A DNA stretch of 64,000 nt from Christensenellales bacterium (lineage in GTDB: Bacteria; Bacillota; Clostridia; Christensenellales; UBA1242), in contig JBJFDL010000002.1 of assembly GCA_051889995.1 (NCBI GenBank), forward strand, positions 239,927 to 303,926, read 5' to 3'. This document shows positions 1-64,000 of the stretch, in pieces; positions within the stretch are counted from its first letter, which is position 1; the number at the start of each line of letters is the position of its first letter. Both the position numbers and the translations under genes were made by a program. Below the pieces are notes generated by a model. That model did not search any database. It worked only from the letters and a program-made list of their open reading frames with translations, and was not told the DNA's origin.

Positions 1-2058
1 TTTAAAATATAAATTATTCCCGTAATACTCTTTTAAAATACCGTGCAAATAATATCTATTTTTTACCCCAATTCCTTTAAGCAAATCTTCAAATCTTAAA
101 TATAATCCACCCGTAGCAAAAACTTCTCTATCACTTTTCATGATAAAATCATATATTGGTTCAATTAGTTCGCGACTTTTTAAAAACATACTTTTCAATC
201 CATATATACCTCTGCCTATAGGTATACAAATAGAAGCCACCCTCACACCAACCGCTCTAATATTATAATTCAAATCTTCGCTTGAAAAAATATTTCCACA
301 TAGTCTAATAAATTCTTGCATTTGATTTTCATCATAAATATCTATTCCATTTGGATAATTTTTTTGTAGCACTATTTCATACTTATCTGAATTAGTAATT
401 CTATTTTTTGAATATGCTCCATATTTATTAGAAAAATCAATCTTAAATAATATCTCAATATCTTGTTTTTCTATATGAACATCATTCAATTTTAATTTAT
501 TTTGAATTTTTTCTATGTAAACATTAATTTCATTAAACAAAATTATATCTGGTAACTTTGAAATTATTTCCTTATAATTTTCAACCCAATCATTTCCAAT
601 TATAAATAAATCATAATCTTTATAATAATGTAAGTTTGAAAATTCACCTTCTTTGAGAATAAATATAAATAAATTTGACAATTCATTTAGTGAATTTTTA
701 AAATTATTACTAAATGCATAATTTGATTTTTTAAAAAATGATTTTAAGTAAATCTCAAACTTACCAAAATAATATGCATTTTGAAATTTTGAAATTGTTT
801 GTTTTTCTAATTGACGAACTCGTTCACGTGTTAATGCATAATCTCTACCAGAATCAAGAAGAGTCTGACCTAATGCCCTGTTATTTAAAATTGTTAAGTC
901 TCTCATCCATTCCTTGTTAGGAGTCCCATCTTTTTTAGGTTTCTTTATTATTTCTAATAAGTTATTGTAAATCAACTGTTTAAATGGAAATTTGAAACTT
1001 TCTAAAGATTTAACTAAATATAAAATATCCAGATCTTCAAAATTGCTATTATCAACATATAATTTACAAAGATCTCCTAACTTAAAAATTCCTTTATTTC
1101 TTAATGCATATGCAATTGTATTATTAAAAACGTCTTCTATTAAAATATTATAATTATCTTCACTTATTTCATCTATCTTTCCTTTAAGTAACTCAATCTG
1201 TATCTGCAAATTATCTCGTATTACTTCTTTTTGCTTACATATTAACTCAATAACTGTTAATTCTCCGCAATGCAAAAATCCTCTAATTTCTTTTTCTTTA
1301 AGTTGAGCAAATTGCTTTAACGACAAAATTTTATTATTAATTAGTACATTCTTGGCTCTAAGTGATAAGTTTAGATTTTTAATCTCATCTCTGTTACCGT
1401 TTTCGAAATTATCTATTCCGCACACAGCAAGAATATCATATTTTTCAATTAATTCTTGTTGTTTCATCAAAATTTCATAAATAGATAATCTTCCAAGGTT
1501 TTTAGTTTTTAAACATATTTCTTCAGTTAATTTCATGAATGCTTTAATAGTTCTATAACCATGTCTCATTAAACAATTAAAAGTTCTCGTAGACAAATTT
1601 AAAATTTCTATGCTATCATCCGCAGATATGCTATTCTTACTTTCATTTACAATTTTCCATGTAAAATAAACTGGACACTCTCTTTTTGGTTCATGCCTCA
1701 CATATTTTAATTTACCCATGTATTTATAATCATCTAACTTATTTTCTCTTAAAAACAAATATATTGAATTATTTTCAGAATGAATCAACTCCTGAATAAC
1801 TTTATCAGAAATTCTTTGACTTGGTTGAGATTGCCATTCAAATGTTCCATTAGAATGAATAGTCTCATCAAATTTATGACCTGATTGTTCTCTTCCGTAT
1901 GTAACAAATAAAACATAATCAGCGAGATCTGGTTGTATTCTTACTATACCTTGTAATCCCCACGTACCATTTCCCTGAGTAAAATTTGTATCGGGAGATA
2001 AGATATCATGTACGTCCTTCCTAGAATACAACTCACCTTCAATAAAATTTTTATCCAT
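1..2058 (-). CDS. DUF3427-like N-terminal domain + tandem RNA polymerase alpha-CTD-like repeats + sigma70 region 4 HTH protein (3' end outside window)
   Basis: Hand translation from ATG 2058 (absent from the ORF track because no stop occurs in the window). Motifs: MDKNFIEGELYSRKDVHDILSPDTNFTQGNGTWGLQGIV...FEWQSQPSQ...IYLFLRE; DSIEILNLSTRTFNCLMRHGY...KNLGRLS; IKNLNLSLRAKNVL...GELTV; GQTLLDSGRDYALTRERVRQLEKQ. Confidence 0.75.
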   Translation of the reverse strand, partial: MDKNFIEGELYSRKDVHDILSPDTNFTQGNGTWGLQGIVRIQPDLADYVLFVTYGREQSGHKFDETIHSNGTFEWQSQPSQRISDKVIQELIHSENNSIYLFLRENKLDDYKYMGKLKYVRHEPKRECPVYFTWKIVNESKNSISADDSIEILNLSTRTFNCLMRHGYRTIKAFMKLTEEICLKTKNLGRLSIYEILMKQQELIEKYDILAVCGIDNFENGNRDEIKNLNLSLRAKNVLINNKILSLKQFAQLKEKEIRGFLHCGELTVIELICKQKEVIRDNLQIQIELLKGKIDEISEDNYNILIEDVFNNTIAYALRNKGIFKLGDLCKLYVDNSNFEDLDILYLVKSLESFKFPFKQLIYNNLLEIIKKPKKDGTPNKEWMRDLTILNNRALGQTLLDSGRDYALTRERVRQLEKQTISKFQNAYYFGKFEIYLKSFFKKSNYAFSNNFKNSLNELSNLFIFILKEGEFSNLHYYKDYDLFIIGNDWVENYKEIISKLPDIILFNEINVYIEKIQNKLKLNDVHIEKQDIEILFKIDFSNKYGAYSKNRITNSDKYEIVLQKNYPNGIDIYDENQMQEFIRLCGNIFSSEDLNYNIRAVGVRVASICIPIGRGIYGLKSMFLKSRELIEPIYDFIMKSDREVFATGGLYLRFEDLLKGIGVKNRYYLHGILKEYYGNNLYFK

Positions 2059-2177
2059 AGCAACTACCTTCACAATCTTTTGAACTATCATAGGTATTCT
2101 ACCCAATCAAACATATCAATAAAATTGTATTTCATATACTTTTTTAATTATAGCATAAAATACATGTTTCATTTATT

Positions 2178-3074
2178 TTAAACTTGTATAATCTTAAAAT
2201 ACTCTAACCATGCTTTGTATTTGTCTTGACAAGACAGACAGGTATCAGTTAAATATCCTTTTTCGTTTTTCCATTCTTTTAAACCACGATAATAAAATAA
2301 TTTATGCTCTTCATCAATAATGAATGGAATTATGTTGTTAGCAAGGCACTCTTTAAACATAATTAGACGCCCTACTCTGCCGTTGCCATCTTGGAAAGGA
2401 TGGATTGTTTCAAAGTCTCTATGAAATTCAATTATGTCATTAATAGTTTTAGTCTGTTTTGCATTGTAGTTATCTAAAAGTTTTTTAATCTCTTCTGCAA
2501 CCTTTTCTGGTGGGCAGGTTTCGTTGCCACCAACTTCGTTAGGGCGAGATTTGTATTCACCAACATTAAACCAATCTTTTCTGCTATCACTCGTTCCTGA
2601 TTTTAAAGTGTAATGCAATTCCTTGATAAACTTTTCTGTTAAAGGCTTTTTTGCATTATCAATAACCATATCCACACATTTAAAGTGATTGTTGGTCTCT
2701 ACAATATCGTCAACTTTCACGCCTTTTGTTTCGCCAAGAGTATTGGTTTCAAAAATCATACGAGTTTGGTCTTCTGTAAGTGTGCTTCCCTCAATATGAT
2801 TTGAATTATAAGTAAGTGCAATTTGAGTTTTATGATAAATTCCACCTTTAAGCTTCATATCTTTTTCTTCTTTCAATATATTAAGAAGTGGATTATCACT
2901 AAACTCTTTTCGCTCTGCCCTTTCTGGTTTTTCAGCATCTTCAGGAATTATCCATGTCTTGCCTTTCAGTTCTGCCCCCTTTACCCTACCTTGTTGGCAA
3001 TAGTTGCGAACAGACCTTTCACTAATATTCCACTTTTTAGCAATTTCTCTGGCTGTTAAAAATCCCATTAACAT
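2178..3074 (-). CDS. Fic family protein with N-terminal HTH
   Basis: Fic motif HPFQDGNGRVGR. N-terminal LTAREIAKKWNISERSVRNYC HTH. GAGGTG RBS. Confidence 0.92.
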   Translation of the reverse strand: MLMGFLTAREIAKKWNISERSVRNYCQQGRVKGAELKGKTWIIPEDAEKPERAERKEFSDNPLLNILKEEKDMKLKGGIYHKTQIALTYNSNHIEGSTLTEDQTRMIFETNTLGETKGVKVDDIVETNNHFKCVDMVIDNAKKPLTEKFIKELHYTLKSGTSDSRKDWFNVGEYKSRPNEVGGNETCPPEKVAEEIKKLLDNYNAKQTKTINDIIEFHRDFETIHPFQDGNGRVGRLIMFKECLANNIIPFIIDEEHKLFYYRGLKEWKNEKGYLTDTCLSCQDKYKAWLEYFKIIQV

Positions 3075-3098
3075 AACACCTCATTTTAATCTATTTTA

Positions 3099-3165
3099 AT
3101 TATAACCAATATCGGCAATTAAGTCAACAGATTCACAAATAAAAAATTGCCGATAACGGCAATTT
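3099..3165 (-). promoter_or_regulatory. sigma70 promoter of the fic gene with probable autoregulatory operator
   Basis: Minus strand TTGACT-17nt-TATAAT, with AATTGCCGATA inside the spacer. Palindrome AAATTGCCG-ATAA-CGGCAATTT at 3144-3165. Confidence 0.6.
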
Positions 3166-3257
3166 GAACATTTTTTATATTTATTTTAATTTTTTATTTT
3201 GTAACAAGACTTATCGGAAGTAATAATTTTGCTATCACAAAATTATTCGTGTCGTTT

Positions 3258-3407
3258 TTACGACACCGCTTGATAACTCAAACACTTCCTCGTCTTTTTA
3301 GCCTTAAATAAAATTAATTTTGTGATAACTGCATCATTAAAATTCCATATGTGGTCCATAAATTCATCTAACTGTTTCTTATCTTTTATTTCAACAAATT
3401 TATTCAT
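3258..3407 (-). pseudogene. short or truncated hypothetical gene
   Basis: AAGAGGA RBS then MNKFVEIKDKKQLDEFMDHIWNFNDAVI; only about 49 aa. Confidence 0.3.
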
Positions 3408-3417
3408 TCCTATCCTC

Positions 3418-4362
3418 TTATTTATATTCAAATTCCAGTTCAGTTTTTCGCTCATATATTTCGCCATCAAGTGGGTCTAGCATGCTTTTGGGCGTGCTTT
3501 TGCGGGCATAACAATAATTGCAACCATGGCGACAAGTATCATATCTTCCAATATCAATGGCCGGCATGCAACCACAGTATTTTCGCTGACCATCAATTTT
3601 ATTGTTTTTGCGTTTGACAGCAATATTTTGCTTTTTAAACCTTTCAGTTAAAAGTTGTTCAAATATTTCACCGTCGATGCACTTGCTTGGCACAATTCCA
3701 TATTTTTGATAATCTCCACTTTCTGCACATGCTTCAATTTGAATGCCATTTGCTTTGGCAATTTGTGAAAATGAAGCAAGTATTTCATGTTTTTGCGAAA
3801 GATTTGGAGCCCAAACTGTTTTTGCACAGCCTTTGTAGCTTTCTATAACAAAACTAATTTTACAGTGCTTAGTATAGCCTTTAAGTTCTTTGCAAAGTTT
3901 AGCAAATTCCCTTCTATGCCACTCCACATCAATATCATTTGAAAGTAAAATCGGATCATATCTCCAAATTACAGGGCAGTAAGCAGACAATTTTTTAAAA
4001 CTTTCTATTCGTTCTTCTAAATTTGGCAAGCCCGCTTCAATATGATTTGGATAAGCATTTAAGGTGTAAAGAAAATAGTATTTAATTTCTAGTTTATCTA
4101 AAACCTTCAATTTTTCAATCATTGACTCTGGGTTCTTTGTCCAAAACACAATACCTTCCAAATTTCCTTTCATTTCAATTTTCTTTTCGCCCAAAAGATT
4201 GGTTTGCAGGCTTTTTATTTTCATAGGTTCTAACTTTATTTTTGCTATTTTGTTTGGATTTATTGGATTTGGCACAAGCACAAAACCATCTTTTAACCTA
4301 TCAAAAAACCAATCTGAATAAAAGGCAGGGATATCTGTTCTTCTCGATACACTTAAAATCAT
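3418..4362 (-). CDS. DUF1848 family protein (radical-SAM-like)
   Basis: MILSVSRRTDIPAFYSDWF, FWTKNP, WRYDPI, DIGRYDTCRHGCNYCYA. Confidence 0.92.
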   Translation of the reverse strand: MILSVSRRTDIPAFYSDWFFDRLKDGFVLVPNPINPNKIAKIKLEPMKIKSLQTNLLGEKKIEMKGNLEGIVFWTKNPESMIEKLKVLDKLEIKYYFLYTLNAYPNHIEAGLPNLEERIESFKKLSAYCPVIWRYDPILLSNDIDVEWHRREFAKLCKELKGYTKHCKISFVIESYKGCAKTVWAPNLSQKHEILASFSQIAKANGIQIEACAESGDYQKYGIVPSKCIDGEIFEQLLTERFKKQNIAVKRKNNKIDGQRKYCGCMPAIDIGRYDTCRHGCNYCYARKSTPKSMLDPLDGEIYERKTELEFEYK

Positions 4363-4825
4363 TTAATTATCTTTCTCCACGAATAATAATACCATCACCG
4401 CTTAAAATTTCAAAACGTTTAAATTTAAATTTTCCATTTAGTTTTCTTAAAAGTTTGTTTATAAAATCTTGTTCTTATTTCGGCATATGGTAATTGCTGT
4501 TGATAGTGTAATCACAAATACCAACTTTACAAATTTAATATTGTGTGCTATTTTTATTATATCTTAAGAATTTTATTTGCTTAAACTCTACTCTACATAA
4601 AATCCATAAGCAAACAAGTGACGGTATGTTATTACCTCGTGGGTTGGGATGTAGTCTATGAATTCTATGTGATTGGAAAGTTTTTGAACAATAGTTGTCT
4701 TGTTTTTGCAGTTGTTTTTGCATTTTTTGTTAGCAATCCCAACCTTTTGATTTTTTGCATCTACCACCTTGTTTTTAAACTCGATCTCTTCATTCTCAAC
4801 CATAACCCCTTCCTTTCTCGTCAAA

Positions 4826-4855
4826 GGTTCGAATTGAGGTGCTCTACCGCCGCCA
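4826..4855 (+). other. tRNA 3'-end-like remnant / possible att scar
   Basis: GGTTCGAAT...CCGCCGCCA followed by a terminator-like hairpin. No 5' half and no proper T-stem. Confidence 0.35.
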
Positions 4856-4861
4856 AGAGAG

Positions 4862-4993
4862 AGTCATACGAAACATTTAGAAATAAGTGTTTCATATTTC
4901 TTTTTACATGATTGTTTTGGAATGGTTATACCTTTTGAAGTATCAAAGATAGATAATCCATCTCATCTAAATTATTTACATCAAAAAAGAGAT
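4862..4993 (+). repeat. diverged direct repeat, copy 1 (partner 10731-10849)
   Basis: AGTCATACGAAACATTTAG.AAATAAG.GTTTC.TATTTCTTTTTACA...CATCTC.TCTAA...TACATCAAAAAAGAGAT is shared by both copies. Confidence 0.8.
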
Positions 4994-5277
4994 GAGTTTG
5001 GCAACTTTTGTAAATAACTAAAATTATTAAAGTGTAATTTCCCATTTTTTATTTTTAATAATTTCACAATTGTTCCTTAATAAAATTTGAAAACTTGAAA
5101 AATATTTGCAACATTTTAGAGCGTGCTCCAAATGATTTATTTGAAGAATACTAAATTTGTAAATCATTTTTCAAATATATTATTTTGTTTTAATAAATAT
5201 TCACTCCAGTTAGATAATTTGACAAAAAAAAGAATTCCTATTTAAAATAACTTTAATGAAGATAAAGGAGCGAAAGC

Positions 5278-5439
5278 ATGATTAATCAAAACAAAGAAAA
5301 TGTTAGTGATAAAAAATTTATTACTGAAAAAACAGATATCAAAATTAGTAAAGACAGAAATACTGTTGTTTTTACCAATAAATACGAAAATGGTAAAACG
5401 AAAAAAATAACATTACACTTAAGAGATAAAAAGAATTAA
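5278..5439 (+). CDS. small hypothetical protein (53 aa)
   Basis: AAGGAG RBS. MINQNKENVSDKKFITEKTDIKISKDRNTVVFTNKYENGKTKKITLHLRDKKN; resembles the next ORF. Confidence 0.55.
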   Translation: MINQNKENVSDKKFITEKTDIKISKDRNTVVFTNKYENGKTKKITLHLRDKKN

Positions 5440-5454
5440 AAAAGGATTATATCT

Positions 5455-5625
5455 ATGGATAAAAAAAATATAATAAATGATGAAACTAAAGTGAATGTTT
5501 CTGAAGATGGAAATATTATAACATTTACGAATGTCGGTGATGACGGCAGTACATATATAAATACTTTTTACCAAAGAAATAAGGAGGAAATTGAAGAACC
5601 CGAAGAAGATTCTTCTAATAAATAA
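5455..5625 (+). CDS. small hypothetical protein (56 aa), paralog of 5278-5439
   Basis: AAGGA RBS. ...ETKVNVSEDGNIITFTNVGDDGSTYINTFYQRNK... Confidence 0.55.
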   Translation: MDKKNIINDETKVNVSEDGNIITFTNVGDDGSTYINTFYQRNKEEIEEPEEDSSNK

Positions 5626-5628
5626 ATT

Positions 5629-5844
5629 ATGCCTAAAGATAAAATAATAAAAGAAGTTGAGTCATGATTGGAAGAGAATATGCCTGATAAAGAAATAGAA
5701 TATGCCGAGTTTGAATCAAAGCATGCAAGTGGTCAAGAAAACTATGCAATTTATGTTGCAGATGAAGATATTGTAATTCAAGAAAATAATTACAAAGATG
5801 AAGATAAATCTAAACACTACGAATCTGAATGCACGGCACATTAA
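5629..5844 (+). pseudogene. small ORF with in-frame TGA (or a 54 aa ORF from ATG 5680)
   Basis: MPKDKIIKEVES*LEENMPDKEIEYAEFESKHASGQENYAIY...; TGA at 5665-5667. Confidence 0.4.
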
Positions 5845-5855
5845 AGGAGGTAATT

Positions 5856-6112
5856 ATGGAGAAAAAATATTAACAGAAGAAGAATATATTGTGCAAGACA
5901 TAGAATATTTTAAAAATGCCATCAAGAAGATGATAAAAATGCTTGATGGTTCAAAAAAAGAAGTAGATGGTTCAAACCATGTGGCTAAGCACCCAAATGG
6001 AATGATTAATATGGCAATCTACGATGCTAAAACTAATACGATAACTCAATATAACAATGTTTCTAAAAATAACACAAAAGGCACTTCAAGTATCAAATAT
6101 AGTTTAGATTAA
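5856..6112 (+). pseudogene. small ORF frameshifted in an A6 run, paralog of 5629-5844
   Basis: Strong AAGGAGGT RBS + ATG GAG AAA AAA TAT TAA. One extra A would join it to the ILTEEEY...AKHPNGMINMAIYDAK frame. Confidence 0.45.
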
Positions 6113-6226
6113 GTGGGTTTTTTCAATAGCATTGTTTTTGATTCCATGTAAGGATAAAACGATAAAATTGAATATTTGCATATTTTATAAAAATACGATC
6201 GAATTTGCAATATTTTTATGAAAAAT

Positions 6227-6262
6227 AAAAGGAACTATACTAATAAAGTATAATTCCTTTTT
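6227..6262. terminator. bidirectional intrinsic terminator
   Basis: AAAAGGAACTATACT-AATAA-AGTATAATTCCTTTTT hairpin between convergent genes. Confidence 0.6.
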
Positions 6263-6321
6263 GCTATTAAAAGCTTTGTATTATTATTGCAATTTTTATT
6301 TTTTACGTCTTTTTATAACAA

Positions 6322-6497
6322 CTATTTTAATAGCTCATCAATGGAGATGTCAAAAAGTTAGCAATATTTATTATATTGCTTGCAGTTGATTCATACTTAC
6401 CATTTTCCCAAAACGAAATCATAGCCTTTAGGCCTCTCGGTTTGTCAGCAAGGTCTGGTTTAGAATACTTGTAATTAAGTCTTAGCACTTTTAACGA
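6322..6497 (-). pseudogene. XRE-family HTH regulator remnant
   Basis: ...YSKPDLADK...MISFWENGKYESTASNIINIANF/DISIDELLK* with frameshifts. Confidence 0.55.
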
Positions 6498-6503
6498 AAT
6501 TAA

Positions 6504-8576
6504 TTAATAATTATCTTGTTTTATTTCAAAGAAACTTTTTGCAAAGCCACAAACTTCACAGTAATTTGGGGCAACACGTCCAATAACAACGTGTCCACAA
6601 TTCTTACATTCCCAAATTTTAATTTCACTTTTTTCAAAAACCTTTGAAGTTTCAACATTTTTAAGTAATGCACGGTATCTTTCTTCATGCAATTTTTCAA
6701 TTTCAGCAACTTTTCTAAATTTATTTGCTAGTTCAGGAAAGCCTTCTTTTTCTGCAGTTTTTGCAAATCCATCATACATGTCAGTCCACTCATAATTTTC
6801 TCCCTCTGCTGCGTGAAGTAAATTCTCTGCAGTATTTCCAAGTTCCCCAAGTTCATTAAACCATAATTTTGCATGTTCTCTTTCATTTTCTGCAGTTTTA
6901 ATAAACAAATCGGCAATTTGTTCAAATCCTTCGCTTCTAGCAATATTTGCAAAGAATGTATATTTATTTCGTGCTTGACTTTCTCCAGCAAAAGCAGTTT
7001 GCAAATTTTTTTCAGTTTCCGTGCCCTTATATTTATTTGTAGATTGCTCTTTCAATTCAACTTCTCTTGTTCCAACAATTTCAAGTGAATCGCCTTTTTG
7101 ATGACAAAATGGGCAAATTGCTTCTTTGCCTTGTTCAATTTCAAAAATTTTTCCACAAATCTTACATTTATATTTAACAAATATTTTTTTCATTTTTTCT
7201 TCTCCTTTTTTGTTTTGACCTAAATCCTTACTTCTATCTATGTAATTAGTGTGTAGCAACTTAACAGCGAGTTCACTGTGAGGAGCAATTAAATAGTCTT
7301 TATATAGTTTCAAAATTTCAGGATTTTCATGTGAGGTTCTCAACGACATAGAATTATCTTTTGCATATAAAGAAGCAATTCTTGCTTTTTGTGCCTCTTC
7401 ATCCTCTGCAAAATGTTTTGGTTGACCACCTCCACCTATGCAACCACCTGGGCAAGTCATGATTTCTATAAAATCATAATTTTCGCCATTCTTAACTTTA
7501 TCGATAATAATTCTAGCATTTGAAAGACCATAAACAACGGCAACTTTAACTTTTATGCCATCAATGTCTATTTCTGCTTCTTTTATACCATCATATCCTC
7601 TAACAGGTTCAAGATTTAACAACAATTCACTTGGCTGTTTTTTTGTTATGTAACTATATGCTGTTCTAACAGCTGCTTCCATCACACCACCAGTGTTTCC
7701 AAAAATAATTCCAGCACCACTTGCCATGCCCATGAATTTATCAAATTCAGCATCTTCTAAATCATCAAGAGAAATTCCTTTTTCTTTTGCCCATTTGCTT
7801 AGCTCAACCGTTGTGATGCAATAATCCATATCTCTCATATCTTTTGAATTATTAACTTTGGCAGAAATATTCATTTCATTTCTTCTGATTTCAAACTTTT
7901 TAGCAACACAAGGCGTTAGCGCAACATTTACTATATTTTCTGGATTAATTCCCATAAGTTTTGCAAAATAAGTTTTAATTATTGGACCTTGCATGCCAAT
8001 TGGACTTTTGCAAGTTGAAACATTTGGCAGAATTTCAGGATAGAAAGTTTCAGCAAATTTTATCCACGCAGGACAGCAACTTGTAAATTGTGGCAAAGGC
8101 TTATCTTTTTTTGTTATACGATTGATAAGTTCAGTCGCTTCTTCACAAATTGTTAAATCGGCTGAAAAGTTAGTGTCAAGCACAAACTTAAAACCTAATT
8201 TTTTTAACAAAGCAACCATTTTTCCTTGCACAAAACTTCCAAACGGAAGGCCAAACGCTTCTCCAAGTCCAACTCTAACCGATGGCGATGTTGAAACAAT
8301 AACGACTTTATTAGGGTCTAATATGGCTTTTTCTACTTGTTTATATTCTTCTTTGCCACTCAAACTGTCAGCTGGACAAACTTTAACACATTGTCCACAA
8401 TTAACACAAACCGATTTATCACAAGTTTGAGTTAAATCATAGTGATTGTTAACGCTAACAAATTCATCACAAATTTTAGCACATTGCCCACATTTAATAC
8501 ATTTGCTTTCATCTCTTTTAACAGAGGGGTTGTCCTCATCTATTGCAACTCTTATTTTTTGACTTAAATGTTTCAT
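6504..8576 (-). CDS. hydA: [FeFe]-hydrogenase (group A-like, 2x[4Fe-4S] F-domain) fused to a rubredoxin-like domain and rubrerythrin
   Basis: CIKCGQC and [13 protein letters not shown]-cluster motifs [31 protein letters not shown]. Then [46 protein letters not shown]. Confidence 0.93.
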
Positions 8577-8904
8577 ATTTTCTCCTTAAAACTTAATTTT
8601 AATTGACAATAAAGTTAAATATTTACATTAATATTTATGTTTATTTTTATGATATAATACTTAATTTTAATTCAATTATTAATTTGGTTTTTCATTAACA
8701 TTATAACAAAAACAAAAATAAAAACAAACAAGTTTTAGCTCAAATTTCGACAAAATTTTAGTTTTTTAACTATAAAAATTATGAATTGAAAAACGTAAAT
8801 AACATTATTATTTATGTGTTTTTACGACTCATGATTGACTAAAGTTAAAATAAAAAACCTTAGCTTTTTGCTAGAAAAAAGAAAAAACGTTTATGTTAAC
8901 GCTA

Positions 8905-9283
8905 CTAACCAGAAAAACAAAAGTTAATAAATCCACCATTAACATAAGGAAATTTTGCAAGTTCTTCATCTAAATATTTCTCTTTATTCTGAATTTTGGT
9001 ATCTAACACTTTGAATAAGGCAATTAAAGCACACCTCGTATCTTTAATTGCAAACCTTTGAAGATGGTTGTGAAATGCAAGTTTTTCGGCGAACAATATC
9101 TTCCACGTATAAACAAAATATAAGTCTTACGCAAAGTTCATTAAGACTTTTTAATTCTTCATCTTTTTCTTTATATTGTTTTAATATGGCATCATAAAGA
9201 ACACCAACGATTTCACCTGCTTTAATAGAAATTTCCATTTTTTTTTTAATGTTCTCATTTTTGCTATTTACAATAAATTGCAA
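8905..9283 (-). pseudogene. fragment of an MmeI-like (type IIL) restriction-modification enzyme
   Basis: LNELCVRLIFCLYVED and LAKFPYVNGG lie in two different frames; truncated at both ends. Confidence 0.7.
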
Positions 9284-9368
9284 ACGATAATAATCTTTTA
9301 CTAGGTTTTTTAAGTAAAATTATCTAGATTTCTACAATTTTTATGATATAATTTTGAAAGGAGCAGTT

Positions 9369-10646
9369 ATGGATAAAAAGTTAACCGAAAATGAATTATT
9401 TAAGTTAAACCCTTTTAAGGAAAGATATTTCAATTCTAATTATAGAGCTTGCGTTGGGAATAATTCTGGAGTCTCTCCAAATTTCAGAGATTGTATAATC
9501 ATTGATGGGTATAAAGCATCAGTTGAAAAATTATATCAAGATATGATTGAAAAAACTATTTGGATAGATATTGGTGTTTATCCTTTTATTTTTTGTTGTA
9601 GGCATTCAATTGAGTTGTCTTTAAAAGTTATAATTAAAAATTTGATAATAATTTATAAAAGAAAAAACAATATAAAAACTAGAAATGATTATATTTGTAA
9701 ACTAGAAAGAGTTTGCAAACAACATAACATATATTCATTATATAACGAGTTAATTAACTTCAAAGATTTTAAAAATGAATTGCAAGAAGCTTTTGATAAT
9801 TTTGGACATTTTGAAGATTGTATTAAAGATTATTTCTTTGACGTAGATGGAGATAGTTTTAGATATACATATAAAAGAAACTTGGAAAACATAAATCTCT
9901 CAGAAATAATAATTATTGATATTGGAGTTTTATATTGGAAATATAAAAAGCTTATGTCTTTTCTTGATTATATGATTAATCAATTTAGTAGACAGTTAAA
10001 TATTAACTATTTACAAACTTATACTCAACATTTAGGTAGACAAAAAATTGAAGAGTTGTCTTTAGATTTAAAAGATTTAAATAAATGGTCAAAAACAGAA
10101 ACGATTAAAAATAAAAATACTCTGTGTTTAAAATATGGAATTAGTTCTACTGAATTTGATAAAGCGTTAAAAATAATTAAATCTCACTATTCTTTTGCTG
10201 TAAATATTGGTCTTGAAAACAAATTTAAAAATCTTACAGAAGATTTTTTTCGCAAGATTGGAGAAGTCTACAATATGTTTATCAAAAAAGAAGCTGCAAA
10301 ATTAAAAAATTCCAATATCGCTATCGATATTACAGAAATTGATAAATATTCACCACTTAGTGAAGAATATAATAATTTTTGCGATAAGATAACAAAGAGT
10401 TTATCTGCAGATGAAAAGAAAATAATTCTTACATTTTACGAAGTTGCCTCACGCCCCATGGATGGTGACTATATCTGTGAAGATATCGACTACTTATTTA
10501 CAACTTGGGAAGATAACCTAGATAATGACTATGTTTCAGAAAAAATTGACTATTTAATAAGTAGTAAAAAACTACGCGAAGCACTTCTGATGTGTGGACA
10601 AACTACATATTTAAAATGGTTTGATAAATATATCCAATATGATTAA
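9369..10646 (+). CDS. hypothetical protein, HEPN-like N-terminal region
   Basis: AAGGAG RBS. YPFIFCCRHSIELSLK...HNIYSL...DGDSFRY pattern. Confidence 0.6.
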   Translation: MDKKLTENELFKLNPFKERYFNSNYRACVGNNSGVSPNFRDCIIIDGYKASVEKLYQDMIEKTIWIDIGVYPFIFCCRHSIELSLKVIIKNLIIIYKRKNNIKTRNDYICKLERVCKQHNIYSLYNELINFKDFKNELQEAFDNFGHFEDCIKDYFFDVDGDSFRYTYKRNLENINLSEIIIIDIGVLYWKYKKLMSFLDYMINQFSRQLNINYLQTYTQHLGRQKIEELSLDLKDLNKWSKTETIKNKNTLCLKYGISSTEFDKALKIIKSHYSFAVNIGLENKFKNLTEDFFRKIGEVYNMFIKKEAAKLKNSNIAIDITEIDKYSPLSEEYNNFCDKITKSLSADEKKIILTFYEVASRPMDGDYICEDIDYLFTTWEDNLDNDYVSEKIDYLISSKKLREALLMCGQTTYLKWFDKYIQYD

Positions 10647-10730
10647 TCTATAAAAATGAAAATTGATAATTTTAAAACTTTATTTAAAACAATTAGTTTA
10701 ACTTGAGAAGTGGTCGTTCTAATAATCGAA

Positions 10731-10849
10731 AGTCATACGAAACATTTAGGAAATAAGGGTTTCGTATTTCTTTTTACAAGACTGTTTTGTAATCGTTATT
10801 CCTAAAACAGAAATCATCTCGTCTAATTTGCTTACATCAAAAAAGAGAT
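10731..10849 (+). repeat. diverged direct repeat, copy 2 (partner 4862-4993)
   Basis: See copy 1. Includes the hairpin ATACGAAAC...GTTTCGTAT + T tract. Confidence 0.8.
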
Positions 10850-10938
10850 AAATGCCTAAAATTTTAAAGCTAGCAAAATAAACAAAAAATTATTCCACTT
10901 TTTTAGTAAATTTTCTTTTTACAACAGTTTCGAAATTT

Positions 10939-11526
10939 CTATACTAGAGAACGTTTTACGAACATATCTTCATTTAATAGTATATCAAAGAATTGCATCA
11001 TTTCTTCTTTTGTATAAGGATTTGAAGACTCTAACCAATCAATACCTATAATTGTTATTCCACCTGTAAAGAAATTTACAATTATATCTATTGGAAGTAA
11101 ATATTCTTGTTTATATTTATTTCTACTAATTAAATATCTAATGCTTCTTTTTATTGTAGTTGATACTAAAGACGACATTTTTTCTGAACTATTTTTATAG
11201 ATTAAAACAAATTTTTGCCTATTTTTTGTTATAAAGTCAATAACACACTCAACAAGTGCCATAAACATTTCTTTTTGAGAGGAAAATGTTTCTTTTTCAA
11301 TACTTCTTTCAAATAATTCTTCTTGCAAATCATCAAGAGCATAGTTTAATAAATCATTTTTATCGTTAAAATGATTGTAGAATGTTGCTCTATGAACCAT
11401 TGCCTTTTCACAAATATCATTGACAGACAATTTTTCAAAAGATTTAGTTTGCATTAAATCCATTAAAGACATACACAATAGTTTTCTCGTTCTTTTAATT
11501 CTTAAATCTTCTTTTTCTTGTTCCAT
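10939..11526 (-). CDS. TetR/AcrR family transcriptional regulator
   Basis: DLRIKRTRK...SVNDICEKAMVHRATFYNHF; divergent from the ABC operon. Confidence 0.93.
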   Translation of the reverse strand: MEQEKEDLRIKRTRKLLCMSLMDLMQTKSFEKLSVNDICEKAMVHRATFYNHFNDKNDLLNYALDDLQEELFERSIEKETFSSQKEMFMALVECVIDFITKNRQKFVLIYKNSSEKMSSLVSTTIKRSIRYLISRNKYKQEYLLPIDIIVNFFTGGITIIGIDWLESSNPYTKEEMMQFFDILLNEDMFVKRSLV

Positions 11527-11629
11527 AAAACCACCTTTTTTAGACATTTATAAATCAAATGTCGTATATTTAACAAATAGCAATTTTTGTAAAATTGGAA
11601 TTGTTGCTTCTTTTATAAATATATCATAA

Positions 11630-11668
11630 AATTAGACAGATGTCAAAAAAATACACATCTGTCCAATT
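11630..11668. promoter_or_regulatory. putative TetR operator
   Basis: Inverted repeat GACAGATGT...ACATCTGTC (AATTAGACAGATGTCAAAAAAATACACATCTGTCCAATT). Confidence 0.6.
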
Positions 11669-11688
11669 TTTTAATTAAAGGAGGAACT

Positions 11689-12609
11689 ATGGAAGAGATA
11701 ATAGTTGACAATTTAACAAAAGACTATGGGTTTGGCCGTGGTGTTTTTAATGTTTCCTTTAAAATTAACAAAGGTGAGGTTTATGGATTTCTAGGTCCAA
11801 ATGGAGCTGGAAAATCCACGACAATTAGACATTTAATGGGTTTTAGTAAGCCCGATAAAGGTAAAACACAAATATTAGGTCGAGATAGTTTTGAAAATTA
11901 CTATTATTTTATGGAAAAAGTTGGCTATTTGCCAGGCGAAATTGCACTCCCTGCAGGACTTACTGGTTATGAATTTATCGATATGATGAAAAATCTCAAA
12001 AGAGTTAAAGATGACACTTGGCTTAATCATTTAATCAAACTATTTGAACTAGACCCGTCTGGCGATACAAAGAGAATGAGTTTAGGCGTAAAAAGAAAAC
12101 TTGCTGTTGTTACTGCTTTTATGAACGACCCCGATATTTTAGTTCTTGATGAGCCAACAAGTGGATTGGATTTAAAAATGCAACAAACATTCATTGAATT
12201 TATCAAAAATGAAAAGAAGCGAGGAAAAACAATCTTGCTTTCAAGTCATATTTTTAGTGAAGTTGATGCCACTTGCGATAGAATTGCGATTATCAAAGAC
12301 GGAAAAATTGTGTCTGAATTTATTACAGGAGATTTAAAGCATAAACAAGATAAAATTTATAGAGTTGAATTTTGTGCAAAAGAAGAAAAATTAAATTTTA
12401 TAAAAGAAAGCAAATTAAACGACAAATTTTCAATTCAAGATGGAAAAAACTCACAACTACTAATTTTTGTTAATGACAAAAATATAAATTATTTGCTCGG
12501 CATTCTTTCAAAATATCAAATTATATCTCTTGAACACTTAAAAGAAACACTAGAAGATTACTTTATGAAATACTACAAAGAAGATAAGGATTTTGGAGGT
12601 GCACTATAA
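11689..12609 (+). CDS. ABC-2 type transporter ATP-binding protein
   Basis: Walker A GPNGAGKST, signature-like MSLGVK, Walker B LVLDEPT. Confidence 0.93.
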   Translation: MEEIIVDNLTKDYGFGRGVFNVSFKINKGEVYGFLGPNGAGKSTTIRHLMGFSKPDKGKTQILGRDSFENYYYFMEKVGYLPGEIALPAGLTGYEFIDMMKNLKRVKDDTWLNHLIKLFELDPSGDTKRMSLGVKRKLAVVTAFMNDPDILVLDEPTSGLDLKMQQTFIEFIKNEKKRGKTILLSSHIFSEVDATCDRIAIIKDGKIVSEFITGDLKHKQDKIYRVEFCAKEEKLNFIKESKLNDKFSIQDGKNSQLLIFVNDKNINYLLGILSKYQIISLEHLKETLEDYFMKYYKEDKDFGGAL

Positions 12610-13514
12610 TGGAAGATATTATTGTTATTCAAAATCTTACAAAAGACTATGGCGATGGCAAAGGGATTTTTGATTTAAATTTTACTATAAAAAAAGGTGA
12701 AGTTTTAGGATTTGTAGGCGCAAATGGCGCAGGAAAAACAACTACAATTAGACATATTATGGGATTTTTAAAGCCCGACACAGGCAAAGTTACGATAAAT
12801 GGTCTTGACGCATACTTCAATAGTGAAAAAACAAAAAAATATATTGGTTATATTCCGGGAGAAATTGCATTTCCAGATTTAAAAACAGGAACAGAGTTTT
12901 TAAAATCACAAGCAGAATTTTTGAATTTGACAAACATGGATTATGCAAATCATTTAATAGATGCTTTACAACTAGACCCTACTGCCAATCTAAAAAGAAT
13001 GAGTAAAGGCATGAAACAAAAAACAGCCGTTGTTGCTGCTTTTATGAATAATCCAGACATATTATTGTTAGATGAGCCAACCACAGGTCTTGACCCACTA
13101 ATGCGACTTGCTTTTTTAGATGTAATTGAAGAAGAAAAAAAGAAAGGTAAAACAATTTTAATTAGTTCACATCTTTACGAGGAACTTGAAAAAGTTTGCG
13201 ACAGAGTGGCACTTATAGACAATGGGTGTATCGTTAATATAACCGATATGAACGATATAAAAAATAGACAAATTGTTGATTTTAAAATTGAGTTTAACAA
13301 GAAAAGTGATTTTGAAGATTTTAAAAAATTAACTTATAACATTATAAGAATTCAAGAAAAATACAATCAAGTTACTGTAAGTATCGAAAAAACAAAAATT
13401 CAAGAACTATTAAAAGATTTAACAATGTTTGATATCAAATTTATAGCTGAAGTCAAATATACACTTGAAAAACATTTTACAAACTTAATAAAGGAGAATA
13501 AAAATGATAAGTAA
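12609..13514 (+). CDS. ABC-2 type transporter ATP-binding protein (tandem paralog)
   Basis: GANGAGKTT, MSKGMKQK, LLLDEPT. Confidence 0.93.
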   Translation: MEDIIVIQNLTKDYGDGKGIFDLNFTIKKGEVLGFVGANGAGKTTTIRHIMGFLKPDTGKVTINGLDAYFNSEKTKKYIGYIPGEIAFPDLKTGTEFLKSQAEFLNLTNMDYANHLIDALQLDPTANLKRMSKGMKQKTAVVAAFMNNPDILLLDEPTTGLDPLMRLAFLDVIEEEKKKGKTILISSHLYEELEKVCDRVALIDNGCIVNITDMNDIKNRQIVDFKIEFNKKSDFEDFKKLTYNIIRIQEKYNQVTVSIEKTKIQELLKDLTMFDIKFIAEVKYTLEKHFTNLIKENKNDK

Positions 13515-15099
13515 ACCATTATTTAAACAATCTTGCAAAGCAAATGCTACTATTTGGAGTTTTGTAACGGCAATTACGTGTGCTATGCTTGCTATAATTA
13601 TTCTTGTGCTTGGAAATCTTAATGTAAGTAGTATCAGAAATTCTATGGTTGATATGTTTATTGAAGACTCAATAGAAAGCACAATAGAAAAGCAGTCAAT
13701 GACATATTTTAATATGACCGAAAATGCTCTTATGAATTATGATGATAAAACGGATCAATTAAATTATTTACTTAACGAGCAAATGACAAATGAACAAAAA
13801 ACAGCCCTTGCAGGAACTTACGATACTCTTAAATCACAAGGAATGTCACATGAAGAAGCCAGCATTACTATTTTATCTAGTCTAACTGATGAACAGACAA
13901 AAGCTGTTACGAAAACATTTTTAGATTATTATTCAAAACAAGGTGCAGATTATTCGGAGCCTAAAATTAGCGAATTTATATTATTTGAAATTCAAGATTC
14001 TGTCTATAAAGAAATTATTGAAAATGAAGGACAAGAAACTGCTGACAATGCTAAACAATTTATTTCACAGGCTATAAGTGATTATACAGTTCAAAAACAA
14101 CAAACAAACATAGAAGCTACTAAATTTGCAAGCACATATATTCCAGCTATTTTAAAAGATATTTTTATTGAACAATCATTTGATTATCAAGACAAAACCC
14201 TTTCTATTAGCGATTACTTTACTGCTGATGAAATTGCAGAAAAATCTTCATCTGCCATTACACTATTCTGTGCTCAAAGCGAAATTAAAAGAGCACAACT
14301 AGAAGAACAATATCAAGGTCAAGAAAATAGTTCAATATTGATAGCACAAGAACTTGCAGAATTTAGATTAAATTATATAGAACAAACTTCGGGTGGGCTT
14401 TTGGAAGAATTGCCAGAAAAAGTATCTAGCGCATTAAGGGAACTTGGAGAATTAAATATTTATAGTTTAGTTATTGGTGAAATTTTCTATCGAATTGCTG
14501 GACTTTTACTTCCAATAATATTTGTTATTATGTGTTCAAATAACCTTATTGCTTCACAAGTAGATAGTGGTTCTATGGCTTATATTTTATCTACTCCAAC
14601 CAAAAGAAAAACTGTAACTTTAACTCAAATTGTTTATTTAGTTTCTTCAATTTTTGTTATGTGCTGTTTAACGGCCCTAACTAGCGTTGTTTGTTTGGCA
14701 TTAGTTAAATCAACAGAAATAACATTAACATATTCCCAAATTTTACTATTTAATCTTGGTTCATTCATAACCTTATTTGCCATTTCTGGAATTTGCTTTT
14801 TATCTTCTTGTTGGTTTAATAGAAGCAAACAAGCAATGTCTGTTGGTGGAGGACTTTCAATGTTCTTTTTAGTGGCAACTATACTTGGATTATTTGGTTC
14901 AAAGGTAATGCCATCAGCAATAAGAATTGAAGCTATGAACTACTTTAATTATGTATCTATCATTACTTTATTTGATACTATGTCAATTATAGATGGTACA
15001 TATACATTCATTTGGAAATTAGCAATCTTGTTAGTTATTGGCATTATAACTTATGCGATAGGAGTAGTCAAATTTAATAAAAAAGATTTACCACTTTAA
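13504..15099 (+). CDS. ABC-2 type permease with a large extracytoplasmic domain
   Basis: One N-terminal TM, a long soluble region, then about five C-terminal TMs; IASQVDSGSMAYILSTP motif. Confidence 0.88.
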   Translation: MISKPLFKQSCKANATIWSFVTAITCAMLAIIILVLGNLNVSSIRNSMVDMFIEDSIESTIEKQSMTYFNMTENALMNYDDKTDQLNYLLNEQMTNEQKTALAGTYDTLKSQGMSHEEASITILSSLTDEQTKAVTKTFLDYYSKQGADYSEPKISEFILFEIQDSVYKEIIENEGQETADNAKQFISQAISDYTVQKQQTNIEATKFASTYIPAILKDIFIEQSFDYQDKTLSISDYFTADEIAEKSSSAITLFCAQSEIKRAQLEEQYQGQENSSILIAQELAEFRLNYIEQTSGGLLEELPEKVSSALRELGELNIYSLVIGEIFYRIAGLLLPIIFVIMCSNNLIASQVDSGSMAYILSTPTKRKTVTLTQIVYLVSSIFVMCCLTALTSVVCLALVKSTEITLTYSQILLFNLGSFITLFAISGICFLSSCWFNRSKQAMSVGGGLSMFFLVATILGLFGSKVMPSAIRIEAMNYFNYVSIITLFDTMSIIDGTYTFIWKLAILLVIGIITYAIGVVKFNKKDLPL

Positions 15100-15136
15100 A
15101 TATTAAAAAGTTAAAAAATAATTTAATATCTAAATA

Positions 15137-15164
15137 AGACCAGGTTTTTAACCTGGTCCTTTTT
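15137..15164. terminator. intrinsic terminator between convergent operons
   Basis: GACCAGGTT-TTT-AACCTGGTC followed by CTTTTT. Confidence 0.75.
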
Positions 15165-15211
15165 GTGTATTATAACAATTCCAAAGTCTATATTTTCTTC
15201 TTTTTGTTGAT

Positions 15212-17311
15212 TTATACAATTTGTGCAAACTGACTGTTATATAATTCAGCATAAAAGCCGTTTTGTGCAAGCAATTCCTTATGACTACCTTGTTCGATTA
15301 TGTCGCCGTCTTTTAAAACAAGAATTACATCTGCATTTTTAATAGTTGACAATCTGTGAGCAATAACAAATGATGTTCTACCCTTTGTAAGATTATCCAT
15401 TGCTTTTTGAATAACCATTTCAGTTCTCGTATCTACACTCGAAGTCGCCTCGTCTAAAATTAGTAATGGACTATCTTTTATCATTGCTCTAGCAATTGTT
15501 AATTGTTGCTTTTGTCCTTCCGAAAGTCCCAAACTGCTATCCAATTTAGTATCGTATCCATATTTTAAAGTTTTAATAAAGTGTTTAAGTCCAACAGCAC
15601 TGCAAACTTCATCTAATTTTTCTTGCGAAACATCTTTGTTGTTATAAACTAAATTTTCTTTTATTGTTCCATCAAACAACCATGTATCTTGTAAAATCAT
15701 ATCAAACAAATCGTGAATATTTTCTCTAGTCATAGATTTAATTGGTATATTATCTATAAATATATCACCAAAATATGCTATTCCCAAAACACAATTTTGT
15801 GGATTATCCGTTTCATTTCCTGTTAACACATCAATTTTATAATCCGTTTCTTCATCATTGATTATGATTACAAAATCTTGATTAAATTTTAATTCTTTAC
15901 CTTTAGGCAAATTATCTATATTTGATAAAACATAATTTGTTTTTTCATTATTAATGTAAAGTTCATTATCATTATTTATTATAAGTTTTATTGATTTTCC
16001 ATTATCAAAAATTTTATAATCTGTGATTTCTCCATTAACAACTAGTCTTGGTTGTCTTAATTCATAAAATCTCATAAGTAAATTAACAATTGTTGTTTTA
16101 CCTGCACCAGTTGGCCCAACAATTGCAACTTTCTGACCAGCCTTTAAATTTGCAGTAAAGTTCTTAATGATAGTTTTATCTTTATCATAAGCAAATCTAA
16201 CATTTCTAAATTCAACATTACCAACAACTTCTTTTCCTTCTAGTTTCGCCTTTTTTGTGCTTTCATTAATAAGTTCCTCTTGGTCTAACAATTCAAACAC
16301 TCTTTTAGATGCAGCAGCAGTTTGTTGAAGAGAACTCATTGATTGAGCAATGGTTGTTAAAGGTTGTGAGAATAACCTTGCGTAAATTGTGAAGGATATT
16401 ATAGTTCCAAATGAAATTGCTGAACTTCCATTTAATATTAATGCAACACCAACAATAAAAATTGACGCATAAGAGAAATTTCCCGCAAAGGCCATTAAAG
16501 GTTGCATTAACCCCGTTAAAGCTTGAGATTTCCAGTTATTTATAAATAATTTTTTATTTATAACATTAAAAATACCTTTTGTTTTTTCTTCAGCAGTGTA
16601 TGACTTTACAACATTGTGGTTAGAATAAACTTCTTCAATGTGTCCGTTCATTTCACCTAAATTTTGTTGTCTTCTGTTGAAGTATTTTTGAGATTTAGAT
16701 AAAATTAAAAACATTAGCAAAAAGCCAATAATTGAAGTAGTGATTGTAACTAGTGCCAAAATCCAATTTACGGAAAACATCATAATTAAAACGCCAACGA
16801 ACAACGTGATTGCATTGACTAAATTAGAAATTACAGAACTAAAAGTTTGTGAAATTGTATCCACATCGTTTGTTACCCTACTTAAAATGTCTCCACGTGT
16901 TGTTGTATCAAAGTATTTTAATGGTAATTTGTTTATTTTTTTATCAATATCATTTCTTAATCTGTTGGCAGTTTTTTGAGTAACACCTGCCATTAAAAAT
17001 TGTTGAATATAATTTGCAACTGCACCAAATGCATATAAAGAAAGCAAAAGTATGGCGATTTGTAAAAATTTATTCATATCAATGCCACTAATAGAAGTTA
17101 TGCCACTAGTGATAATATTCATCAAATCACTAATTTTATCAGGTCCTATTATTGTTGCAACTGCAGAAAAAACTGCTAATATGAGAGCAATTATTATAGA
17201 AGGATAATAGGGTTTACAAAACAACAACAGCTTTTTAACAGATTTCATATCTGTTTTTTCGCCTTTTACTGAGTTAACCATAGCTCTAGGTCCCGGTCCA
17301 AACATACCCAT
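15212..17311 (-). CDS. heterodimeric ABC exporter subunit (TMD+NBD) with a ~96 aa insertion in the NBD
   Basis: AAGGAGG RBS. GPTGAGKTT, LSEGQKQ, ILDEATSSVD, IAHRLSTI. Confidence 0.92.
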   Translation of the reverse strand: MGMFGPGPRAMVNSVKGEKTDMKSVKKLLLFCKPYYPSIIIALILAVFSAVATIIGPDKISDLMNIITSGITSISGIDMNKFLQIAILLLSLYAFGAVANYIQQFLMAGVTQKTANRLRNDIDKKINKLPLKYFDTTTRGDILSRVTNDVDTISQTFSSVISNLVNAITLFVGVLIMMFSVNWILALVTITTSIIGFLLMFLILSKSQKYFNRRQQNLGEMNGHIEEVYSNHNVVKSYTAEEKTKGIFNVINKKLFINNWKSQALTGLMQPLMAFAGNFSYASIFIVGVALILNGSSAISFGTIISFTIYARLFSQPLTTIAQSMSSLQQTAAASKRVFELLDQEELINESTKKAKLEGKEVVGNVEFRNVRFAYDKDKTIIKNFTANLKAGQKVAIVGPTGAGKTTIVNLLMRFYELRQPRLVVNGEITDYKIFDNGKSIKLIINNDNELYINNEKTNYVLSNIDNLPKGKELKFNQDFVIIINDEETDYKIDVLTGNETDNPQNCVLGIAYFGDIFIDNIPIKSMTRENIHDLFDMILQDTWLFDGTIKENLVYNNKDVSQEKLDEVCSAVGLKHFIKTLKYGYDTKLDSSLGLSEGQKQQLTIARAMIKDSPLLILDEATSSVDTRTEMVIQKAMDNLTKGRTSFVIAHRLSTIKNADVILVLKDGDIIEQGSHKELLAQNGFYAELYNSQFAQIV

Positions 17312-17312
17312 A

Positions 17313-19076
17313 TTATAATTCCTCCTTTGATAATTGTGATAATGCAATATCTTTATAGATTTTACAGTTTTTTAATAATTCTAAATGAGTTCCTTCGCCA
17401 ACTATTTCCCCATCATCTAAAACTATAATTTTGTCTGCATCTTTAATAGATCCAATTCTCTGTGCAACTATAATAACAGTTTTATCGCTTAAATTCTTTT
17501 TAATTGATTTTCTTATTAGCATATCAGTTTTGTAATCTAGAGCTGAAAAAGTATCATCAAAAATCATAATATCAGCATCTTTATATAAAGCTCTAGCAAT
17601 TGAAAGTCTTTGTTTTTGTCCACCAGAAAAATTTGTTCCTCCTTGAGCAACTTCACTGTCTAGTCCTTTATCTAAATCAAAAATAAAATTCGATTGCGAA
17701 ATTTCTATTACTTCATTAATTTTATCATAATCAATAACATCACTGCCGTATGTTATATTTTCTTTAACTGAACCTTTAAACAACACCGCCTTTTGTGAAG
17801 CAATAGAAATTGTATCTCTCAATTCCTTTTCGTTATACTCTTTAACATTTTTACCATTAACAAGAACTTCCCCATTTGTTGCATCATAAAATCTTGGTAT
17901 TAAATTAATAAGAGTTGTTTTAGCGCTTCCGGTCGCACCAATAATTGCCAGGGTTTGCCCCTTCTCAACTTTAAAGGAAATATTTTTTAAAGCCATTTCA
18001 TCTTCACGACTATCAGAATAAGCAAATGACACATTTCTAAATTCAACTTCACCCCTTTTTTCGTCGTCAATTTTAGAGTTTCCACTTTTTATTGATGGGG
18101 CAGTTTTTAAAACTTCTGCTATTCTGTTTCCAGATACCACAGTTCTTGGAAGAATTATGAAAATCATAATTAACATCATAAATGCCATAATAACTTGCAA
18201 GGCATATTGTGTGAATGCTGTCATATTACCAATAACTGCAATTCTTTCTTCGATTGCTACCAAGCCAGTTAGTGCTATGTCGTTAATTAATAACGCGCCT
18301 ATCCAATAAATAGCAAGAGTTAAACCATTCATAACTAATGTCATTATTGGTGACATAAAGCCCATTGCTCTAGAAGTGAATAAATTATTTTTTGTAATAT
18401 CATTGTTAACTTTTTCAAATTTTTGTTCTTGATAATTTTCTGCATTAAAAGCTCTAACTACTCTAACGCCAGAAACATTTTCTCTAACAACATTATTTAA
18501 ATCATCAGTAAGTTTTTGTATTTTTTTAAATCTAGGAAAACAAACACTAATTAAAATTGAAACACAAATAACAATAATAACCACGCTAATTAAAACTGCT
18601 GTTGTCCATTTTATATTTGTCGTCGAAATTTTGCAAATTGCCCAAACTGCCATTATAGGTGCTTTAAAAAGCAATTGAACGCCCATGGCCATAAAGTTTT
18701 GAACTTGCATAACATCATTAGTTGTTCTTGTAATTAAACTTGGAACAGAAAATTTTTTCATTTCAGCATCAGAAAAATTTGTAATTTGATTAAATAATTT
18801 TTCTCTTAATGTCATTGAAAATGAACTTGCCACATTAGAAATTAATATAGAACAAATAACAGCAGCAAGTAAACTTCCAGCTGCACATGCGAGCATTAAC
18901 CCACCGTTTTTCCAAACTTCACTAATAGTTGCACTTTCACTTTGAACAAGCGTGGTTAATTGTGCTGTATAATCTGGCATTTTTAATTCTAACCAAACTT
19001 GAACAACAATAAGTCCAACACTAATTAATATTAAAAATATATCTTTAACTTTTAAATTTTTAAATAAACTAAACAT
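17313..19076 (-). CDS. heterodimeric ABC exporter subunit (degenerate site)
   Basis: GATGSAKTT, FSGGQKQR, IFDDTFSALD, VAQR. Confidence 0.92.
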   Translation of the reverse strand: MFSLFKNLKVKDIFLILISVGLIVVQVWLELKMPDYTAQLTTLVQSESATISEVWKNGGLMLACAAGSLLAAVICSILISNVASSFSMTLREKLFNQITNFSDAEMKKFSVPSLITRTTNDVMQVQNFMAMGVQLLFKAPIMAVWAICKISTTNIKWTTAVLISVVIIVICVSILISVCFPRFKKIQKLTDDLNNVVRENVSGVRVVRAFNAENYQEQKFEKVNNDITKNNLFTSRAMGFMSPIMTLVMNGLTLAIYWIGALLINDIALTGLVAIEERIAVIGNMTAFTQYALQVIMAFMMLIMIFIILPRTVVSGNRIAEVLKTAPSIKSGNSKIDDEKRGEVEFRNVSFAYSDSREDEMALKNISFKVEKGQTLAIIGATGSAKTTLINLIPRFYDATNGEVLVNGKNVKEYNEKELRDTISIASQKAVLFKGSVKENITYGSDVIDYDKINEVIEISQSNFIFDLDKGLDSEVAQGGTNFSGGQKQRLSIARALYKDADIMIFDDTFSALDYKTDMLIRKSIKKNLSDKTVIIVAQRIGSIKDADKIIVLDDGEIVGEGTHLELLKNCKIYKDIALSQLSKEEL

Positions 19077-19141
19077 CTTTTCCCCTTTTTGTCTATTATA
19101 TAACATTGCTTAAAAATATGAAGTAATATTATTTTTTATTA

Positions 19142-19561
19142 TTATTCTTCTAAAATATTTTTTATTTTTGAAGAAATTTCTATAAATTTATTTACTTCAT
19201 CAAGACCAATTTCTTCAATAATTTTCATAATATTTTTTAAAATTTTTTCTTGATGTGAATTGATTTCTTCTATACCCTTTGCTGTTAGGCTTAAAACTTC
19301 TATTCTACCATCTGTCTTCGATAAAGTTTTTTCAATATAACCTTTGATTAATAATTTTTGAATTAAAACTGCAACTCTAGCCCTTGATATACACATTTTT
19401 TCTGCAATAGAAGAAGCATAAACACCAGCTTTATTCTCACTTAAATATATTAACACAAATCTCATACCTGCTTCAGTGTCATCTAATTTATTAAAAAATT
19501 TATTTGGTCGATTATTCTTAATTTTTTCCAATATTTCCATTGCTTGATTTTTTGTAATCAT
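19142..19561 (-). CDS. MarR family regulator
   Basis: ASSIAEKMCISRARVAVLIQKL...DGRIEVLSLTAKG. Confidence 0.88.
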   Translation of the reverse strand: MITKNQAMEILEKIKNNRPNKFFNKLDDTEAGMRFVLIYLSENKAGVYASSIAEKMCISRARVAVLIQKLLIKGYIEKTLSKTDGRIEVLSLTAKGIEEINSHQEKILKNIMKIIEEIGLDEVNKFIEISSKIKNILEE

Positions 19562-19859
19562 AATATACCTCAAAAATTTTATCATATATAAAATACATAC
19601 TTTTTCCCACTTTGTCAACTAGGTTAACAAATTTTTTAAAAGATTTTGTCGAAATCTAAAAATCTGCCTAATTATTTTATTAAATAATCCAAAATTTTAT
19701 GATAACTTCACATTATTTATGAAATAATGATATCATCTTGTAAAATCACAATGAAGTTTAAATAATAAGCGACGCTATTAAAAAATTTTACAACGATTGA
19801 TATATGAACTTTAAGTTTTTTAATTCACTGGGGCACCACTCTTATCAAAAAATATAAAA

Positions 19860-19975
19860 AATTACCTATACAACCCATAGATACATAAAAAAGCACAAAA
19901 AAAGACCCACCTTTGATTCTTCAAAAGTCGGTCTTAAACTGTCCTATTAGGTATAAATAGGTAAAGAGAATTAAA
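19860..19975 (+). mobile_element. degenerate left-end sequence of a tRNA-Thr-type element
   Basis: AAAAAAAGACC...GGTCT hairpin plus TAGGTATAAATAGGTAAA, matching the left ends at ~45764-45810 and ~58364-58458. Confidence 0.5.
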
Positions 19976-19986
19976 ATATTTTAGCC

Positions 19987-21002
19987 CTACATATAATCAG
20001 CATTAATTACATTTTGCCAAATATCTTTTAATAACACCCCATTTATATTTGCCTTATTTTTGAAATCTTCTCTTGTGGTATATTCTTGTTGTATTGATTA
20101 TGAACACAAAACAATGTTTCTGTTGGCTCTCAAAAAAACTTCATATTCTACATTGTTATAGCTAAAAATCATTTCGCTATACATAAAAAGACCATCTAAG
20201 AAATCATCAAGATTCGGTTCAAGTTTTTTGCCTTGTTTGTATAAAATTTTTGCCTTATTTAATGATATTAAATTAGGATAAATTACTCTGCTTCGCTGTT
20301 TTGTGCTCATTTTATCAATAAGCCAGCCACAATTTTCACATTCGCCGTGTCCATATTTATCTTTAAATGTATTTGTTTCACAAACCGGACATTTTGTTTT
20401 AAATTTTCTTCTATGTGGACTATCTTTTCCACAAGTTGGGCATTGTCCATTATGTTCATCAATCGTTATTCGAGTTCCACAATCGCAAACATAAGAAATC
20501 ATTGAAAATTCCTTTTGAGGCATGGTGCAAAAATTATCAATAATATTATTGACTTGTTCTAATGTTGCAATTCTAATTTTAATATAAACAAAATTTTCTT
20601 TAGGACTAATCGCATAATTTTTAATTTCCTCCAAATTATTTAAATCAACAATTTCTTTGCAATAATGCTCTCCATAAATTTCAAATCTAAAAGGTTTGAG
20701 TGCTTCAAAATCAAACGTTTCAAACTCTTCTTTTTTTAGAGTAAATTTACAAATCCAATATAGCTAGAATCAACTGCAATATCCATTCCAATTTTAGTTT
20801 GTATTCCGACGAGTTTGCAGATTACAGTAGGAATGGGATATTGAATAAGTTCCGGTTTATTGTCTATTTTTATATGATGTTCGTTTATAAAAGATAGAAC
20901 ATGTTCTATACAATACTTGCGAAGGGTCCATTGCACCTGCTTTATATGTTCTATAGCGGGTTTATATAAATTATTAAATTCTGCAATTTTATTTTTCATC
21001 AT
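19987..21002 (-). pseudogene. DUF3201-like + CPCC cysteine-rich fusion, disrupted
   Basis: ORFs 20736-21011 and 20098-20634 join via a frameshift near 20745. After an in-frame TAA at 20098-20100 the frame continues ...KANINGVLLKDIWQNV, homologous to 21036-21485. Confidence 0.65.
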
Positions 21003-21035
21003 TGGCTCCAAATAATTGGTTGTTTATTAATTTTT

Positions 21036-21485
21036 TTACATAAAACTAGGGTTTTCGACCTCATTCCAGATATCTTTTACGAGTTTTCCATTAATTTGTG
21101 CTTTTTGTCCAAATTCTTCTATATCTCTGTATATTTCATATTTATCTGTATTTATTCCCCAAAACTCTACACCAACATTTTCTACGCCCATTAAGCCATA
21201 TGTTATACCTTGATAAGTAAATTCCATTTCACCATAAAAATTATATCCAGCAATAAAGTCGTTAAAGTCTGGCATTAATGGTTTGCCTTCTTTATATAAC
21301 TCCCTTGCCTTATTCAGAGAGACTAAGTTTGGACACATTACTCTATCGGGAAATTCTTCATGTAATTTGCTATGATCCCAACCACAATTCAAGCATTTAT
21401 CACCGTTGCCAACAGAATCTACAAAAATCAAATTGCCACAAACTTGACACATAGATTTTATATTATTTTCATTTCTTTTATACAT
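21036..21485 (-). CDS. CPCC-type cysteine-rich protein, putative immunity protein
   Basis: CQVCG...CLNCGW...PNLVSLNKAR; C-terminal INGKLVKDIWNEV; directly downstream of a toxin-like ORF. Confidence 0.7.
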   Translation of the reverse strand: MYKRNENNIKSMCQVCGNLIFVDSVGNGDKCLNCGWDHSKLHEEFPDRVMCPNLVSLNKARELYKEGKPLMPDFNDFIAGYNFYGEMEFTYQGITYGLMGVENVGVEFWGINTDKYEIYRDIEEFGQKAQINGKLVKDIWNEVENPSFM

Positions 21486-21504
21486 AATTTCAACCTCCTA
21501 AGTC

Positions 21505-21801
21505 TTAACAATAATCAATATTTATTTCTCTATTTTCATCATAGTCTTGTCTTGGTTTTTTTTGATTCCAATCCCATGGATGATCATGTGGAAATTTATG
21601 TGGCTTTTTAGGATTATCATCTTTATGTTTCCAATCCCTATTCAAAACAGCTCTACCATCTGGACCATACCATCTTTGTTGTATAAGCTCACCCTGTTCA
21701 TCATATAAGTCAATTCTTGTGTTTGGATCGCCTTTTGCTTTTAAGTCTCCTATTTTACCGACTTTACTTTTAATTCCGCCGCTAGGCTTGCACATTCCCA
21801 T
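21505..21801 (-). CDS. stand-alone polymorphic toxin domain, Ntox24-like
   Basis: PNTRIDLY...QQRWYGPDG...D...H...PHKFPHDHPW pattern. Confidence 0.6.
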   Translation of the reverse strand: MGMCKPSGGIKSKVGKIGDLKAKGDPNTRIDLYDEQGELIQQRWYGPDGRAVLNRDWKHKDDNPKKPHKFPHDHPWDWNQKKPRQDYDENREINIDYC

Positions 21802-22628
21802 TATAACTCCTCCAGTGGTAAAAGTTCAAATGTTTTAGAAAAAGTTTTACCTCCATTTCCAAATAAAGTGAAAGTTAGTTCTTTTCCATTTAAGTTTTCA
21901 ACCTTTAGTGTTGTTTTAAATTTGCCTATGACATTATATTTGGTTTTGATTTTTTGTTTATCTAAATACCATTCTATTTTGTTTATATCATCACATAAAA
22001 TTTCTATTATTCCTTGATAGTTGTCGACATCTATTGATATTACACTAGGTGGATTAATCCAATATTTAGGTGGTGAAGATTGATAGCATTGAAAAAGTTT
22101 TTTCTTGTCTTCAAAAGATGTGAAATTCCAAACAACATCTTGATAGGGATTTTTAATAAACGGAATATTTCGTTCTTTTATTGTAGGATTTTTTAGTCCA
22201 AATTGAGATAGGTCTGCAACTATTTTCCATCTATAAATTTTATTTCTTTCTTCAAAATCCATTTGCGCTTTTATTAAATGAGAAGCATAATCTAATTCGC
22301 TACACTTGTTTACATTTATAAAATGCCTTTTAGCATCTTCTTCATAACCCAATCTTTGGGAATTTCTTATATGTTTCACTCCGTGACATTTACTACACAA
22401 TGCAATAATATCAAGTAATGTTTGAGTTTTTGTTTCTGTATTAAAATCCCAAACTTCGTGAGCATCTAAATCATCTGTTGCAAATCCACAAATTTGACAT
22501 CTATGATTTGCTCTTTCATAGCATGCATTTCTAACATTATCCCAGTCTTTTTTAGGCAATGTTTTACTAAAGTCATTATTCCAAGCACCTTTTGGTAGTA
22601 ATTCTATTGTAAGTTTTAAATCTTTCAT
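21801..22628 (-). CDS. HNH endonuclease-domain protein
   Basis: RCQICG...LDAHEVW...ALCSKCHGVKH. Confidence 0.8.
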   Translation of the reverse strand: MKDLKLTIELLPKGAWNNDFSKTLPKKDWDNVRNACYERANHRCQICGFATDDLDAHEVWDFNTETKTQTLLDIIALCSKCHGVKHIRNSQRLGYEEDAKRHFINVNKCSELDYASHLIKAQMDFEERNKIYRWKIVADLSQFGLKNPTIKERNIPFIKNPYQDVVWNFTSFEDKKKLFQCYQSSPPKYWINPPSVISIDVDNYQGIIEILCDDINKIEWYLDKQKIKTKYNVIGKFKTTLKVENLNGKELTFTLFGNGGKTFSKTFELLPLEEL

Positions 22629-22637
22629 TATTGCCTC

Positions 22638-23369
22638 CTAAATTTCAGGGTATAGTTCGCCTGCTAGATATTTTTTTATAAATTCAGCAATCCCCATCTT
22701 CTTCATTAGTTCTTCTTTATTAAAAGGGTCTATTGCTTTTATATTACCATTCATTTCTGGGAACGGAGTTCCGTAACAAATAATTGCAGAAGGTTCTATG
22801 ATTTCTAACATCTTATTGTATCCTAGCATAAAGCCATCTTTGTTATCTTCTCTTGTGTAAGTTGAAACTGCTACAACTGAGCCTTTTTCAATGCCATCAA
22901 AGCAAAACTCCAAACATGGGATTGAACCCCATGATAACGTAGGTATTACTTTCATTCCTTGTTTTTGCCAAAAAGCACCACACCATCTATTTTTAAATGT
23001 GCTATATATTTGAAGTGCTCTTGGCATATCCCAATACAAACTAAATTCTGGCGATAAAATTGCATAATATTGTGACAATTTTTCCATTGCCAATTCTGGT
23101 TTTTCATATACATTTTCAAACAACCAATCGTAAGTAAAAAAATGTATTGTTTTATGTTTGTTATCTTCATCTTGCAACTTTGTTTTTGTGTAACACCATA
23201 AATCAATTTTATCCAAATCTATTTCTTGTTTTTTTATAAGTGGCATACCATATTTCCCAACTGTTTTAAATTCGTTCCTAACTAATTTTAATTTTTTTAA
23301 TAATTTTTCATTGTCATATTCAGTTTTTTCTTGTGTTAAATTATTATCTACTTCATAATTTTCTTTCAT
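22638..23369 (-). CDS. DUF4417 domain protein
   Basis: IHFFTYDWLFE, LSPEFSLYWDMP, WQKQGMKVIPTLSW, CFDGIEKGSVVAVST. Confidence 0.88.
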   Translation of the reverse strand: MKENYEVDNNLTQEKTEYDNEKLLKKLKLVRNEFKTVGKYGMPLIKKQEIDLDKIDLWCYTKTKLQDEDNKHKTIHFFTYDWLFENVYEKPELAMEKLSQYYAILSPEFSLYWDMPRALQIYSTFKNRWCGAFWQKQGMKVIPTLSWGSIPCLEFCFDGIEKGSVVAVSTYTREDNKDGFMLGYNKMLEIIEPSAIICYGTPFPEMNGNIKAIDPFNKEELMKKMGIAEFIKKYLAGELYPEI

Positions 23370-23452
23370 AAAATCTCCTTGTATAAAAAAATCATAGGTT
23401 AAAATTAATTCAACTTATGATTTTTATAATTTATTTCATAATATTTTTTATA

Positions 23453-23785
23453 TTAAATATCTTCTTTTTTTCTAATTTCATCATTAATGGCTTGAAAATA
23501 TTTTTTGTAATATTCTTGTGATTTTTCTATTGCATAAAATCTGTTGTCTTTAAGATTTGCCAATATTTCTTTTTTATTTTCCTCCCAGAATTTCTTATGT
23601 TGATTATAACTCATAATATTAGCACCAACTACATAATCAGGTTCATCCTACTGTATGTCGTCATCTTCCCATCCACAAAACATGCATATGTCGTGAATAA
23701 AATTGATATCTCCCATTCCACACACCTTGCATTTGTATGGTGGTCTTGTATTTTCTTCAATATTTTTTACATTTTCTTTCATCAT
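23453..23785 (-). pseudogene. CPCC cysteine-rich protein with in-frame TAG
   Basis: CKVCG...ICMFCGWEDDDIQ*DEPDYVVGANIMSYNQ; TAG at 23648-23650; paralog of 23792-24097. Confidence 0.75.
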
Positions 23786-23791
23786 ACACTC

Positions 23792-24097
23792 TTATTTTAT
23801 CTTTTGTGTTATTTCGCCCGATTCTTCTTTTCTTAAAATTTCTTCGTTTTGTTTTTGAAAATTATTTTTGTAATACTCTATTGATAGTTTTATTACTTCT
23901 AAAGAATTATTTGCTAATTGCAATTCTTTTTTACAATCTTTACAAAACTTTTTATATTGGTTAAAAGACATCTCATTAGCTCCACCAATGTAATCTTCAT
24001 TCTCTTCCTGTAACGGATCAGATTCCCAGCCGCAGTAATTACAAATATAATAATCGCCTTCAATGTTTCCAATTTCGCAAACTTTACATTTTCTCAT
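23792..24097 (-). CDS. CPCC cysteine-rich protein, putative immunity protein
   Basis: GAAGGAG RBS. CKVC...ICNYCGWESDPLQ...GGANEMS. Confidence 0.8.
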   Translation of the reverse strand: MRKCKVCEIGNIEGDYYICNYCGWESDPLQEENEDYIGGANEMSFNQYKKFCKDCKKELQLANNSLEVIKLSIEYYKNNFQKQNEEILRKEESGEITQKIK

Positions 24098-24101
24098 AAC
24101 A

Positions 24102-24440
24102 TTAATCTCCTTCATTTATATTTTCCCAATAAAATTTCCATTTTTCATAATCTTTCATAAAATTTTTCTCTTTAATTTTATAGAAAGTAACAATTTTACC
24201 ATCTTTATTGATTACAACGAAATGTCTATTTTCTCTATTAAATTTACATGTACAGCCGTCACTTCGCTTATAACTTAAAATTGTTTCACTATCTTCACTC
24301 ATTGCTAAATCTTTTGCAGCTTGTGAATATCCTATAAAATCATTTTCAAACCCCATCTGCCAACCATGTCTCCCAAAATGCTCCACCTCATTGTAAGGAC
24401 TTGTCCAGTATTCAGCATAACTACTAGGACCTTTCTCCAT
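24102..24440 (-). CDS. small stand-alone toxin-like protein (putative RNase domain)
   Basis: HFGRHG..MG...Y..AA...R.DG..FN...FVVI...GKIVTFYK resembles polymorphic-toxin C-termini that pair with CPCC genes. Confidence 0.55.
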   Translation of the reverse strand: MEKGPSSYAEYWTSPYNEVEHFGRHGWQMGFENDFIGYSQAAKDLAMSEDSETILSYKRSDGCTCKFNRENRHFVVINKDGKIVTFYKIKEKNFMKDYEKWKFYWENINEGD

Positions 24441-24560
24441 GTATTATATCATACCTCCTTATAAAATGCAAAAGGTTGGAGAAACAAAACATTTCTTCAA
24501 CCTTTTAATCACATTTTATCATACGATTTTTAACAAATTCAACATTCACTGCCGTTTTTA
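24441..24560 (-). promoter_or_regulatory. conserved leader (two promoters, hairpin, RBS), copy 1
   Basis: Closely similar to 59526-59643. Confidence 0.75.
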
Positions 24561-24720
24561 TTACATATCAAAACCTTTTCTTGTTAATATATACATATAC
24601 ATATCGTGATAACCTGTGAGCTTTATATATTCTTTTAAAACACCTTATTGATTTAATTCACACTTTTCAATTACTTTCTTTGAGACATATTTGTTACAAC
24701 AATGTCTGCAAAGCGAAATA
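24561..24720 (-). pseudogene. 3' remnant of a RimJ/RimL GNAT acetyltransferase
   Basis: ...GVLKEYIKL..GYHDMYMYILTRKGFDM*; homologous to 39978-40140. Confidence 0.7.
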
Positions 24721-24915
24721 AAAAAAATAGATAATTAAGTGTTTATCTAGCACAATATTATCTATTTTTTCTTTTTAGCACGCATGAATAATGCGAATAA
24801 ATGAGCATTTTCTTATAATTTTAAATGCAATTAATTAAAATAAATATAATAATTGATAAAAAATTCTGAATTTAACATTTTAAATAATTAACGATAAATA
24901 TCTTATAACAAAAGT

Positions 24916-27900
24916 TTATATTCTTTTCCAGTAATAAGAAAGATAAGTTGATGTCAAAAATGTTGCTGCTGTCTTTTCGTTTGATAAATCTGCACTTGAA
25001 AGAGATGTTGGACTGTTTAAGATATAATTCTCTGCCACTACCCAACTTTCTGGATTTTCAAAAGTTACACTTTCCAAACTGTTGCAATCTCTAAATGCGT
25101 CTTCCATAATAATTTGTGTATTGCTATGAATTTTACAAGAGGTTATTTCAGTTGAACTTGCTTTTACTAATACCAAATATGGATTTTTAGCATTTCCTAA
25201 ATAGTTTGCATTTTCATAAGTATTATATTTTAAATTGCTACAGCCATAGAAGGTATTAGAGTCAATGCCTACTATGGTATCTGGAAGTGTTATACTTTCC
25301 AAACTGCTACAATTAATGAATGCAGCATATCCAATCTGCCTTACACTGCTTGGGATTGTTAAACTTTTTAATTTACTACAATTTTTGAATGCAAATTGAT
25401 CAATAATTGTAACACCATCTGGAATTGTTATACTTTCCAAACTGCTACAACCTTCGAATGCTTTAAAACCTATATATGTTACGCCATTTGGAATTGTTAC
25501 TTTTGTTAGACTGCTACAACCATAAAATGACTGTGAATCAATTCTTGTAATACCATTTGGAATTGTAATTTCAGTTAAACTATTACACTCATAGAATGCT
25601 TTATATCCAATACTTATGACACTATCTGGAATTGTTATATTTTGTAAATTATTGCAACCTTCAAAGGCAGAATTCTCAATAGTCTTAACACTATTTGGAA
25701 TTGTTATATTTATCAAATTAGTGCAACAAAAGAATGTTTCTTCGTTAATACTTGTTACACCTTCTGGAATTGAAAAACTAGTCAAACTATTACAATTATA
25801 GAATGCACGTGCTCCAATACTTATAATACTATTTGGAATTGAAATACTTTCTAGACTTCGACAACAATAAAATGCATATTCATCAATAAATTTTGTATTA
25901 TTGTTTACTGCACAAGAAGTAATTGAGGTTGAACTTACTCCTGCTAATAATAAGTAGGGATTTTCAGTATTTCCTAAATAGTTTACATTTTCATAAGTAT
26001 TATATTTAAAATTACTACAACCATAGAATACATCTGCACCAATGCTTATTAAACTACTAGGAATTGATATGCTTTCCAAACTGCTACACCAATAGAATGC
26101 CCTATTTCCAATACTTGTTACACCTTCTGGGATTGAAATACTTTTCAAACTTCTACAATCACAGAATGCATCGTTTCCTATACTTACAACACTATTAGGA
26201 ATTGATATGCTTTCCAAACTGCTACACCAATAGAATACCGCATTCCCAATACTTGTTAATTTGCTTGCACTTTCAAATGCAACACTTTTCAAATTGCTAC
26301 ACTCATAAAATGCATTTTCCCCAATACTTACAACATTCTTTGGAATTGATATACTTTCTAATGTGTTACAGCCATAAAACGCAGAATCCCCAATACTTGT
26401 TACGCTATTAGGAATTAATATGCTTTCCAAACTACTACAATCTTCGAATGCATAATCTCCAATACTTGTTAGATTGTCTTCACTTTCAAATGTAACACTT
26501 TTCAAACTGCTACATTCACAAAACGCCGCTATTCCAATTTTTTTAACACTATCAGGTATTGATATACTTTCCAAACTGCTACAATTACAGAATGTAGCAA
26601 TACCAATGCTTGTTACGCCATTAGGAATTGATATGCTTTCCAAACTGCTACAATAACAAAATGCACCTTCTCCAATGCATATAACACTATCTGGAATTGA
26701 TATACTTTCCAAACTACTACAATCATAGAATGCATAATCTCCAATAATTTTTGTATTACTTTCTATTGAAAAAGAGGTTATTGTAGTATCAACTTCTATT
26801 AATACCAAATACGAATTTTCACTATTCCCTAAATATTTTGCATATTCATTTTCATTATATTGTAAATTGTCGCAACCATAGAATGCAGAATTTCCAATAT
26901 ATTTTATACTGCTAGGGATTGATACCCTTTTCAAACTGCTACAATCCTCAAACGCAGAATGTCCAATACTTGTTACGCTATTAGGAATTGATATACTTTC
27001 CAAACTGTTACAGCCATAAAACGCACAATCTCCAATGCTTATTAAATTACTTGTGTTTTCAAATGTAACATTTTTCAAACTGCTACAATCCTCAAACGCA
27101 GAATCCCCAATGCTTGTTACGCTATTAGGAATTGATATACTTTCCAAACTGCCATAACCATAAAACGCACAATCTCCAATAATTTTTGTATTGCTAGGAA
27201 TTATAAAAAAGGTTGTTGATTGTGAAGATGTCTCTACTAATGCAAGATGTTGATTTTCACTATTCCCCAAGTATTTTGCATCATTATAAATATTATACTG
27301 TAAGTTGCTACAACCATAGAATGCACCATCTCCAATACTTGTTACATTATCTTGGAGTGAAATATTTGTTAAATTACTACAATTTAAAAATGCTCCAGGA
27401 AGAATATCCCCGCCTGTTATTGTTACTGATGTTAATTTGCTTGGTATATGGTATGTGATTTCGGTATAATTATATTTATTTGGATCAAAATAGACTTGTT
27501 CTGTTTGCACTGATTCAGCAAAACTTTCTGTTCCAAATAAATACCCAAATGGATATTGATTTGCGTCACTTGATGTTATATCAGCACTATTCCCCACAAA
27601 TGGTATTGTTAAACTTTCAAGTGATGAACAACCAGATAATGCTCCCTCTTTTACACTTGTTACACTTTTTGGAATTTTTATTGTTTCAAGATTTTTACCA
27701 TCATCTGTAATTCCTGTCAACAAACCATCTTCGTCAATTAATAAATATGTATGCTCCCATTTTGCAGTTAATGTTAAATCTTGATTTACTGTGTTTTCAG
27801 CAAAAGACCATTCTTTATCTTCATAAAACCAACCAAGAAATATAAAATCTTCTTGTGTAGGATTTTCTGGCTGTGATAGAAGTTCGTCTTTTTTTACTTG

Positions 27901-28050
27901 AACTGATGCAACCTCACTTCCACCTTTACTATTAAATGTTACTGTGTAATAAGTATCAACCTTGTTATTATTACAAGCAACAAAAAATATTGAAAATGGT
28001 AAAAAAATGAGAATGAATAAAACTGCTTTAATATAATTTTTCATTATCAT
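24916..28050 (-). CDS. BspA-type leucine-rich-repeat (LRR_5) surface lipoprotein with InlB B-repeat
   Basis: Lipobox FFVAC. YTVTFNSKGGS...FLGW...LTLTAKW. Many CSSLESISIPNSVTSIGxxAFxx repeats. Confidence 0.92.
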   Translation of the reverse strand: MIMKNYIKAVLFILIFLPFSIFFVACNNNKVDTYYTVTFNSKGGSEVASVQVKKDELLSQPENPTQEDFIFLGWFYEDKEWSFAENTVNQDLTLTAKWEHTYLLIDEDGLLTGITDDGKNLETIKIPKSVTSVKEGALSGCSSLESLTIPFVGNSADITSSDANQYPFGYLFGTESFAESVQTEQVYFDPNKYNYTEITYHIPSKLTSVTITGGDILPGAFLNCSNLTNISLQDNVTSIGDGAFYGCSNLQYNIYNDAKYLGNSENQHLALVETSSQSTTFFIIPSNTKIIGDCAFYGYGSLESISIPNSVTSIGDSAFEDCSSLKNVTFENTSNLISIGDCAFYGCNSLESISIPNSVTSIGHSAFEDCSSLKRVSIPSSIKYIGNSAFYGCDNLQYNENEYAKYLGNSENSYLVLIEVDTTITSFSIESNTKIIGDYAFYDCSSLESISIPDSVICIGEGAFCYCSSLESISIPNGVTSIGIATFCNCSSLESISIPDSVKKIGIAAFCECSSLKSVTFESEDNLTSIGDYAFEDCSSLESILIPNSVTSIGDSAFYGCNTLESISIPKNVVSIGENAFYECSNLKSVAFESASKLTSIGNAVFYWCSSLESISIPNSVVSIGNDAFCDCRSLKSISIPEGVTSIGNRAFYWCSSLESISIPSSLISIGADVFYGCSNFKYNTYENVNYLGNTENPYLLLAGVSSTSITSCAVNNNTKFIDEYAFYCCRSLESISIPNSIISIGARAFYNCNSLTSFSIPEGVTSINEETFFCCTNLINITIPNSVKTIENSAFEGCNNLQNITIPDSVISIGYKAFYECNSLTEITIPNGITRIDSQSFYGCSSLTKVTIPNGVTYIGFKAFEGCSSLESITIPDGVTIIDQFAFKNCSKLKSLTIPSSVRQIGYAAFINCSSLESITLPDTIVGIDSNTFYGCSNLKYNTYENANYLGNAKNPYLVLVKASSTEITSCKIHSNTQIIMEDAFRDCNSLESVTFENPESWVVAENYILNSPTSLSSADLSNEKTAATFLTSTYLSYYWKRI

Positions 28051-28279
28051 TTTCTCCTTTTTTATTATATTCTTGTTCGATAATTAATGTCCAACCGAAA
28101 AAATACATTAGTATTATAGTATATTTGAAATAATTTTGCAAGTTTCAAATATTTATCAACCTACATATTATCATACAATCTAGGTTTTCCGCAACTAAAT
28201 TTGTAAAGTTCAATCATTATGACATTATCATAATTTGTTTGAGCAAGTTTTTTGCACATTTTTTCATAATCAATTTTTT

Positions 28280-28880
28280 AATCAAATGGCAACCTATGCA
28301 AATCACGAGTATAGCCATATCCATATTCTCAATCCATTAAATTATCGTGCAAATGGACAGCAAATAAGCTATCAAATTATATAAGTGATGATGTCCTGCA
28401 TCATAGCAAAAACCCACAAACTTATCTTTAATATTATCAAGCAGATAATAAACATGTTTTATGCTATAACTATTAACATTTTCTATTGCCTTTTTACTTT
28501 TTTTAGCAAACTTTAAAATCCTCCAAAATTCTTTAATCCTTGCTCATTAAGATTTAATGCAAAATCAGTAGGATTTCCTAAGCTAGCGTGCATTACCGCA
28601 ATAGAAATATTATATTTAATCTCTAACTGATTTATGACATCTTAAATATAACTTCCAGCTGCTTCGCCTGTTGCCCAAAGGCCATTTGCATATTTATGTT
28701 AATATGGAAATAAGAAATATACATTCCCAAATTGTGAATGGTTTTAATGGTTTAATCAATGTTTTTTGCCTTAAAAGATAGCATAATGTTCTTAAATCCA
28801 GCATTTGCTATATTATTTATGATTTCAATGTCACTACTTCCACTTTCATTATTTGTGCTAATACCAATTTAAGCACAATT
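28280..28880 (-). pseudogene. sugar-phosphate isomerase/epimerase (TIM barrel) remnant
   Basis: Fragments IANAGFKNIMLS, GFCYDAGH, AVHLHDN, with multiple stops and frameshifts. Confidence 0.6.
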
Positions 28881-28927
28881 TTAAACCTCTATATTTTCTC
28901 TTTCAATCTTTTTAGTAAGTTCTAGTG

Positions 28928-28975
28928 TTGGTAAGCAAGAGGTTTTCGGCGGTTCAACCATGCTCGTCAGCTCCA
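28928..28975 (+). pseudogene. degenerate 3' half of tRNA-Thr(GGT) (att remnant)
   Basis: TTGGTAAG-CAAGAGGT..GGCGGTTCAA...CGTCAGCTCCA, followed by a hairpin like those after the tRNAs ending at 45629 and 58228. Confidence 0.7.
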
Positions 28976-29374
28976 GACATTAAAACTCTTGAAATTTAGG
29001 CACTTTCAGCCAATTTCAGGGGTTTTATTTTTTATCAATCTTTTATGAGTTTTTATCAATTTTTATGGAGCTATTGCTAAAATAGCGCCATAGGAAAATA
29101 TTGGACAAGATTTTCATAATCAAAAAATTAGAAATCTCCACTTTGGCGAGTTTTTGCTAGTAAAATCGAGCATAATTGCTCCAAACTGCTCCAAGATTTT
29201 TTTTATTACAAAAGCTGAGAAACTGTTGGCTGTTTTTATTATAGACAGTCAAGGTAGTTAATACGAACAACTATAGGCGGTTTTCCTTTTAGCAATTTAG
29301 ATTAAAATCAAGCAAAATAGCTGTAAAGTGCAAATAATTGCCCCAGAATATAGATAAATTAAAATGTTATTCGC

Positions 29375-30730
29375 TTATTTTTTCATTTCAATAACGACCT
29401 TAAATCCATTGTCGGTAAATATGAAAAGTTCTCCACCGAGCATTTCGGCGTTTAATCGCATTCCTTTTATTCCTGTGCTTTCAGTGATTGTTTGGTTTGT
29501 GAATTTTCCATTATCGGATATTTCAATTTTTTTATCTGAGATTTTTACAAAAAGTTTTGTTGCATTTGCGTGTCTTATTGCATTTGTTGCGCATTCCCTG
29601 ATGATTTTAATAACCGCCTTTGCCTTTTGCATTTCTCTTGGCATTTCGCCAGAAATAATAATATTAAAACCAATCATTTCAAAGGCTGTTACAATGGAAT
29701 TTTGCATATTTTTTGTTTCAAAAATTTCATCATTGTCAATTTCGCCAATCATTGTTTTTAACATATTTTTAATATTGTTTAGGTTAAAAGTTTTTTCATC
29801 AATAGCATCCAAAACATGGTGCAAAATAAACAATCTTTGACCAATTATGTCGTGTAACTTACTTTTTAATATTAAAACTTCTTTTTGCCTTTCTATTTCG
29901 TCAAGATTTTCAATCATTTTCAAGATTTCAGATTGTTTCACTTTCAGTTCGGCTTGTTTATTTTCAATTTCAAGGGTGGTTAAATATTCTTTTGTGATAT
30001 CAAAAGCATAAATTTGAATTTTGGATTGTTTTATTATTGAAAATGAATACACTTTTTCATCTAAAAACACCAATATATTTTGCTCATCAACAATTTTTGA
30101 ACTTTTTCTCAATTTTATGTTTTGCCATATTTCAAATGAACTTTTATTTTTGTTTATTTCCAGTTTTTCAAGCAAGTTTTTCATTGCCAAGTTTTCATAA
30201 ACAACATTAAACTTGCTTTCAAACATTACAGCAGTTTTAAGCCCATCTAATGCTTCTTTTAGAGAATAATAGTTTATTGTATTTTTTAATTTTGAAAATG
30301 AGTTTAGCAAAAACATTAACGACTTTGCAAATAAATAAACCACACTAATAACAATAAACACCACAGAGAGTGTTGCATTTACATATTTCCAAAATGGCAA
30401 AAGCATAATCAAAAATGGAAAATCTAGTGCTACTTTCCAATCCTTTTTTGCAAGCATAAGCGATATTTCCAATCCAAGAACCAAAGCACTATAATAAGCC
30501 AAAATTTCGCAACTTGGAGTGTTTAGGAAATTAAAAAATATGAAAGCCCAAATTACACAAAGAGCGATGTTTAACACTCTGCAAACAATAAAAAGGTCAA
30601 ATTCAAGTTTGCGGTTTGAAAACATCTCATAAAGCATAGAAATCGTCATAAAAATAGTGCTAACAAACAGCAAAACAACCACGAGCGATTGCGTTTCGTT
30701 GTTTAAGATTGACAAATAATTCATACACAA
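29375..30730 (-). CDS. membrane sensor histidine kinase (HisKA_3 type)
   Basis: H-box KSKLHDIIGQRL, N-box ECATNAIRHA, ISDNG, TGIKGM. Confidence 0.88.
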   Translation of the reverse strand: MCMNYLSILNNETQSLVVVLLFVSTIFMTISMLYEMFSNRKLEFDLFIVCRVLNIALCVIWAFIFFNFLNTPSCEILAYYSALVLGLEISLMLAKKDWKVALDFPFLIMLLPFWKYVNATLSVVFIVISVVYLFAKSLMFLLNSFSKLKNTINYYSLKEALDGLKTAVMFESKFNVVYENLAMKNLLEKLEINKNKSSFEIWQNIKLRKSSKIVDEQNILVFLDEKVYSFSIIKQSKIQIYAFDITKEYLTTLEIENKQAELKVKQSEILKMIENLDEIERQKEVLILKSKLHDIIGQRLFILHHVLDAIDEKTFNLNNIKNMLKTMIGEIDNDEIFETKNMQNSIVTAFEMIGFNIIISGEMPREMQKAKAVIKIIRECATNAIRHANATKLFVKISDKKIEISDNGKFTNQTITESTGIKGMRLNAEMLGGELFIFTDNGFKVVIEMKK

Positions 30731-32346
30731 GCCTCCTTAAAACAAACGATTGTGCTATCTTCTTCCAAAGTGAAAATATATTCCATTTTATATTCTTTTG
30801 GCAAATTTAGTTCTGGTTTTTCTAATCTTATTCCGTCAAAAGTAATTTCAAATTCCCAAACATCTCGCTTTTTTATGGTTAGCCAAATATCAAGATTTTC
30901 TTTTTTGATTTTTGTTAGTAGTTCGTTGTAAATGTCATAAAACTTGTTCGCTGCGCTGATTGGAACAGGTTTTTCATCAAGTCCTATGCCGGCGTTTATT
31001 TTTAGCCATTTTAGGTCATTAAAACTTTCATTAAACAAAAGTCTTAATTCATCTTTTGATATTTCATTTTTTTGTTCAGCAAAAAGTATTAAACTTGTCT
31101 TTCGTTTTAAATACCCAACAACTATTTTAATTTCATTCAAAATTTCTTTAGTTTGGTTTTTGTTTTCTTTGGTTATCTTGGTTGGTAAGTTGTTTAATAA
31201 TTGTTCAAGCACAAATCTTTTATTTTTAATTTGCTTTTCAACTTTATTATAAAGCATTGTATGAAACTCTATTTGTTTTTCTTTTTGCAAAATTTCCTTA
31301 TTTTTTTTTAAAATTTTGTTAGAATATTCCAGTTTTTCAATTTCTTTTTTCAAATTATTTTGCAAACTTTTAAGTTTTCCCACATCTTTTAGCACAAGGA
31401 GTGTTCCTGAATTTAGTTTTTGTTTTTGTAAAAGCATATTTTTGCTTGCTTTTTGCTCTTCATATCTTGTGTTCTGATATTCAATATCCGCTTTCTCATT
31501 AACAATGGCAAGTGGTACGTTGCACGTTTCAAAAAATTCAAAGTATGCCCCGCTGTTTTTGACAAGTCCACATTTGAGCAAGACATACACAAGCAATGTC
31601 CCCAAAACTGTGTAGACAAGTGTCATATCAGAAAGATATGGAACGAAAATATCTGTCGCCACATACAAGATGCTATAAACAAGAACAAGAAGAATGACAA
31701 TGCTTGGTAATATTTTTTGTTTTATTGTTGTTTTTTTGAGCGAAAAAACATAAAACAGCACGATTGTTGTTAAAATTTCAAGAAATATAAAGGCATAAAT
31801 GACAAAATAACCAATATTATATTTATAATCTCCCACATGATTTCCTGCCACGTCATCTTGGAAAATAAACACAAATTGATGAAAATCATTTGTCAAAACA
31901 AGTAGGAATAGTAAAAAGGAAATTGAAAGAGAAATAATTGCCATAACATTTTTATATGTTTTGTTTTTAATGTAAATCTGATTGTTTGTGATAAACCACA
32001 TTGTTGGAATAAATAGCAAAGGAATATATAATAAATACCAAGTGTAATCGTTCTCATCATTGAAGCCCGACACTTTATCAAAAATTTTTATCCCCAGCCA
32101 GATCGCAAACAAGCAAAACAAAATGATAAAATATATTTTAGTTTTTTTGTCTATGATTTTAATAATGCTGTTAAACATAACAACCGCCAAGAATATCGCA
32201 ACCAAACAATAAATTAAGACGTCAGCTTTTCGGTTGCTTTCGCTTGCATCAGTTTTTCCAAAGACAAGCGCAAAAATAATGCAGAGCAAAACGCCAAGCA
32301 TAATCCCACCAACAATTAAATTCCTTTTGCAAAATATTTTATTCAT
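30721..32346 (-). CDS. multi-TM sensor with a degenerate kinase core
   Basis: About 8 TM segments, LVLTNDFHQFVF (HisKA_7TM-like); no recognisable H, N or G boxes. Confidence 0.7.
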   Translation of the reverse strand: MNKIFCKRNLIVGGIMLGVLLCIIFALVFGKTDASESNRKADVLIYCLVAIFLAVVMFNSIIKIIDKKTKIYFIILFCLFAIWLGIKIFDKVSGFNDENDYTWYLLYIPLLFIPTMWFITNNQIYIKNKTYKNVMAIISLSISFLLFLLVLTNDFHQFVFIFQDDVAGNHVGDYKYNIGYFVIYAFIFLEILTTIVLFYVFSLKKTTIKQKILPSIVILLVLVYSILYVATDIFVPYLSDMTLVYTVLGTLLVYVLLKCGLVKNSGAYFEFFETCNVPLAIVNEKADIEYQNTRYEEQKASKNMLLQKQKLNSGTLLVLKDVGKLKSLQNNLKKEIEKLEYSNKILKKNKEILQKEKQIEFHTMLYNKVEKQIKNKRFVLEQLLNNLPTKITKENKNQTKEILNEIKIVVGYLKRKTSLILFAEQKNEISKDELRLLFNESFNDLKWLKINAGIGLDEKPVPISAANKFYDIYNELLTKIKKENLDIWLTIKKRDVWEFEITFDGIRLEKPELNLPKEYKMEYIFTLEEDSTIVCFKEACV

Positions 32347-32399
32347 ATATTTATTATAGCATATTTATTTCTATTTTGTAGTTCTTTTAAGTATATATT

Positions 32400-32439
32400 A
32401 AAAAAAAGAGCCGTCTTTTAAAAAGAACAGCTCTTTTTT
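32400..32439 (-). terminator. intrinsic terminator
   Basis: AAAAAAAGAGC.GT...AC.GCTCTTTTTT hairpin. Confidence 0.65.
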
Positions 32440-32440
32440 G

Positions 32441-33325
32441 TTAAAATACAAGTGCATTTATCTGCTTGCCATCTTTTTCAAATGTCACAAAGCCGAAACT
32501 GCCCGCGCCACTCGTCGCTTTTAAGGTGTAGATAAAGCCTGGGTTTTCCTCCGTTCCGATTAGGGCGTTTGTTACAGTTGTTCCAATTTTTGTGTTTAGT
32601 TCTTCCGCACTGCCGATTTTTAAGACAAAGTCCAGCGTATGGAAGAAATCCGAGGTATCTTCAGCCGAAAGGTTATTCAGCTTAAGATATTTTGGAGTGA
32701 CAGTGTAGGCAAGCCCTTCGCCTTTTTCAATGCGAACAACGGAAGTTACATACAACGCATCTGGCACAATGCTTTTAAGCAAGTTGAAAGGAAAACCTTT
32801 CATATCGTTTTTGAATGGAGTACGGTCAAGTTTCACAGTCACATTCAGGTCGGCATTGCCCGTTTCCGCATCGATTTCGGTAAAGGCAATCTGCAAAATG
32901 CTTACAGAGATTTCTTTATCAGCTATTGTCAGCATCCCGCCAGTCAACTGATAAAAAACAATTTCGGCAAGCGCACCCGTCTGCTGTTCGGAAAGGGAAA
33001 CGATATTTGCAGTAGCACCAGACAATGCAAGCACTGTAAAATCGACCGTATAACCCTCATAGCCTTTACCTTCTTCATAAAGAATAACACTACCCAGCTG
33101 ACTATCGGTTTGCGATTTCAAAGCAGTAAAATCTTCGCTTTGATAAGCCAAAGGAAAGGATTCCTTTTCTTTTACAGGTTGGCTCAAAGTTTTTAACTGT
33201 CCTACAGTGCGAAACAAATCTACTCCTAAATTTACCCTAGCGGCGATATAAACACCTATCAATGACACCGCAACGATTCCTAAAATAACTACAACACTGA
33301 TAACTAGTTTCTTGATTGCACTCAT
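32441..33325 (-). CDS. N-terminally anchored hypothetical protein
   Basis: AGGAGG RBS; MSAIKKLVISVVVILGIVAVSLIG TM segment. Confidence 0.75.
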   Translation of the reverse strand: MSAIKKLVISVVVILGIVAVSLIGVYIAARVNLGVDLFRTVGQLKTLSQPVKEKESFPLAYQSEDFTALKSQTDSQLGSVILYEEGKGYEGYTVDFTVLALSGATANIVSLSEQQTGALAEIVFYQLTGGMLTIADKEISVSILQIAFTEIDAETGNADLNVTVKLDRTPFKNDMKGFPFNLLKSIVPDALYVTSVVRIEKGEGLAYTVTPKYLKLNNLSAEDTSDFFHTLDFVLKIGSAEELNTKIGTTVTNALIGTEENPGFIYTLKATSGAGSFGFVTFEKDGKQINALVF

Positions 33326-33338
33326 TTTTCCTCCTATT

Positions 33339-36300
33339 TTACTTCTTTTTGAATATAGCAATAAGGTCTGCAACCTTCTTTTTCTTTATTACAAACCAGA
33401 ATATTGCAAAGCCACCAAGCCCAACAAGTGCAACGGAGCCAACAACAATGCACGCAATCGCACCGCCTGAAAGTTCTGTTTTTTCTGATTGCTCAATAAC
33501 ATCATAAACTGCGGTGAGTATAACGTTTTCTGTTGCACTAAACGAATATGTTTCATCTTCGCTTACAATAGTCTGTCCGCCGTCAAGGCTCCAACCCTTG
33601 AACGTTTTTCCTGTGGAAGCTTCGTCCGCAACAACTGTAACAATGCCGTTTCTGTCAATCGTTACACTTGCTTCGCCGTTTATATTTCCGCCAACTACCG
33701 TTATAGTAATCTGCTCTACAAGAGCATCAACTGGCGCGATTTCTTTATATCTGCAAACAGAGCATTCGCGCTCTTTTTCGCCTGCAACTCCCACTTGAGG
33801 TTGAATGGTAACCGACCATTCTCCGAAAGTGTGTGTAGCAACATTTAGTTTTTCGCTACAACCTGAACACTTATGCCAATGATTCTCTTCATCCGAAAGC
33901 CATTCTTCCCCAGCTGTATGGGTGATATGACCTAGCGCAGGAGTGATGACATATCCGCATATCGTGCATTTGACAGCTTCGGTTTCTGTTGCCTCCTCAC
34001 GGTCAGATGTGTGAGGTGCGACGTCCACTTTCTCGCCACAAGAACAAATGTGATAATGCTTTGTCGAATCGGTCAACCATTCCACACTGCTGGTTGTATG
34101 GAATTCGTAAACTGATGTAATTGTTACATTTTCGCAAGGCACGGTAAATTCAGTTTGTTTAGCAGTTTTATCCACAAACGTTCCTGCGCCCGATACCGAC
34201 CATTCTTTGAAATGGTAACCACTTTCTGCCGTTTCTGCCGTTAAATTTATTGTTTCTCCCGCAATAACCTTGTATTGCGTTACCATTCCCTTTTGACTGA
34301 CAATTATAAGCGATATAATAGTAACAGTTTTAGTTACGTATTTTGTGTTGTCTTGTTTAGATATTGCCTTTATGGTGATTGTGGACGCACTCTCGTTTGT
34401 TGCAATGGTTAGCACACCATCGCTTGAAATGCTAGTGCCTGCTAAGCCGCCTTCCACGCTCCAAGTAACCGTGTTGTCAAACGCACCTGTACCACTCACA
34501 GTTGCTGTAAGCGAATAATTTTCGCCTCTTTGCACATTGACTTCGGAAAACAAAATCTGCACATCGGTAACTGTTACTGGGATTGTTGTATCTGCCGCTG
34601 TAAACGTTACTCTACGCTGTCTTGCTCCACCGACAGTAACTGCCGCCGACAATCCGGTTGCATTTCCGTTGAGTGTAAACGTGGACCAATACTTGTCATC
34701 CATTTCATGGTAAACGTAAGAACCAACAGCTGTAAACTCGATTTCAATCGCATACTCGTGTTCTGCGACAAACTTACTATCTTTTGGATATTGTCCGCCG
34801 TCGGTGTTCAAAGCCTCGTTTGTTAAATCAAACACGCGCCATAGCGCAACCGTGTATTTTGACGTATCAAGCGATGTAAAGACAAGATCGTTTGCTGTCA
34901 ACTGATCAGTGATTGCTGCTGGCTCCATTGTTGCTTGACTTACTCTTATGTATTTGCCTGCTGGAATAACCGTGCCGTCTTCCGATTTAGCACCACACAC
35001 CGAGCAGTATTTGTCGCCAGTGTATCCATCCGTATCAAACGTGGCTTCAGCTGCATTCTTCAACTCTCCATTGGTATCGTGCGAAGCTTCGTTTCCATGA
35101 ACTGCACATCCCGTATCTTTACAAGGATTCCAGTGTTTTGTCGTGTCGTATTCCCATGTGGAAGTGTCAAAGTCATGCTCTGTAACAACAAACTTGACGA
35201 TAGCGGATGCAACAACATCTGTTGTTCCGAACTGAGTGTATTCCGCTGTGCCAGTGAACTTTATCGTGGCAGTGTAAATGCCCACAGACAAACCACTGTT
35301 GGGTTTTACGCTCCAACTCGAAGTATTTTCAGCGCCCGCTACGATGGAACCGGGGTTAGAATAAAAACCTAACGTGAAAGAACTTGCGTTTTCACCTTCG
35401 AGAGTAATGGAATTAAGGTTGCAGTTGATTTTCCCCGTACCCGTATTGGCAACGCGGATTGGAACTTGCGTAACAGAAGAATATCCCACTCTCACCGTGC
35501 CAAAATCCATGTTATCTACGGTTGCACTGTAAGTAGGTGTGGCAACCGCGCCGATATTTACGGTGATAGTCTTTGAATATCCGCCTTTATCTGTCACTTT
35601 TACAGTGATTTCCGTGGCTTCGCTTACGCCTCTGTTGTTTGGAGTGACATATATTTTATTCTTGTCGGTTTCGGTCGTAATAATACCGACGCCGCTTGTA
35701 TTCCCGTCTGCCGCACTTGCGATAGAGAAGGTGTATTCTCCGCTACCACCACTTGCCGAAAATGCGATAGAAGAAAGGGCAACGTCACCGCCGTAAACAG
35801 AATCTGCAACATCGAACTCCGCCTTGTCTTCAAAGGTCAAAGGCGTTGCGAGCTTTGCGTAAGAATAGTTTTTGAAACTTACGCCATTGGTGCACTTATC
35901 CCAAACATGGACAATACAGTCGTCGTTTTCAAAATACTGTTCGTCCGACAAGACTTTAGTCCACTTTTCTATCTTTGCGTTGTCATTTGCCACAAGGGAA
36001 AATGCGGTAAGCGTCGAGCCGTTTCTTCCGGGACATACGGAAGTTATGTTTGCATTCGTTCCTATCAAGCAACCGCTATATGTTGCTGAAGATACGTTCA
36101 CGTCTCTCCAAGTATCGTAAGTAGAACCCGACCCCGTATACTCCATCTTGATATCAACCGTGCTATTGAAAGCGACGTTGCCTTTGGCAAAAATACCGTA
36201 GGTCTGATAATCTTTGTCGCATTTTAAGTCGATATTCAATGTTGCATTCTCGTTTACGGTCACGTTGCCCGAACTGGTGGCGTCCGTATTCATGTAAATT

Positions 36301-36851
36301 GCATCAACCGAACCATTTTTATCAGCCACTTCGCCGTAAACTTTAACGGTTACCGTGCAACTCTCGTCAAACACCAAATTGCCGTTGTTTTTCAAACCGC
36401 TTTCACCGTCCATGTAAATACCGCGCATATACACTTGGCTTGTTGCGGTAGCTTGATAGTCTATGGTGAGCGAACCGCTACCCTTGAACGTCAGCGTGGA
36501 AACGTTGTATGTGCTGAATGCCTTGCTTCCGTATGGCGCAGTGACGGTGATTTTGTTGTCGCCGACAAGCACTATATCCACATTGCCGTTGTTGACTCCT
36601 CCGATTGAGATTTCTTCACCGTCATAACCGTTGAGCGTGAGCGTGCCGTTATAACTCGCGTCGGTCTCCCACGTCCAACCCGTGCCGGATTTGTCAATCG
36701 AACCGCACGTGACTTGCAGATACGGACTTGACGAATCCGCATAAACAACTAATGCGGTCGACTTTATCGCCACCATAGTTGCAATGCCGAAAAGCATACA
36801 GACAAACAGAAGCAAGCAACCGATTATGTTATTCCTTGATTTTGTATTCAT
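33339..36851 (-). CDS. large cell-surface protein (beta-rich N-terminus, Ig-like domains, His/Cys repeats, C-terminal TM)
   Basis: Signal peptide; HYHICSCG/HWHKCSGC repeats; FKGWS/FKEWS B-repeat-like modules; C-terminal TM + KKKK. Confidence 0.85.
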   Translation of the reverse strand: MNTKSRNNIIGCLLLFVCMLFGIATMVAIKSTALVVYADSSSPYLQVTCGSIDKSGTGWTWETDASYNGTLTLNGYDGEEISIGGVNNGNVDIVLVGDNKITVTAPYGSKAFSTYNVSTLTFKGSGSLTIDYQATATSQVYMRGIYMDGESGLKNNGNLVFDESCTVTVKVYGEVADKNGSVDAIYMNTDATSSGNVTVNENATLNIDLKCDKDYQTYGIFAKGNVAFNSTVDIKMEYTGSGSTYDTWRDVNVSSATYSGCLIGTNANITSVCPGRNGSTLTAFSLVANDNAKIEKWTKVLSDEQYFENDDCIVHVWDKCTNGVSFKNYSYAKLATPLTFEDKAEFDVADSVYGGDVALSSIAFSASGGSGEYTFSIASAADGNTSGVGIITTETDKNKIYVTPNNRGVSEATEITVKVTDKGGYSKTITVNIGAVATPTYSATVDNMDFGTVRVGYSSVTQVPIRVANTGTGKINCNLNSITLEGENASSFTLGFYSNPGSIVAGAENTSSWSVKPNSGLSVGIYTATIKFTGTAEYTQFGTTDVVASAIVKFVVTEHDFDTSTWEYDTTKHWNPCKDTGCAVHGNEASHDTNGELKNAAEATFDTDGYTGDKYCSVCGAKSEDGTVIPAGKYIRVSQATMEPAAITDQLTANDLVFTSLDTSKYTVALWRVFDLTNEALNTDGGQYPKDSKFVAEHEYAIEIEFTAVGSYVYHEMDDKYWSTFTLNGNATGLSAAVTVGGARQRRVTFTAADTTIPVTVTDVQILFSEVNVQRGENYSLTATVSGTGAFDNTVTWSVEGGLAGTSISSDGVLTIATNESASTITIKAISKQDNTKYVTKTVTIISLIIVSQKGMVTQYKVIAGETINLTAETAESGYHFKEWSVSGAGTFVDKTAKQTEFTVPCENVTITSVYEFHTTSSVEWLTDSTKHYHICSCGEKVDVAPHTSDREEATETEAVKCTICGYVITPALGHITHTAGEEWLSDEENHWHKCSGCSEKLNVATHTFGEWSVTIQPQVGVAGEKERECSVCRYKEIAPVDALVEQITITVVGGNINGEASVTIDRNGIVTVVADEASTGKTFKGWSLDGGQTIVSEDETYSFSATENVILTAVYDVIEQSEKTELSGGAIACIVVGSVALVGLGGFAIFWFVIKKKKVADLIAIFKKK

Positions 36852-36927
36852 TTTTCACCTCATAAAGATGTTTTTTGTTACACTCGCCCTTTGCGAACTT
36901 ATTTACATTTCTTTTGCCTTGAAAAGT

Positions 36928-36964
36928 AATATACGCAAACGTCGAAAACAGCGTTTGCGTATAC
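36928..36964 (-). terminator. stem-loop between the surface-protein genes
   Basis: TATACGCAAACG...CGTTTGCGTATA. Confidence 0.55.
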
Positions 36965-37014
36965 TTTACATTTTGTCATTTTTATCAAGTCTATTTTCAA
37001 ATCGTTTCATTCTA

Positions 37015-38022
37015 TTAGACAAGGCTTGCGCTTACCGTCACACCCGTTTGTTTTGTTGCGGTATAGATGACGATATAATATGTTCCTGCTGCAGGTGCGC
37101 TGTAATAGGTGTCGCTGTCACCTTCTTGTTTTTCAACAGGGTTGCCGTTTGCATCAAGGAATTGCCAGGTCAGACCGGTTGCGGGAGATGCACCAAGTTG
37201 CAAATCTGTACCATAGTAACCTCCCTCCAGCATTTCATCCGTCAGAGTAAGTTTGAAATAGTTATATGCGTCGTTCCATAATGCTACATTTGTTTTTGAG
37301 AAAGTTCCTTCACTATATTCAAGAGTTTGGTATGAGTTTGAGGGATAGTGTGTAACTATCATCTCATATTCTCCTGGAGTAACAAAAGGCATTTCAAGAT
37401 ATTTGACACCATTTTCTAACAATTTTCTGACGATTTCTGGAGTGTCGCTCGAGGTTTCCACCGCCCCAAATTGACCAGCTGCACGAGTGTACATACCAGT
37501 TTTAATAAGTTGTTTGTTTGCATCATAAATCTTGGCTTGTGCATGGGTTGTATCTGTTTGTTGCAAACCGCCACCGACTTTATTCATATTTATCCAGTAG
37601 TAGCCGTTTGCGAAACCACAATTCTTCACTTCATAGCGGAAGTAATAGGCACCCGCCTCGGTCACGGTAAATCTGACTTTCGTCTGCTCTTCGGCATCCG
37701 ATTCCGTGTAGTTTACGTCGATATACTCCATTGAGAAGGATTCCGTTCTTGTTTTTTTGCAAACGGAGCAGGTGTAGGTTTTTTCACCATCTTCTAGAAA
37801 TGTCGCCTCTTTTGTAACAACACCATCACCCCAACTGTGCTCTGCTTTATCAAGTATTTCTTTACATTTTGAATTTTCACAAACGTGCCAGTGATATGTT
37901 GCATCATTTGACCATTCTGTTATTGCTGTGTGTTTATGTCCACAAGCCGAAAGCATAAACATTGCTGGGACAACTAAACATACTGCCAAAACTAATGTTA
38001 ATAAAGATTTTTTCGTTGTCAT
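37015..38022 (-). CDS. lipoprotein with a His/Cys repeat
   Basis: Lipobox LSAC; HWHVC...HSWGDG...ATFLEDGEKTYTCSVC. Confidence 0.82.
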   Translation of the reverse strand: MTTKKSLLTLVLAVCLVVPAMFMLSACGHKHTAITEWSNDATYHWHVCENSKCKEILDKAEHSWGDGVVTKEATFLEDGEKTYTCSVCKKTRTESFSMEYIDVNYTESDAEEQTKVRFTVTEAGAYYFRYEVKNCGFANGYYWINMNKVGGGLQQTDTTHAQAKIYDANKQLIKTGMYTRAAGQFGAVETSSDTPEIVRKLLENGVKYLEMPFVTPGEYEMIVTHYPSNSYQTLEYSEGTFSKTNVALWNDAYNYFKLTLTDEMLEGGYYGTDLQLGASPATGLTWQFLDANGNPVEKQEGDSDTYYSAPAAGTYYIVIYTATKQTGVTVSASLV

Positions 38023-38080
38023 TTTTTATTCTCCTTTTTTTTACATGATTATTATAACATATAGTTTGCAAAATTGTTGG

Positions 38081-38124
38081 GGACTTAAGTCCAAACTTTT
38101 GTATTAAAAAAAGGACAAAAGTCC
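38081..38124. promoter_or_regulatory. two GGAC-N4-GTCC palindromes, putative response-regulator boxes
   Basis: GGACTTAAGTCC (38081) and GGACAAAAGTCC (38113), starts 32 bp apart, in the divergent intergenic region. Confidence 0.55.
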
Positions 38125-38178
38125 TATGATATAATGTAAATTTTATGATATAATATAAAAAAATAATTTGGAGCGAAA

Positions 38179-38790
38179 ATGGATAAAATTAGAGTTTTGC
38201 TTGTTGAAGACCAAGATTTGCTTTTAGACGGAATGTCATTGTCACTGGAAGCGAGTGGTGAAATTGAGATTGTGGGAAAGTTTAAAGACATTGCCGATTA
38301 TTTTACATTTGAAAATAGAAATAATATTGATGTAATTCTCACCGATGTTTGCTGTGCTAATAATCACAATAGTATAGATTTTGTTAAGGAAATAAAAGAA
38401 GATAATCCTAGCATCAAAATTGTTATGATGACATCGGTTATGGAAATGAGCTTTATCGATAGGGCTAAAAATGCCAGTGCTGATAGTTTTGTTTATAAAA
38501 CAATTCCAACAAAAGAACTGGTAACTATTATTCACAATGTAATGAATGGATATGGAACTTTTCCTATAAGCAAAAAAGAAGAAATATCTTTTTTGAAAGA
38601 TTTAACAGACAAAGAACTCAACATTATAAGGTTATATTGCCAAGGCAATAACAGAAAAGAGATTGCACAAAAATTATCTTTTTCTGAATCCACAATAAAA
38701 AACATAATCACACTAATTTTAGAAAAAACAGGCTTTGCTTCAATGTCTAAATTCGCAATTTGGCTTATGCAAAACGGATTTATTGTATAA
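38179..38790 (+). CDS. NarL/FixJ family response regulator
   Basis: REC domain (LLVEDQ, ILTD, MMTS, FVYK) + LuxR HTH (LTDKE...EIAQKLSFSESTIKN). Confidence 0.92.
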   Translation: MDKIRVLLVEDQDLLLDGMSLSLEASGEIEIVGKFKDIADYFTFENRNNIDVILTDVCCANNHNSIDFVKEIKEDNPSIKIVMMTSVMEMSFIDRAKNASADSFVYKTIPTKELVTIIHNVMNGYGTFPISKKEEISFLKDLTDKELNIIRLYCQGNNRKEIAQKLSFSESTIKNIITLILEKTGFASMSKFAIWLMQNGFIV

Positions 38791-39077
38791 TTTTCAAGTT
38801 ATATTTTCTATGCAAATTAGATATTGTCTTTTTCATCTTTAATATTTTTAAAATTCTGGGTGCTTGTTTTATTTCAATTTTTTTGTTTCTTTTCCTTTAA
38901 TCGTTCTACTCTTTGATGTATCATTTCTTCCAATTACTCCATCTCTAGTTCTTCTAGAGTTTTTTCAGTTATTAGTAAAAAATAACATTTATTGATTAAA
39001 CACAAAAAAGTTGCAATATTTTATAAAATATGTTAATATATGTAGTTAATATATGTATCTATAAAAAGGAGGCAAGT

Positions 39078-39770
39078 ATGCCTAAGATTTTTGGATGGCA
39101 ACATATAACTTATTTAATTATCTTTGTTTTAGTTGCAATTCTTACAATAATATTAGCAAAAAAATACTTAAAGACTGAAAAACAGCAGACTATCCTTATT
39201 AAAGTCATTGCTGTTATGTTGTTTATGAGTGTGATTGCGTGCAGAATTGGAATTTCGATTCATAATGGCTGGAAATATTTTTTACCTAACACACTTTGCA
39301 GTCTTACTAGTTTGCTTTTCTCAATTATTGTAATTTTTGGAAAACCCAACATGAAAATTTATCACTGTTTATGGTATATGGCACTCGTGGGTGGCATCAT
39401 TACATTAATTTATCCTGACTTTATTGGTCAAAATGAATCTTTCTTTTATTTAGATACTTTCACGTCTTTCTTGCATCATTCATTTTGCATACTTTTATGC
39501 GTAGTAATGCTCTATTTTAATTGGTTCAAACCTGAAATTAAAAAAAGTTATTATTTCCCGATGGTATTTTGCTTGTATATAGTTTGGGGATTGTTTGATA
39601 TTAAAATTTTAAAAGTACATGACTCAATGTCTATAAATTTTCCTTTGCTAAGTGGAACATGTTTAAACTGCTGGTTTATTCTGGCTATCGGCACAATATT
39701 GGTTGTCGTTTTTAATTTGATTATTGAATTGATTAGGTCTATAAAAAAGAAAAGATTAAAAAATAAATAA
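39078..39770 (+). CDS. YwaF-like integral membrane protein
   Basis: AAGGAGG RBS; FGWQHI, LPNTLCS, GGIITLIYP, SFLHHS; multiple TMs. Confidence 0.7.
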   Translation: MPKIFGWQHITYLIIFVLVAILTIILAKKYLKTEKQQTILIKVIAVMLFMSVIACRIGISIHNGWKYFLPNTLCSLTSLLFSIIVIFGKPNMKIYHCLWYMALVGGIITLIYPDFIGQNESFFYLDTFTSFLHHSFCILLCVVMLYFNWFKPEIKKSYYFPMVFCLYIVWGLFDIKILKVHDSMSINFPLLSGTCLNCWFILAIGTILVVVFNLIIELIRSIKKKRLKNK

Positions 39771-39977
39771 AATTAAATAATTTTGAGGCTCTCAAAAAAA
39801 TTATACATTTTTTAGTAGATTCAATTAAAATTCTTTAATGCTATTTTTTTCCATATTTATTTTCTAATAAGTTTTTTCTTTAATTCCTATACTTATCATT
39901 TCACTTCAAAGTATAACATAAAATTTATAAATTTGTGGTTTTTTAACTCAATACTTATATGACACTTTATACACAAT

Positions 39978-40529
39978 TTACATCTTAAAATCTTTTCTTG
40001 TTAGTGCATACATATACATATCGTGGTAACCATCTGAGAGCTTTATATATTCTTTCAAAACACCTTCTTGATTTAATCCACACTTTTCCATAACCCTTTT
40101 TGAAGCAATATTTGCTCTAGCACAGCCCCTTCAAAGCGATTAATTTTCATTTTATTAAATGCAAATTCTTTAACACCATTAAGAGCTTCAGTCATATACC
40201 CTCTATTAGTAAACCTATTTATTATCTATAGCATAATTAAACATCACACTATCATTTTATAAATTAACATTTAGATTAATCGCACCAATCATTTGATTTG
40301 TATCTTTTAAGATTATCAACCAGTTATAATAATCTTTATTTTTATACTTTTCTTCTATCCCTACTAATGACTCTTTCTGCTCCTGCAAAGAAATAGCCTT
40401 TTTATTTGTATAATACAAAAACTCCTTTTGGTTTCTAAATCCATCATATATTTCTTCAGAATCTTGTTCAGTAAGATGTCTAAGTATAAGTCTTTCAGTT
40501 TTAATTAACAAAGTACCGATATGTTTCAT
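39978..40529 (-). pseudogene. RimJ/RimL GNAT acetyltransferase, frameshifted
   Basis: MKHIGTLLIKTERLILR... then RGYMTEAL...NIASKRVMEKCG..EGVLKE...DFKM* in other frames. Confidence 0.8.
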
Positions 40530-40627
40530 TATTTTCGTCTCATTTTGAAAATTATGTCATAATTTTTAAACTTGTATATGATTTTAATTTGTCGTTAATA
40601 GCATTTTTGATAGTTTTAATTTTTATT

Positions 40628-41683
40628 TTACATTAAACTTTTTGAAATATTTATACTCTCTTCAATTTTTGTGTTAAAACTTAATAGTTCCATTATCTTT
40701 TGCATTTGTCCATCACATGTGATAAGGTAATCTATGTCTTTTGCCAAAGTAAAATCTCTTATTATTAAATAATCCATAAAATTATTTGTTTTTAAATTTG
40801 CTTCATCATACAATAAATTTTTTAACATATATTTAAACCATTCTTTTTCTATACTGTCAGATTGAACAAATATTGCACACACAATATCATTAAAAAAACA
40901 TTCAGCATCTTCTTTTGTGGGAAATCTTGGTTTAAAAATAAGTTTATACATGTTTGGTAATATGGGTTCTTTTTGATTATGCGATCCTTCCATCACAAAA
41001 CGCATACAACAATTCATAAAATCTTCTTTTTTAAATTCTTTTAAAAGTAATTCAAAATATACTTCAGTTTCCATAAAATCTTTATTTGATTTTTTACGTC
41101 GTTCTTCGAAGTTCAAAATTGTAAACTGAAAAGAACTTAATAAGCAAGCATATAAATTTTTTAGATTTTTTTCAAAAAATAAGTTACTAGAAAGATTCTT
41201 CTCCATAACTAATCTAACATGGTTATCAATTATTGGTAGTAACTTACCAATAAATGCACTTAATTTTTGATAGTATCCTTCTTCTGGGTTTTCTTTAAAT
41301 AAAAAGGCAATAAAATAGTTGATAGTGGACAAAAAACTAAACAATCTAGAATAAACAGGGATTATTGCCTTTGATAGTTTATTCCTTACAATAACTCTGT
41401 TTGCTTGGGTGTTGTGAGATAAATTCAAACTATCTTCAAAAGTTGATCTCATTGTGTCATTGCAACAAATCTTAATATTCTTTTTTTGTAGCATATTTAA
41501 AATGTTACCAAGTTGGTCTAATGTGATATGTGTATTATTATATATCTCAAAAATAGAATATAAATTTACTAAACATTCGCTATTGTTACACAATTCTTTA
41601 ATTTTGTTTAAATCGTATTTATTTTTCTCTATGCCTGAAAGTAAATATATTATATTGGTATCTAATAGTATTTTTTTATCCAT
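40628..41683 (-). CDS. PIN-domain-like protein
   Basis: ILLDTNII, SIFE, NNFMDYLI, LITCD. Confidence 0.6.
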   Translation of the reverse strand: MDKKILLDTNIIYLLSGIEKNKYDLNKIKELCNNSECLVNLYSIFEIYNNTHITLDQLGNILNMLQKKNIKICCNDTMRSTFEDSLNLSHNTQANRVIVRNKLSKAIIPVYSRLFSFLSTINYFIAFLFKENPEEGYYQKLSAFIGKLLPIIDNHVRLVMEKNLSSNLFFEKNLKNLYACLLSSFQFTILNFEERRKKSNKDFMETEVYFELLLKEFKKEDFMNCCMRFVMEGSHNQKEPILPNMYKLIFKPRFPTKEDAECFFNDIVCAIFVQSDSIEKEWFKYMLKNLLYDEANLKTNNFMDYLIIRDFTLAKDIDYLITCDGQMQKIMELLSFNTKIEESINISKSLM

Positions 41684-41848
41684 TGTTTACCTTCTGTTTA
41701 AGTTTTCCTTATTTTTATTTATCCTAATTTGTTTTTAACTTTTTACTCTTTTTAATATTTTTTCTAAAGCCGGTATTCTTATGTGTCCATCGTTTGGAAA
41801 TTAAACATACGTTCTTCTTTAAACCATAATTTTAGTGGTAAATTATGT

Positions 41849-42709
41849 TTAACTATTACTTTTTAGATAATTTTCATATTTTTTCAACATTCTTGTCATA
41901 GCTTTATCTTCTTTATTTATTAAATTTTTTGCCTCTTTTATTGAAACCCATTTTATTTCCGTAGACTCGTTTGACATTTCAAATTTTTTATCTTTTACAT
42001 AAAACAAAAAATTGATATCAAAATGTAAATGTTCGGGTTCATTCTTTTTTGCACTATAACTAATTCTTTGTACATCTATATCAAAAATTCTATTTGAGAT
42101 TAATAAACAATCTAAAATACCTGCTTCTTCACCAATTTCTCTACGAGCAACATTAATGCAATTACTTTCGCCATCACTGTGTCCACCGAATTGAAACCAC
42201 CAGCCTGTTTTTTTATGGTGATTAAGCAATACACTTCCTTTGCCGTCTACCACAAGTCCTCCAGCAGTAATGTGACCTTCTTTATTCGACCTATCATAAC
42301 AATTTGAATTATTACTCAAAAAATTAATTACTCGCTTCACATTTTCTTCTTCGGTTTCGTCAAATGGTTTATAATTTTTAAGTTCTGTTAATAAATTAAA
42401 TTCGTGATAAATTACTTCTTTGCCTTTTGACAAGGCATAATTTATTTCATTTCTTGTAGAGTTTCCAATGTATCCACCAATATTTACAACATAAATTGCG
42501 TCTGATAGGTCTATCCTTTTTAAGTGCTCTTTTTCTATCAAATCAAATGTCTCTTTAGAAACATTGTTTACATTCGTATCATAAAGGCATTGTAAAACAC
42601 ACCATCCATTGTCTATCGCAAGATTGCCAGCAATTTTTTCCTTTTCTTGTATTGTCCCTTTTTTGCATTTTGTTTTAAATTGATTTTCTAATTCTTGAAT
42701 TAAATCCAT
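41849..42709 (-). CDS. nucleoside-deoxyribosyltransferase-like/DUF4406-like domain fused to a NUDIX hydrolase
   Basis: HLKRIDLSDAIYVVNIGGYIGNSTRNEINYA; GHITAG; GGHSDGESNCINVARREIGEEAG. Confidence 0.8.
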   Translation of the reverse strand: MDLIQELENQFKTKCKKGTIQEKEKIAGNLAIDNGWCVLQCLYDTNVNNVSKETFDLIEKEHLKRIDLSDAIYVVNIGGYIGNSTRNEINYALSKGKEVIYHEFNLLTELKNYKPFDETEEENVKRVINFLSNNSNCYDRSNKEGHITAGGLVVDGKGSVLLNHHKKTGWWFQFGGHSDGESNCINVARREIGEEAGILDCLLISNRIFDIDVQRISYSAKKNEPEHLHFDINFLFYVKDKKFEMSNESTEIKWVSIKEAKNLINKEDKAMTRMLKKYENYLKSNS

Positions 42710-42726
42710 AGTTTTTCCTTTCTTTT

Positions 42727-43409
42727 TTAAGGCTGAATGTCTACAACGCCATTGTAATTACAAATAAATTTCGTTTTGCAGTTATCTTCAATAACTTGAT
42801 ATGACTCTGGCCCACACTTCTCTATATATTTTGATTTATTGATAAAGTTTAACACAAAATATATTCTTCTGCTTCTGCTAATAGTAATAACAGTGTCCAA
42901 ACTAGGTAACCTTAAATTGTGTGAGTATTCTGGCTCGTTGAAGAACACAAAAACATCATTTTGTGGGATACCATCGCTTCTTGTTTCAACAAGTTTTTTC
43001 AAAACATAGGCAAAGCCTTCTTGCACACAAGTAACACATGGCTTTTCGTTGAAGTTTTTAAAATCTTCATCTTGATTTAACTCAGTCAAAAAGTGATAAT
43101 TGTGCTTATAATTATCCTCTGTTCCGTTTAAAATTTTTATTAAATTTTTTGGCACACAATTTAAAAATAGTAACGATGGCTTATTTTTTACTTCGGAACA
43201 AATTTCCATAAATTTTTGTATGTAATCTTCAAAATTCATTGAATGGTTCAAGGTTTCATCATAATTTTTGAAGTCCTTATCAAGTTCAAAAATAGTATGA
43301 TTTAATTTATTTGTAAAATAAAGTTCTCCATTTTCTTCTACAAAAAATTGCCTCTAAGGTCTAAGCCTTTCAATTCTTCTTTTTTAACTTTAACTATATT
43401 TGATTCCAT
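42727..43409 (-). pseudogene. degenerate TraG/VirD4 C-terminal-like protein, frameshifted near the 5' end
   Basis: AGGAG RBS at ATG 43409. FFNE...LPSLDTVITISRSRRIYFVL...CG...IEDNC resembles the coupling-protein C-terminus. Confidence 0.45.
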
Positions 43410-43419
43410 AGTATACTCC

Positions 43420-43929
43420 TTATTTGCTTTGCGTTTTATAGGCTTTAAAATTTTGATAGTAAAAACCCCATTTTTCTAAAATTGCACTACAAATTAATTG
43501 GTAAAAATCATTTGTATTATTTTCTTTGTCTAATTTCCTAACAAATTTTCTTATAGTTGATCTATCTTGATTTGGAGTATTTATAACATTTTCGATAGAT
43601 TTCAAATTATTTATAAACTCATCAAAAGAATTTGCAACTTTCTCTAAACTTTCCCAATCGTCATGCATCATAGAATAAATAGGAAAGCCCTCCGTGCCAG
43701 CATCAGCAATAATAGGATCTCCAAGATCTTCGTCAAATCCTATTACATAGAAATTTTCGCCCACTAAAGTATTCCAATCGTCAATTGGCTCATTTTTAAG
43801 CGGATTAAATCTATATCCTTCTTGAGCCTGATTGAAATCATCAGCGTCAACAATTTCAATTTGTTCTCTTTCTATTATTTTGAAAACTCTATAATCGTTT
43901 GCTTTTAGTTTTTTTATTAATTTTTCCAT
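43420..43929 (-). CDS. SMI1/KNR4 (SUKH)-like immunity protein
   Basis: FYVIGFDEDLGDPII...PIY...HD...VANSFDEFINNL. Confidence 0.65.
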   Translation of the reverse strand: MEKLIKKLKANDYRVFKIIEREQIEIVDADDFNQAQEGYRFNPLKNEPIDDWNTLVGENFYVIGFDEDLGDPIIADAGTEGFPIYSMMHDDWESLEKVANSFDEFINNLKSIENVINTPNQDRSTIRKFVRKLDKENNTNDFYQLICSAILEKWGFYYQNFKAYKTQSK

Positions 43930-43938
43930 AAATTCCTC

Positions 43939-44451
43939 CTAGACTAATCCTATTATAGCATATAAATTGTAAATTTGTTTTCTTAAACTATTTGCCTCAA
44001 TAATATTTTTTGCAAAAATTTTATTTGGATACAATTCCGATCGTGAGACACTCTGTGCTTTTGGCTTAAACTTTGTTGCATATTCAGTAATTACTTTTAA
44101 TGCATAGTTTAAAAAGTTTTCACATTTTATATTTTCATATAAACTATCAACATATTCACAAACTGAATTTACGATTTTAGGATAGTTTTCACTTGCTTTA
44201 AAAATTAGGTCTGGAGCAAGTGTTATCATATTTGGGCCATATTTTTTTATGTATTTAACCAAAACATCAATGCTTTCAAACTCTTTACTATTTATTTTTA
44301 ATACGAACCTCTTTTGTCTTGTTGTTGATACTGTAATGGGCTGGTCTAACATTATTGAAGATACTTGTTCCCAAAAGAAAATATCTTTTTGAATTAACAA
44401 ATTTCAATTTTTATTTTAGCAAATCTTTGTATTGCAAGAATAAGTTTCCAT
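43939..44451 (-). CDS. hypothetical protein (5' end possibly disrupted)
   Basis: 153 aa ORF inside a co-oriented run of genes. Confidence 0.45.
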
Positions 44452-44452
44452 T

Positions 44453-45011
44453 TTATAATTGTTTTATTTTTTCTACTATCTTTTCATAGAAGGGTATCAT
44501 GTAAGTTTCATCAGATTTGGCTATAAGTTCATCAAATATTAGCCAACCAATATTGCTATTTTCATCTTCTATAATATGTATAGCATTGTTTCATCGGCTT
44601 CAAGTAGATATGTAATATTAAGATGTTGATGTGCTGACACATATTTACCTTTTCTCACGTGGCTTTTAACAGGCAATATCTCAACAGATATTGGCATTTC
44701 ACTCACAACTTTAAATCTTTCTAGTGAAGTTCCTTCTTTCGTTTCTTTTTGTGGGACATAAAGCATATCGTCATCGCCATAAGCATGTCCGCCAACCAAA
44801 CTTCAAAATTTATAGATATTATGATAAATACAAAGAACTTTTGTGTGCTCTTTGTTTATTACAAATGCAGAAGATGTCAAGTGGCAAAATTGGTTTCCTT
44901 TTGTAAGAATATCTTCAAAAATTTCTTCTGCTTTTACAATCAAAGCAATATCTTCCTTTTCTTGTTCATTGTATGAAACATATTTTTTAACATTTCAATA
45001 GTTTTACTCAT
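44453..45011 (-). pseudogene. NUDIX hydrolase pseudogene
   Basis: HF.SSAFV, YHNIY, GGHAYGDDD, HVRKGKYVSAHQHLNITYLLEADE, with stops and frameshifts. Confidence 0.75.
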
Positions 45012-45292
45012 ATAAATTTCTCTCGCAAATATTATAACATAAATTTTCTATATTTGTTTATATATTTTAAAATATTTTGAAGTAATACAAATTTTACTAA
45101 ATAGACGATTAAAGTATTAAATTATTTAGATATTTTAAAACCAATCAAACTACTCAAAATACTACATTTGCTATCAAGTGCTGTCAAATTCAAAAGGCAA
45201 AAGACAGAAAATATTTTTTATCTCTTAAAATGCTTTTATTTATCTATGGCTTTAAAATTTAGAGCTCACACTCTTGATATCCAGGGCTCGTT

Positions 45293-45592
45293 CTTGGTAA
45301 GACAAGGAAAGCACTACTTTGACCACTTTTAAAACTTAATATTTCTCCATTTTTGGAGCTATGCTGATGTAGCTCAGCAGGTAGAGCACTGCCTTGGTAA
45401 GGCTTAGTTGGCACTCTCAAAAAGTCACAAAAACAACTAAAAATATAGCACATGCTGTTATGGCTCAGTAGGTAGAGCACCACCTTGGTAAGACAAGGAA
45501 ATAGCATTTTTGAACAATTTTACAACTTAATATTTACTCCATTTTGGAGCTATGCTGATGTAGCTCAGCAGGTAGAGCACTGCCTTGGTAAG
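45293..45592 (+). repeat. array of CTTGGTAAG core + spacer + tRNA-Thr 5'-half units
   Basis: Cores start at 45293, 45393, 45484, 45584. tRNA 5' halves start at 45363, 45454, 45554. Confidence 0.9.
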
Positions 45593-45629
45593 GCAGAGGT
45601 CACGGGTTCAAGTCCCGTCATCAGCTCCA
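45554..45629 (+). tRNA. tRNA-Thr(GGT), intact
   Basis: GCTGATG/CATCAGC acceptor stem, CTGCC-TTGGTAA-GGCAG anticodon arm, GGTTCAAGTCC T-arm, encoded CCA. Confidence 0.96.
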
Positions 45630-45719
45630 ATCATTAACCTTTGAAAAACCTTTATATTTAGGGCAATTCAAAGGTTTTTTATTTTTCAAAATTTTGAGTA
45701 AATTTTTGCTCAAAAAATA

Positions 45720-45854
45720 TTTGCTGTCAATTTTTGGAGCAATTGCTGTCAAAAAAGAGACAAAAAAATAGACCGATAGTCAGAATTTGAACTATCGGTC
45801 TAAATTGTTCTAATACTATACTAAACTGATATATTTGCTGTCAATTGCTGTCAA
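45720..45854 (+). repeat. arm-type repeats (TTGCTGTCAA x4) and hairpin at the element left end
   Basis: Copies near 45720, 45743, 45834, 45845. Hairpin TAGACCGATAGT...ACTATCGGTCTA. Confidence 0.75.
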
Positions 45855-46663
45855 ACTATAATTTTTGAATTTATATCAATTTCAATCACATCTTCAATTA
45901 AAACATTTTTCTCTTCGGTATAAAATTCGTATTCTACTTGTTCACTATTTTCAAAGTCTATCCTGTTAAATATATTGTCTATTAATATGCTTAATCCATA
46001 TTCTACAATTTGTGTCGGATATAGTTTTAAAACGATTAAATATGGTTTGCTTAAATTATTAAGTTTATCTCCTAATGGTGAGTTTTCAATACAAAAATAC
46101 TGTATTTCGCCACCATAGTTGTCATAAAAATTAAATAAACCACTATCAATACTATAAGAAATATTTACATTTCCTAGGGTTACCCATAATTGATTTTCTC
46201 GCATATTGTCTTGTTTTAATAGCAGGTGATGTTCTTTTAAGAATTCAGATTCCTTTTCATCAATATAACCATCGTTTAACAAATTTTGTATTCTATCAAG
46301 AAGATTATATTTCGAAGATGTTTTTAATCCGTATTTACAAATTCTATCCTTTTCTTTATCGGTATATCTTGATGCGTGAAAACAAATAAGTGGTTTGTTT
46401 TCTTTTAATAAAATATTATGAAATTTCTTTTTTAAATCACAGAAAGCATCATAATATTCATTTTTTAAATCAAAGATCTCATAAATTCTATTTTCTCGTT
46501 TATATTGCTCTTTTAATTCATAAATCTCTTTCTCTTTTTTTCTATATTCTTCAATAATCTCATAATTATCTTTTATCAGCTTTTTTAAAGAATTTGTCCA
46601 CGTATCAAAACAATTAATAATAATTTCATCTTTATTCTTGTATTTTCTTACTTCTAAATCCAT
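45851..46663 (-). CDS. hypothetical protein, possible ADP-ribosyltransferase-like fold
   Basis: CFHASR......ICKYGLK and YGGE motifs; probable leaderless start (TATAAT 6 nt upstream of ATG 46663). Confidence 0.6.
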   Translation of the reverse strand: MDLEVRKYKNKDEIIINCFDTWTNSLKKLIKDNYEIIEEYRKKEKEIYELKEQYKRENRIYEIFDLKNEYYDAFCDLKKKFHNILLKENKPLICFHASRYTDKEKDRICKYGLKTSSKYNLLDRIQNLLNDGYIDEKESEFLKEHHLLLKQDNMRENQLWVTLGNVNISYSIDSGLFNFYDNYGGEIQYFCIENSPLGDKLNNLSKPYLIVLKLYPTQIVEYGLSILIDNIFNRIDFENSEQVEYEFYTEEKNVLIEDVIEIDINSKIIV

Positions 46664-46701
46664 ATAAATATTATAACACAAAATATGTCAATAGTATATA
46701 T

Positions 46702-48057
46702 CTACATCTCAAAATCTTTTTCTTTTCTCTTTTTCTTTCGTTCAAGTTCTCTAATCATTCTGTCTATTTCTTCGTCAGTTAGTTCAGGTTCTTCTGGATT
46801 TTCAATTTCTTTCTCTTTTTGTTGTTCTTGAATTCTAGTGTTTAGTCGGTCGGTTGCTTCTCTTACATAATCATTATTAACAGAGTTGTAGACCGTGATT
46901 GTTGTTTTAACATCTCGGTGTCCCAATAATTGTTGAATAACCTTGGGATTTTCGTTTAATTCAAATAGCATATTTGAAAATGTATGTCGTAGTCCGTGAA
47001 AGTGAATATTGAATTTATTAAGATTATTTCTTCGTTTAAATCTATCAAAGATTTTACGAGTTCCTGAATAAGTCCTATAACTACCATCATCGTTGGCAAA
47101 TACAAAAGATGTTGGAGATGTTAATATAGCTGTTACATCGGCATTGGTTTGCTGTCTTTCATTTTGTTTGTCTTTCCATTGTTTTAGGGTTTCTATAACT
47201 ATATCCGTTACAGGTATCTCTCTAACACTACAAGTTGTTTTCGTGTCACCAATAACTGTTACTCGGTCTTTAATATTACCTTGTTCGTCAAACTTTGGAA
47301 CTTGGGTTATTGCTCGTTCAACCCTTATTGTTTTGTTGTTAAAATCTATGTTTTTCCACTTTAATGCAAGAGCTTCGCCAATGCGAAGTCCTGCAAACAT
47401 AAGAGTAATACAAAGTGGTTTTATAAAGTTGGCTTCATCTTTATTTAATGCTTCTAAAAACTTATCTCTAATCTCTGGTGGCAAAGCTTTGTATTTCTCA
47501 TCGTTATCTTCTTCGTATATATTTCTTTTGCCTTTAACTTTTACTTTAAGAGTTGGATTAACGACAATCCATTTATTGTCTATTGCATACTCAAAAAATT
47601 GATTTAATAGGTGTTTGCATTTCTTAATAGTATCTGTGCTATAGCCTTGGTCAAGTAAAGTATTAACTAATTTTTGTATAGCATAGTTATCTATCTCATA
47701 AACTTTCATTTTGCCGATTAGTGGGGCAATATGCAGTTTAAAGTTTCTAATATTACCTTCAAAAGTTCGTGGACTTACAGAACTCTTTTTAAAGGTCATA
47801 AGATATTCAAACATCAAAGTTTCCAAGTTATTATTTTCAACTAATTCATAAGAATTGCTTTTTAATCTGCCACTAATTTCAGATAACTTTTTAACAACTT
47901 CTGCTTGTGTTTTTCCATATATTGTTTTGCGAATTATCTTTCCATTTTCATCATAGCCAAGTGTTAAAGCTCCGCCCCAACGACCATCACTTCTTTGAAA
48001 AATACTGCCTTCATTATTTGCTCTGCGAGTTTTACTTACTGCTTTCTTTTTAGCCAT
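46702..48057 (-). CDS. int: tyrosine recombinase / integrase
   Basis: RRANNEGSIFQRSDGRW arm-binding N-terminus; GLRIGEALAL, HGLRHTF, LLGH, VYN. Confidence 0.96.
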   Translation of the reverse strand: MAKKKAVSKTRRANNEGSIFQRSDGRWGGALTLGYDENGKIIRKTIYGKTQAEVVKKLSEISGRLKSNSYELVENNNLETLMFEYLMTFKKSSVSPRTFEGNIRNFKLHIAPLIGKMKVYEIDNYAIQKLVNTLLDQGYSTDTIKKCKHLLNQFFEYAIDNKWIVVNPTLKVKVKGKRNIYEEDNDEKYKALPPEIRDKFLEALNKDEANFIKPLCITLMFAGLRIGEALALKWKNIDFNNKTIRVERAITQVPKFDEQGNIKDRVTVIGDTKTTCSVREIPVTDIVIETLKQWKDKQNERQQTNADVTAILTSPTSFVFANDDGSYRTYSGTRKIFDRFKRRNNLNKFNIHFHGLRHTFSNMLFELNENPKVIQQLLGHRDVKTTITVYNSVNNDYVREATDRLNTRIQEQQKEKEIENPEEPELTDEEIDRMIRELERKKKRKEKDFEM

Positions 48058-48316
48058 TTTGCACCTCGCTTGTATTGTTGTTTAGAGTGAGCCATGTAAC
48101 AAAATTTAGCACACTCACAACTTGTCTTTTGCCAACTTTCGTTGTAGGGAAATTTTTACTTCTCATCAAATTTCTAACGTTATCTCTTCCAAGACCTGTG
48201 ATTTTAATAAGGTCTTCACAATCAAGAAAATCTTTATTGTATTTAGTTGTTAAGCGGTCAACTTCCGACTGTATTAAGTTGTTAATATTTAGTTGTTGGT
48301 TGTTATTAAAATTCAT
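48050..48316 (-). CDS. excisionase-like HTH DNA-binding protein
   Basis: FLDCEDLIKITGLGRDNVRNLM...FPTTKVGKR; overlaps the int start. Confidence 0.75.
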   Translation of the reverse strand: MNFNNNQQLNINNLIQSEVDRLTTKYNKDFLDCEDLIKITGLGRDNVRNLMRSKNFPTTKVGKRQVVSVLNFVTWLTLNNNTSEVQNG

Positions 48317-48629
48317 TTAGTTCTCCTCGTAAAATTAAATATTTTTTGTTCAGTTCTATAAAGGTATTTTCTATATCTAAATTTTTGAGAAAGAACGACT
48401 AATAAGTCCTAACTTCTTTCTGCTTTTCAATAAATCTCTTTTGTAAATCTTCTTGCTTTTCGCAGAAATAATCGGTGTTCGGGTATCCCGACAGCCGAAA
48501 GAATGAGTAGAAATCACTAAAATTTAAGCGAGTCTCTAAAAAGTCCTATTTTATAGGGCTTTTACACACATAAATCTTTTATTGTTTCTACCTTATGCTC
48601 TATACTAAATATCTACCAAAAACACTATT

Positions 48630-49829
48630 CTACATCTCAAAATCACTAGATAAATAGCCTTCATCTATGAGTGTTTTAATTCGCATTTCTTCAAGTTTTC
48701 TCATATAGTCTTGAAAGCACTTAATTGCTTCGTATTCACACTTTGAATTTAGATACATACAATGTTCAAGTTCTTTCCAAAGTTTGTCTTTTTGCATTCG
48801 TTTTTGGACTACATATTTTGCGTTAAGTTTTAATCTTTCAATCTCTTGACCTTTCAAACTTTTTGCACTTTCAATCACCAAATTTCCAAGTCTGCGATAC
48901 AAATCTTTTGTATACTTTTCACTCAAATTTTGTTGTGGTTTTGGGGCACCATTTCGCTTGCAATAACTATCTACAAGTTTTTGTTTTTCACTAACAAGGT
49001 CATCAAAATCATTTTTGTAAATGCTAATATCAACATTGTGGGAGATGATATAGTTTGAAATGTTATCAATATTTGGTTTGAGTTTTTGCATATTATCGCA
49101 GTCGTAAAATGTGTGTCCTTGCTCTGGAAATTGGTTTGCTAGGTCTAGTAGCATTTGCTTTAATTTAAGCCCAGAAACATCGCTTAATCGCTCTTTAACA
49201 CTCTTTGTTAGTCTTAACCTTATTTCTTTCTCACGAGCCTTAAAACCGGTTGCAGAGAGTTCAATATTGGCTTTCAAAAAATCCATTGCATTATTTGAAA
49301 TATAACCACGAGAAAAATGTTTTTCTTTATTCTTCATTCTTTGTGGTTCTTTCTCAAAAAACAACAAATGAATATGCCTATTATCTGTGTTCTCGTGCAG
49401 TCCAGCAAACCATTCAATGTTGTCGGGGTTTAGTCCAGCTCGTTTAAAATATTTAGGTAGTTCGCTTTTTACAAGGGAATATGCCTGCTCATAACAGCCA
49501 CACCATTTTTTACCAAAGTTCTCTTCAAAGGAAATAATGCCAGACCAAATAACAGATTTGGTTTCTCTTAAATTCTTTCTAAAATCTGCAATTTGTTCTT
49601 TGTTCATAAGTCCATTTTGGTTAAAGATTCCACTAGATTTTGTGCTGTTATTTGAATACTCCACAAAGTCCAATTTTTCTAAATCTTTAATACCTGTGGC
49701 GACATATTTTAGATAATCGTCATACTTGTTAGATGAGTAGTAATTTCGCTTGTCTTGATTGGTTTTATCTTTGTAGTTCGGCAAAAAGAACTCTTGCTTA
49801 TAAACCACATTTGGAACTTTATCTGACAT
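48630..49829 (-). CDS. MobL-type (MOBP-like) relaxase
   Basis: YLKY, WSGIISFE, WFAGLHENTDNRHIHLLFFE (HUH). Confidence 0.85.
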   Translation of the reverse strand: MSDKVPNVVYKQEFFLPNYKDKTNQDKRNYYSSNKYDDYLKYVATGIKDLEKLDFVEYSNNSTKSSGIFNQNGLMNKEQIADFRKNLRETKSVIWSGIISFEENFGKKWCGCYEQAYSLVKSELPKYFKRAGLNPDNIEWFAGLHENTDNRHIHLLFFEKEPQRMKNKEKHFSRGYISNNAMDFLKANIELSATGFKAREKEIRLRLTKSVKERLSDVSGLKLKQMLLDLANQFPEQGHTFYDCDNMQKLKPNIDNISNYIISHNVDISIYKNDFDDLVSEKQKLVDSYCKRNGAPKPQQNLSEKYTKDLYRRLGNLVIESAKSLKGQEIERLKLNAKYVVQKRMQKDKLWKELEHCMYLNSKCEYEAIKCFQDYMRKLEEMRIKTLIDEGYLSSDFEM

Positions 49830-50280
49830 CTATGAGCTCCCTTAAAATTCTATCTCGTTCGCCTTCAATGCCATTTTCATCTAGTGGGTCATACTTCCAA
49901 CCTTGCGAGTAAACATTTAGGTTTATTGGGCTTTGTTTGTTAAGTAGTTTAGTGATTAGGTTTAGCAGTGCTTGATTTACTCTCACATTTGCATTAGTGT
50001 CCACAAAGTCCATTTTTTGATTTGCAGATATGGTTGTAAGTTTGTCGTTTATTTCTTGCAAACTTTTTCTAATCTCGCTGAAATTTATGCTTTGGTTTAG
50101 TGCGTTATCTCCAAGCATTTTATCTGCACCTAGCAAAGCAAAATATTTCATAGCATCGTTTAGGCTATCAAACTTGTCCTTAAACCTTTCAAGTGCTCGC
50201 TTAAAAATCTCATGCTCATCTTGATTGTAAACTCTTATCATATATTGAGTTTTCAAATCTTTTGTTTTAATTCTAGCCAT
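49819..50280 (-). CDS. putative relaxosome accessory (MobC-like) protein
   Basis: Overlaps the relaxase start; possible ribbon-helix-helix N-terminus; GGAGG RBS. Confidence 0.55.
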   Translation of the reverse strand: MARIKTKDLKTQYMIRVYNQDEHEIFKRALERFKDKFDSLNDAMKYFALLGADKMLGDNALNQSINFSEIRKSLQEINDKLTTISANQKMDFVDTNANVRVNQALLNLITKLLNKQSPINLNVYSQGWKYDPLDENGIEGERDRILRELIDVR

Positions 50281-50289
50281 TTTAGCCTC

Positions 50290-50900
50290 CTAATTATTTT
50301 CTAGTCTTTCTACATCTCTTTCTATATCTAATTAAAGGGGCAATGATTTTTTTGTTTGCTTTTACATTCTAAAAATCCTCCTTTTTGTTAAATTTGCTTG
50401 CACGAGAAGAACTACCTAACTAACAATAGGCGATATTTCGTTTTATCTCTTTCTACTAAAACTCTAACAAGAAAAAACCAAATCAAACTTGCGACTTCTC
50501 AATCGAATTTCTTTCTTTATCAAATTTTCTTTCTTTATCTAACAAAACAAGAAAAATATATATTTTTATATTATTATATATACAAGAGTGAGCATAGGTG
50601 AACTTGCTTATTTTTTCTTTGTTAGATATAAAATAGTGTTTTTCAAGTTTATTGGTTAGGAATGCAAGGTTGGTATCATTTTTCTTTGTTAGAAATTATT
50701 ATCTTTCTACAAAAACAAAAATACAATGCGAGAACAAAACATTGTATTTTCCCTACACTATATAGCGATTTATTGCACTTTTTGCACCAGATTTTTTGCA
50801 TTTTTGCTTGTTTTTGAGTAGTGTTAGCACAACAAAACAAAAAAATTTATCAAAAAATGCCCGTAAATACAGGCATTCGCAATTTTCGACAAAAAAAGTT
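50290..50900. other. repeat-rich intergenic region, candidate oriT/ori
   Basis: TCTAACAA.AAAA motifs in both orientations, TCTTTCTAC repeats, hairpin AAATACAATG...CATTGTATTT; lies upstream of the mob genes. Confidence 0.45.
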
Positions 50901-50941
50901 TTGTAAAAATGGTCAAAAAGTAGTTGTCTAGGTTGTAGTTT

Positions 50942-51847
50942 TCACCCCAAAATATTCTTTCTCACATGGTGCAAACCTTTATTTGTCTTAAAGTCCCTTA
51001 TTCGCTTTGGTGCAATGGATAGTTTAATCCATCTAAAACCCTTATTGCAAGGCAAACATTCATCTAATTTGTATAGCACAAAGTAGCACTTGATTTTTTT
51101 AAACTTTGGTTTTGTATGCAAGTAGTCATCAATTTTATAATATCTGTGTTTTGATGAGTGTTCAAAGATTATTCCTTGATATTTGTCTTGCAAGTTCTTT
51201 GAAAACACTTTTTCTGTTATCTCTATTGAAAACCCTTCAATGTTGTTTTTTGAATACACTTCTTTGTGTGGTAGGGTAAAAGTAAAATCTTTGATATTTC
51301 TAACTTTGTATTTCACTTTGCTTTCGTCATAGTCAGTTCTTGCAATAACATACCATTCATTATTCTTTTGTGCGAGATATATAACTTGCAAATATGAATT
51401 CTTTACAAGCACATTGCTTTCATATTGTTTGATTGTTATGTATGAATTTTTTGTTTGTTTTCCTTTTATTGTTTTGTTTGTCTGCCTTTCAACATATCCG
51501 CCATCAATCAAAAACTTAACATCATTTTGTATTGTTCGTTCTGTCACTCCAAACTTGATTGCAAGATTTTCTACTGCAATTTTTTTACCTTCCAAATACT
51601 TAAAGTAGTTCCACAATTTCTCTCGGCGAATTGATTTCCTGAAAACTTTTCTAACGTCATCTTTTTCATATCCACCATCATATTTACCATCAATTTCATA
51701 TTCGTCATAGTGAGTAGAGTCGTAATAAAGTTTAACACCACGCTTGCCTTTGATGTATGTTCTTTCAAGTTTTTTAATCTTTCTATCTTTACCTTTTGGA
51801 TTGATATATTCCAGTCCAGAGAAACATTTTGTTTTTAATATACTCAT
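50942..51847 (-). CDS. winged-HTH domain protein (possible replication/regulatory protein)
   Basis: ENLAIKFGVTERTIQNDVKFLIDGGYVER. Confidence 0.65.
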   Translation of the reverse strand: MSILKTKCFSGLEYINPKGKDRKIKKLERTYIKGKRGVKLYYDSTHYDEYEIDGKYDGGYEKDDVRKVFRKSIRREKLWNYFKYLEGKKIAVENLAIKFGVTERTIQNDVKFLIDGGYVERQTNKTIKGKQTKNSYITIKQYESNVLVKNSYLQVIYLAQKNNEWYVIARTDYDESKVKYKVRNIKDFTFTLPHKEVYSKNNIEGFSIEITEKVFSKNLQDKYQGIIFEHSSKHRYYKIDDYLHTKPKFKKIKCYFVLYKLDECLPCNKGFRWIKLSIAPKRIRDFKTNKGLHHVRKNILG

Positions 51848-51962
51848 AATTAAATTATATCATAAAACTGTTCGTTTTGCACTTGTAAATTAGAAAATTC
51901 GTTTTTGTAGCTAAATAAAAGTAGTGCTAGCGTTTAGCACTACTTTTAATAAAATATTGTGA

Positions 51963-54530
51963 TTATAACTCTACAATATTATTGCCGTCATAACAATATA
52001 ATTTTCCATTTCCTTTTGATTGGCTAGGATAATCATTTGTATATGAAATTGCTGTTTGAATAAAGTATATTTTATTATTCACTGCAATCAATCCATCTGC
52101 ACAGTTTTCACTTAACTTTGTTGAAGTGCCTGTTGATATGTTTAACTTATAAAAACCTTTTGTTGATGATTTTGTTGAAGAATAATATAAATAGCCATTA
52201 CAGTAAACCATATTGTTTATATCGACATTTTGAGCAAGCACTTGAGAATCGCTTGTTGATAAATTATAAGCATAAAGTTTGTTATCATCAATATTTCCAT
52301 AATACAAAATACTATTATTTTGTGTTATAACTTTTGCTCTCAAATTTAAGTTTTCAACTTGACTTGTTGATAAATCATATCTATAAGCATATTTGTTGCC
52401 CAATGAAGGATTTATAGTAAAGTATAGGAAATTATCAGCTTTTTCAAAGCTTGCTACCCATAGGTTTTTGTCATTGTAAATTGTTTCAACATTACTGCCA
52501 TCTAAATCCATTCTCACAATATCATTGTTATATGCTGAACCAACTTTAATGTAATATATTTTATCATTATCAAATATCAAATTATCACAACGAGATTTTG
52601 AAATCTTTGTTGTTTCATTTGTTTGTAAGTCCATTCTCCATAAAGCATAATTTACTGAAATATATGTGCTGTAATACATATAACCATTATAAAAATAAAC
52701 ATTTGATACACTATCAGCCAAAACTTTATATCTTGCTTTTGTTGTCAAATTATATTTATACAAACATCCATTATCAAGTGGATTTGTATAGTAAATTTCA
52801 CCATTATATTCAGCAAGTTTTGCATAACCTGTTGGAGTAATTGTTTCTTCTGGTAATTCAAAATTAGCCATAATATCAGTTTCAGTGTTGGTATTTAAGT
52901 TATAAGAATAAATGTGTTTATCATTTAACTTATAATAATATAAGTAGTTGCCACTTGATGCCAATGATGAGAAACCATTATCTTCTGCTGAAATAATTTT
53001 GTATCCCGGCAAACTGTTATCACTATCTCTTAATACACTAATTCTATATATTCCATCACCAAATAATTCACTTGTTATTTTGTCTTTGTTGATATAGTAA
53101 ATATAACTTCCAATTTTAGTTAAATATTTTCCATTATCAGTTGTAAGTTTTATGCAATCGCCACTCGAAATAACATATTTTCTAATTGCACTTGCAACAG
53201 GTAATCCCAATTCAGTTTTTGTTGAGTTAAAATAAATAATTCCGTTATCAATTAAAATATCACTTACTTTTTCATCATATAACAAAGTGCCTGTTTCTTG
53301 ATTGTTTGAGTTTACTGATATAGAGTAAAGTTTTCTGCCATCACTAACGTTTGAATAATAAATATTGTTATCGTAATATGTCAAATATTCAGCTTTATCT
53401 TGAACTAAACGAATTGCATCTTCACTGCCATCAAGTTTAATTTTATAAATACCATTTTGGTCTGTATTTAAAACTAAATTATTTATAGCATAGTAAAGAT
53501 ATGTTCCATCACAAGCCAAGTATTCACCATTAACATCTAACAATACACTTGCTGTAGTTCCATTAAAACTCTTGATAACTTTTGAGAATAAACTTGAACT
53601 ATAGTAATAAACTTGATTTCCATTTATAGTAAAATATTCAGCTTTATCGTTATTAACTTTTTTGACATTTGTTCCATCATAAACATAAAGTTTGTTATTG
53701 TCCAAATTGTTTTGGAAATATAGTTTGTTATTAAACACAACAGAATATAACAATTCTTCTGTAGAAGTTATTTTTAATGTGGCTGTATCTTCATAAGTGT
53801 TGTAATTTGCATTTGTAATAACTAACTTGACAGTATATGTTCCAACTTCTGATACTCCATCAACTTCAACATCATTGTATGTAACTTTAACAGTTGAATT
53901 TGCTGGTATATTTCCTACACATTCTAATGAATGTTTTTGAGTATCATATTCATAATTTCTACTTTCAAAAGTTATTCCAGCCATATCTGCTTTGTTAATT
54001 GTCCAATTAAGATTTGCAAGAGTTGGCTCGTTGTGATTTATCGTATCATAATTAAACTTAACACTGGCAGTATAATTTCCTGCATTTGTCTTTGCATTAT
54101 TTTGATATTGTTTTACTGTTACACCTTGTGGAAGTCCTAAAACTTCAACAGATTGTTCACTTCCATTATAAACGAACTCACTTTCGTAATTCCAATGAAC
54201 AGTTGACATATCATAGTTTAACTTATTGATAGTTAGTTTTGCAGTTAATTCAAGTGTTTTATATCCTTCAAGTGTTAAAGTTGCTTTTGCATTATAAACT
54301 CCAGCATTTGTTCCTTTATTGTTTTCATAAACAACATTTACACCTTGTGGCAATTCGCCATCCAAAACAATTTCGTGTTCCTGTCCATCATAATCAATTG
54401 TTTGATTTGCAAAAGTTATGTTCTCAAATGTTTTTAGGTTATCATTGTCACCACAGGCCGATAATATAAAAGCAAATGGCAAAACAAATACAATCAATGC
54501 TAAAACTTTTAATATTTTCATTCTTTTCAT
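51963..54530 (-). CDS. DUF5050 beta-propeller lipoprotein with MBG-like repeats
   Basis: Lipobox LSAC; YDGQEH...TNAGVY..LTINK repeats; many IYYxN...LY..L.DG blades. Confidence 0.85.
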   Translation of the reverse strand: MKRMKILKVLALIVFVLPFAFILSACGDNDNLKTFENITFANQTIDYDGQEHEIVLDGELPQGVNVVYENNKGTNAGVYNAKATLTLEGYKTLELTAKLTINKLNYDMSTVHWNYESEFVYNGSEQSVEVLGLPQGVTVKQYQNNAKTNAGNYTASVKFNYDTINHNEPTLANLNWTINKADMAGITFESRNYEYDTQKHSLECVGNIPANSTVKVTYNDVEVDGVSEVGTYTVKLVITNANYNTYEDTATLKITSTEELLYSVVFNNKLYFQNNLDNNKLYVYDGTNVKKVNNDKAEYFTINGNQVYYYSSSLFSKVIKSFNGTTASVLLDVNGEYLACDGTYLYYAINNLVLNTDQNGIYKIKLDGSEDAIRLVQDKAEYLTYYDNNIYYSNVSDGRKLYSISVNSNNQETGTLLYDEKVSDILIDNGIIYFNSTKTELGLPVASAIRKYVISSGDCIKLTTDNGKYLTKIGSYIYYINKDKITSELFGDGIYRISVLRDSDNSLPGYKIISAEDNGFSSLASSGNYLYYYKLNDKHIYSYNLNTNTETDIMANFELPEETITPTGYAKLAEYNGEIYYTNPLDNGCLYKYNLTTKARYKVLADSVSNVYFYNGYMYYSTYISVNYALWRMDLQTNETTKISKSRCDNLIFDNDKIYYIKVGSAYNNDIVRMDLDGSNVETIYNDKNLWVASFEKADNFLYFTINPSLGNKYAYRYDLSTSQVENLNLRAKVITQNNSILYYGNIDDNKLYAYNLSTSDSQVLAQNVDINNMVYCNGYLYYSSTKSSTKGFYKLNISTGTSTKLSENCADGLIAVNNKIYFIQTAISYTNDYPSQSKGNGKLYCYDGNNIVEL

Positions 54531-54546
54531 ATAAATCTCCTAATTA

Positions 54547-55398
54547 TTAAATATCTTCTGTTAGTTCTGGATTGCTATAACTTTTCATTAAAGCAAAAGG
54601 ATATGCAATTGCACTTAATGGCATACAAATCACTAATGCAAGCAAGACAGCTGCAAGTCCTAATGCGAAACCAAGAATCCAAAACAAGATTTTCATTCCA
54701 ATAAGCCAAGCAAAACCACCTAAGTCAAATGAGAATATAAGTCCCGGAAATTTTACAAATCCCCACGAAGCTATTGATATAAATGTATCTCCGATAAAGT
54801 TATTCTTTAAGAACATACAAGAAGCAAATGTATATGTAAGTATTGGCAAAATTATAACAAGTGCTATCATTCCGCCATCAACTTTTTGTGTGGCTGCATA
54901 TATTATGCCGGATATCAAAATAATAGCCGCAATAATTGAAGAGTATATGTAAGATTTCTTTCTTTGAGATATACCATAATCAATCGCATCTTTCTTTTGC
55001 TTTGCTTTAATCTTTTTGTCACAATCAGTGCAAATATAATGCGTTGTTGACGGACTTCTTCCATGATGTCGTGTTTGTGTGACAATTTCTTCACTTTCGT
55101 AAATTGGTCGTTTACAATTTTCACAAATAGTTAAAACAGGTTTGCCTTGTTCAACAACAATTTTTTCTTGCACTTCAGTTATAACTTCTGGCTTTGGTTT
55201 TTTATCTGGTCCACAAATTATTTCATCGGTTGTCACTTCAAATATACTTGCCATTTCACTTATTGTATCAATTGACGGTTCAACATCACCTTTTTCCCAT
55301 CTTGATACTGCTTGAGATGTTACGTGCAACAAATCAGCAAGTTCTTTTTGTGTTAGCCCTTTTTGCATTCTTAATGCTTTTATGTTTTTAGATATCAT
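54547..55398 (-). CDS. XRE-family HTH protein with a zinc-finger-like segment and C-terminal TMs
   Basis: LTQKELADLLHVTSQAVSRWEKG; CENC...CTDC; hydrophobic C-terminus. Confidence 0.85.
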   Translation of the reverse strand: MISKNIKALRMQKGLTQKELADLLHVTSQAVSRWEKGDVEPSIDTISEMASIFEVTTDEIICGPDKKPKPEVITEVQEKIVVEQGKPVLTICENCKRPIYESEEIVTQTRHHGRSPSTTHYICTDCDKKIKAKQKKDAIDYGISQRKKSYIYSSIIAAIILISGIIYAATQKVDGGMIALVIILPILTYTFASCMFLKNNFIGDTFISIASWGFVKFPGLIFSFDLGGFAWLIGMKILFWILGFALGLAAVLLALVICMPLSAIAYPFALMKSYSNPELTEDI

Positions 55399-55541
55399 TT
55401 TACCCCTCCTTTCAACAATTCAATTCTATCACAAAATCAACAGTTTGTTTCAAAAATCGGCTCAACAGTTTGTTGTATTCTTATAAATTTTGTTTCATTT
55501 TACTATATATATTTCTTAGTATAGCATAAATATCAAATATC

Positions 55542-56011
55542 TCATACTGTTTGTAAAACATTTATTATTTCTTTCTTTTTCCTTTTTGCATATTCAAGTG
55601 CTTTTTTTGCACCGGAATATTCGACAGTTTCGTCAACACAAAAAACACAATAATCACTATGGTCAATAATTTCACAATTTCGGTAATAAATTCTTGAATA
55701 CCAATAGTCAAAATTTAAGTCTAAATATGTAATTTCTTCATAATCTTCATCTTTTAACCATTTTGGTCTTTTAGATAATCTTTGATGTCGTGGGTCTGAC
55801 AAACAAAATATCCTATAAATTTCAAGGTGTTTGGTTTTTAACTCAGTTATTATTGAGTGGCATAAATCATCAAATTCGCCAAATCCACCAAAATAAAAAT
55901 ACTTAACATTTTCTTGTGTTATAAGCATTTCAAAAGTAGATTTTAAATAGTTTTCAAGTTCTTTTGTAATTTTAATTTTGCTATGTCCAAAAACAGAACA
56001 TGATTTTTCAT
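55542..56011 (-). CDS. DUF1273/SLOG-like protein (start ambiguous; ATG 56011 is out of frame in an A5 run)
   Basis: CSVFGH, FYFGGFGEFD, IYYRNCEIIDHSD, SGAKKALEYA. Confidence 0.65.
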
Positions 56012-56025
56012 AAATTGACGATGTA

Positions 56026-56134
56026 TTCACAACTCTAATTATAGATAGAATTTTAATAATTGTCAACACATTCACAACTTGTGTATACATTCACAACATT
56101 ATTTTTGACTAATTGCTAAAATTATCGTGAATAC
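56026..56134. promoter_or_regulatory. consensus promoter with repeated TTCACAAC operators
   Basis: Minus strand TTGACA-17-TATAAT (56066-56038); three ATTCACAAC copies and an inverted TCGTGAAT. Confidence 0.65.
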
Positions 56135-56163
56135 ATTAACAAGATTTAGGAGAAAATTAAGTT

Positions 56164-56397
56164 ATGAAATTACACGAAGCAGTTGGTAAAAGAATTTTAG
56201 AATATTGCAATGAAAGAGATATAACACCAAACAAACTTTGCACAATGTCAGGCATTATTCAATCGACAGTAAATAGTATATTTTCTGGAAGAAGTCAAAA
56301 TCCAAAACTCGCAACAATCCAATATTTATGTGATGGGTTAGGCATAACTTTAAAAGACTTCTTTGATAGTCCATTATTTGAAAATTTAGATGATTAA
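56164..56397 (+). CDS. XRE/Cro-like repressor
   Basis: ITPNKLCTMSGIIQSTVNSI...NPKLATIQYLCDGLGITLKDFF. Confidence 0.88.
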   Translation: MKLHEAVGKRILEYCNERDITPNKLCTMSGIIQSTVNSIFSGRSQNPKLATIQYLCDGLGITLKDFFDSPLFENLDD

Positions 56398-56450
56398 CCA
56401 CAAAAAAATAGCATTAGACTTAGTTCCTAGTGCTATTTTTGTTTTATTCT

Positions 56451-57071
56451 TTAATTTTCCAGCAAATCTTCGATATTACAACCCAAAACTCTTGCTAGTT
56501 TGTAAAGGGTTTCAACTTGTGCTTTGTTTATATCGTTTCTTCGTTGTTCATACATTTGAATAGAGCGAAGTTCAACTTCTGCAAGGCTTGCAAGTTTGCT
56601 TTGAGATAAGCCTCGTGCTTGTCTTATTTTTTTTAGGTTGGTGATTTCAGACTTTTTGAAATATGTGTTTGCCACATCAAAAAACTTTGTTACATCTGCT
56701 TCGTGCAAGGTTGGATATAGTCTTAAAACTTCTTCAATAGGCAATGAATTATTTATCTTATAGAAAGAATATCCTTTTTTATGTTGAAATTGAGCCAAAA
56801 CCCAGCCAGCCCAATAGTATTTATCTTTGTTTATATCTTCTTTGTTTGGAATGGATTTTTTGCCATTATAAATCTCATTCAAATAATCTAATGCAGAGCA
56901 GGTCAGATATTTTGGATTTCCTTTTTCAATTTGTTTTGCAACATTGGAATTGACAAATGTATTCCAAAAAATTGTAGGATTTATTCCAATATCTACAGCA
57001 TGCTCAAACATTACACCCAAATTTTCGGATAAATTTGGTAAATATAAATTGTTATATGATTGAATCGCCAT
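56451..57071 (-). CDS. DUF3791-like + XRE HTH protein, putative antitoxin/regulator
   Basis: YWAGW, LYPTLHEAD, LSQSKLA...IQMYEQRRNDINKA. Confidence 0.8.
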   Translation of the reverse strand: MAIQSYNNLYLPNLSENLGVMFEHAVDIGINPTIFWNTFVNSNVAKQIEKGNPKYLTCSALDYLNEIYNGKKSIPNKEDINKDKYYWAGWVLAQFQHKKGYSFYKINNSLPIEEVLRLYPTLHEADVTKFFDVANTYFKKSEITNLKKIRQARGLSQSKLASLAEVELRSIQMYEQRRNDINKAQVETLYKLARVLGCNIEDLLEN

Positions 57072-57735
57072 CTTTTAACCCCTTTCTCATAATATCCACT
57101 ACAAATATATCATTGGTTAGTGTCGCAGATTTTCTAGTGCCTTTCAAATAATCTTCTCGTGCCTTTTCATCTCTCGCTTTTCTTTTTGTAAAGTATTCCA
57201 ATCTGTCTGCAGTTTCAAAACCTTCAAAATGAAGTTTACTAAATGCAAGTTCGCTAACTATTACAACTTGCTTTCCAAGTTGACCTAATTCCATAGCTTG
57301 ACTTAATTTTCTAACTGGAATTGTGTTGTTTACAAAATCTCTTGCAAAACTAAAATATGAGTCGTCTGCTCTATAACCTATAACTATATCGTAATTATTT
57401 ACATCAATGTAAAAGTTTTTGAGCAAATACTCTTTCGCTTGAATAGATATATCATTACTCAAATCAAAAGTTCTAAATTTTAAAAGTATTGCAATCCAGT
57501 TCAGTATTGAATATCTTTTATCTGTTAAATCTAGAATTTTAAGCCCAGACAAATCAATAGAATACTTATTTGCAAATCCATTATTTTCGTTATTACTGCA
57601 AGACCACTCTTTTGCCAGTTCCAAACTTTCTGTGCAATAAAATCCAAAACCATAATCGTTTTCAGCCTTTCCACCGTGGTAATATGGCTTTTCAATAATA
57701 TCTTTTGAACCATGATAAATAACTAACTTTGACAT
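57052..57735 (-). CDS. DUF3990 family protein (ART-like, putative toxin)
   Basis: IYHGS, NDYGFGFYCT, AKEW, YDIVIGYRADD. Confidence 0.88.
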   Translation of the reverse strand: MSKLVIYHGSKDIIEKPYYHGGKAENDYGFGFYCTESLELAKEWSCSNNENNGFANKYSIDLSGLKILDLTDKRYSILNWIAILLKFRTFDLSNDISIQAKEYLLKNFYIDVNNYDIVIGYRADDSYFSFARDFVNNTIPVRKLSQAMELGQLGKQVVIVSELAFSKLHFEGFETADRLEYFTKRKARDEKAREDYLKGTRKSATLTNDIFVVDIMRKGLKDGDSII

Positions 57736-57759
57736 ACACTTCTCCTTTTAATCTATGCT

Positions 57760-57874
57760 ATTATATCATTATAATGATACATTGTCAACCAATTATGACA
57801 TTTTTATATCATTACAATGATATATCTATATTTCAACTAATTACGATTATTAAATTTATATCATTACAATGATA
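57760..57874 (-). promoter_or_regulatory. promoter with three TATCATTAYAATGATA palindromic operators
   Basis: Copies at 57764, 57807, 57859. The first sits in the spacer of the minus-strand TTGACA-17-TATAAT promoter, overlapping the -10. Confidence 0.75.
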
Positions 57875-57976
57875 CATTATGAATTATTGTCTTTAATAAT
57901 CATATTAAAACCACTTTATCAAACTTACAAAGTTTTAGGCAGTTCAAGAGCAACCAGGTCTAGTAAAAACATCACA

Positions 57977-58112
57977 TTTGCTGTCAATTGCTGTCATTTT
58001 TATCAATCAAAAGACAGCAAATATTTTTTTATATCGCTAAAAGCCTTTATTTACCTAATGTTTTTACTCATAGAGCACACACTCTATTTTACTAGAACCC
58101 GACCTTGGTAAG
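57977..58112 (+). repeat. element right end (attR) with arm-like repeats
   Basis: TTTGCTGTCAATTGCTGTCA...AAAAGACAGCAAATATTTTTTTAT...TAGAGC.CACACTCT...CTTGGTAAG; homologous to 45167-45301. Confidence 0.8.
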
Positions 58113-58153
58113 ATAAAACCAACACTAAAATTTATCAATAAAAAACTTAATAT

Positions 58154-58228
58154 GCTACTGTGGCTCAGCGGTAGAGCACTGCCTTGGTAAGGCAGGGGTC
58201 ACGGGTCCGATTCCCGTCACCAGCTCCA
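58154..58228 (+). tRNA. hybrid / likely defective tRNA-Thr(GGT)
   Basis: Acceptor stem GCTACTG/CACCAGC has two mismatches; T-loop reads TCCGATT; anticodon arm is intact. Confidence 0.7.
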
Positions 58229-58458
58229 TTCAAGAAATCCTTGAAAACCCTAGTAAATTGGGCACTTTCAAGGATTTTTCTTTTGCAAAAAATTTTGCTT
58301 AATTTTAGACTAAAAATACAATAGGTGTAGTAAAATGCTCCAAAAAGTGTAGTAAATTTGCATAAAAAAAGACCAAGAGTTCAATTTTTAAACTCTCGGT
58401 CTAATTCGCTCTAAATCTCCCTAAAACTAGTGTAATAGGTGTAAACTAGTGTAGTAAA

Positions 58459-58944
58459 TTATTTAATAACTTTCAAATCATCAATTTTAACAGAAATGCA
58501 ATCTCCATAAAACTCGCCATTTTTATCTATACCAGAAAAATCCACTTCAATATAATTTTGGACTGCATTATTATCCATGACACATCCTCTGTCACCTTTG
58601 TGAATGCCAAATTTAGTATATCTTTCTTCTTCAACCAACAATTCAACCATATCGTATTCGTTTATTGCTATTGGCTCTATGACATTTTTTGCCTTTAATT
58701 TTAAGGTCTCTAATTTAGACAACAATTCTTTTTCAAACTCTGTTGGAACTTTTTCTTTGTCCAAATCTAAATCAATAGTTTTTATATTAACAATTGCATA
58801 ATCTCCGACATTGTGTGGATTAAAAAATAGGACATCTGCATTATCGAAATTTACATCAACTACAATCCCATGCATATCTTTATTTAAATTGTGCGATTTA
58901 TATGGCCTATCGTTTTTAAGTCTTACTAAATCTAATTTTTTCAT
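58459..58944 (-). CDS. tandem DUF4926-like protein, putative immunity
   Basis: MKKLDLVRL...G.VVD and INEYDMVELL...GIHKGDRGCVMD...EVDFS; GGAGG RBS. Confidence 0.7.
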   Translation of the reverse strand: MKKLDLVRLKNDRPYKSHNLNKDMHGIVVDVNFDNADVLFFNPHNVGDYAIVNIKTIDLDLDKEKVPTEFEKELLSKLETLKLKAKNVIEPIAINEYDMVELLVEEERYTKFGIHKGDRGCVMDNNAVQNYIEVDFSGIDKNGEFYGDCISVKIDDLKVIK

Positions 58945-59525
58945 TTTATCCACCCTCCAAATGGTGTAGTATTTTTTATTTTTCCTTCGGGATATAGCAT
59001 CCAACCGCTATAAAAGGTTATTCCGCTTAAAGTGGTTGGAATTGCCAACCTTAAGCCTCTTCTATCCAAATTTTTACGGATATAATTTCCTAAAAGATAT
59101 TGTTTTAATGCTTGTTTACAATATTCATTTTGTAGATACTCAGAATCGTTGATATCAAAACCCAAATCATAAAATATTTTATTTTTGCCTTTAGAATCTT
59201 TTACATTTTTAAAAACATACTCCGTAAATTTCTTTATATCACATTCGGCTATTGCACTATATATAACATTTGAATATGTAATATCTTTTTTGCGACAATC
59301 ACAGTTATCATGCAATGGCTGCTCTGGCATATTTCTTGTAACAAGATAGCAACCATCTAATGAAGTGCAATTCATACAATGTCCAAATAGTGCCATTATA
59401 TTTCTTAATAATTCTCTAAACCATTCTGGTTTATTTGGAATTAGGAAATGGTCCCATTCAATCCACTGGTTAAAAAGAAATTCTCCATTTTCTCCTATGT
59501 GAATTAAATCATCAAAAACACCCAT
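58941..59525 (-). CDS. MuF-motif + DUF6883-like putative toxin
   Basis: HCMNCTSLDG...PEQPLHDNCDC (Phage_Mu_F-like); KFTEYVF...KGKNKIF.DLGF...SGW...TTPF. Confidence 0.65.
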   Translation of the reverse strand: MGVFDDLIHIGENGEFLFNQWIEWDHFLIPNKPEWFRELLRNIMALFGHCMNCTSLDGCYLVTRNMPEQPLHDNCDCRKKDITYSNVIYSAIAECDIKKFTEYVFKNVKDSKGKNKIFYDLGFDINDSEYLQNEYCKQALKQYLLGNYIRKNLDRRGLRLAIPTTLSGITFYSGWMLYPEGKIKNTTPFGGWIK

Positions 59526-59643
59526 ATTATATCATACCTCCTTATAGAATGCAAAAGGTTGAAGAACATTTGCATTCCTTCAACCTTCTACTTGAATTAT
59601 ATCATACGCTTTTCATCAAATTCAACATTCACTGCCATTTTTA
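59526..59643 (-). promoter_or_regulatory. conserved leader (two promoters, hairpin, RBS), copy 2
   Basis: TTGAAT-18-TATAAT, hairpin AAGGTTGAAG...CTTCAACCTTTT, TTGCAT-17-TATAAT spanning AAGGAGGT. Confidence 0.75.
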
Positions 59644-59885
59644 TTACATCTCAAAATCTCTTTCTCTTCGTCTCCTTTTTCGTTCTTCTTGTTCTCGGAG
59701 CATTTCAGCAACTTTTCGGTCAAATTCTTCATCAGAAAGTTGTTTTTGTTCTTCTTGCTCTTCTTTTTTCTCTTTTTCTTCTATTTCTCGCTTCATCTCA
59801 TCTTCAACAATCTTTTCGTTAAGTTTATCTGTTGCTTGTTGAACATAATCACTATTAACACTATTGTAAATACCTATTGTAGTAA
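59644..59885 (-). pseudogene. 3' remnant of a tyrosine integrase
   Basis: IYNSVNSDYVQQATDKLN...LSDEEFDR...RDFEM* aligns with the int C-terminus VYNSVNNDYVREATDRLN...LTDEEIDR...KDFEM*. Confidence 0.85.
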
Positions 59886-60208
59886 ATACGAATTATAGAC
59901 AGTCTTGCTTTTGGCAATATTTTTTAAAATCTATTCCTTTCACATCATCTATGAGCTTTCCAAAAGAATATATAAAAAAAATTAATACAACTTGACAATG
60001 AAAAAAGTATTTGTGAAAAATAATCTTTAATTACTATAAAAGACTATTTTTTATTACTAGTTCCATATTTAAAATTTATCAAATATTTTGCATTGCTCTT
60101 CTTTAGTATAAGATAACTTCGTGTTTATGATTTCAGTTTTTTCATTAGTAGGATTATCAATTTTACAAAAACATATTTAAGTTTTATCTTCTGTTTTAAG
60201 TTTAAAAA

Positions 60209-60275
60209 AATACAAACTCGCTAATTTTGAGTTTGTATAATTCGTTGGCGGAGTGCTTGGTTTTCGAATACGTAC
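60209..60275 (-). other. tRNA-3'-like att sequence and terminator after the serine recombinase
   Basis: Minus strand TATTCGAA...CTCCGCCA then ATACAAACTC...GAGTTTGTAT + T run. Confidence 0.45.
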
Positions 60276-60281
60276 TCTAAT

Positions 60282-61766
60282 TTATATAAATACACTTATT
60301 TCTCTAGAAATTGTTTCTGTTTTACACTTGCTTTTATAGACTTTTGTGTACTCTAATGTTTTTATTAAATCAAAGCTTTTGTATTCAGAGTTATAAGGAC
60401 ACTCTAAATATATTTCTACACTTTGATTATCAATTAAGATTTTCTTAACCAAATAATAAACAAAATTAATTCCATCAAGAGTTAATGCTTTTTGAAAAAA
60501 CTTTTTCATATATGCTTTTGTTCGCCTTGTATTCTCTTTATTGCTTTCTAAATAAATTATTGCTTTTAGTTCGCTTATTCTGTTTTCAAGTAGTCTTATT
60601 CTTTCATTTGTTGTTTCATTATATACCCCATCTTCAACAGCTGTTAATAAATTTTTCAAAGACATTTCGCATCTTCGTTTTTCATCTTCACTAGATTTTA
60701 ATAAATAGATATTCTTTTTTTGTTTGTTTTTATTTAATATTACATTTGAAATGTTTTCAATATTGTCATCATTTGAAATAAAATCTTTTATAAAAGAAGT
60801 TAAATAATCCTCTATTATTTCCTTTCTATATGCTGTGGATTTACAAGTATGATATCTTCTTCTTTGAGAACATTTGTAATATCTATGAATTTTACCGTAC
60901 CTCGATGTCCCACTATCTGCAAAGTAAACACTTCCACAATTTTTACAATATATTCTTGCCTTATAATGATATGGTTCTAAAACACTTTTGCCATATCTAT
61001 TCAAATGCAAAATTGTTTTTACTTTTTCGTAAATACTTTTATCAATAATTGGAGGATAAATATCACAATAATACTCATTATTGCAAAAATACATTCCTGT
61101 ATAATATTCTTGCCTTAAAATATGATAAACATGTTTTTCATTAAACTTTTGATTGTTTTTGTAACAAACTTTTTTCTTGTTTAATTTTTTTGATATATCT
61201 TTGCCAATAGTTCCTAACGAATATTCCTTAAAGATAAATTTAACAATTCTGGCTTCATCTTCATTTATTTCAAGCTTATGATTGATGTTATTATAACCAT
61301 AAGGACGAATTCCACCTTGATAATTACCTTTTAATCTAGTTTCCCTCATTCCTCGTTTAACTTTTTGAGATAATTCAGCAGAATAATATTGGTTCAATCC
61401 TTCTAGTAAACTTTCTAGTATTATCCCCTCGGGTGTATCTGGAATATTTTCCATAGCAGAAATTACACTTATTCCTTTGTCTTTTAAACTTTTCTTATGG
61501 ATTACAGACTCGTACTTATTCCTTGAAAATCTATCAAACTTATAAACTAGAATATAATCCCATTCCTTATTGTTGCTATCCTTTAACATTCTTTTAAACT
61601 CAGGGCGATTATCAGTAGTTCCAGAAATTGCTCTATCTATGTAGTTGTCAATGATTTTTATATCATGCTTTTCTGCATATTCGTTACATACACGAAGTTG
61701 CCCTTCAATACTTTGCTCTGTTTGATTGTCGCAAGAATACCTTGCATAAATTACTGCTTTTTTCAT
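60282..61766 (-). CDS. large serine recombinase
   Basis: VIYARYS, DRFSR, PYGY, zinc ribbon CKNCG...YYKC...C, coiled coil. Confidence 0.95.
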   Translation of the reverse strand: MKKAVIYARYSCDNQTEQSIEGQLRVCNEYAEKHDIKIIDNYIDRAISGTTDNRPEFKRMLKDSNNKEWDYILVYKFDRFSRNKYESVIHKKSLKDKGISVISAMENIPDTPEGIILESLLEGLNQYYSAELSQKVKRGMRETRLKGNYQGGIRPYGYNNINHKLEINEDEARIVKFIFKEYSLGTIGKDISKKLNKKKVCYKNNQKFNEKHVYHILRQEYYTGMYFCNNEYYCDIYPPIIDKSIYEKVKTILHLNRYGKSVLEPYHYKARIYCKNCGSVYFADSGTSRYGKIHRYYKCSQRRRYHTCKSTAYRKEIIEDYLTSFIKDFISNDDNIENISNVILNKNKQKKNIYLLKSSEDEKRRCEMSLKNLLTAVEDGVYNETTNERIRLLENRISELKAIIYLESNKENTRRTKAYMKKFFQKALTLDGINFVYYLVKKILIDNQSVEIYLECPYNSEYKSFDLIKTLEYTKVYKSKCKTETISREISVFI

Positions 61767-61899
61767 TTGTTATTTCTCCTTATTCTATAATTTTAAGCGT
61801 AAGCCACAAATAATTATACTATAAAGAGATTTGTATTAAATATTTCAAACAATTTTTAACATTTTATGATACAATATATGCTATATAAGGAGCTTTTAT

Positions 61900-64000
61900 A
61901 TGAAAAATTATATTGACCATGATGTTGAAGTAAAATATTATGATGCTTTATTTGAGCGTTCTAAAAATTGGCAATGGTTTGTAAACACTATTGAACAAGA
62001 CTTTTATTTTGATGAACAAGAAATAACTTCCTGGAAGGATTATAATCAAAAATATCAAGATATAAGTGAAATATATGAATATTTTATCAAAATTCATCAG
62101 AGCAATATAACCAAATTACAATTTAAGAAAACATGGTTAAAAAAAATAAATCTAATAGCTCTGCTTTATAATCAAAAGATTAATATTAAAACTATTTGGA
62201 GTAAACTAGACGATACTTTTTTTAAATTATTTGCCTTGAATGTTTATATAACAGTACTACTAAATAAAACAAATAATCAAAAATATTTTTATTCAGCTTA
62301 CATTTTTACGCGAAATAATATTTTTGATCTGTTTGATTTGTCAGAAGTTGTGTTTGCTGAATCGGATATAATAAATTATTTAAACGATATAAAATTATCA
62401 GATATTGCCACAATCAAAAGAACCTTTTTAAATAACATACATCAGCATACTATTCCATATAGGAAAACTTTATTTAAAAAATATTCCAAGATTATTTTGT
62501 CTTCGAATTCTTTTAAATTTCGCAATATAAGAATTAATCAACAAATCTCATGGCAAGAACAATTTTTTTATGACATGTTAAGTATTGAGATAAAAGATAA
62601 AGAATTAGTCCCTATTTTAAACATACAAGGTCGTTGTTATCCAGATTTTACGAATTGGTCTCCTAGATTATTAAACAATATGAAATTATATTTTAATAAT
62701 GAAACAGCTAATTTTATCATTGAGACCATAGATTATATTTTGCATAAAAATACACCATCTGAAGATACAATTTCCACTCATTTTAGTCTTGAGATAAAGC
62801 ATTTAAAAAAATTAAAAAGTAATGCTTCATTTTATGATTTAGAAGACTCATCTTTTCAAATAATAAGTTATTTATTAGAAGATAATCTTTTATCACAAAA
62901 TGTGAAAAATAGTTACATGAAAGATTTTTCTTTGGCAATCCATAAATTTATGAGACCTCAAACATTATCAAAGTTAAAAGAATGCTTCATGCCGATTTCT
63001 GATTTGCAAAATAAAAAAATAAAAAAGTATAATCAATATCAAGCAGCTTTGGTAAAAAATATAAAAAACATAAATGATTTTAGAAATTACTGTGAAAATA
63101 AATATGTAGCAAAAGTAATAAAAGACACGCACATAATTCAACTTCATAAATTATTTTTAGATATCATAAGAAAGAATGATGGACTATCTTTGCCAATAGC
63201 ATTTTATCATTATATGATATTGTTAATACGAGCAAAGCAAAGTCCCAATTTAAAAAATATTAATTTAGAGCGAATTATGATTGATTTAAAAGATATGTGG
63301 AAAAATTCTTATTATAAAAAAAGTATCAAATCAATGCAGGAGTTTAGTCACTCACAAATAATAAAAAATGAGGAAATTGAAAAATACAATTACTTATTTA
63401 TAAATTCTCCAATTACTATTGCTAAAAATTGTTTTCCTAATGACCAAAATTCTTTGCTTGATATAATGTCCCATATATCAGAAAATGTATTTTCTGTTCA
63501 CTGCACACAATATATTATTTCACAAAATTATCCAATTATAGATTCTTATGGAGATTCTTCAGAAATAGATAAATGCTTTTTGAATAAAATAGAAGATTTA
63601 ATACAAAATAAAGGATATAAATTTCTCAATGTTTTTGATAAATATACTTACGCTAAAGAGTTATTCAAACAATATAATGGATATACTTTATTTAATTTTA
63701 GTCTCTTCAATGAGTGGAGAGCATTGTACGACAACATAAGAAAATCTATTAAAGAATATCAGTTTTTAGACATAAATGAAGACAAAGTTTTGTTGGGACA
63801 TGTAACTCAGTTATTCCCGATAATTGAAAACAAAATTAGGAAACTCGGTACATTTTTTGGTATAGCCCCATTTAAAGAAGATGAAAAAGAATTTATACAG
63901 TCTAAGGAACCAAGCAGTATTTTAATTAGATTACTACAACAATACTATAATGGCACACACAATTTTGTAGGTGTTAGTGATTTATTATTTACATATTATG
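61900..64000 (+). CDS. large hypothetical protein, DUF4209-like (HEPN-type) C-terminus, partial
   Basis: AAGGAG RBS, ATG 61900, open to the window end; QLFPIIENKIR near the end. Confidence 0.6.
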   Translation, partial: MKNYIDHDVEVKYYDALFERSKNWQWFVNTIEQDFYFDEQEITSWKDYNQKYQDISEIYEYFIKIHQSNITKLQFKKTWLKKINLIALLYNQKINIKTIWSKLDDTFFKLFALNVYITVLLNKTNNQKYFYSAYIFTRNNIFDLFDLSEVVFAESDIINYLNDIKLSDIATIKRTFLNNIHQHTIPYRKTLFKKYSKIILSSNSFKFRNIRINQQISWQEQFFYDMLSIEIKDKELVPILNIQGRCYPDFTNWSPRLLNNMKLYFNNETANFIIETIDYILHKNTPSEDTISTHFSLEIKHLKKLKSNASFYDLEDSSFQIISYLLEDNLLSQNVKNSYMKDFSLAIHKFMRPQTLSKLKECFMPISDLQNKKIKKYNQYQAALVKNIKNINDFRNYCENKYVAKVIKDTHIIQLHKLFLDIIRKNDGLSLPIAFYHYMILLIRAKQSPNLKNINLERIMIDLKDMWKNSYYKKSIKSMQEFSHSQIIKNEEIEKYNYLFINSPITIAKNCFPNDQNSLLDIMSHISENVFSVHCTQYIISQNYPIIDSYGDSSEIDKCFLNKIEDLIQNKGYKFLNVFDKYTYAKELFKQYNGYTLFNFSLFNEWRALYDNIRKSIKEYQFLDINEDKVLLGHVTQLFPIIENKIRKLGTFFGIAPFKEDEKEFIQSKEPSSILIRLLQQYYNGTHNFVGVSDLLFTYY

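Follow-up and report, generated by a model that had tools for sequence, protein, structure and literature searches.

The locus examined here raises the question of how one short non-coding block can head genes for unrelated toxin-like proteins, and of which genes would be expressed from the two promoter-like motifs within it. The window, meaning the whole 64,000-nt stretch of DNA that was analyzed, contains two copies of this block (Table 1). An initial annotation had described a non-coding stretch of ~120 bp recurring at ~59526-59643 before an unrelated toxin-like gene, and pairwise alignment bore this out: the copies form a direct repeat of 138 nt with 84% identity, and the genes around both are all on the minus strand. 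Only these two copies were detected in the 1,059,861 bases of the organism's own genome (E 2.6e-69 for the self match and 1.0e-37; next match, E 0.037). Leader matches at E<=1e-3 were recovered from 107 of 401 genomes of the family (29 of 58 genera), and an exact scan of species genomes for the hairpin pattern gave 60 leader loci; blastn searches of phage and plasmid collections with the leader and toxin A returned no match.

Table 1. Features of the window that bear on the leader and its cargo.
Feature	Position	Strand	Basis or remark
CPCC protein of second toxin-like pair	21036-21485	-	CPCC 8.6e-08
c7 protein, second toxin-like pair	21505-21801	-	phrog_18811 'toxin' C-terminus 4e-07
HNH endonuclease-like protein	21801-22628	-	phrog_5200 HNH 2.6e-32; backbone cargo
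DUF4417	22638-23369	-	Pfam DUF4417 9.7e-50; phrog_940 'nuclease' 8.5e-55; within cargo 21801..23369
CPCC zinc-ribbon protein, predicted toxin A immunity partner	23792..24097	-	Pfam Cys_rich_CPCC 4.3e-08
Toxin A, 112 aa, colicin-D/CdiA-CT-like (BECR) fold	24102..24440	-	structure model
Leader copy A	24442..24579	-	repeat family D6
P2, copy A	24443..24472	-	TT(T)GCAT-17/18-TATAAT, TG extension; SD AAGGAGG 24454-24460 in spacer
Hairpin, copy A	24470..24506	-	RNA fold; arms AAAAGGTTGAAGAAA..TTTCTCCAACCTTTT, then GCATTTTA
P1, copy A	24513..24542	-	TTGAAT-18-TAAAAT, TG before -10; promoter scan, geometry kept across leaders
GNAT acetyltransferase 3' fragment abutting copy A	24561..24710	-	ends ..LTRKGFDM-stop; repeat families D8, D12
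Intact mobilizable element between two tRNA-Thr(GGT) copies	45554..58228	.	flanking repeats ~200 nt
Integrase	46702-48057		intact element; Phage_integrase 5.5e-25
HTH_17 protein	48050-48316		intact element
MobL relaxase	48630-49829		intact element; MobL 1.8e-24
tRNA-Thr(GGT) copy 2	58154..58228	+	attachment-site side of decayed element with leader B
Tandem DUF4926-like protein, predicted toxin B immunity partner	58459..58944	-	weak DUF4926 match
Toxin B, 194 aa	58941..59525	-	Cys/His N-domain (HxxCxC) and DUF6883/BECR-Tox3-like C-domain
Leader copy B	59525..59662	-	repeat and alignment with copy A
P2, copy B	59526..59555	-	-10 59526-59531 abutting ATG 59525; SD AAGGAGG 59537-59543
Hairpin, copy B	59553..59589	-	sequence, RNA fold
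P1, copy B	59596..59625	-	TTGAAT-18-TATAAT, TG before -10; promoter scan
Tyrosine-integrase 3' stub abutting copy B	59645..59900	-	ends ..RRRERDFEM-stop

The leader as a general heading for mobile cargo

A total of 64 leaders (copy A aligned with 63 homologs) were compared, of which 31 came from a query that contained the P2 box and 33 from a pattern that fixed the hairpin arms and TTGCAT. The comparison shows the leader to be a non-coding unit of ~135 nt ahead of unrelated first genes. When the genes downstream of the leaders were cataloged, as had been proposed with the initial annotation, the possibility that most would be unrelated to toxins was dispelled: 51 of the 64 leaders precede a toxin-like first gene. 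Eleven others precede genes for DUF4417 proteins, methyltransferase-like proteins, or other proteins. The proposal of a plug-in platform for toxin-immunity pairs is partly supported, in that the leader stands before unrelated toxin-like genes, but not as to exclusivity, given the DUF4417-HNH and methyltransferase-like cargo. The leader is a general cargo leader rather than a toxin-specific platform, and its only toxin-specific part is the P2 box.

The stop codon of a tyrosine integrase gene marks the near edge of the leader, which heads the cargo between that gene and a tRNA gene. Integrase 3' sequence reaches the leader in 20 of 41 loci (with the whole open reading frame in L038, L041, and L048), and 6 of 20 long loci, like copy B of the window, have a convergent tRNA-Thr(GGT) gene just past the cargo. 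An integrative mobilizable element with integrase, relaxase, and tRNA-flanking repeats is present in the window, and it has no leader copy. The earlier placement of the leader modules on such an element does not hold for this genome: copies A and B are remnants, both outside the intact element (45.6-58.2 kb). Of the two copies, B alone has an integrase 3' remnant upstream, a stub with a ~250-nt match to integrase 3' ends (83%) that also matches the end of the intact integrase (46703-46743; repeat family D14). The DNA upstream of copy A, previously taken for an integrase gene, is a GNAT fragment that follows an LRR gene, and integrase read-through therefore cannot feed copy A. Positions 24561-24683 of this fragment are 87% identical to the 3' end of a GNAT pseudogene (39978-40103), and an Acetyltransf_3 match lies at 40257-40529.

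Two views of how the cargo is bounded were considered and rejected. The left edge of the leader, where upstream reading frames end in ..DFEM-stop or ..GFDM-stop, does not behave as an att core: integrase stubs are between 28 and >430 nt long and break off at scattered positions, and it is tRNA-Thr repeats that bound the intact element. An integron-like cassette platform is also not indicated, as the integrase is co-directional, its stubs have no common end point, and the cassettes have no repeated site at their borders, a degenerate P1-like remnant ahead of the DUF4417 gene being all that was found.

Toxin-like first genes and their partners

Toxin A matched no family in Pfam, NCBIfam, or PHROGs. 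Its structure model (pLDDT 92.4) has the CdiA-CT toxin 8ey4_A as best PDB match (E 9.1e-06, target TM-score 0.72) and matches colicin D tRNase chains at E 6.3e-04 to 1.5e-03, such that the predicted model has the BECR RNase-toxin fold of solved members. The predicted complex of toxin A with the neighboring CPCC protein scored 0.79 versus 0.01 for the best control; 116 of 157 solved complexes attain this score, as do 2 of 215 mismatched pairs. Runs agree on at least 95% of contacts, the pLDDT of the partner is at least 90, and two conserved residues, H21 and H25 (the latter invariant in 39 sequences), lie within the predicted interface. Toxin A is predicted from these models to be a colicin-D/CdiA-CT-like RNase bound by its CPCC neighbor.

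The DUF6883 match of toxin B (E 0.0019) is below the Pfam cut-off; that of a relative (L106) reaches 8.9e-05, and another B-like protein (L120) carries a barnase-type domain (PF00545, 1.1e-10) in place of DUF6883. The partners in the B-like family also differ (c9, c14, and c26). A common N-terminal part, swapped C-terminal domains, and matching immunity genes are features of polymorphic toxins, and the B-like family shows them. Another such feature, a domain for delivery or secretion, was not found by scans of these proteins of 100-205 aa with Pfam, NCBIfam, and PHROGs. At four loci (L037, L054, L078, and L102), the toxin gene is broken and the immunity gene and leader are kept. In the window, the ATG of the DUF4926-like gene overlaps the toxin B stop codon (ATGA) and has an SD (GGAGGG) 8 nt upstream, and the CPCC gene has its own SD (GAAGGAG), which overlaps the end of the toxin A gene. 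The presence of an SD before both downstream partners supports the view that the immunity genes could be translated independently.

P1, the hairpin, and the P2 box

The motifs originally reported, namely P1 (TTGAAT-18-TA(T/A)AAT), a hairpin with a T-run, and TTGCAT-17-TATAAT, are present in both copies. A promoter scan scored P1 at 9-10 of 12 hexamer matches, with TG present, in both. In this genome of 27.7% G+C, promoter-like matches in the two leader regions are at the level of shuffled sequences (4 versus 5.2+-2.1 and 6 versus 4.9+-2.0), and the claim that the promoters exceed chance therefore rests on the repeat and on conservation in other genomes. Across 54 unique contexts, the T of the TG is kept in 49 and the G in 42, TAnAAT is retained, and the third position of the hexamer is free (A20, C4, G14, T16). 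Moreover, near-invariant alignment columns coincide with the TG and the key positions of the -10, and the geometry of P1 is conserved among the 64 leaders while the sequence drifts. Homolog comparison thus finds the hexamer spacing of 16-18 nt and the retained key positions of a sigma-A promoter. In 47 of the 54 contexts, 5-8 nt separate the end of the -10 from the hairpin.

Both hairpins of the window lie directly 5' of TTTTGCATT. The whole leader of copy A folds at -32 kcal/mol (z -4.07), and the hairpin folds in 50 of 50 unique variants (-9.9 to -22.1 kcal/mol), with TTTTGCATTTT directly after it. TTGCAT and the outer 11 bp of each arm are almost invariant, and the inner stem and loop differ in length. 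Covariation in the hairpin does not exceed that of shuffled controls, 28 of 500 of which score as high; both bases have changed in just 2 of the 14 pairs, and one pair is an A.C mismatch in 19 of 64 leaders. Neither copy gave a site in a terminator scan, a negative of little weight because the same scan passed over the A+T-rich terminator that is evident in the sequence after the LRR gene. A search of Rfam returned tRNA only, along with two sub-threshold chance matches, and so no leader or riboswitch family that might provide an antiterminator or sensing element. The predicted P1 start is at the foot of the hairpin, which leaves no RNA upstream on the P1 transcript to form an antiterminator; nothing supports regulated attenuation. 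A search of sequencing runs found small shares only in RNA libraries, all in the form of contigs, and four runs compared with the leaders gave no transcript starts or ends. From a relative, a single metatranscriptome contig of 331 nt extends from the P1 region across the hairpin and into a B-like gene; if it is RNA, it shows read-through from upstream, and it could be carried-over DNA.

The P2 box (TRTGnTAnAAT, 17 nt after TTGCAT) was found in 44 of the 64 leaders. All 44 precede toxin-like genes (16 of class A, 27 B-like, and 1 c7, a tally that leaves out the other seven c7 leaders), and the box was found in 0 of the 11 leaders before DUF4417, methyltransferase-like, or other genes. Of 34 unique contexts, 31 have a 17-nt spacer and 33 retain the TG; the search expression demanded the hexamer. 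Within the box, TG, T-12, A-11, and T-7 are fixed and the base after TG and the third position of the hexamer are free; the distance from box to ATG varies from -2 to +3. Comparison of homologs thus finds a -35 and an extended -10 at fixed spacing with key positions kept, and supports the view that P1 and P2, as judged from their sequences, vary as sigma-A promoters do. TTGCAT is kept also in leaders without the P2 -10 and hence is not conserved for P2. Of the other seven c7 leaders, five were read at their start (L067, L068, L072, L087, and L116) and have an SD (GGAGG) and then TG; in L067, L087, and L116, TGTTATAAT is complete across the ATG. Genome-wide, in the organism that carries the window, a box falls within -16..+3 at 4 of 634 SD-bearing starts, and 2 of these 4 are the two leaders. 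The link between box and toxin may be inherited rather than selected, and the DUF4417 leaders without a box could be deletion derivatives. The link is also weakened by how the leaders were recovered, 31 through a query with the box in it and 33 through a pattern with set hairpin arms and TTGCAT.

The -10 of copy A (24443-24448) ends 2 nt before the ATG at 24440 and that of copy B 0 nt before its ATG, and AAGGAGG lies in the P2 spacer of both, in agreement with the arrangement first described. The accompanying suggestion, that P2 transcripts would lack the toxin start, also agrees with the geometry: a start ~7 nt after the P2 -10 would fall inside the toxin open reading frame. Leaderless translation of the toxin from P2 was rejected, as the A of the ATG is merely 1-3 nt after the -10.

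Readings of the leader and known systems

The reading that we prefer, with a probability of about one half, is that of a leader for a terminal cargo operon that combines P1, a hairpin, an SD, and a toxin-linked P2 giving immunity-only transcripts. The operon would belong to small mobilizable elements (tyrosine integrase, HTH_17, and MobL) that insert beside tRNA-Thr in ~1-Mb genomes of uncultured gut Clostridia. P1, as a putative sigma-A promoter with an extended -10, would start transcripts at the first bases of the hairpin. The hairpin and its T-run would end integrase transcripts and, on P1 transcripts, would form a 5'-terminal stem-loop and possibly a partial terminator; a strong Shine-Dalgarno site would follow as the third part. 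Where the first gene encodes a predicted cytoplasmic RNase toxin (class A, B-like, or c7), P2 would consist of an extended -10 between SD and ATG and, 17 nt before it, the constant TTGCAT. Transcripts from P2 would start 5-8 nt inside the toxin open reading frame and yield no toxin, with immunity protein made from its own SD, and toxin would be made solely from P1 or read-through transcripts that pass the hairpin. We infer the firing of P1 and P2, the transcript starts, the extent of termination at the hairpin, and the resulting excess of immunity protein from this arrangement. A broader version can be offered tentatively, in which the leader is a portable 'toxin-muzzling' device: rare P1 transcripts would make toxin, constitutive P2 transcripts would make immunity protein only, for at least three unrelated toxin families, and cassettes and orphan immunity genes would be kept alive after decay of the integrase.

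It is also possible, if rather doubtful, that P1 is the sole promoter, with the hairpin an integrase terminator and/or a 5' stabilizer and 'P2' an A+T-rich spacer or a relic of duplication. As a spacer, the box would stretch the SD-ATG distance to 11-13 nt and damp translation of the toxin; as a relic, it would be a partial duplication of the P1 -10 (CGTATGATATAAT versus GGTATGATATAAT) carried along with toxin cassettes. The near-identity of the P1 -10 and P2 boxes is consistent with this single-promoter reading, as are the chance-level promoter matches in single sequences and the fact that DUF4417 leaders work without the box. The SD-ATG distance is long in classes A and B and normal (9 and 7 nt) in L119 and c7, where the box overlaps the ATG, and so the box can act as an ordinary spacer. 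However, substitutions in the box obey promoter logic, with the fixed positions given above, and it is the distance to TTGCAT that is held (17 nt for 31 of 34 contexts), with that to the ATG ranging over -2 to +3. Further, of the seven c7 leaders that lack the canonical form, the three with a fully read start have the same kind of box in another sequence context, and the scarcity of the box at gene starts genome-wide (4 of 634) likewise argues against a mere spacer.

That the inverted repeat is instead a site for folded single-stranded DNA or protein, such as a MobL oriT or a recombination site with the promoter boxes secondary, is improbable. The near-invariance of the outer arms and TTGCAT exceeds what a terminator needs, and the repeat adjoins the integrase gene, but the search pattern imposes part of that invariance and the attachment site is the tRNA-Thr region, as seen in the ~200-nt repeats and in the tRNA-Thr gene after the cargo at 6 of 20 other loci. 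Additionally, the intact element of the window has a relaxase and no leader, the leader in the sole other relaxase locus seen (L059) is ~1.7 kb downstream of the relaxase gene, past xis and int, and at many loci with neither integrase nor relaxase seen within ~10 kb, the leader persists with its P1 geometry intact. Small inverted repeats upstream of the relaxase operon were weighed as oriT candidates and were not decisive. Least credible is a gene for a small RNA of ~40 nt, composed of P1, hairpin, and T-run and acting on element or toxin mRNA. P1 does end 5-8 nt before a terminator-shaped hairpin, and codons 3-4 of toxin A, which show suppressed synonymous change, contain AAAGGU, the complement of the hairpin arm ACCUUU. 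The same hairpin, however, precedes unrelated genes that have no complementary stretch, no Rfam family matches it, its covariation is not significant, and in DUF4417 leaders, which have no other promoter, P1 transcripts must pass it.

Toxin-first modules need their antidote in excess. To our knowledge, few solutions are known, examples being the promoters internal to mqsRA and the P2 of hicAB. Should the P2 described here behave as we infer, the leader would be a compact, transferable solution, a single block of 135 nt that serves unrelated RNase toxins across dozens of uncultured gut species; its design may permit synthesis of antidote without toxin. The analysis also defines a previously undescribed family of tRNA-Thr mobilizable elements in ~1-Mb Clostridia genomes and describes a free-standing, predicted colicin-D-like toxin family with a CPCC zinc-ribbon partner, by which the CPCC domain gains a testable role as a predicted immunity protein.

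The aprE and ermC leaders are 5'-terminal stem-loop stabilizers of mRNA in Gram-positive bacteria. The leader described here resembles them in having a hairpin a few nt from the predicted 5' end of the transcript and then a strong SD, and differs in that an A-run before the hairpin and a T-run after it give it the look of a bidirectional terminator; a stabilizing effect is putative. Toxin A shares its predicted fold with the polymorphic BECR toxins (colicin D/ImmD and CdiA-CT/CdiI), and orphan immunity genes occur here too, but the present proteins are of 100-200 aa, and no domain for delivery or secretion was found in them. As with toxin-antitoxin or abortive-infection modules, they would act within the cell that makes them. 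A DUF6883-DUF4926 pairing is described in a preprint for MuF-DUF6883 toxins with DUF4926 (bioRxiv 10.64898/2026.08.28.747851), and it resembles the B-like proteins with their DUF6883-like or barnase-type C-termini and a DUF4926-like partner downstream.

The toxin-first geometry, with a putative second promoter unable to give toxin, would fit the type represented by hicAB and mqsRA. The mqsRA operon is reported to have antitoxin-specific promoters (Fraikin et al., 2019; PMC6918082) that uncouple antitoxin transcription from a toxin gene that likewise comes first, but those promoters lie within the toxin coding sequence, whereas the box described here overlaps the toxin translation start. In a plasmid hicAB system, an internal intrinsic terminator between toxin and antitoxin is reported to raise toxin (PMC11878559); both have a hairpin with a U-tract in a toxin-first operon on a mobile element, which in the present case too would set the toxin/antitoxin ratio, but here the hairpin is upstream of the toxin and would lower it. 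In Escherichia coli hicAB, P1 gives both proteins and P2 antitoxin only (Turnbull and Gerdes, 2017, as summarized in review PMC11594946), and the likeness to the present leader, which is one of geometry, lies in a toxin gene placed first and, as predicted for the leader, an upstream promoter for both proteins and a downstream promoter for the antitoxin. Family scans gave no match to HicA/HicB or MqsR/MqsA, the partners being CPCC zinc-ribbon and DUF4926-like proteins. Unlike HicA, the toxins here are predicted colicin-D-like, DUF6883-like, or barnase-like RNases, and the partners have no recognizable DNA-binding domain, with no operator or autoregulation evident. The P2 -10 is placed between SD and ATG and the hairpin between the promoters, and one leader is common to unrelated putative toxins on a mobile element.

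The leader and its distribution

A non-coding leader of about 135 nt stands at two sites in the window, as copies A and B, with all genes at both sites on the minus strand. That one block recurs before a second toxin-like gene, as the initial annotation had claimed, was borne out by a repeat search and pairwise alignment (84% identity over 138 nt), and the P1, hairpin, P2 and ribosome-binding motifs that it listed were each found in place in both copies. P1, a candidate sigma-A promoter 5' of the hairpin, reads TTGAAT-18-TA(A/T)AAT with a TG extension; TTTTGCATT follows the hairpin; and P2, the candidate promoter 3' of it, reads TTGCAT-17-TATAAT with TG and carries AAGGAGG within its spacer, its -10 ending 2 nt upstream of the toxin ATG in copy A and immediately before it (0 nt) in copy B. 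The genome has a G+C content of 27.7%, and promoter matches in one sequence taken alone mean little; scans of the two copies found no excess of promoter-like sites over shuffles (4 vs 5.2 ± 2.1 and 6 vs 4.9 ± 2.0), and a terminator scan called no site in either copy. Folding of the whole leader gave -32 kcal/mol and z -4.07 for copy A (0 of 200 shuffles as good) and z -1.76 for copy B (11 of 200), the latter not clearly better than shuffles.

These are the only two copies in the window's own genome (1,059,861 bases; E 2.6e-69 and 1.0e-37, next match E 0.037). At E<=1e-3 the leader matched 107 of 401 sampled same-family genomes (G000 included), in 29 of 58 genera, and an exact pattern of hairpin arms plus TTGCAT occurred at 60 loci among contigs from one genome per species, nearly all of them uncultured Clostridia or Christensenella-like assemblies by record title. 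A blastn search of phage and plasmid collections with the leader returned no match, and an Rfam search returned no family for it.

Features of the window at and around the two leader copies
Feature	Positions	Remark
Module A onward	20098-23369	DUF4417, HNH-like, c7 toxin-like, three more CPCC proteins (two of them of 149 and 178 aa)
Toxin A	24102-24440	class A, with CPCC partner
Toxin A codons 2-14	24399-24437
Leader copy A	24442-24579
TG(G/T)CA box	24550-24554	nearly invariant, same column in 64 leaders; ~8 nt upstream of P1 -35, just past integrase stop codon
GNAT acetyltransferase gene end	24561-24710	last ~50 codons, preceding copy A
Terminator-shaped hairpin	near 24725-24775	A+T-rich, after BspA-type gene
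BspA-type leucine-rich-repeat surface protein	24916-28050	1044 aa; many internal DNA repeats (families D1-D3)
GNAT pseudogene	39978-40529	frame broken after ~90 aa
GNAT pseudogene end	39978-40103	87% identical to GNAT fragment at copy A
Mobilisable element	45554-58360	12.6 kb, bounded by two tRNA-Thr(GGT) genes
tRNA-Thr(GGT)	45554-45629	~200 nt repeated flank
276-aa ORF	45851-46681
Start region of 276-aa ORF	46660-46705	minus strand: intact integrase stop, TGTTATAAT, 6 nt, ATG
Tyrosine integrase	46702-48057	inside element
MobL relaxase	48630-49829	inside element
HTH_17 protein		inside element
855-aa DUF5050/MBG protein; DUF3990 and HTH genes		inside element
tRNA-Thr(GGT)	58154-58228	~200 nt repeated flank
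Toxin B	58941-59525	with DUF4926-like partner
Leader copy B	59525-59662
Large serine recombinase	60282-61766	Resolvase, Recombinase, Zn_ribbon_recom domains; just upstream of copy B integrase stub

Integrase remnants and tRNA ends

The 3' end of a tyrosine integrase (..KDFEM*) reaches the leader directly in 20 of 41 loci, and the whole ORF (408-465 aa) is present in three, L038, L041 and L048. An HTH_17 gene precedes the integrase in L058 and L059, as does a MobL relaxase gene in L059. In the remaining loci only stubs are left, from 28 nt to about 430 nt long and with scattered breakpoints, and in L022 an inner part of the integrase is joined to P1. These integrase ends and stubs give an ancestral order of integrase, then leader, then cargo, in which the integrase decays by deletion and leader and cargo are retained. 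Upstream of copy B there remains a stub of ~250 nt, and upstream of copy A a GNAT gene end, so the integrase read-through proposed initially as a source of toxin is unavailable to copy A. The serine recombinase beyond the copy B stub may mark another inserted element.

The element between the two tRNA-Thr genes lacks the leader after its integrase and has there a different short promoter-like stretch and the 276-aa ORF, whose ATG has no Shine-Dalgarno (SD) site before it and which is a candidate leaderless mRNA; Pfam, NCBIfam and PHROGs hold no family for it. Adjoining the second tRNA-Thr copy in the same relative place are leader B and toxin B with its partner, which represent the tail end of an older element. 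Among 20 long loci, 6 have a convergent tRNA-Thr(GGT) beyond the cargo, 1.3-6.9 kb downstream of the leader, and 1 further locus has a tRNA-Arg. These positions identify the tRNA as the attachment site, with the leader heading the cargo between integrase and tRNA.

Putative toxin and immunity genes behind the leader

Class A, the first-gene class to which toxin A belongs (~110 aa, 45 clusters), is a small unnamed family with no Pfam, NCBIfam or convincing PHROG match. A model built from 39 sequences, in which H25 is invariant, has pLDDT 92.4. Significant hits to it in the PDB are limited to a CdiA-CT toxin (8ey4_A, E 9.1e-06) and tRNase chains of colicin D (6.3e-04 to 1.5e-03). The neighbouring CPCC zinc-ribbon gene has its own SD at the toxin stop codon. 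The predicted complex of the two scored 0.79 against 0.01 for the best control, a mark that 116 of 157 solved complexes attained, as did 2 of 215 mismatched pairs; these counts are only a rough calibration because custom alignments were used. Runs agreed in at least 95% of contacts, with partner pLDDT at least 90 and a predicted interface on toxin A at residues 20-25 and 84-87, and the modelling supports binding of toxin A to its CPCC neighbour.

Synonymous differences in class A affect 16% of same-residue pairs at codons 2-14 and 41% in later conserved codons; they are zero at codons 3, 4, 6 and 8 and ~13-14% at codons 5 and 7. This points to a nucleotide-level signal overlapping the first ~25 nt of the ORF, where P2 transcripts would begin and which contain AAAGGT, complementary to the hairpin 3' arm. 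DUF4417 genes in class A loci are preceded by a degenerate P1-like remnant, and toxin cassettes with a fresh leader were apparently stacked before an older one; the region from module A onward has the appearance of toxin and immunity-like genes stacked one behind another.

A Cys/His N-domain is common to class B and its relatives. Their C-termini fall into a DUF6883-like type (E 0.0019 for the window protein and 8.9e-05 for L106) and a barnase type (PF00545; 1.1e-10 for L120), and DUF4926-like partners, each equipped with an SD, come next. In a 2026 preprint (bioRxiv 10.64898/2026.08.28.747851), DUF6883 is assigned to BECR RNases, DUF4926 is given as its likely immunity protein and MuF fusions are frequent. 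For the c7 class, similarity was found to the C-terminal part of a PHROG annotated as a phage 'toxin' (4e-07). No delivery domain was found in class A, class B-like or c7 proteins. In four loci (L037, L054, L078 and L102) the toxin gene has been lost by deletion or broken by a frameshift, and the immunity gene and P2-bearing leader are whole, an orphan-immunity pattern. An AbiEi-like/AbiEii toxin-antitoxin pair lies downstream of the leader-headed module in two other genomes, at L061 (12688-14213) and L053 (11458-12893).

Candidate promoters, hairpin and proposed mechanism

Alignment A2 of 64 distinct leaders is a biased sample, 31 having come from a BLAST query containing the P2 box and 33 from a pattern fixing the hairpin arms and TTGCAT. 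Its nearly invariant columns are the TGnCA box, the -35, the TG, and T-12, A-11 and T-7 of the P1 -10, and spacers drift. Among 54 unique contexts, 49 retain the T of the TG and 42 its G; TAnAAT is also retained, and hexamer position 3 is free (A20 C4 G14 T16). In 47 of the 54, a gap of 5-8 nt separates the end of the P1 -10 from the hairpin's first A, so that a P1 transcript would begin at the hairpin foot. The TG(G/T)CA box could be a regulator or UP-like site. That the leader is a cargo promoter region we hold to be very probable.

The hairpin folds in 50 of 50 unique variants (-9.9 to -22.1 kcal/mol); loops and inner stems vary in length. There is hardly any variation in the outer 11 pairs, and consequently 94.1% of hairpin cells pair, with an A.C mismatch at one pair in 19 of 64 leaders. 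Its structure is plausible, covariation giving no proof (28 of 500 shuffles reach the score; both sides change in 2 of 14 pairs). An A-run upstream and a T-run downstream give the hairpin the shape of a bidirectional terminator, and it is the sole terminator-shaped feature between integrase and cargo; that it is instead an oriT or recombination site seems very unlikely. Leaders before DUF4417 have no promoter besides P1, which requires at least partial passage of P1 transcripts through the hairpin, and a small-RNA gene formed by P1 and hairpin is highly improbable.

The main rival to an active P2 is that its box is just a spacer or relic, transcription being due to P1 alone. Nearly all leaders retain TTGCAT with or without a following -10, so its conservation is not owed to P2. 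In this biased set 44 leaders have the -10 box, and the catalogue of downstream genes recommended in the initial annotation places class A (16), B-like (27) or c7 (1) genes behind all of them, by simple ORF calls and after reassignment (L040 and L092 to class A, L102 and L103 to B-like, L120 and L128 placed with B-like). The 20 box-less leaders precede c7 (7, with a longer spacer), DUF4417 (4), a class called methyltransferase-like from a putative SAM motif, with no Pfam match (5), another class (2) or no called ORF (2). Of five starts read among these c7 leaders, L067, L087 and L116 carry TGTTATAAT over the ATG in full, and L068 and L072 were read up to GGAGGTG. Of 34 unique contexts, 31 have a 17-nt spacer between TTGCAT and the box and 33 retain the TG, with the following base free; the hexamer lies -2 to +3 from the ATG. 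By crude gene calls, TGnTAnAAT falls within -16..+3 at 4 of 634 SD-bearing starts in this genome, two being the leaders and one secY. The spacer-or-relic account appears doubtful; firing of P2 as proposed is possible, at somewhat below even odds.

The usual distance from -10 to transcription start is 6-9 nt, and P2 transcripts would have their 5' end near positions +5 to +8 in the toxin ORF and so be devoid of SD and ATG. Leaderless toxin translation from P2 was excluded, the ATG lying only 1-3 nt after the -10. The preferred reading, to which we give a probability of about 0.5, is a cargo leader in which P1 would be a real promoter, the hairpin would insulate cargo from the integrase and cap P1 transcripts, and P2, before toxin genes, would yield transcripts able to make immunity only.

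The toxins differ from those of hicAB and mqsRA, and a DNA-binding antitoxin or operator is not seen here, so the leader modules are not members of those families. The proposed arrangement nevertheless resembles mqsRA (PMC6918082), and the promoter pair would work in the same way as that of E. coli hicAB, where, according to a review (PMC11594946), P1 drives both proteins and P2 the antitoxin only.

Follow-up and report, generated by a model that had tools for sequence, protein, structure and literature searches.

The closest described system is the tRNA-dependent lysogeny of actinobacteriophages (Guerrero-Bustamante & Hatfull, mBio 2024, PMC10865867). Its authors speculate that a plasmid-borne tRNA could be the attB for a second, tandem integration. 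The tRNA-Thr locus described here shares two features with the actinophage system. There is a short core inside a tRNA gene, and the target is reconstructed at neither junction (as in genome G195); also, a complete tRNA-Thr(GGT), at 45554-45629, lies inside a conserved block of the element. The carriers, however, are mobilizable elements with a MobL relaxase rather than temperate phages, and their hosts are Clostridia. The replacement tRNA is located 41-75 nt from the attP core, and repeated events have built arrays of units in a third of the sampled genomes of the family, which again differs from the actinophage case. The replacement tRNA stands directly against the core and therefore makes up a compact unit with the orphaned 5' half of the host.

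In the standard picture, a tRNA gene that is cut by an element is restored by it, and a single 3' fragment is left behind. The tDNA islands catalogued by Islander (Hudson et al., NAR 2015, PMC4383910) resemble our elements in their tyrosine integrase, the anticodon-loop crossover class, the position of int beside the tRNA, displaced end fragments and occasional tandems. Canonical islands carry a gene-restoring tRNA fragment and leave one displaced fragment; in Islander, the fragment is of the 3' type in 3760 islands and of the 5' type in 159, and tandems of three or more number only 4. The 2 kb length filter given there appears to be one that would exclude units of 80-113 bp. Unlike canonical islands, the element studied here carries the whole gene, displacing the resident 5' half about 100 bp upstream and the 3' half to its own far end.

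Accretion is also known from streptococcal ICEs and IMEs, in which a new element enters the att junction of a resident one and tandem composites that share cores are formed. The repeated sites in these composites are plain att cores or 3' gene ends. Neither a regenerated complete tRNA nor arrays of 5' halves, as at our locus, were found described for these composites in our literature search. More generally, our literature search found no description of tRNA 5'-half arrays made by integrative elements. The likeness to an integron cassette array is one of form only: the units are 79-113 bp long, contain halves of one tRNA gene and no ORF, and the integrase has lambda-like arm repeats.

It appears that a family of mobilizable elements in gut-type, small-genome uncultured Clostridia replaces the gene it enters and that its own cargo tRNA is the next target. 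If true, this would explain compact tRNA 5'-half arrays, which may be overlooked or misassigned by annotation pipelines and island finders. It would also extend tRNA-dependent integration from actinophages to conjugatively mobilized elements and offer a natural system for integrase choice among identical cores and for att-module exchange between elements. Finally, the arrays could mark past element traffic in MAGs, although not as a strictly ordered record.

Core repeats and units in the window

The window, i.e., the whole stretch of 64,000 nucleotides that was analysed, contains six matches to the core repeat CTTGGTAAG (at 45293, 45393, 45484, 45584, 58104 and 58183, all on the + strand). Only 0.41 matches were expected, and at least six were reached in 0 of 100 shuffles. 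The cores are spaced by 100, 91 and 100 bp in the array and by 79 bp in the second group, and each repeat interval consists of a spacer followed by the 5' half of a tRNA-Thr(GGT). Within the array only the last half is completed; in the entire window, ARAGORN recognized just two complete genes for tRNA-Thr(GGT), one at 45554-45629 and one at 58154-58228. Thus, both the repeat positions and the tRNA search agree with the original prediction of four anticodon-loop repeats with a single completed half.

The 5' halves of the array represent two alleles, a (45363-45392 and 45554-45583) and b (45454-45483). Over 114 bp, units 1 and 3 differ at 10 positions (91% identity); both have a CTCCA/TGGAG hairpin at their end, and spacer 2 is unrelated to them. 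These features had been predicted in outline, as had a further unit of 79 bp with a third allele at the other attR, which we found as allele c between the cores at 58104 and 58183. The window contains four 5' halves and only two 3' halves, each of the latter within one of the two complete tRNAs. In the Rfam search, the complete tRNA at 45554-45629 scored 76.1 bits and the orphan half at 45363 scored 20.8 bits, under the 29-bit threshold. The features of the region are collected in Table 1.

Table 1. Coordinates of the tRNA-Thr array, element E_B and their flanks in the window
Feature	Position	Strand	Description
X_A, right (P) arm of element remnant E_A	45150..45292	+	arm-type repeats 45168-45187; ends exactly at core
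Core 1	45293..45301	+	C+TTGGTAA+G; P-O-P'-type junction, X_A to a-type spacer
Unit 1	45302..45392	+	a-type spacer 45302-45362 with leader hairpin; orphan 5' half, allele a, 45363-45392
Core 2	45393..45401	+	CTTGGTAAG match
Unit 2	45402..45483	+	b-type spacer 45402-45453; orphan 5' half, allele b, 45454-45483
Core 3, left crossover site (attL) of E_B	45484..45492	+	homology ends exactly here in 8 aligned IntB-clade elements
Element-borne module of E_B	45493..45629	+	a-type spacer 45493-45553; complete tRNA-Thr(GGT) 45554-45629; core 4 at 45584-45592
P' arm of E_B	45630..45860	+	hairpins; four arm-type repeats TTGCTGTCAA at 45721, 45743, 45835, 45845
IntB, tyrosine integrase of E_B	46702..48057	-	Pfam Phage_integrase 5.5e-25; SAM-like and central domains
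Small HTH_17-like protein, candidate excisionase	48050..48316	-	weak Pfam match, 0.0089
MobL-family relaxase	48630..49829	-	Pfam MobL 1.8e-24; 97% identical in G003 and G195
X_B, right (P) arm of E_B	57960..58103	+	arm repeats 57978-57997; homologs (88-93%) end exactly at core in other genomes
Core 5, right crossover site (attR) of E_B	58104..58112	+	CTTGGTAAG match; X-arm junction comparison
c-type spacer and chimeric tRNA-Thr	58113..58228	+	spacer 58113-58153; c-allele 5' half joined at core 6 (58183) to foreign 3' half
Left arm of decayed further element	58229..59889	+	terminator, GTGTAGTAAA-type arm repeats, two ORFs of no known family
Integrase C-terminal remnant	59701-59889	-	within decayed element

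Such a structure might have come from misassembly, or from slippage that simply duplicated a unit in tandem, the more so as units 1 and 3 share about 48 identical bases and arrays of related genomes often lie at contig ends. We consider this hardly credible. The units are heterogeneous, with three spacer types, three alleles and the differences noted above even between relatives, and the same types of junction occur in independent assemblies (the a-to-b junction recurs in G097 and the b-to-a junction in L067 and G350). Moreover, the unit pattern was matched in 136 of the 401 family genomes, spread over 32 of 58 genera, counts that are not independent as the genomes are related. The reversed-pattern control gave 0 among the matches listed. 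Up to 4 units were matched per genome, apart from the 6 in G025, which are spread over two contigs.

Element E_B and its boundaries

E_B is a 12.6 kb integrative mobilizable element between the cores at 45484 and 58104 (45493-58103), the MobL family of its relaxase being what places it in this class. It has a tyrosine recombinase, a relaxase without a conjugative pore, and core direct repeats with arm sites; the arm-type repeats TTGCTGTCAA are present on both arms (45721-45854 and 57978-57997). A Pfam search of the 11 ORFs between 45851 and 57735 recognized a relaxase and regulators. It found no T4SS or coupling-protein family and no capsid, terminase or tail family, and some of the ORFs gave no match at all. 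Relatives of IntB with 82-96% identity adjoin tRNA-Thr arrays, and the HTH_17-like gene beside int is conserved in G003, G029, G195 and G368. The tRNA carried by E_B (45554-45629) is cognate, with its acceptor stem paired at 7/7 and its anticodon stem at 5/5 positions.

On the left, eight IntB-clade elements (the one in the window and 7 MAG loci, Int 91-96%) can be aligned over the arm sites, tRNA(a) and spacer(a), so that the module of E_B is kept together with the arm sites in all 8. The alignment breaks off precisely at the core that precedes the spacer, and left of this core different 5' halves stand. As homology ends at this core, the defining crossover is located there, and the P' arm consists of the core, spacer, complete tRNA, arm sites and int. 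On the right, the X arm was matched at 27 loci, 18 of which have a readable junction, and in 18/18 the arm ends at CTTGGTAA. The core is then followed by a tRNA-Thr 3' half in 13 of these loci and by a spacer or non-tRNA sequence in the remaining 5.

Genome G195 combines both boundaries in one layout: 5' half(d), core, spacer(c), tRNA(c), Int (88%), Xis (92%), MobL (97%), an X_B-type arm, core and 3' half(d); the two cores enclose 11,432 bp. Its attL reads 5' half(d)-core-spacer and its attR reads X-core-3' half(d). When the outer halves were joined in silico, the result was identical at 75/75 positions to the intact tRNA(d) of G021. The junctions in the window are likewise non-tRNA on one side. 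Identity between junctions extends over just 9-10 bp, and the attP core is followed by the spacer and not by a 3' half; the attP-attB identity that is characteristic of canonical tRNA-restoring elements, running from the crossover point to the gene's 3' end, is absent. At the level of sequence, these comparisons show the module boundaries and the logic of gene replacement. The duplication of a part of the gene, noted originally as usual for integrases acting at tRNA sites, does not describe these elements, which replace the gene.

The window is not a simple case, since the target of E_B would have been a 5' half-core-spacer junction and not a tRNA. In G003, the orphan 5' half has the stem CCACC and the 3' half at attR has GGCAG. 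These anticodon stems do not match, which means that the histories are multi-step and only partly traced. Exact-pattern scans of metagenome contigs and viral contigs found no excised circle or isolated attP, and attP is therefore reconstructed from the junctions only.

A different geometry would assign X, core, spacer and 5' half together to the right (P) arm. The crossover would then always take place in the tRNA's own loop (45584, 58183), with the unit deposited beside attR and a hybrid tRNA rebuilt at either end. A layout of this form is present at 58104-58228, which reads X_B, core, spacer, 5' half, core and 3' half, and also in L036/G076; in L071, a 5' half(d) is joined to a 3' half(c) beside int, and in L068 a lone tRNA with its own TTGACA-17-TATAAT promoter stands beside an IntB homolog. 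We nevertheless regard this geometry as unlikely. The X-arm homology stops at the core, after which a 3' half prevails and no conserved spacer follows, whereas homology at the left end takes in both the spacer and the 5' half. On a direct reading, the circle of E_B would pair 5' half(c) with 3' half(a), with two mismatches in the acceptor stem. Finally, terminal tRNAs are cognate in 36 of 41 arrays, which hybrids of unrelated halves rarely would be: only in 12 of 49 cases would an orphan half be compatible with the 3' half of the terminal tRNA. The crossover at the core upstream of the spacer thus remains the preferred reading. As two of the 18 IntB-clade loci with a nearby tRNA (L068 and L077) have no orphan unit, the tRNA's own loop may also serve as a crossover site.

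Proposed gene replacement and growth of arrays

We propose, with a probability of roughly 0.78, that the locus is an integration hotspot at tRNA-Thr(GGT) and that the units of the array are left-junction (attL-side) scars stacked there. The predicted attP would read, in order, P arm (X with arm-type repeats), core of 8-10 bp, spacer of 41-75 nt, complete tRNA-Thr(GGT), terminator, four arm-type repeats and int. Its core, C+TTGGTAA(+G), is the anticodon loop with the closing pair and would recombine with the same loop of the resident tRNA-Thr(GGT). The resident gene would not be rebuilt: its 5' half would be left upstream as an orphan, its 3' half would be carried to the far end of the element, behind X, and the element's own tRNA would take over. 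Because the new tRNA carries the same core, it would become the next attB, and every further integration would orphan one more spacer with its 5' half.

This supports the view that the units arose by site-specific recombination at the core in the anticodon loop. Of the related proposal that each unit rebuilds a fresh tRNA-like attB next to an attR, the first part stands, as a new attB would indeed be made; the second does not, as the unit is the front of the element's left (P') arm. In the window, E_B would have entered at core 45484, the junction before an older c-type unit, and the older E_A at core 45293. Both X arms of the window are joined to a spacer and not to a 3' half, in agreement with the tandem accretion that had been foreseen. 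Since new elements enter internal or first cores (E_B, E_A), and both orders, c-d and d-c, occur, the data do not support a strict reading of the chronological record that had been suggested.

E_A itself appears to be a remnant reduced to its right arm. X_A is homologous to the sequence left of core 58104 (X_B), with 68% identity over about 250 bp including the following unit, and its arm type (…CAGGGCTCGTT abutting CTTGGTAA) ends at the core in 9 other genomes. Neither an integrase nor a relaxase was found among the upstream ORFs scanned (10 at 21.8-41.7 kb and 5 at 41.8-44.8 kb). No further core or 5' half in the window marks a left end of E_A, and the flanks are not syntenic with those of five same-genus genomes.

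Units 1, 2 and 58113-58183 would have lost the bodies of their elements. The likely route would be Int-mediated recombination between the core of an element's tRNA and the attR core, leaving a spacer and 5' half fused to a foreign 3' half, as in the chimeric tRNA at 58154-58228. This tRNA scored 58.1 bits in Rfam with two non-standard pairs, its acceptor stem is paired at 5/7 positions (two mismatches), and its 3' half is identical to one at attR in the same-genus G003. Chimeric tRNAs were found in 5 of the 41 arrays, all of them joined within the loop, with flanking stems of different origin. In the window and in L036, the 5/7 acceptor stem is accompanied by an intact anticodon stem; L071 and L019 have mismatched anticodon stems. 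Both the chimeric tRNAs and the lack of 3' halves point to a loss of bodies between alternative cores. Excision of this kind had been part of the original prediction, and it fits the chimera at 58154-58228, the excess of 5' over 3' halves in the window and the frequency of chimeras across arrays.

The bodies behind orphan units could instead have been lost without the integrase, by ordinary deletion or by homologous recombination between tRNA repeats. Decay is common, with an integrase remnant in the window (59701-59889) and an int-less, decayed arm in G021, and identical repeats of 40-50 bp (5' half and core) could support RecA-dependent deletion. Such a loss would, however, have to account for the joining of every chimeric tRNA in the loop, between stems of different origin, and among the 57 units listed none is truncated except at a core; we find it rather doubtful. 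We infer that Int catalyses every step of the proposed replacement cycle, as well as the route by which bodies are lost. Only a minority of the arrays listed have an IntB-like gene within about 1.5 kb, and many terminal tRNAs stand without one. These arrays may carry different or decayed integrases.

The spacers track the half downstream of them. A c-type spacer is followed by allele c in 8/8 units, a d-type spacer by d in 9/9 and an a-type spacer by a in 6/6. When 80 units were compared pairwise, similarity of the spacers went with a common downstream half in 265 of 348 pairs and with a common upstream half in only 61 of 235. Complete modules of the same types are present elsewhere: the spacer subtype of unit 1 precedes the complete tRNA of an IntB-type element (Int 93%) in L084, spacer b is found with its cognate tRNA (GCTGTTA/TAACAGC) in G097, and a c-type spacer with cognate tRNA(c) stands beside a 91% IntB in L062.

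These data bear on the suggestion that the units are mini-elements of about 100 bp, whether autonomous or moved in trans by integrases as non-autonomous core-spacer-half-core segments. Two cores do bound each unit, and the same unit types appear in varied orders and contexts across genomes. Nevertheless, each unit type corresponds to the left end of a full type of element that has a cognate complete tRNA, and no unit was found away from a tRNA-Thr array. An arm-dependent tyrosine integrase generally needs an attP of several hundred bp, and circles of 80-113 bp would be sterically unfavourable. We therefore consider mini-elements very unlikely and retain the units as attL-side scars.

Near-identical elements, with IntB identity of at least 91%, occur with a-type or c-type modules. 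Tentatively, the landing site might be self-renewing, with Int acting between any two cores to move cassettes of 80-113 bp (spacer and 5' half) between elements and the chromosome and so to swap tRNA modules. This would be an integron-like dynamic for attachment sites, which we put forward as a possibility on the weaker side. If true, multi-core landing pads would favour tandem accretion while a working copy of the tRNA is spared.

The element's tRNA may be expressed from the spacer. A strict sigma-70 scan of 44900-45900 gave no + strand promoter in the spacers, and in the Rfam search of the spacers only tRNA reached a family's gathering score. The folding energies of whole units are ordinary (z = -0.4 to -0.6). 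In spacer classes without the hairpin, a TAATAT-like motif abuts the tRNA; we make no promoter claim for it.

The genome that contains the window has a second tRNA-Thr(GGT) elsewhere (G000:C2:94032), with the loop ATTGGTAAT and without the core. We considered whether it might be a conserved core-less 'native' gene of the family and rejected this, as just 2 of 60 relatives gave a match to its allele with at least 89% identity.

Cores, halves and complete genes

The window has six copies of the nine-base core word CTTGGTAAG, against 0.41 expected by chance, and none of 100 shuffles reached six. It corresponds to nucleotides 31–39 of both complete tRNA-Thr(GGT) genes, that is, to the last anticodon-stem pair and the seven-base loop. 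After each orphan 5′ half, which lacks a completing half, come the core and then AT-rich non-tRNA sequence. The window holds only two tRNA-Thr 3′ halves, each within a complete gene. Rfam gave the complete gene 76.1 bits and the first orphan half 20.8 bits, which is under threshold. Units 1 and 3 (a unit being a spacer plus a 5′ half between cores) are 91% identical over 114 bp.

Features of the array and of element E_B (window coordinates unless a locus is named)
Feature	Position	Strand	Remark
Core CTTGGTAAG	45293, 45393, 45484, 45584, 58104, 58183	+	word search of the window
Complete tRNA-Thr(GGT)	45554-45629 and 58154-58228		ARAGORN; only complete ones in the window
Orphan 5′ half, nucleotides 1-30, allele a	45363-45392		same sequence as the 5′ half of gene 45554-45629
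Orphan 5′ half, nucleotides 1-30, allele b	45454-45483		acceptor and anticodon stem other than in allele a
Spacer hairpin	45343-45356 and 45535-45547		further examples in L042, L045, L058, L059, L084
Element E_B	45493-58103		left junction: 5′ half(b)-core-spacer(a)
Tyrosine integrase (IntB)	46702-48057	-	
Small HTH_17-like protein	overlaps integrase start		called Xis-like in relatives
MobL relaxase	48630-49829		
Left-arm layout sites	45721-45854, 58330-58460; L026 ~18050-18400; L031 ~13900-14300		

The original prediction had described the cores, halves and spacings of this array, and on checking in the window it proved right in all details. The assembly of the three units appears credible, given their heterogeneity and given that junctions of both kinds, a-to-b and b-to-a, recur in other, independent assemblies.

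Of 75 distinct spacers, 23 have a hairpin of 5–7 bp that stops 3–4 nt before the tRNA 5′ end. Its stems vary by spacer class (CTCCA/TGGAG, GCCCA/TGGGC, GTCCA/TGGAC, CGGCA/TGCCG, GGAGAGA/TCTCTCC), which suggests a conserved leader structure. No strict promoter match was found in the window spacers.

Position of the crossover

The original prediction placed the crossover in the tRNA's own loop, which would make the X arm, core, spacer and 5′ half all right-arm DNA. Comparison of left and right ends with relatives decides against this geometry and in favour of a crossover at the core in front of the spacer, with the spacer and complete tRNA as element DNA.

For the left end we compared eight elements (the window and seven MAG loci) with integrases 91–100% identical to IntB. 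All eight align unbroken through the arm sites, terminator, whole tRNA(a) and a-type spacer, and their alignment breaks off precisely at the core that precedes this spacer, with different 5′ halves to the left of that core. For the right end, 27 X-arm matches were obtained in 400 other family genomes, with a readable junction in 18. The arm stops at CTTGGTAA in 18/18; a tRNA-Thr 3′ half of varying allele follows in 13, and spacer or other non-tRNA sequence in five, the window included.

The related genome G195 carries, in order, 5′ half(d), core, c-type spacer, complete tRNA(c), Int (88% identity), Xis-like protein (92%), MobL (97%), an X_B-type arm, core and 3′ half(d), the cores being 11,432 bp apart. 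Its outer halves, joined in silico, are identical at 75/75 positions to an intact tRNA(d) of another genome (G021). Together, the left-end, right-end and G195 comparisons point to an attP, the element's own site, composed of P arm, core, spacer, complete tRNA and P′ arm. On integration the target tRNA would be split and not restored, its replacement coming from the element.

Of the 18 IntB-clade loci that have a tRNA close by, two carry no unit, and in one of these a canonical host promoter lies immediately upstream. The tRNA's own loop may therefore at times serve as the crossover site. At locus L077 (reverse complement, ~2500-2730), which carries an IntB-type element of 86% identity, CTTAGTAAG precedes the spacer and tRNA, directly after an apparently complete long-arm tRNA; a different, related core may be in use there.

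Growth and distribution of the arrays, and probable loss of element bodies

Since the replacement tRNA has the same core, it offers a new target. Each later integration into it would leave a spacer and a 5′ half upstream, that is, one added unit. Spacer type tracks the downstream allele in the fetched loci. The linkage counts come from related, non-independent genomes and are descriptive, not tests: c-type spacers precede GCTACTG in 8/8 units, d-type GCTGGTG in 9/9 and a-type GCTGATG in 6/6; among 80 units, similar-spacer pairs have the downstream half in common in 265/348 cases and the upstream half in 61/235, with a dissimilar-spacer background of 17–18%; terminal tRNAs are fully cognate in 36/41 arrays, and only 12/49 orphan halves fit their own array's terminal 3′ half.

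The exact pattern (core, 62–92 nt, end of 5′ half, core) matched in 136 of 401 sampled family genomes, a lower bound because longer units and variant cores are missed. It was present in 112 of 291 good-quality genomes and in 32 of 58 genera, with up to four matches per genome and six over two contigs in G025. A reversed-pattern control gave no matches among those listed.

In the window, E_B and the older E_A both entered junctions in front of older units, neither of them a working gene. On the right of E_B, a short c-type spacer and a tRNA come after its arm X_B and the core. Of E_A only the arm X_A is present; at core 45293 it meets an a-type spacer, whose subtype is also that of the left end of a different IntB-type element (L084).

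The second complete tRNA (58154-58228) is a chimera of an allele c 5′ half and a 3′ half with acceptor CACCAGC; as a result, two of its acceptor pairs are non-standard and its Rfam score is lower, at 58.1 bits. An identical copy of this 3′ half stands behind the attR (right-junction) core in the same-genus genome G003, which retains a c-type module (Int 84%, MobL 97.5%). The short c-type spacer with its cognate tRNA(c) adjoins a 91% IntB in L062. The window would derive most simply from a G003-like state by loss of the element between its own tRNA's core and the attR core. The same logic would explain units 1 and 2, and also the window's four 5′ halves against only two 3′ halves. Chimeric terminal tRNAs end four other arrays (L019, L035, L036, L071).

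All joins lie at the core, so loss of the element bodies was likely integrase-mediated; ordinary deletion is a less likely alternative. Neither an excised circle nor a free attP turned up in scans of metagenome and viral contigs. The orphan 5′ half of G003 does not match its attR 3′ half in the anticodon stem, so some histories have more steps than reconstructed. Recombination scars, a fresh attB (target site), accretion and probable loss between alternative cores survive from the original interpretation, and its geometry does not; a strict chronological record and autonomous mini-elements are not supported.

Element E_B, its neighbours and other tRNA loci

Eleven ORFs lie between the two complete tRNA genes; besides the integrase, HTH_17-like protein and relaxase, E_B encodes regulators and a surface-type protein with DUF5050. 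Pfam detects no conjugation or phage structural family in the 11. E_B is an integrative mobilizable element. The decamer TTGCTGTCAA has four copies just downstream of the first complete tRNA (45721-45854) and two ~110–125 bp upstream of core 58104; near-copies stand equally far upstream of core 45293. X_A and X_B, the 140 bp left of cores 45293 and 58104, are homologous. The decamer repeats are the arm-type integrase sites expected of one left (P′) and two right (P) arms. A 276 aa ORF without Pfam match (45851-46681, -) sits between the left arm and int, and is missing from close relatives in G003 and G195.

To the right of the second tRNA stands another element, decayed and of like architecture, with other repeats (GTGTAGTAAA) and an integrase C-terminal remnant (59701-59889). 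Across element types the left arm has a common layout of terminator, two repeats, GACCG…CGGTC hairpin and two repeats, and the repeats differ by type (TTGCTGTCAA, GTGTAGTAAA, AGGTACA, AGGTGTCAA). G021 has a mixed arm with two repeat types and no integrase. Right of the decayed element lie a large serine recombinase whose domains are Resolvase, Recombinase and zinc-ribbon (60282-61766, -) and a 700 aa ORF without Pfam match (61900-63999, +). The serine-recombinase region has a counterpart of 79% identity 16 kb past the G003 array. With these neighbours (60282-63999) and this likeness, the whole neighbourhood looks like stacked mobile DNA. The genome has 1.06 Mb and 28% G+C.

In the canonical picture, an island repairs the gene it enters and a single displaced fragment stays behind. 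The Islander survey (PMC4383910) counted a 3′ fragment for 3760 islands against 159 with a 5′ fragment, and only four tandems of at least three. Among described systems the nearest is the tRNA-dependent lysogeny of actinobacteriophages, which, as presented in PMC10865867, involves a tyrosine integrase, a ~10 bp common core, a tRNA that is not reconstructed and a phage-borne tRNA of the same isotype; its authors speculate that a plasmid-borne tRNA might act as attB for tandem integration. The present elements work alike. Unlike the system in that account, however, the carrier is a relaxase-bearing mobilizable element, the hosts are Clostridia, the attP core has the replacement gene immediately next to it, and orphan 5′-half arrays and chimeric genes occur across a whole bacterial family. 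Our literature searches brought up no description of arrays of tRNA 5′ halves made by integrative elements. The arrays are of solid interest for research on mobile elements and on how tRNA genes evolve.

A third tRNA-Thr(GGT), which lies outside the window (G000:C2:94032-94107, -), has no integration core; its loop context is ATTGGTAAT, with another loop-closing pair, and its D stem is unusual. The allele is rare, with at least 89% identity in only 2/60 relatives (G016, 97%; G008, 89%). This core-less copy could relieve dependence on element-borne tRNA genes.

Also outside the window, two identical-looking tRNA-Arg(TCG) genes (G000:C4:10332-10406 and C4:19365-19439) lie 9 kb apart. In front of each stand a loop-like core (TTCGAA), the 3′ half of a foreign tRNA (GCAGATTT.GTGGGTTCGATTATCCCAC) and a short spacer. 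The upstream copy resembles a whole pseudo-tRNA. These loci may be a second integration hotspot, with a repeated block that includes a complete downstream tRNA.
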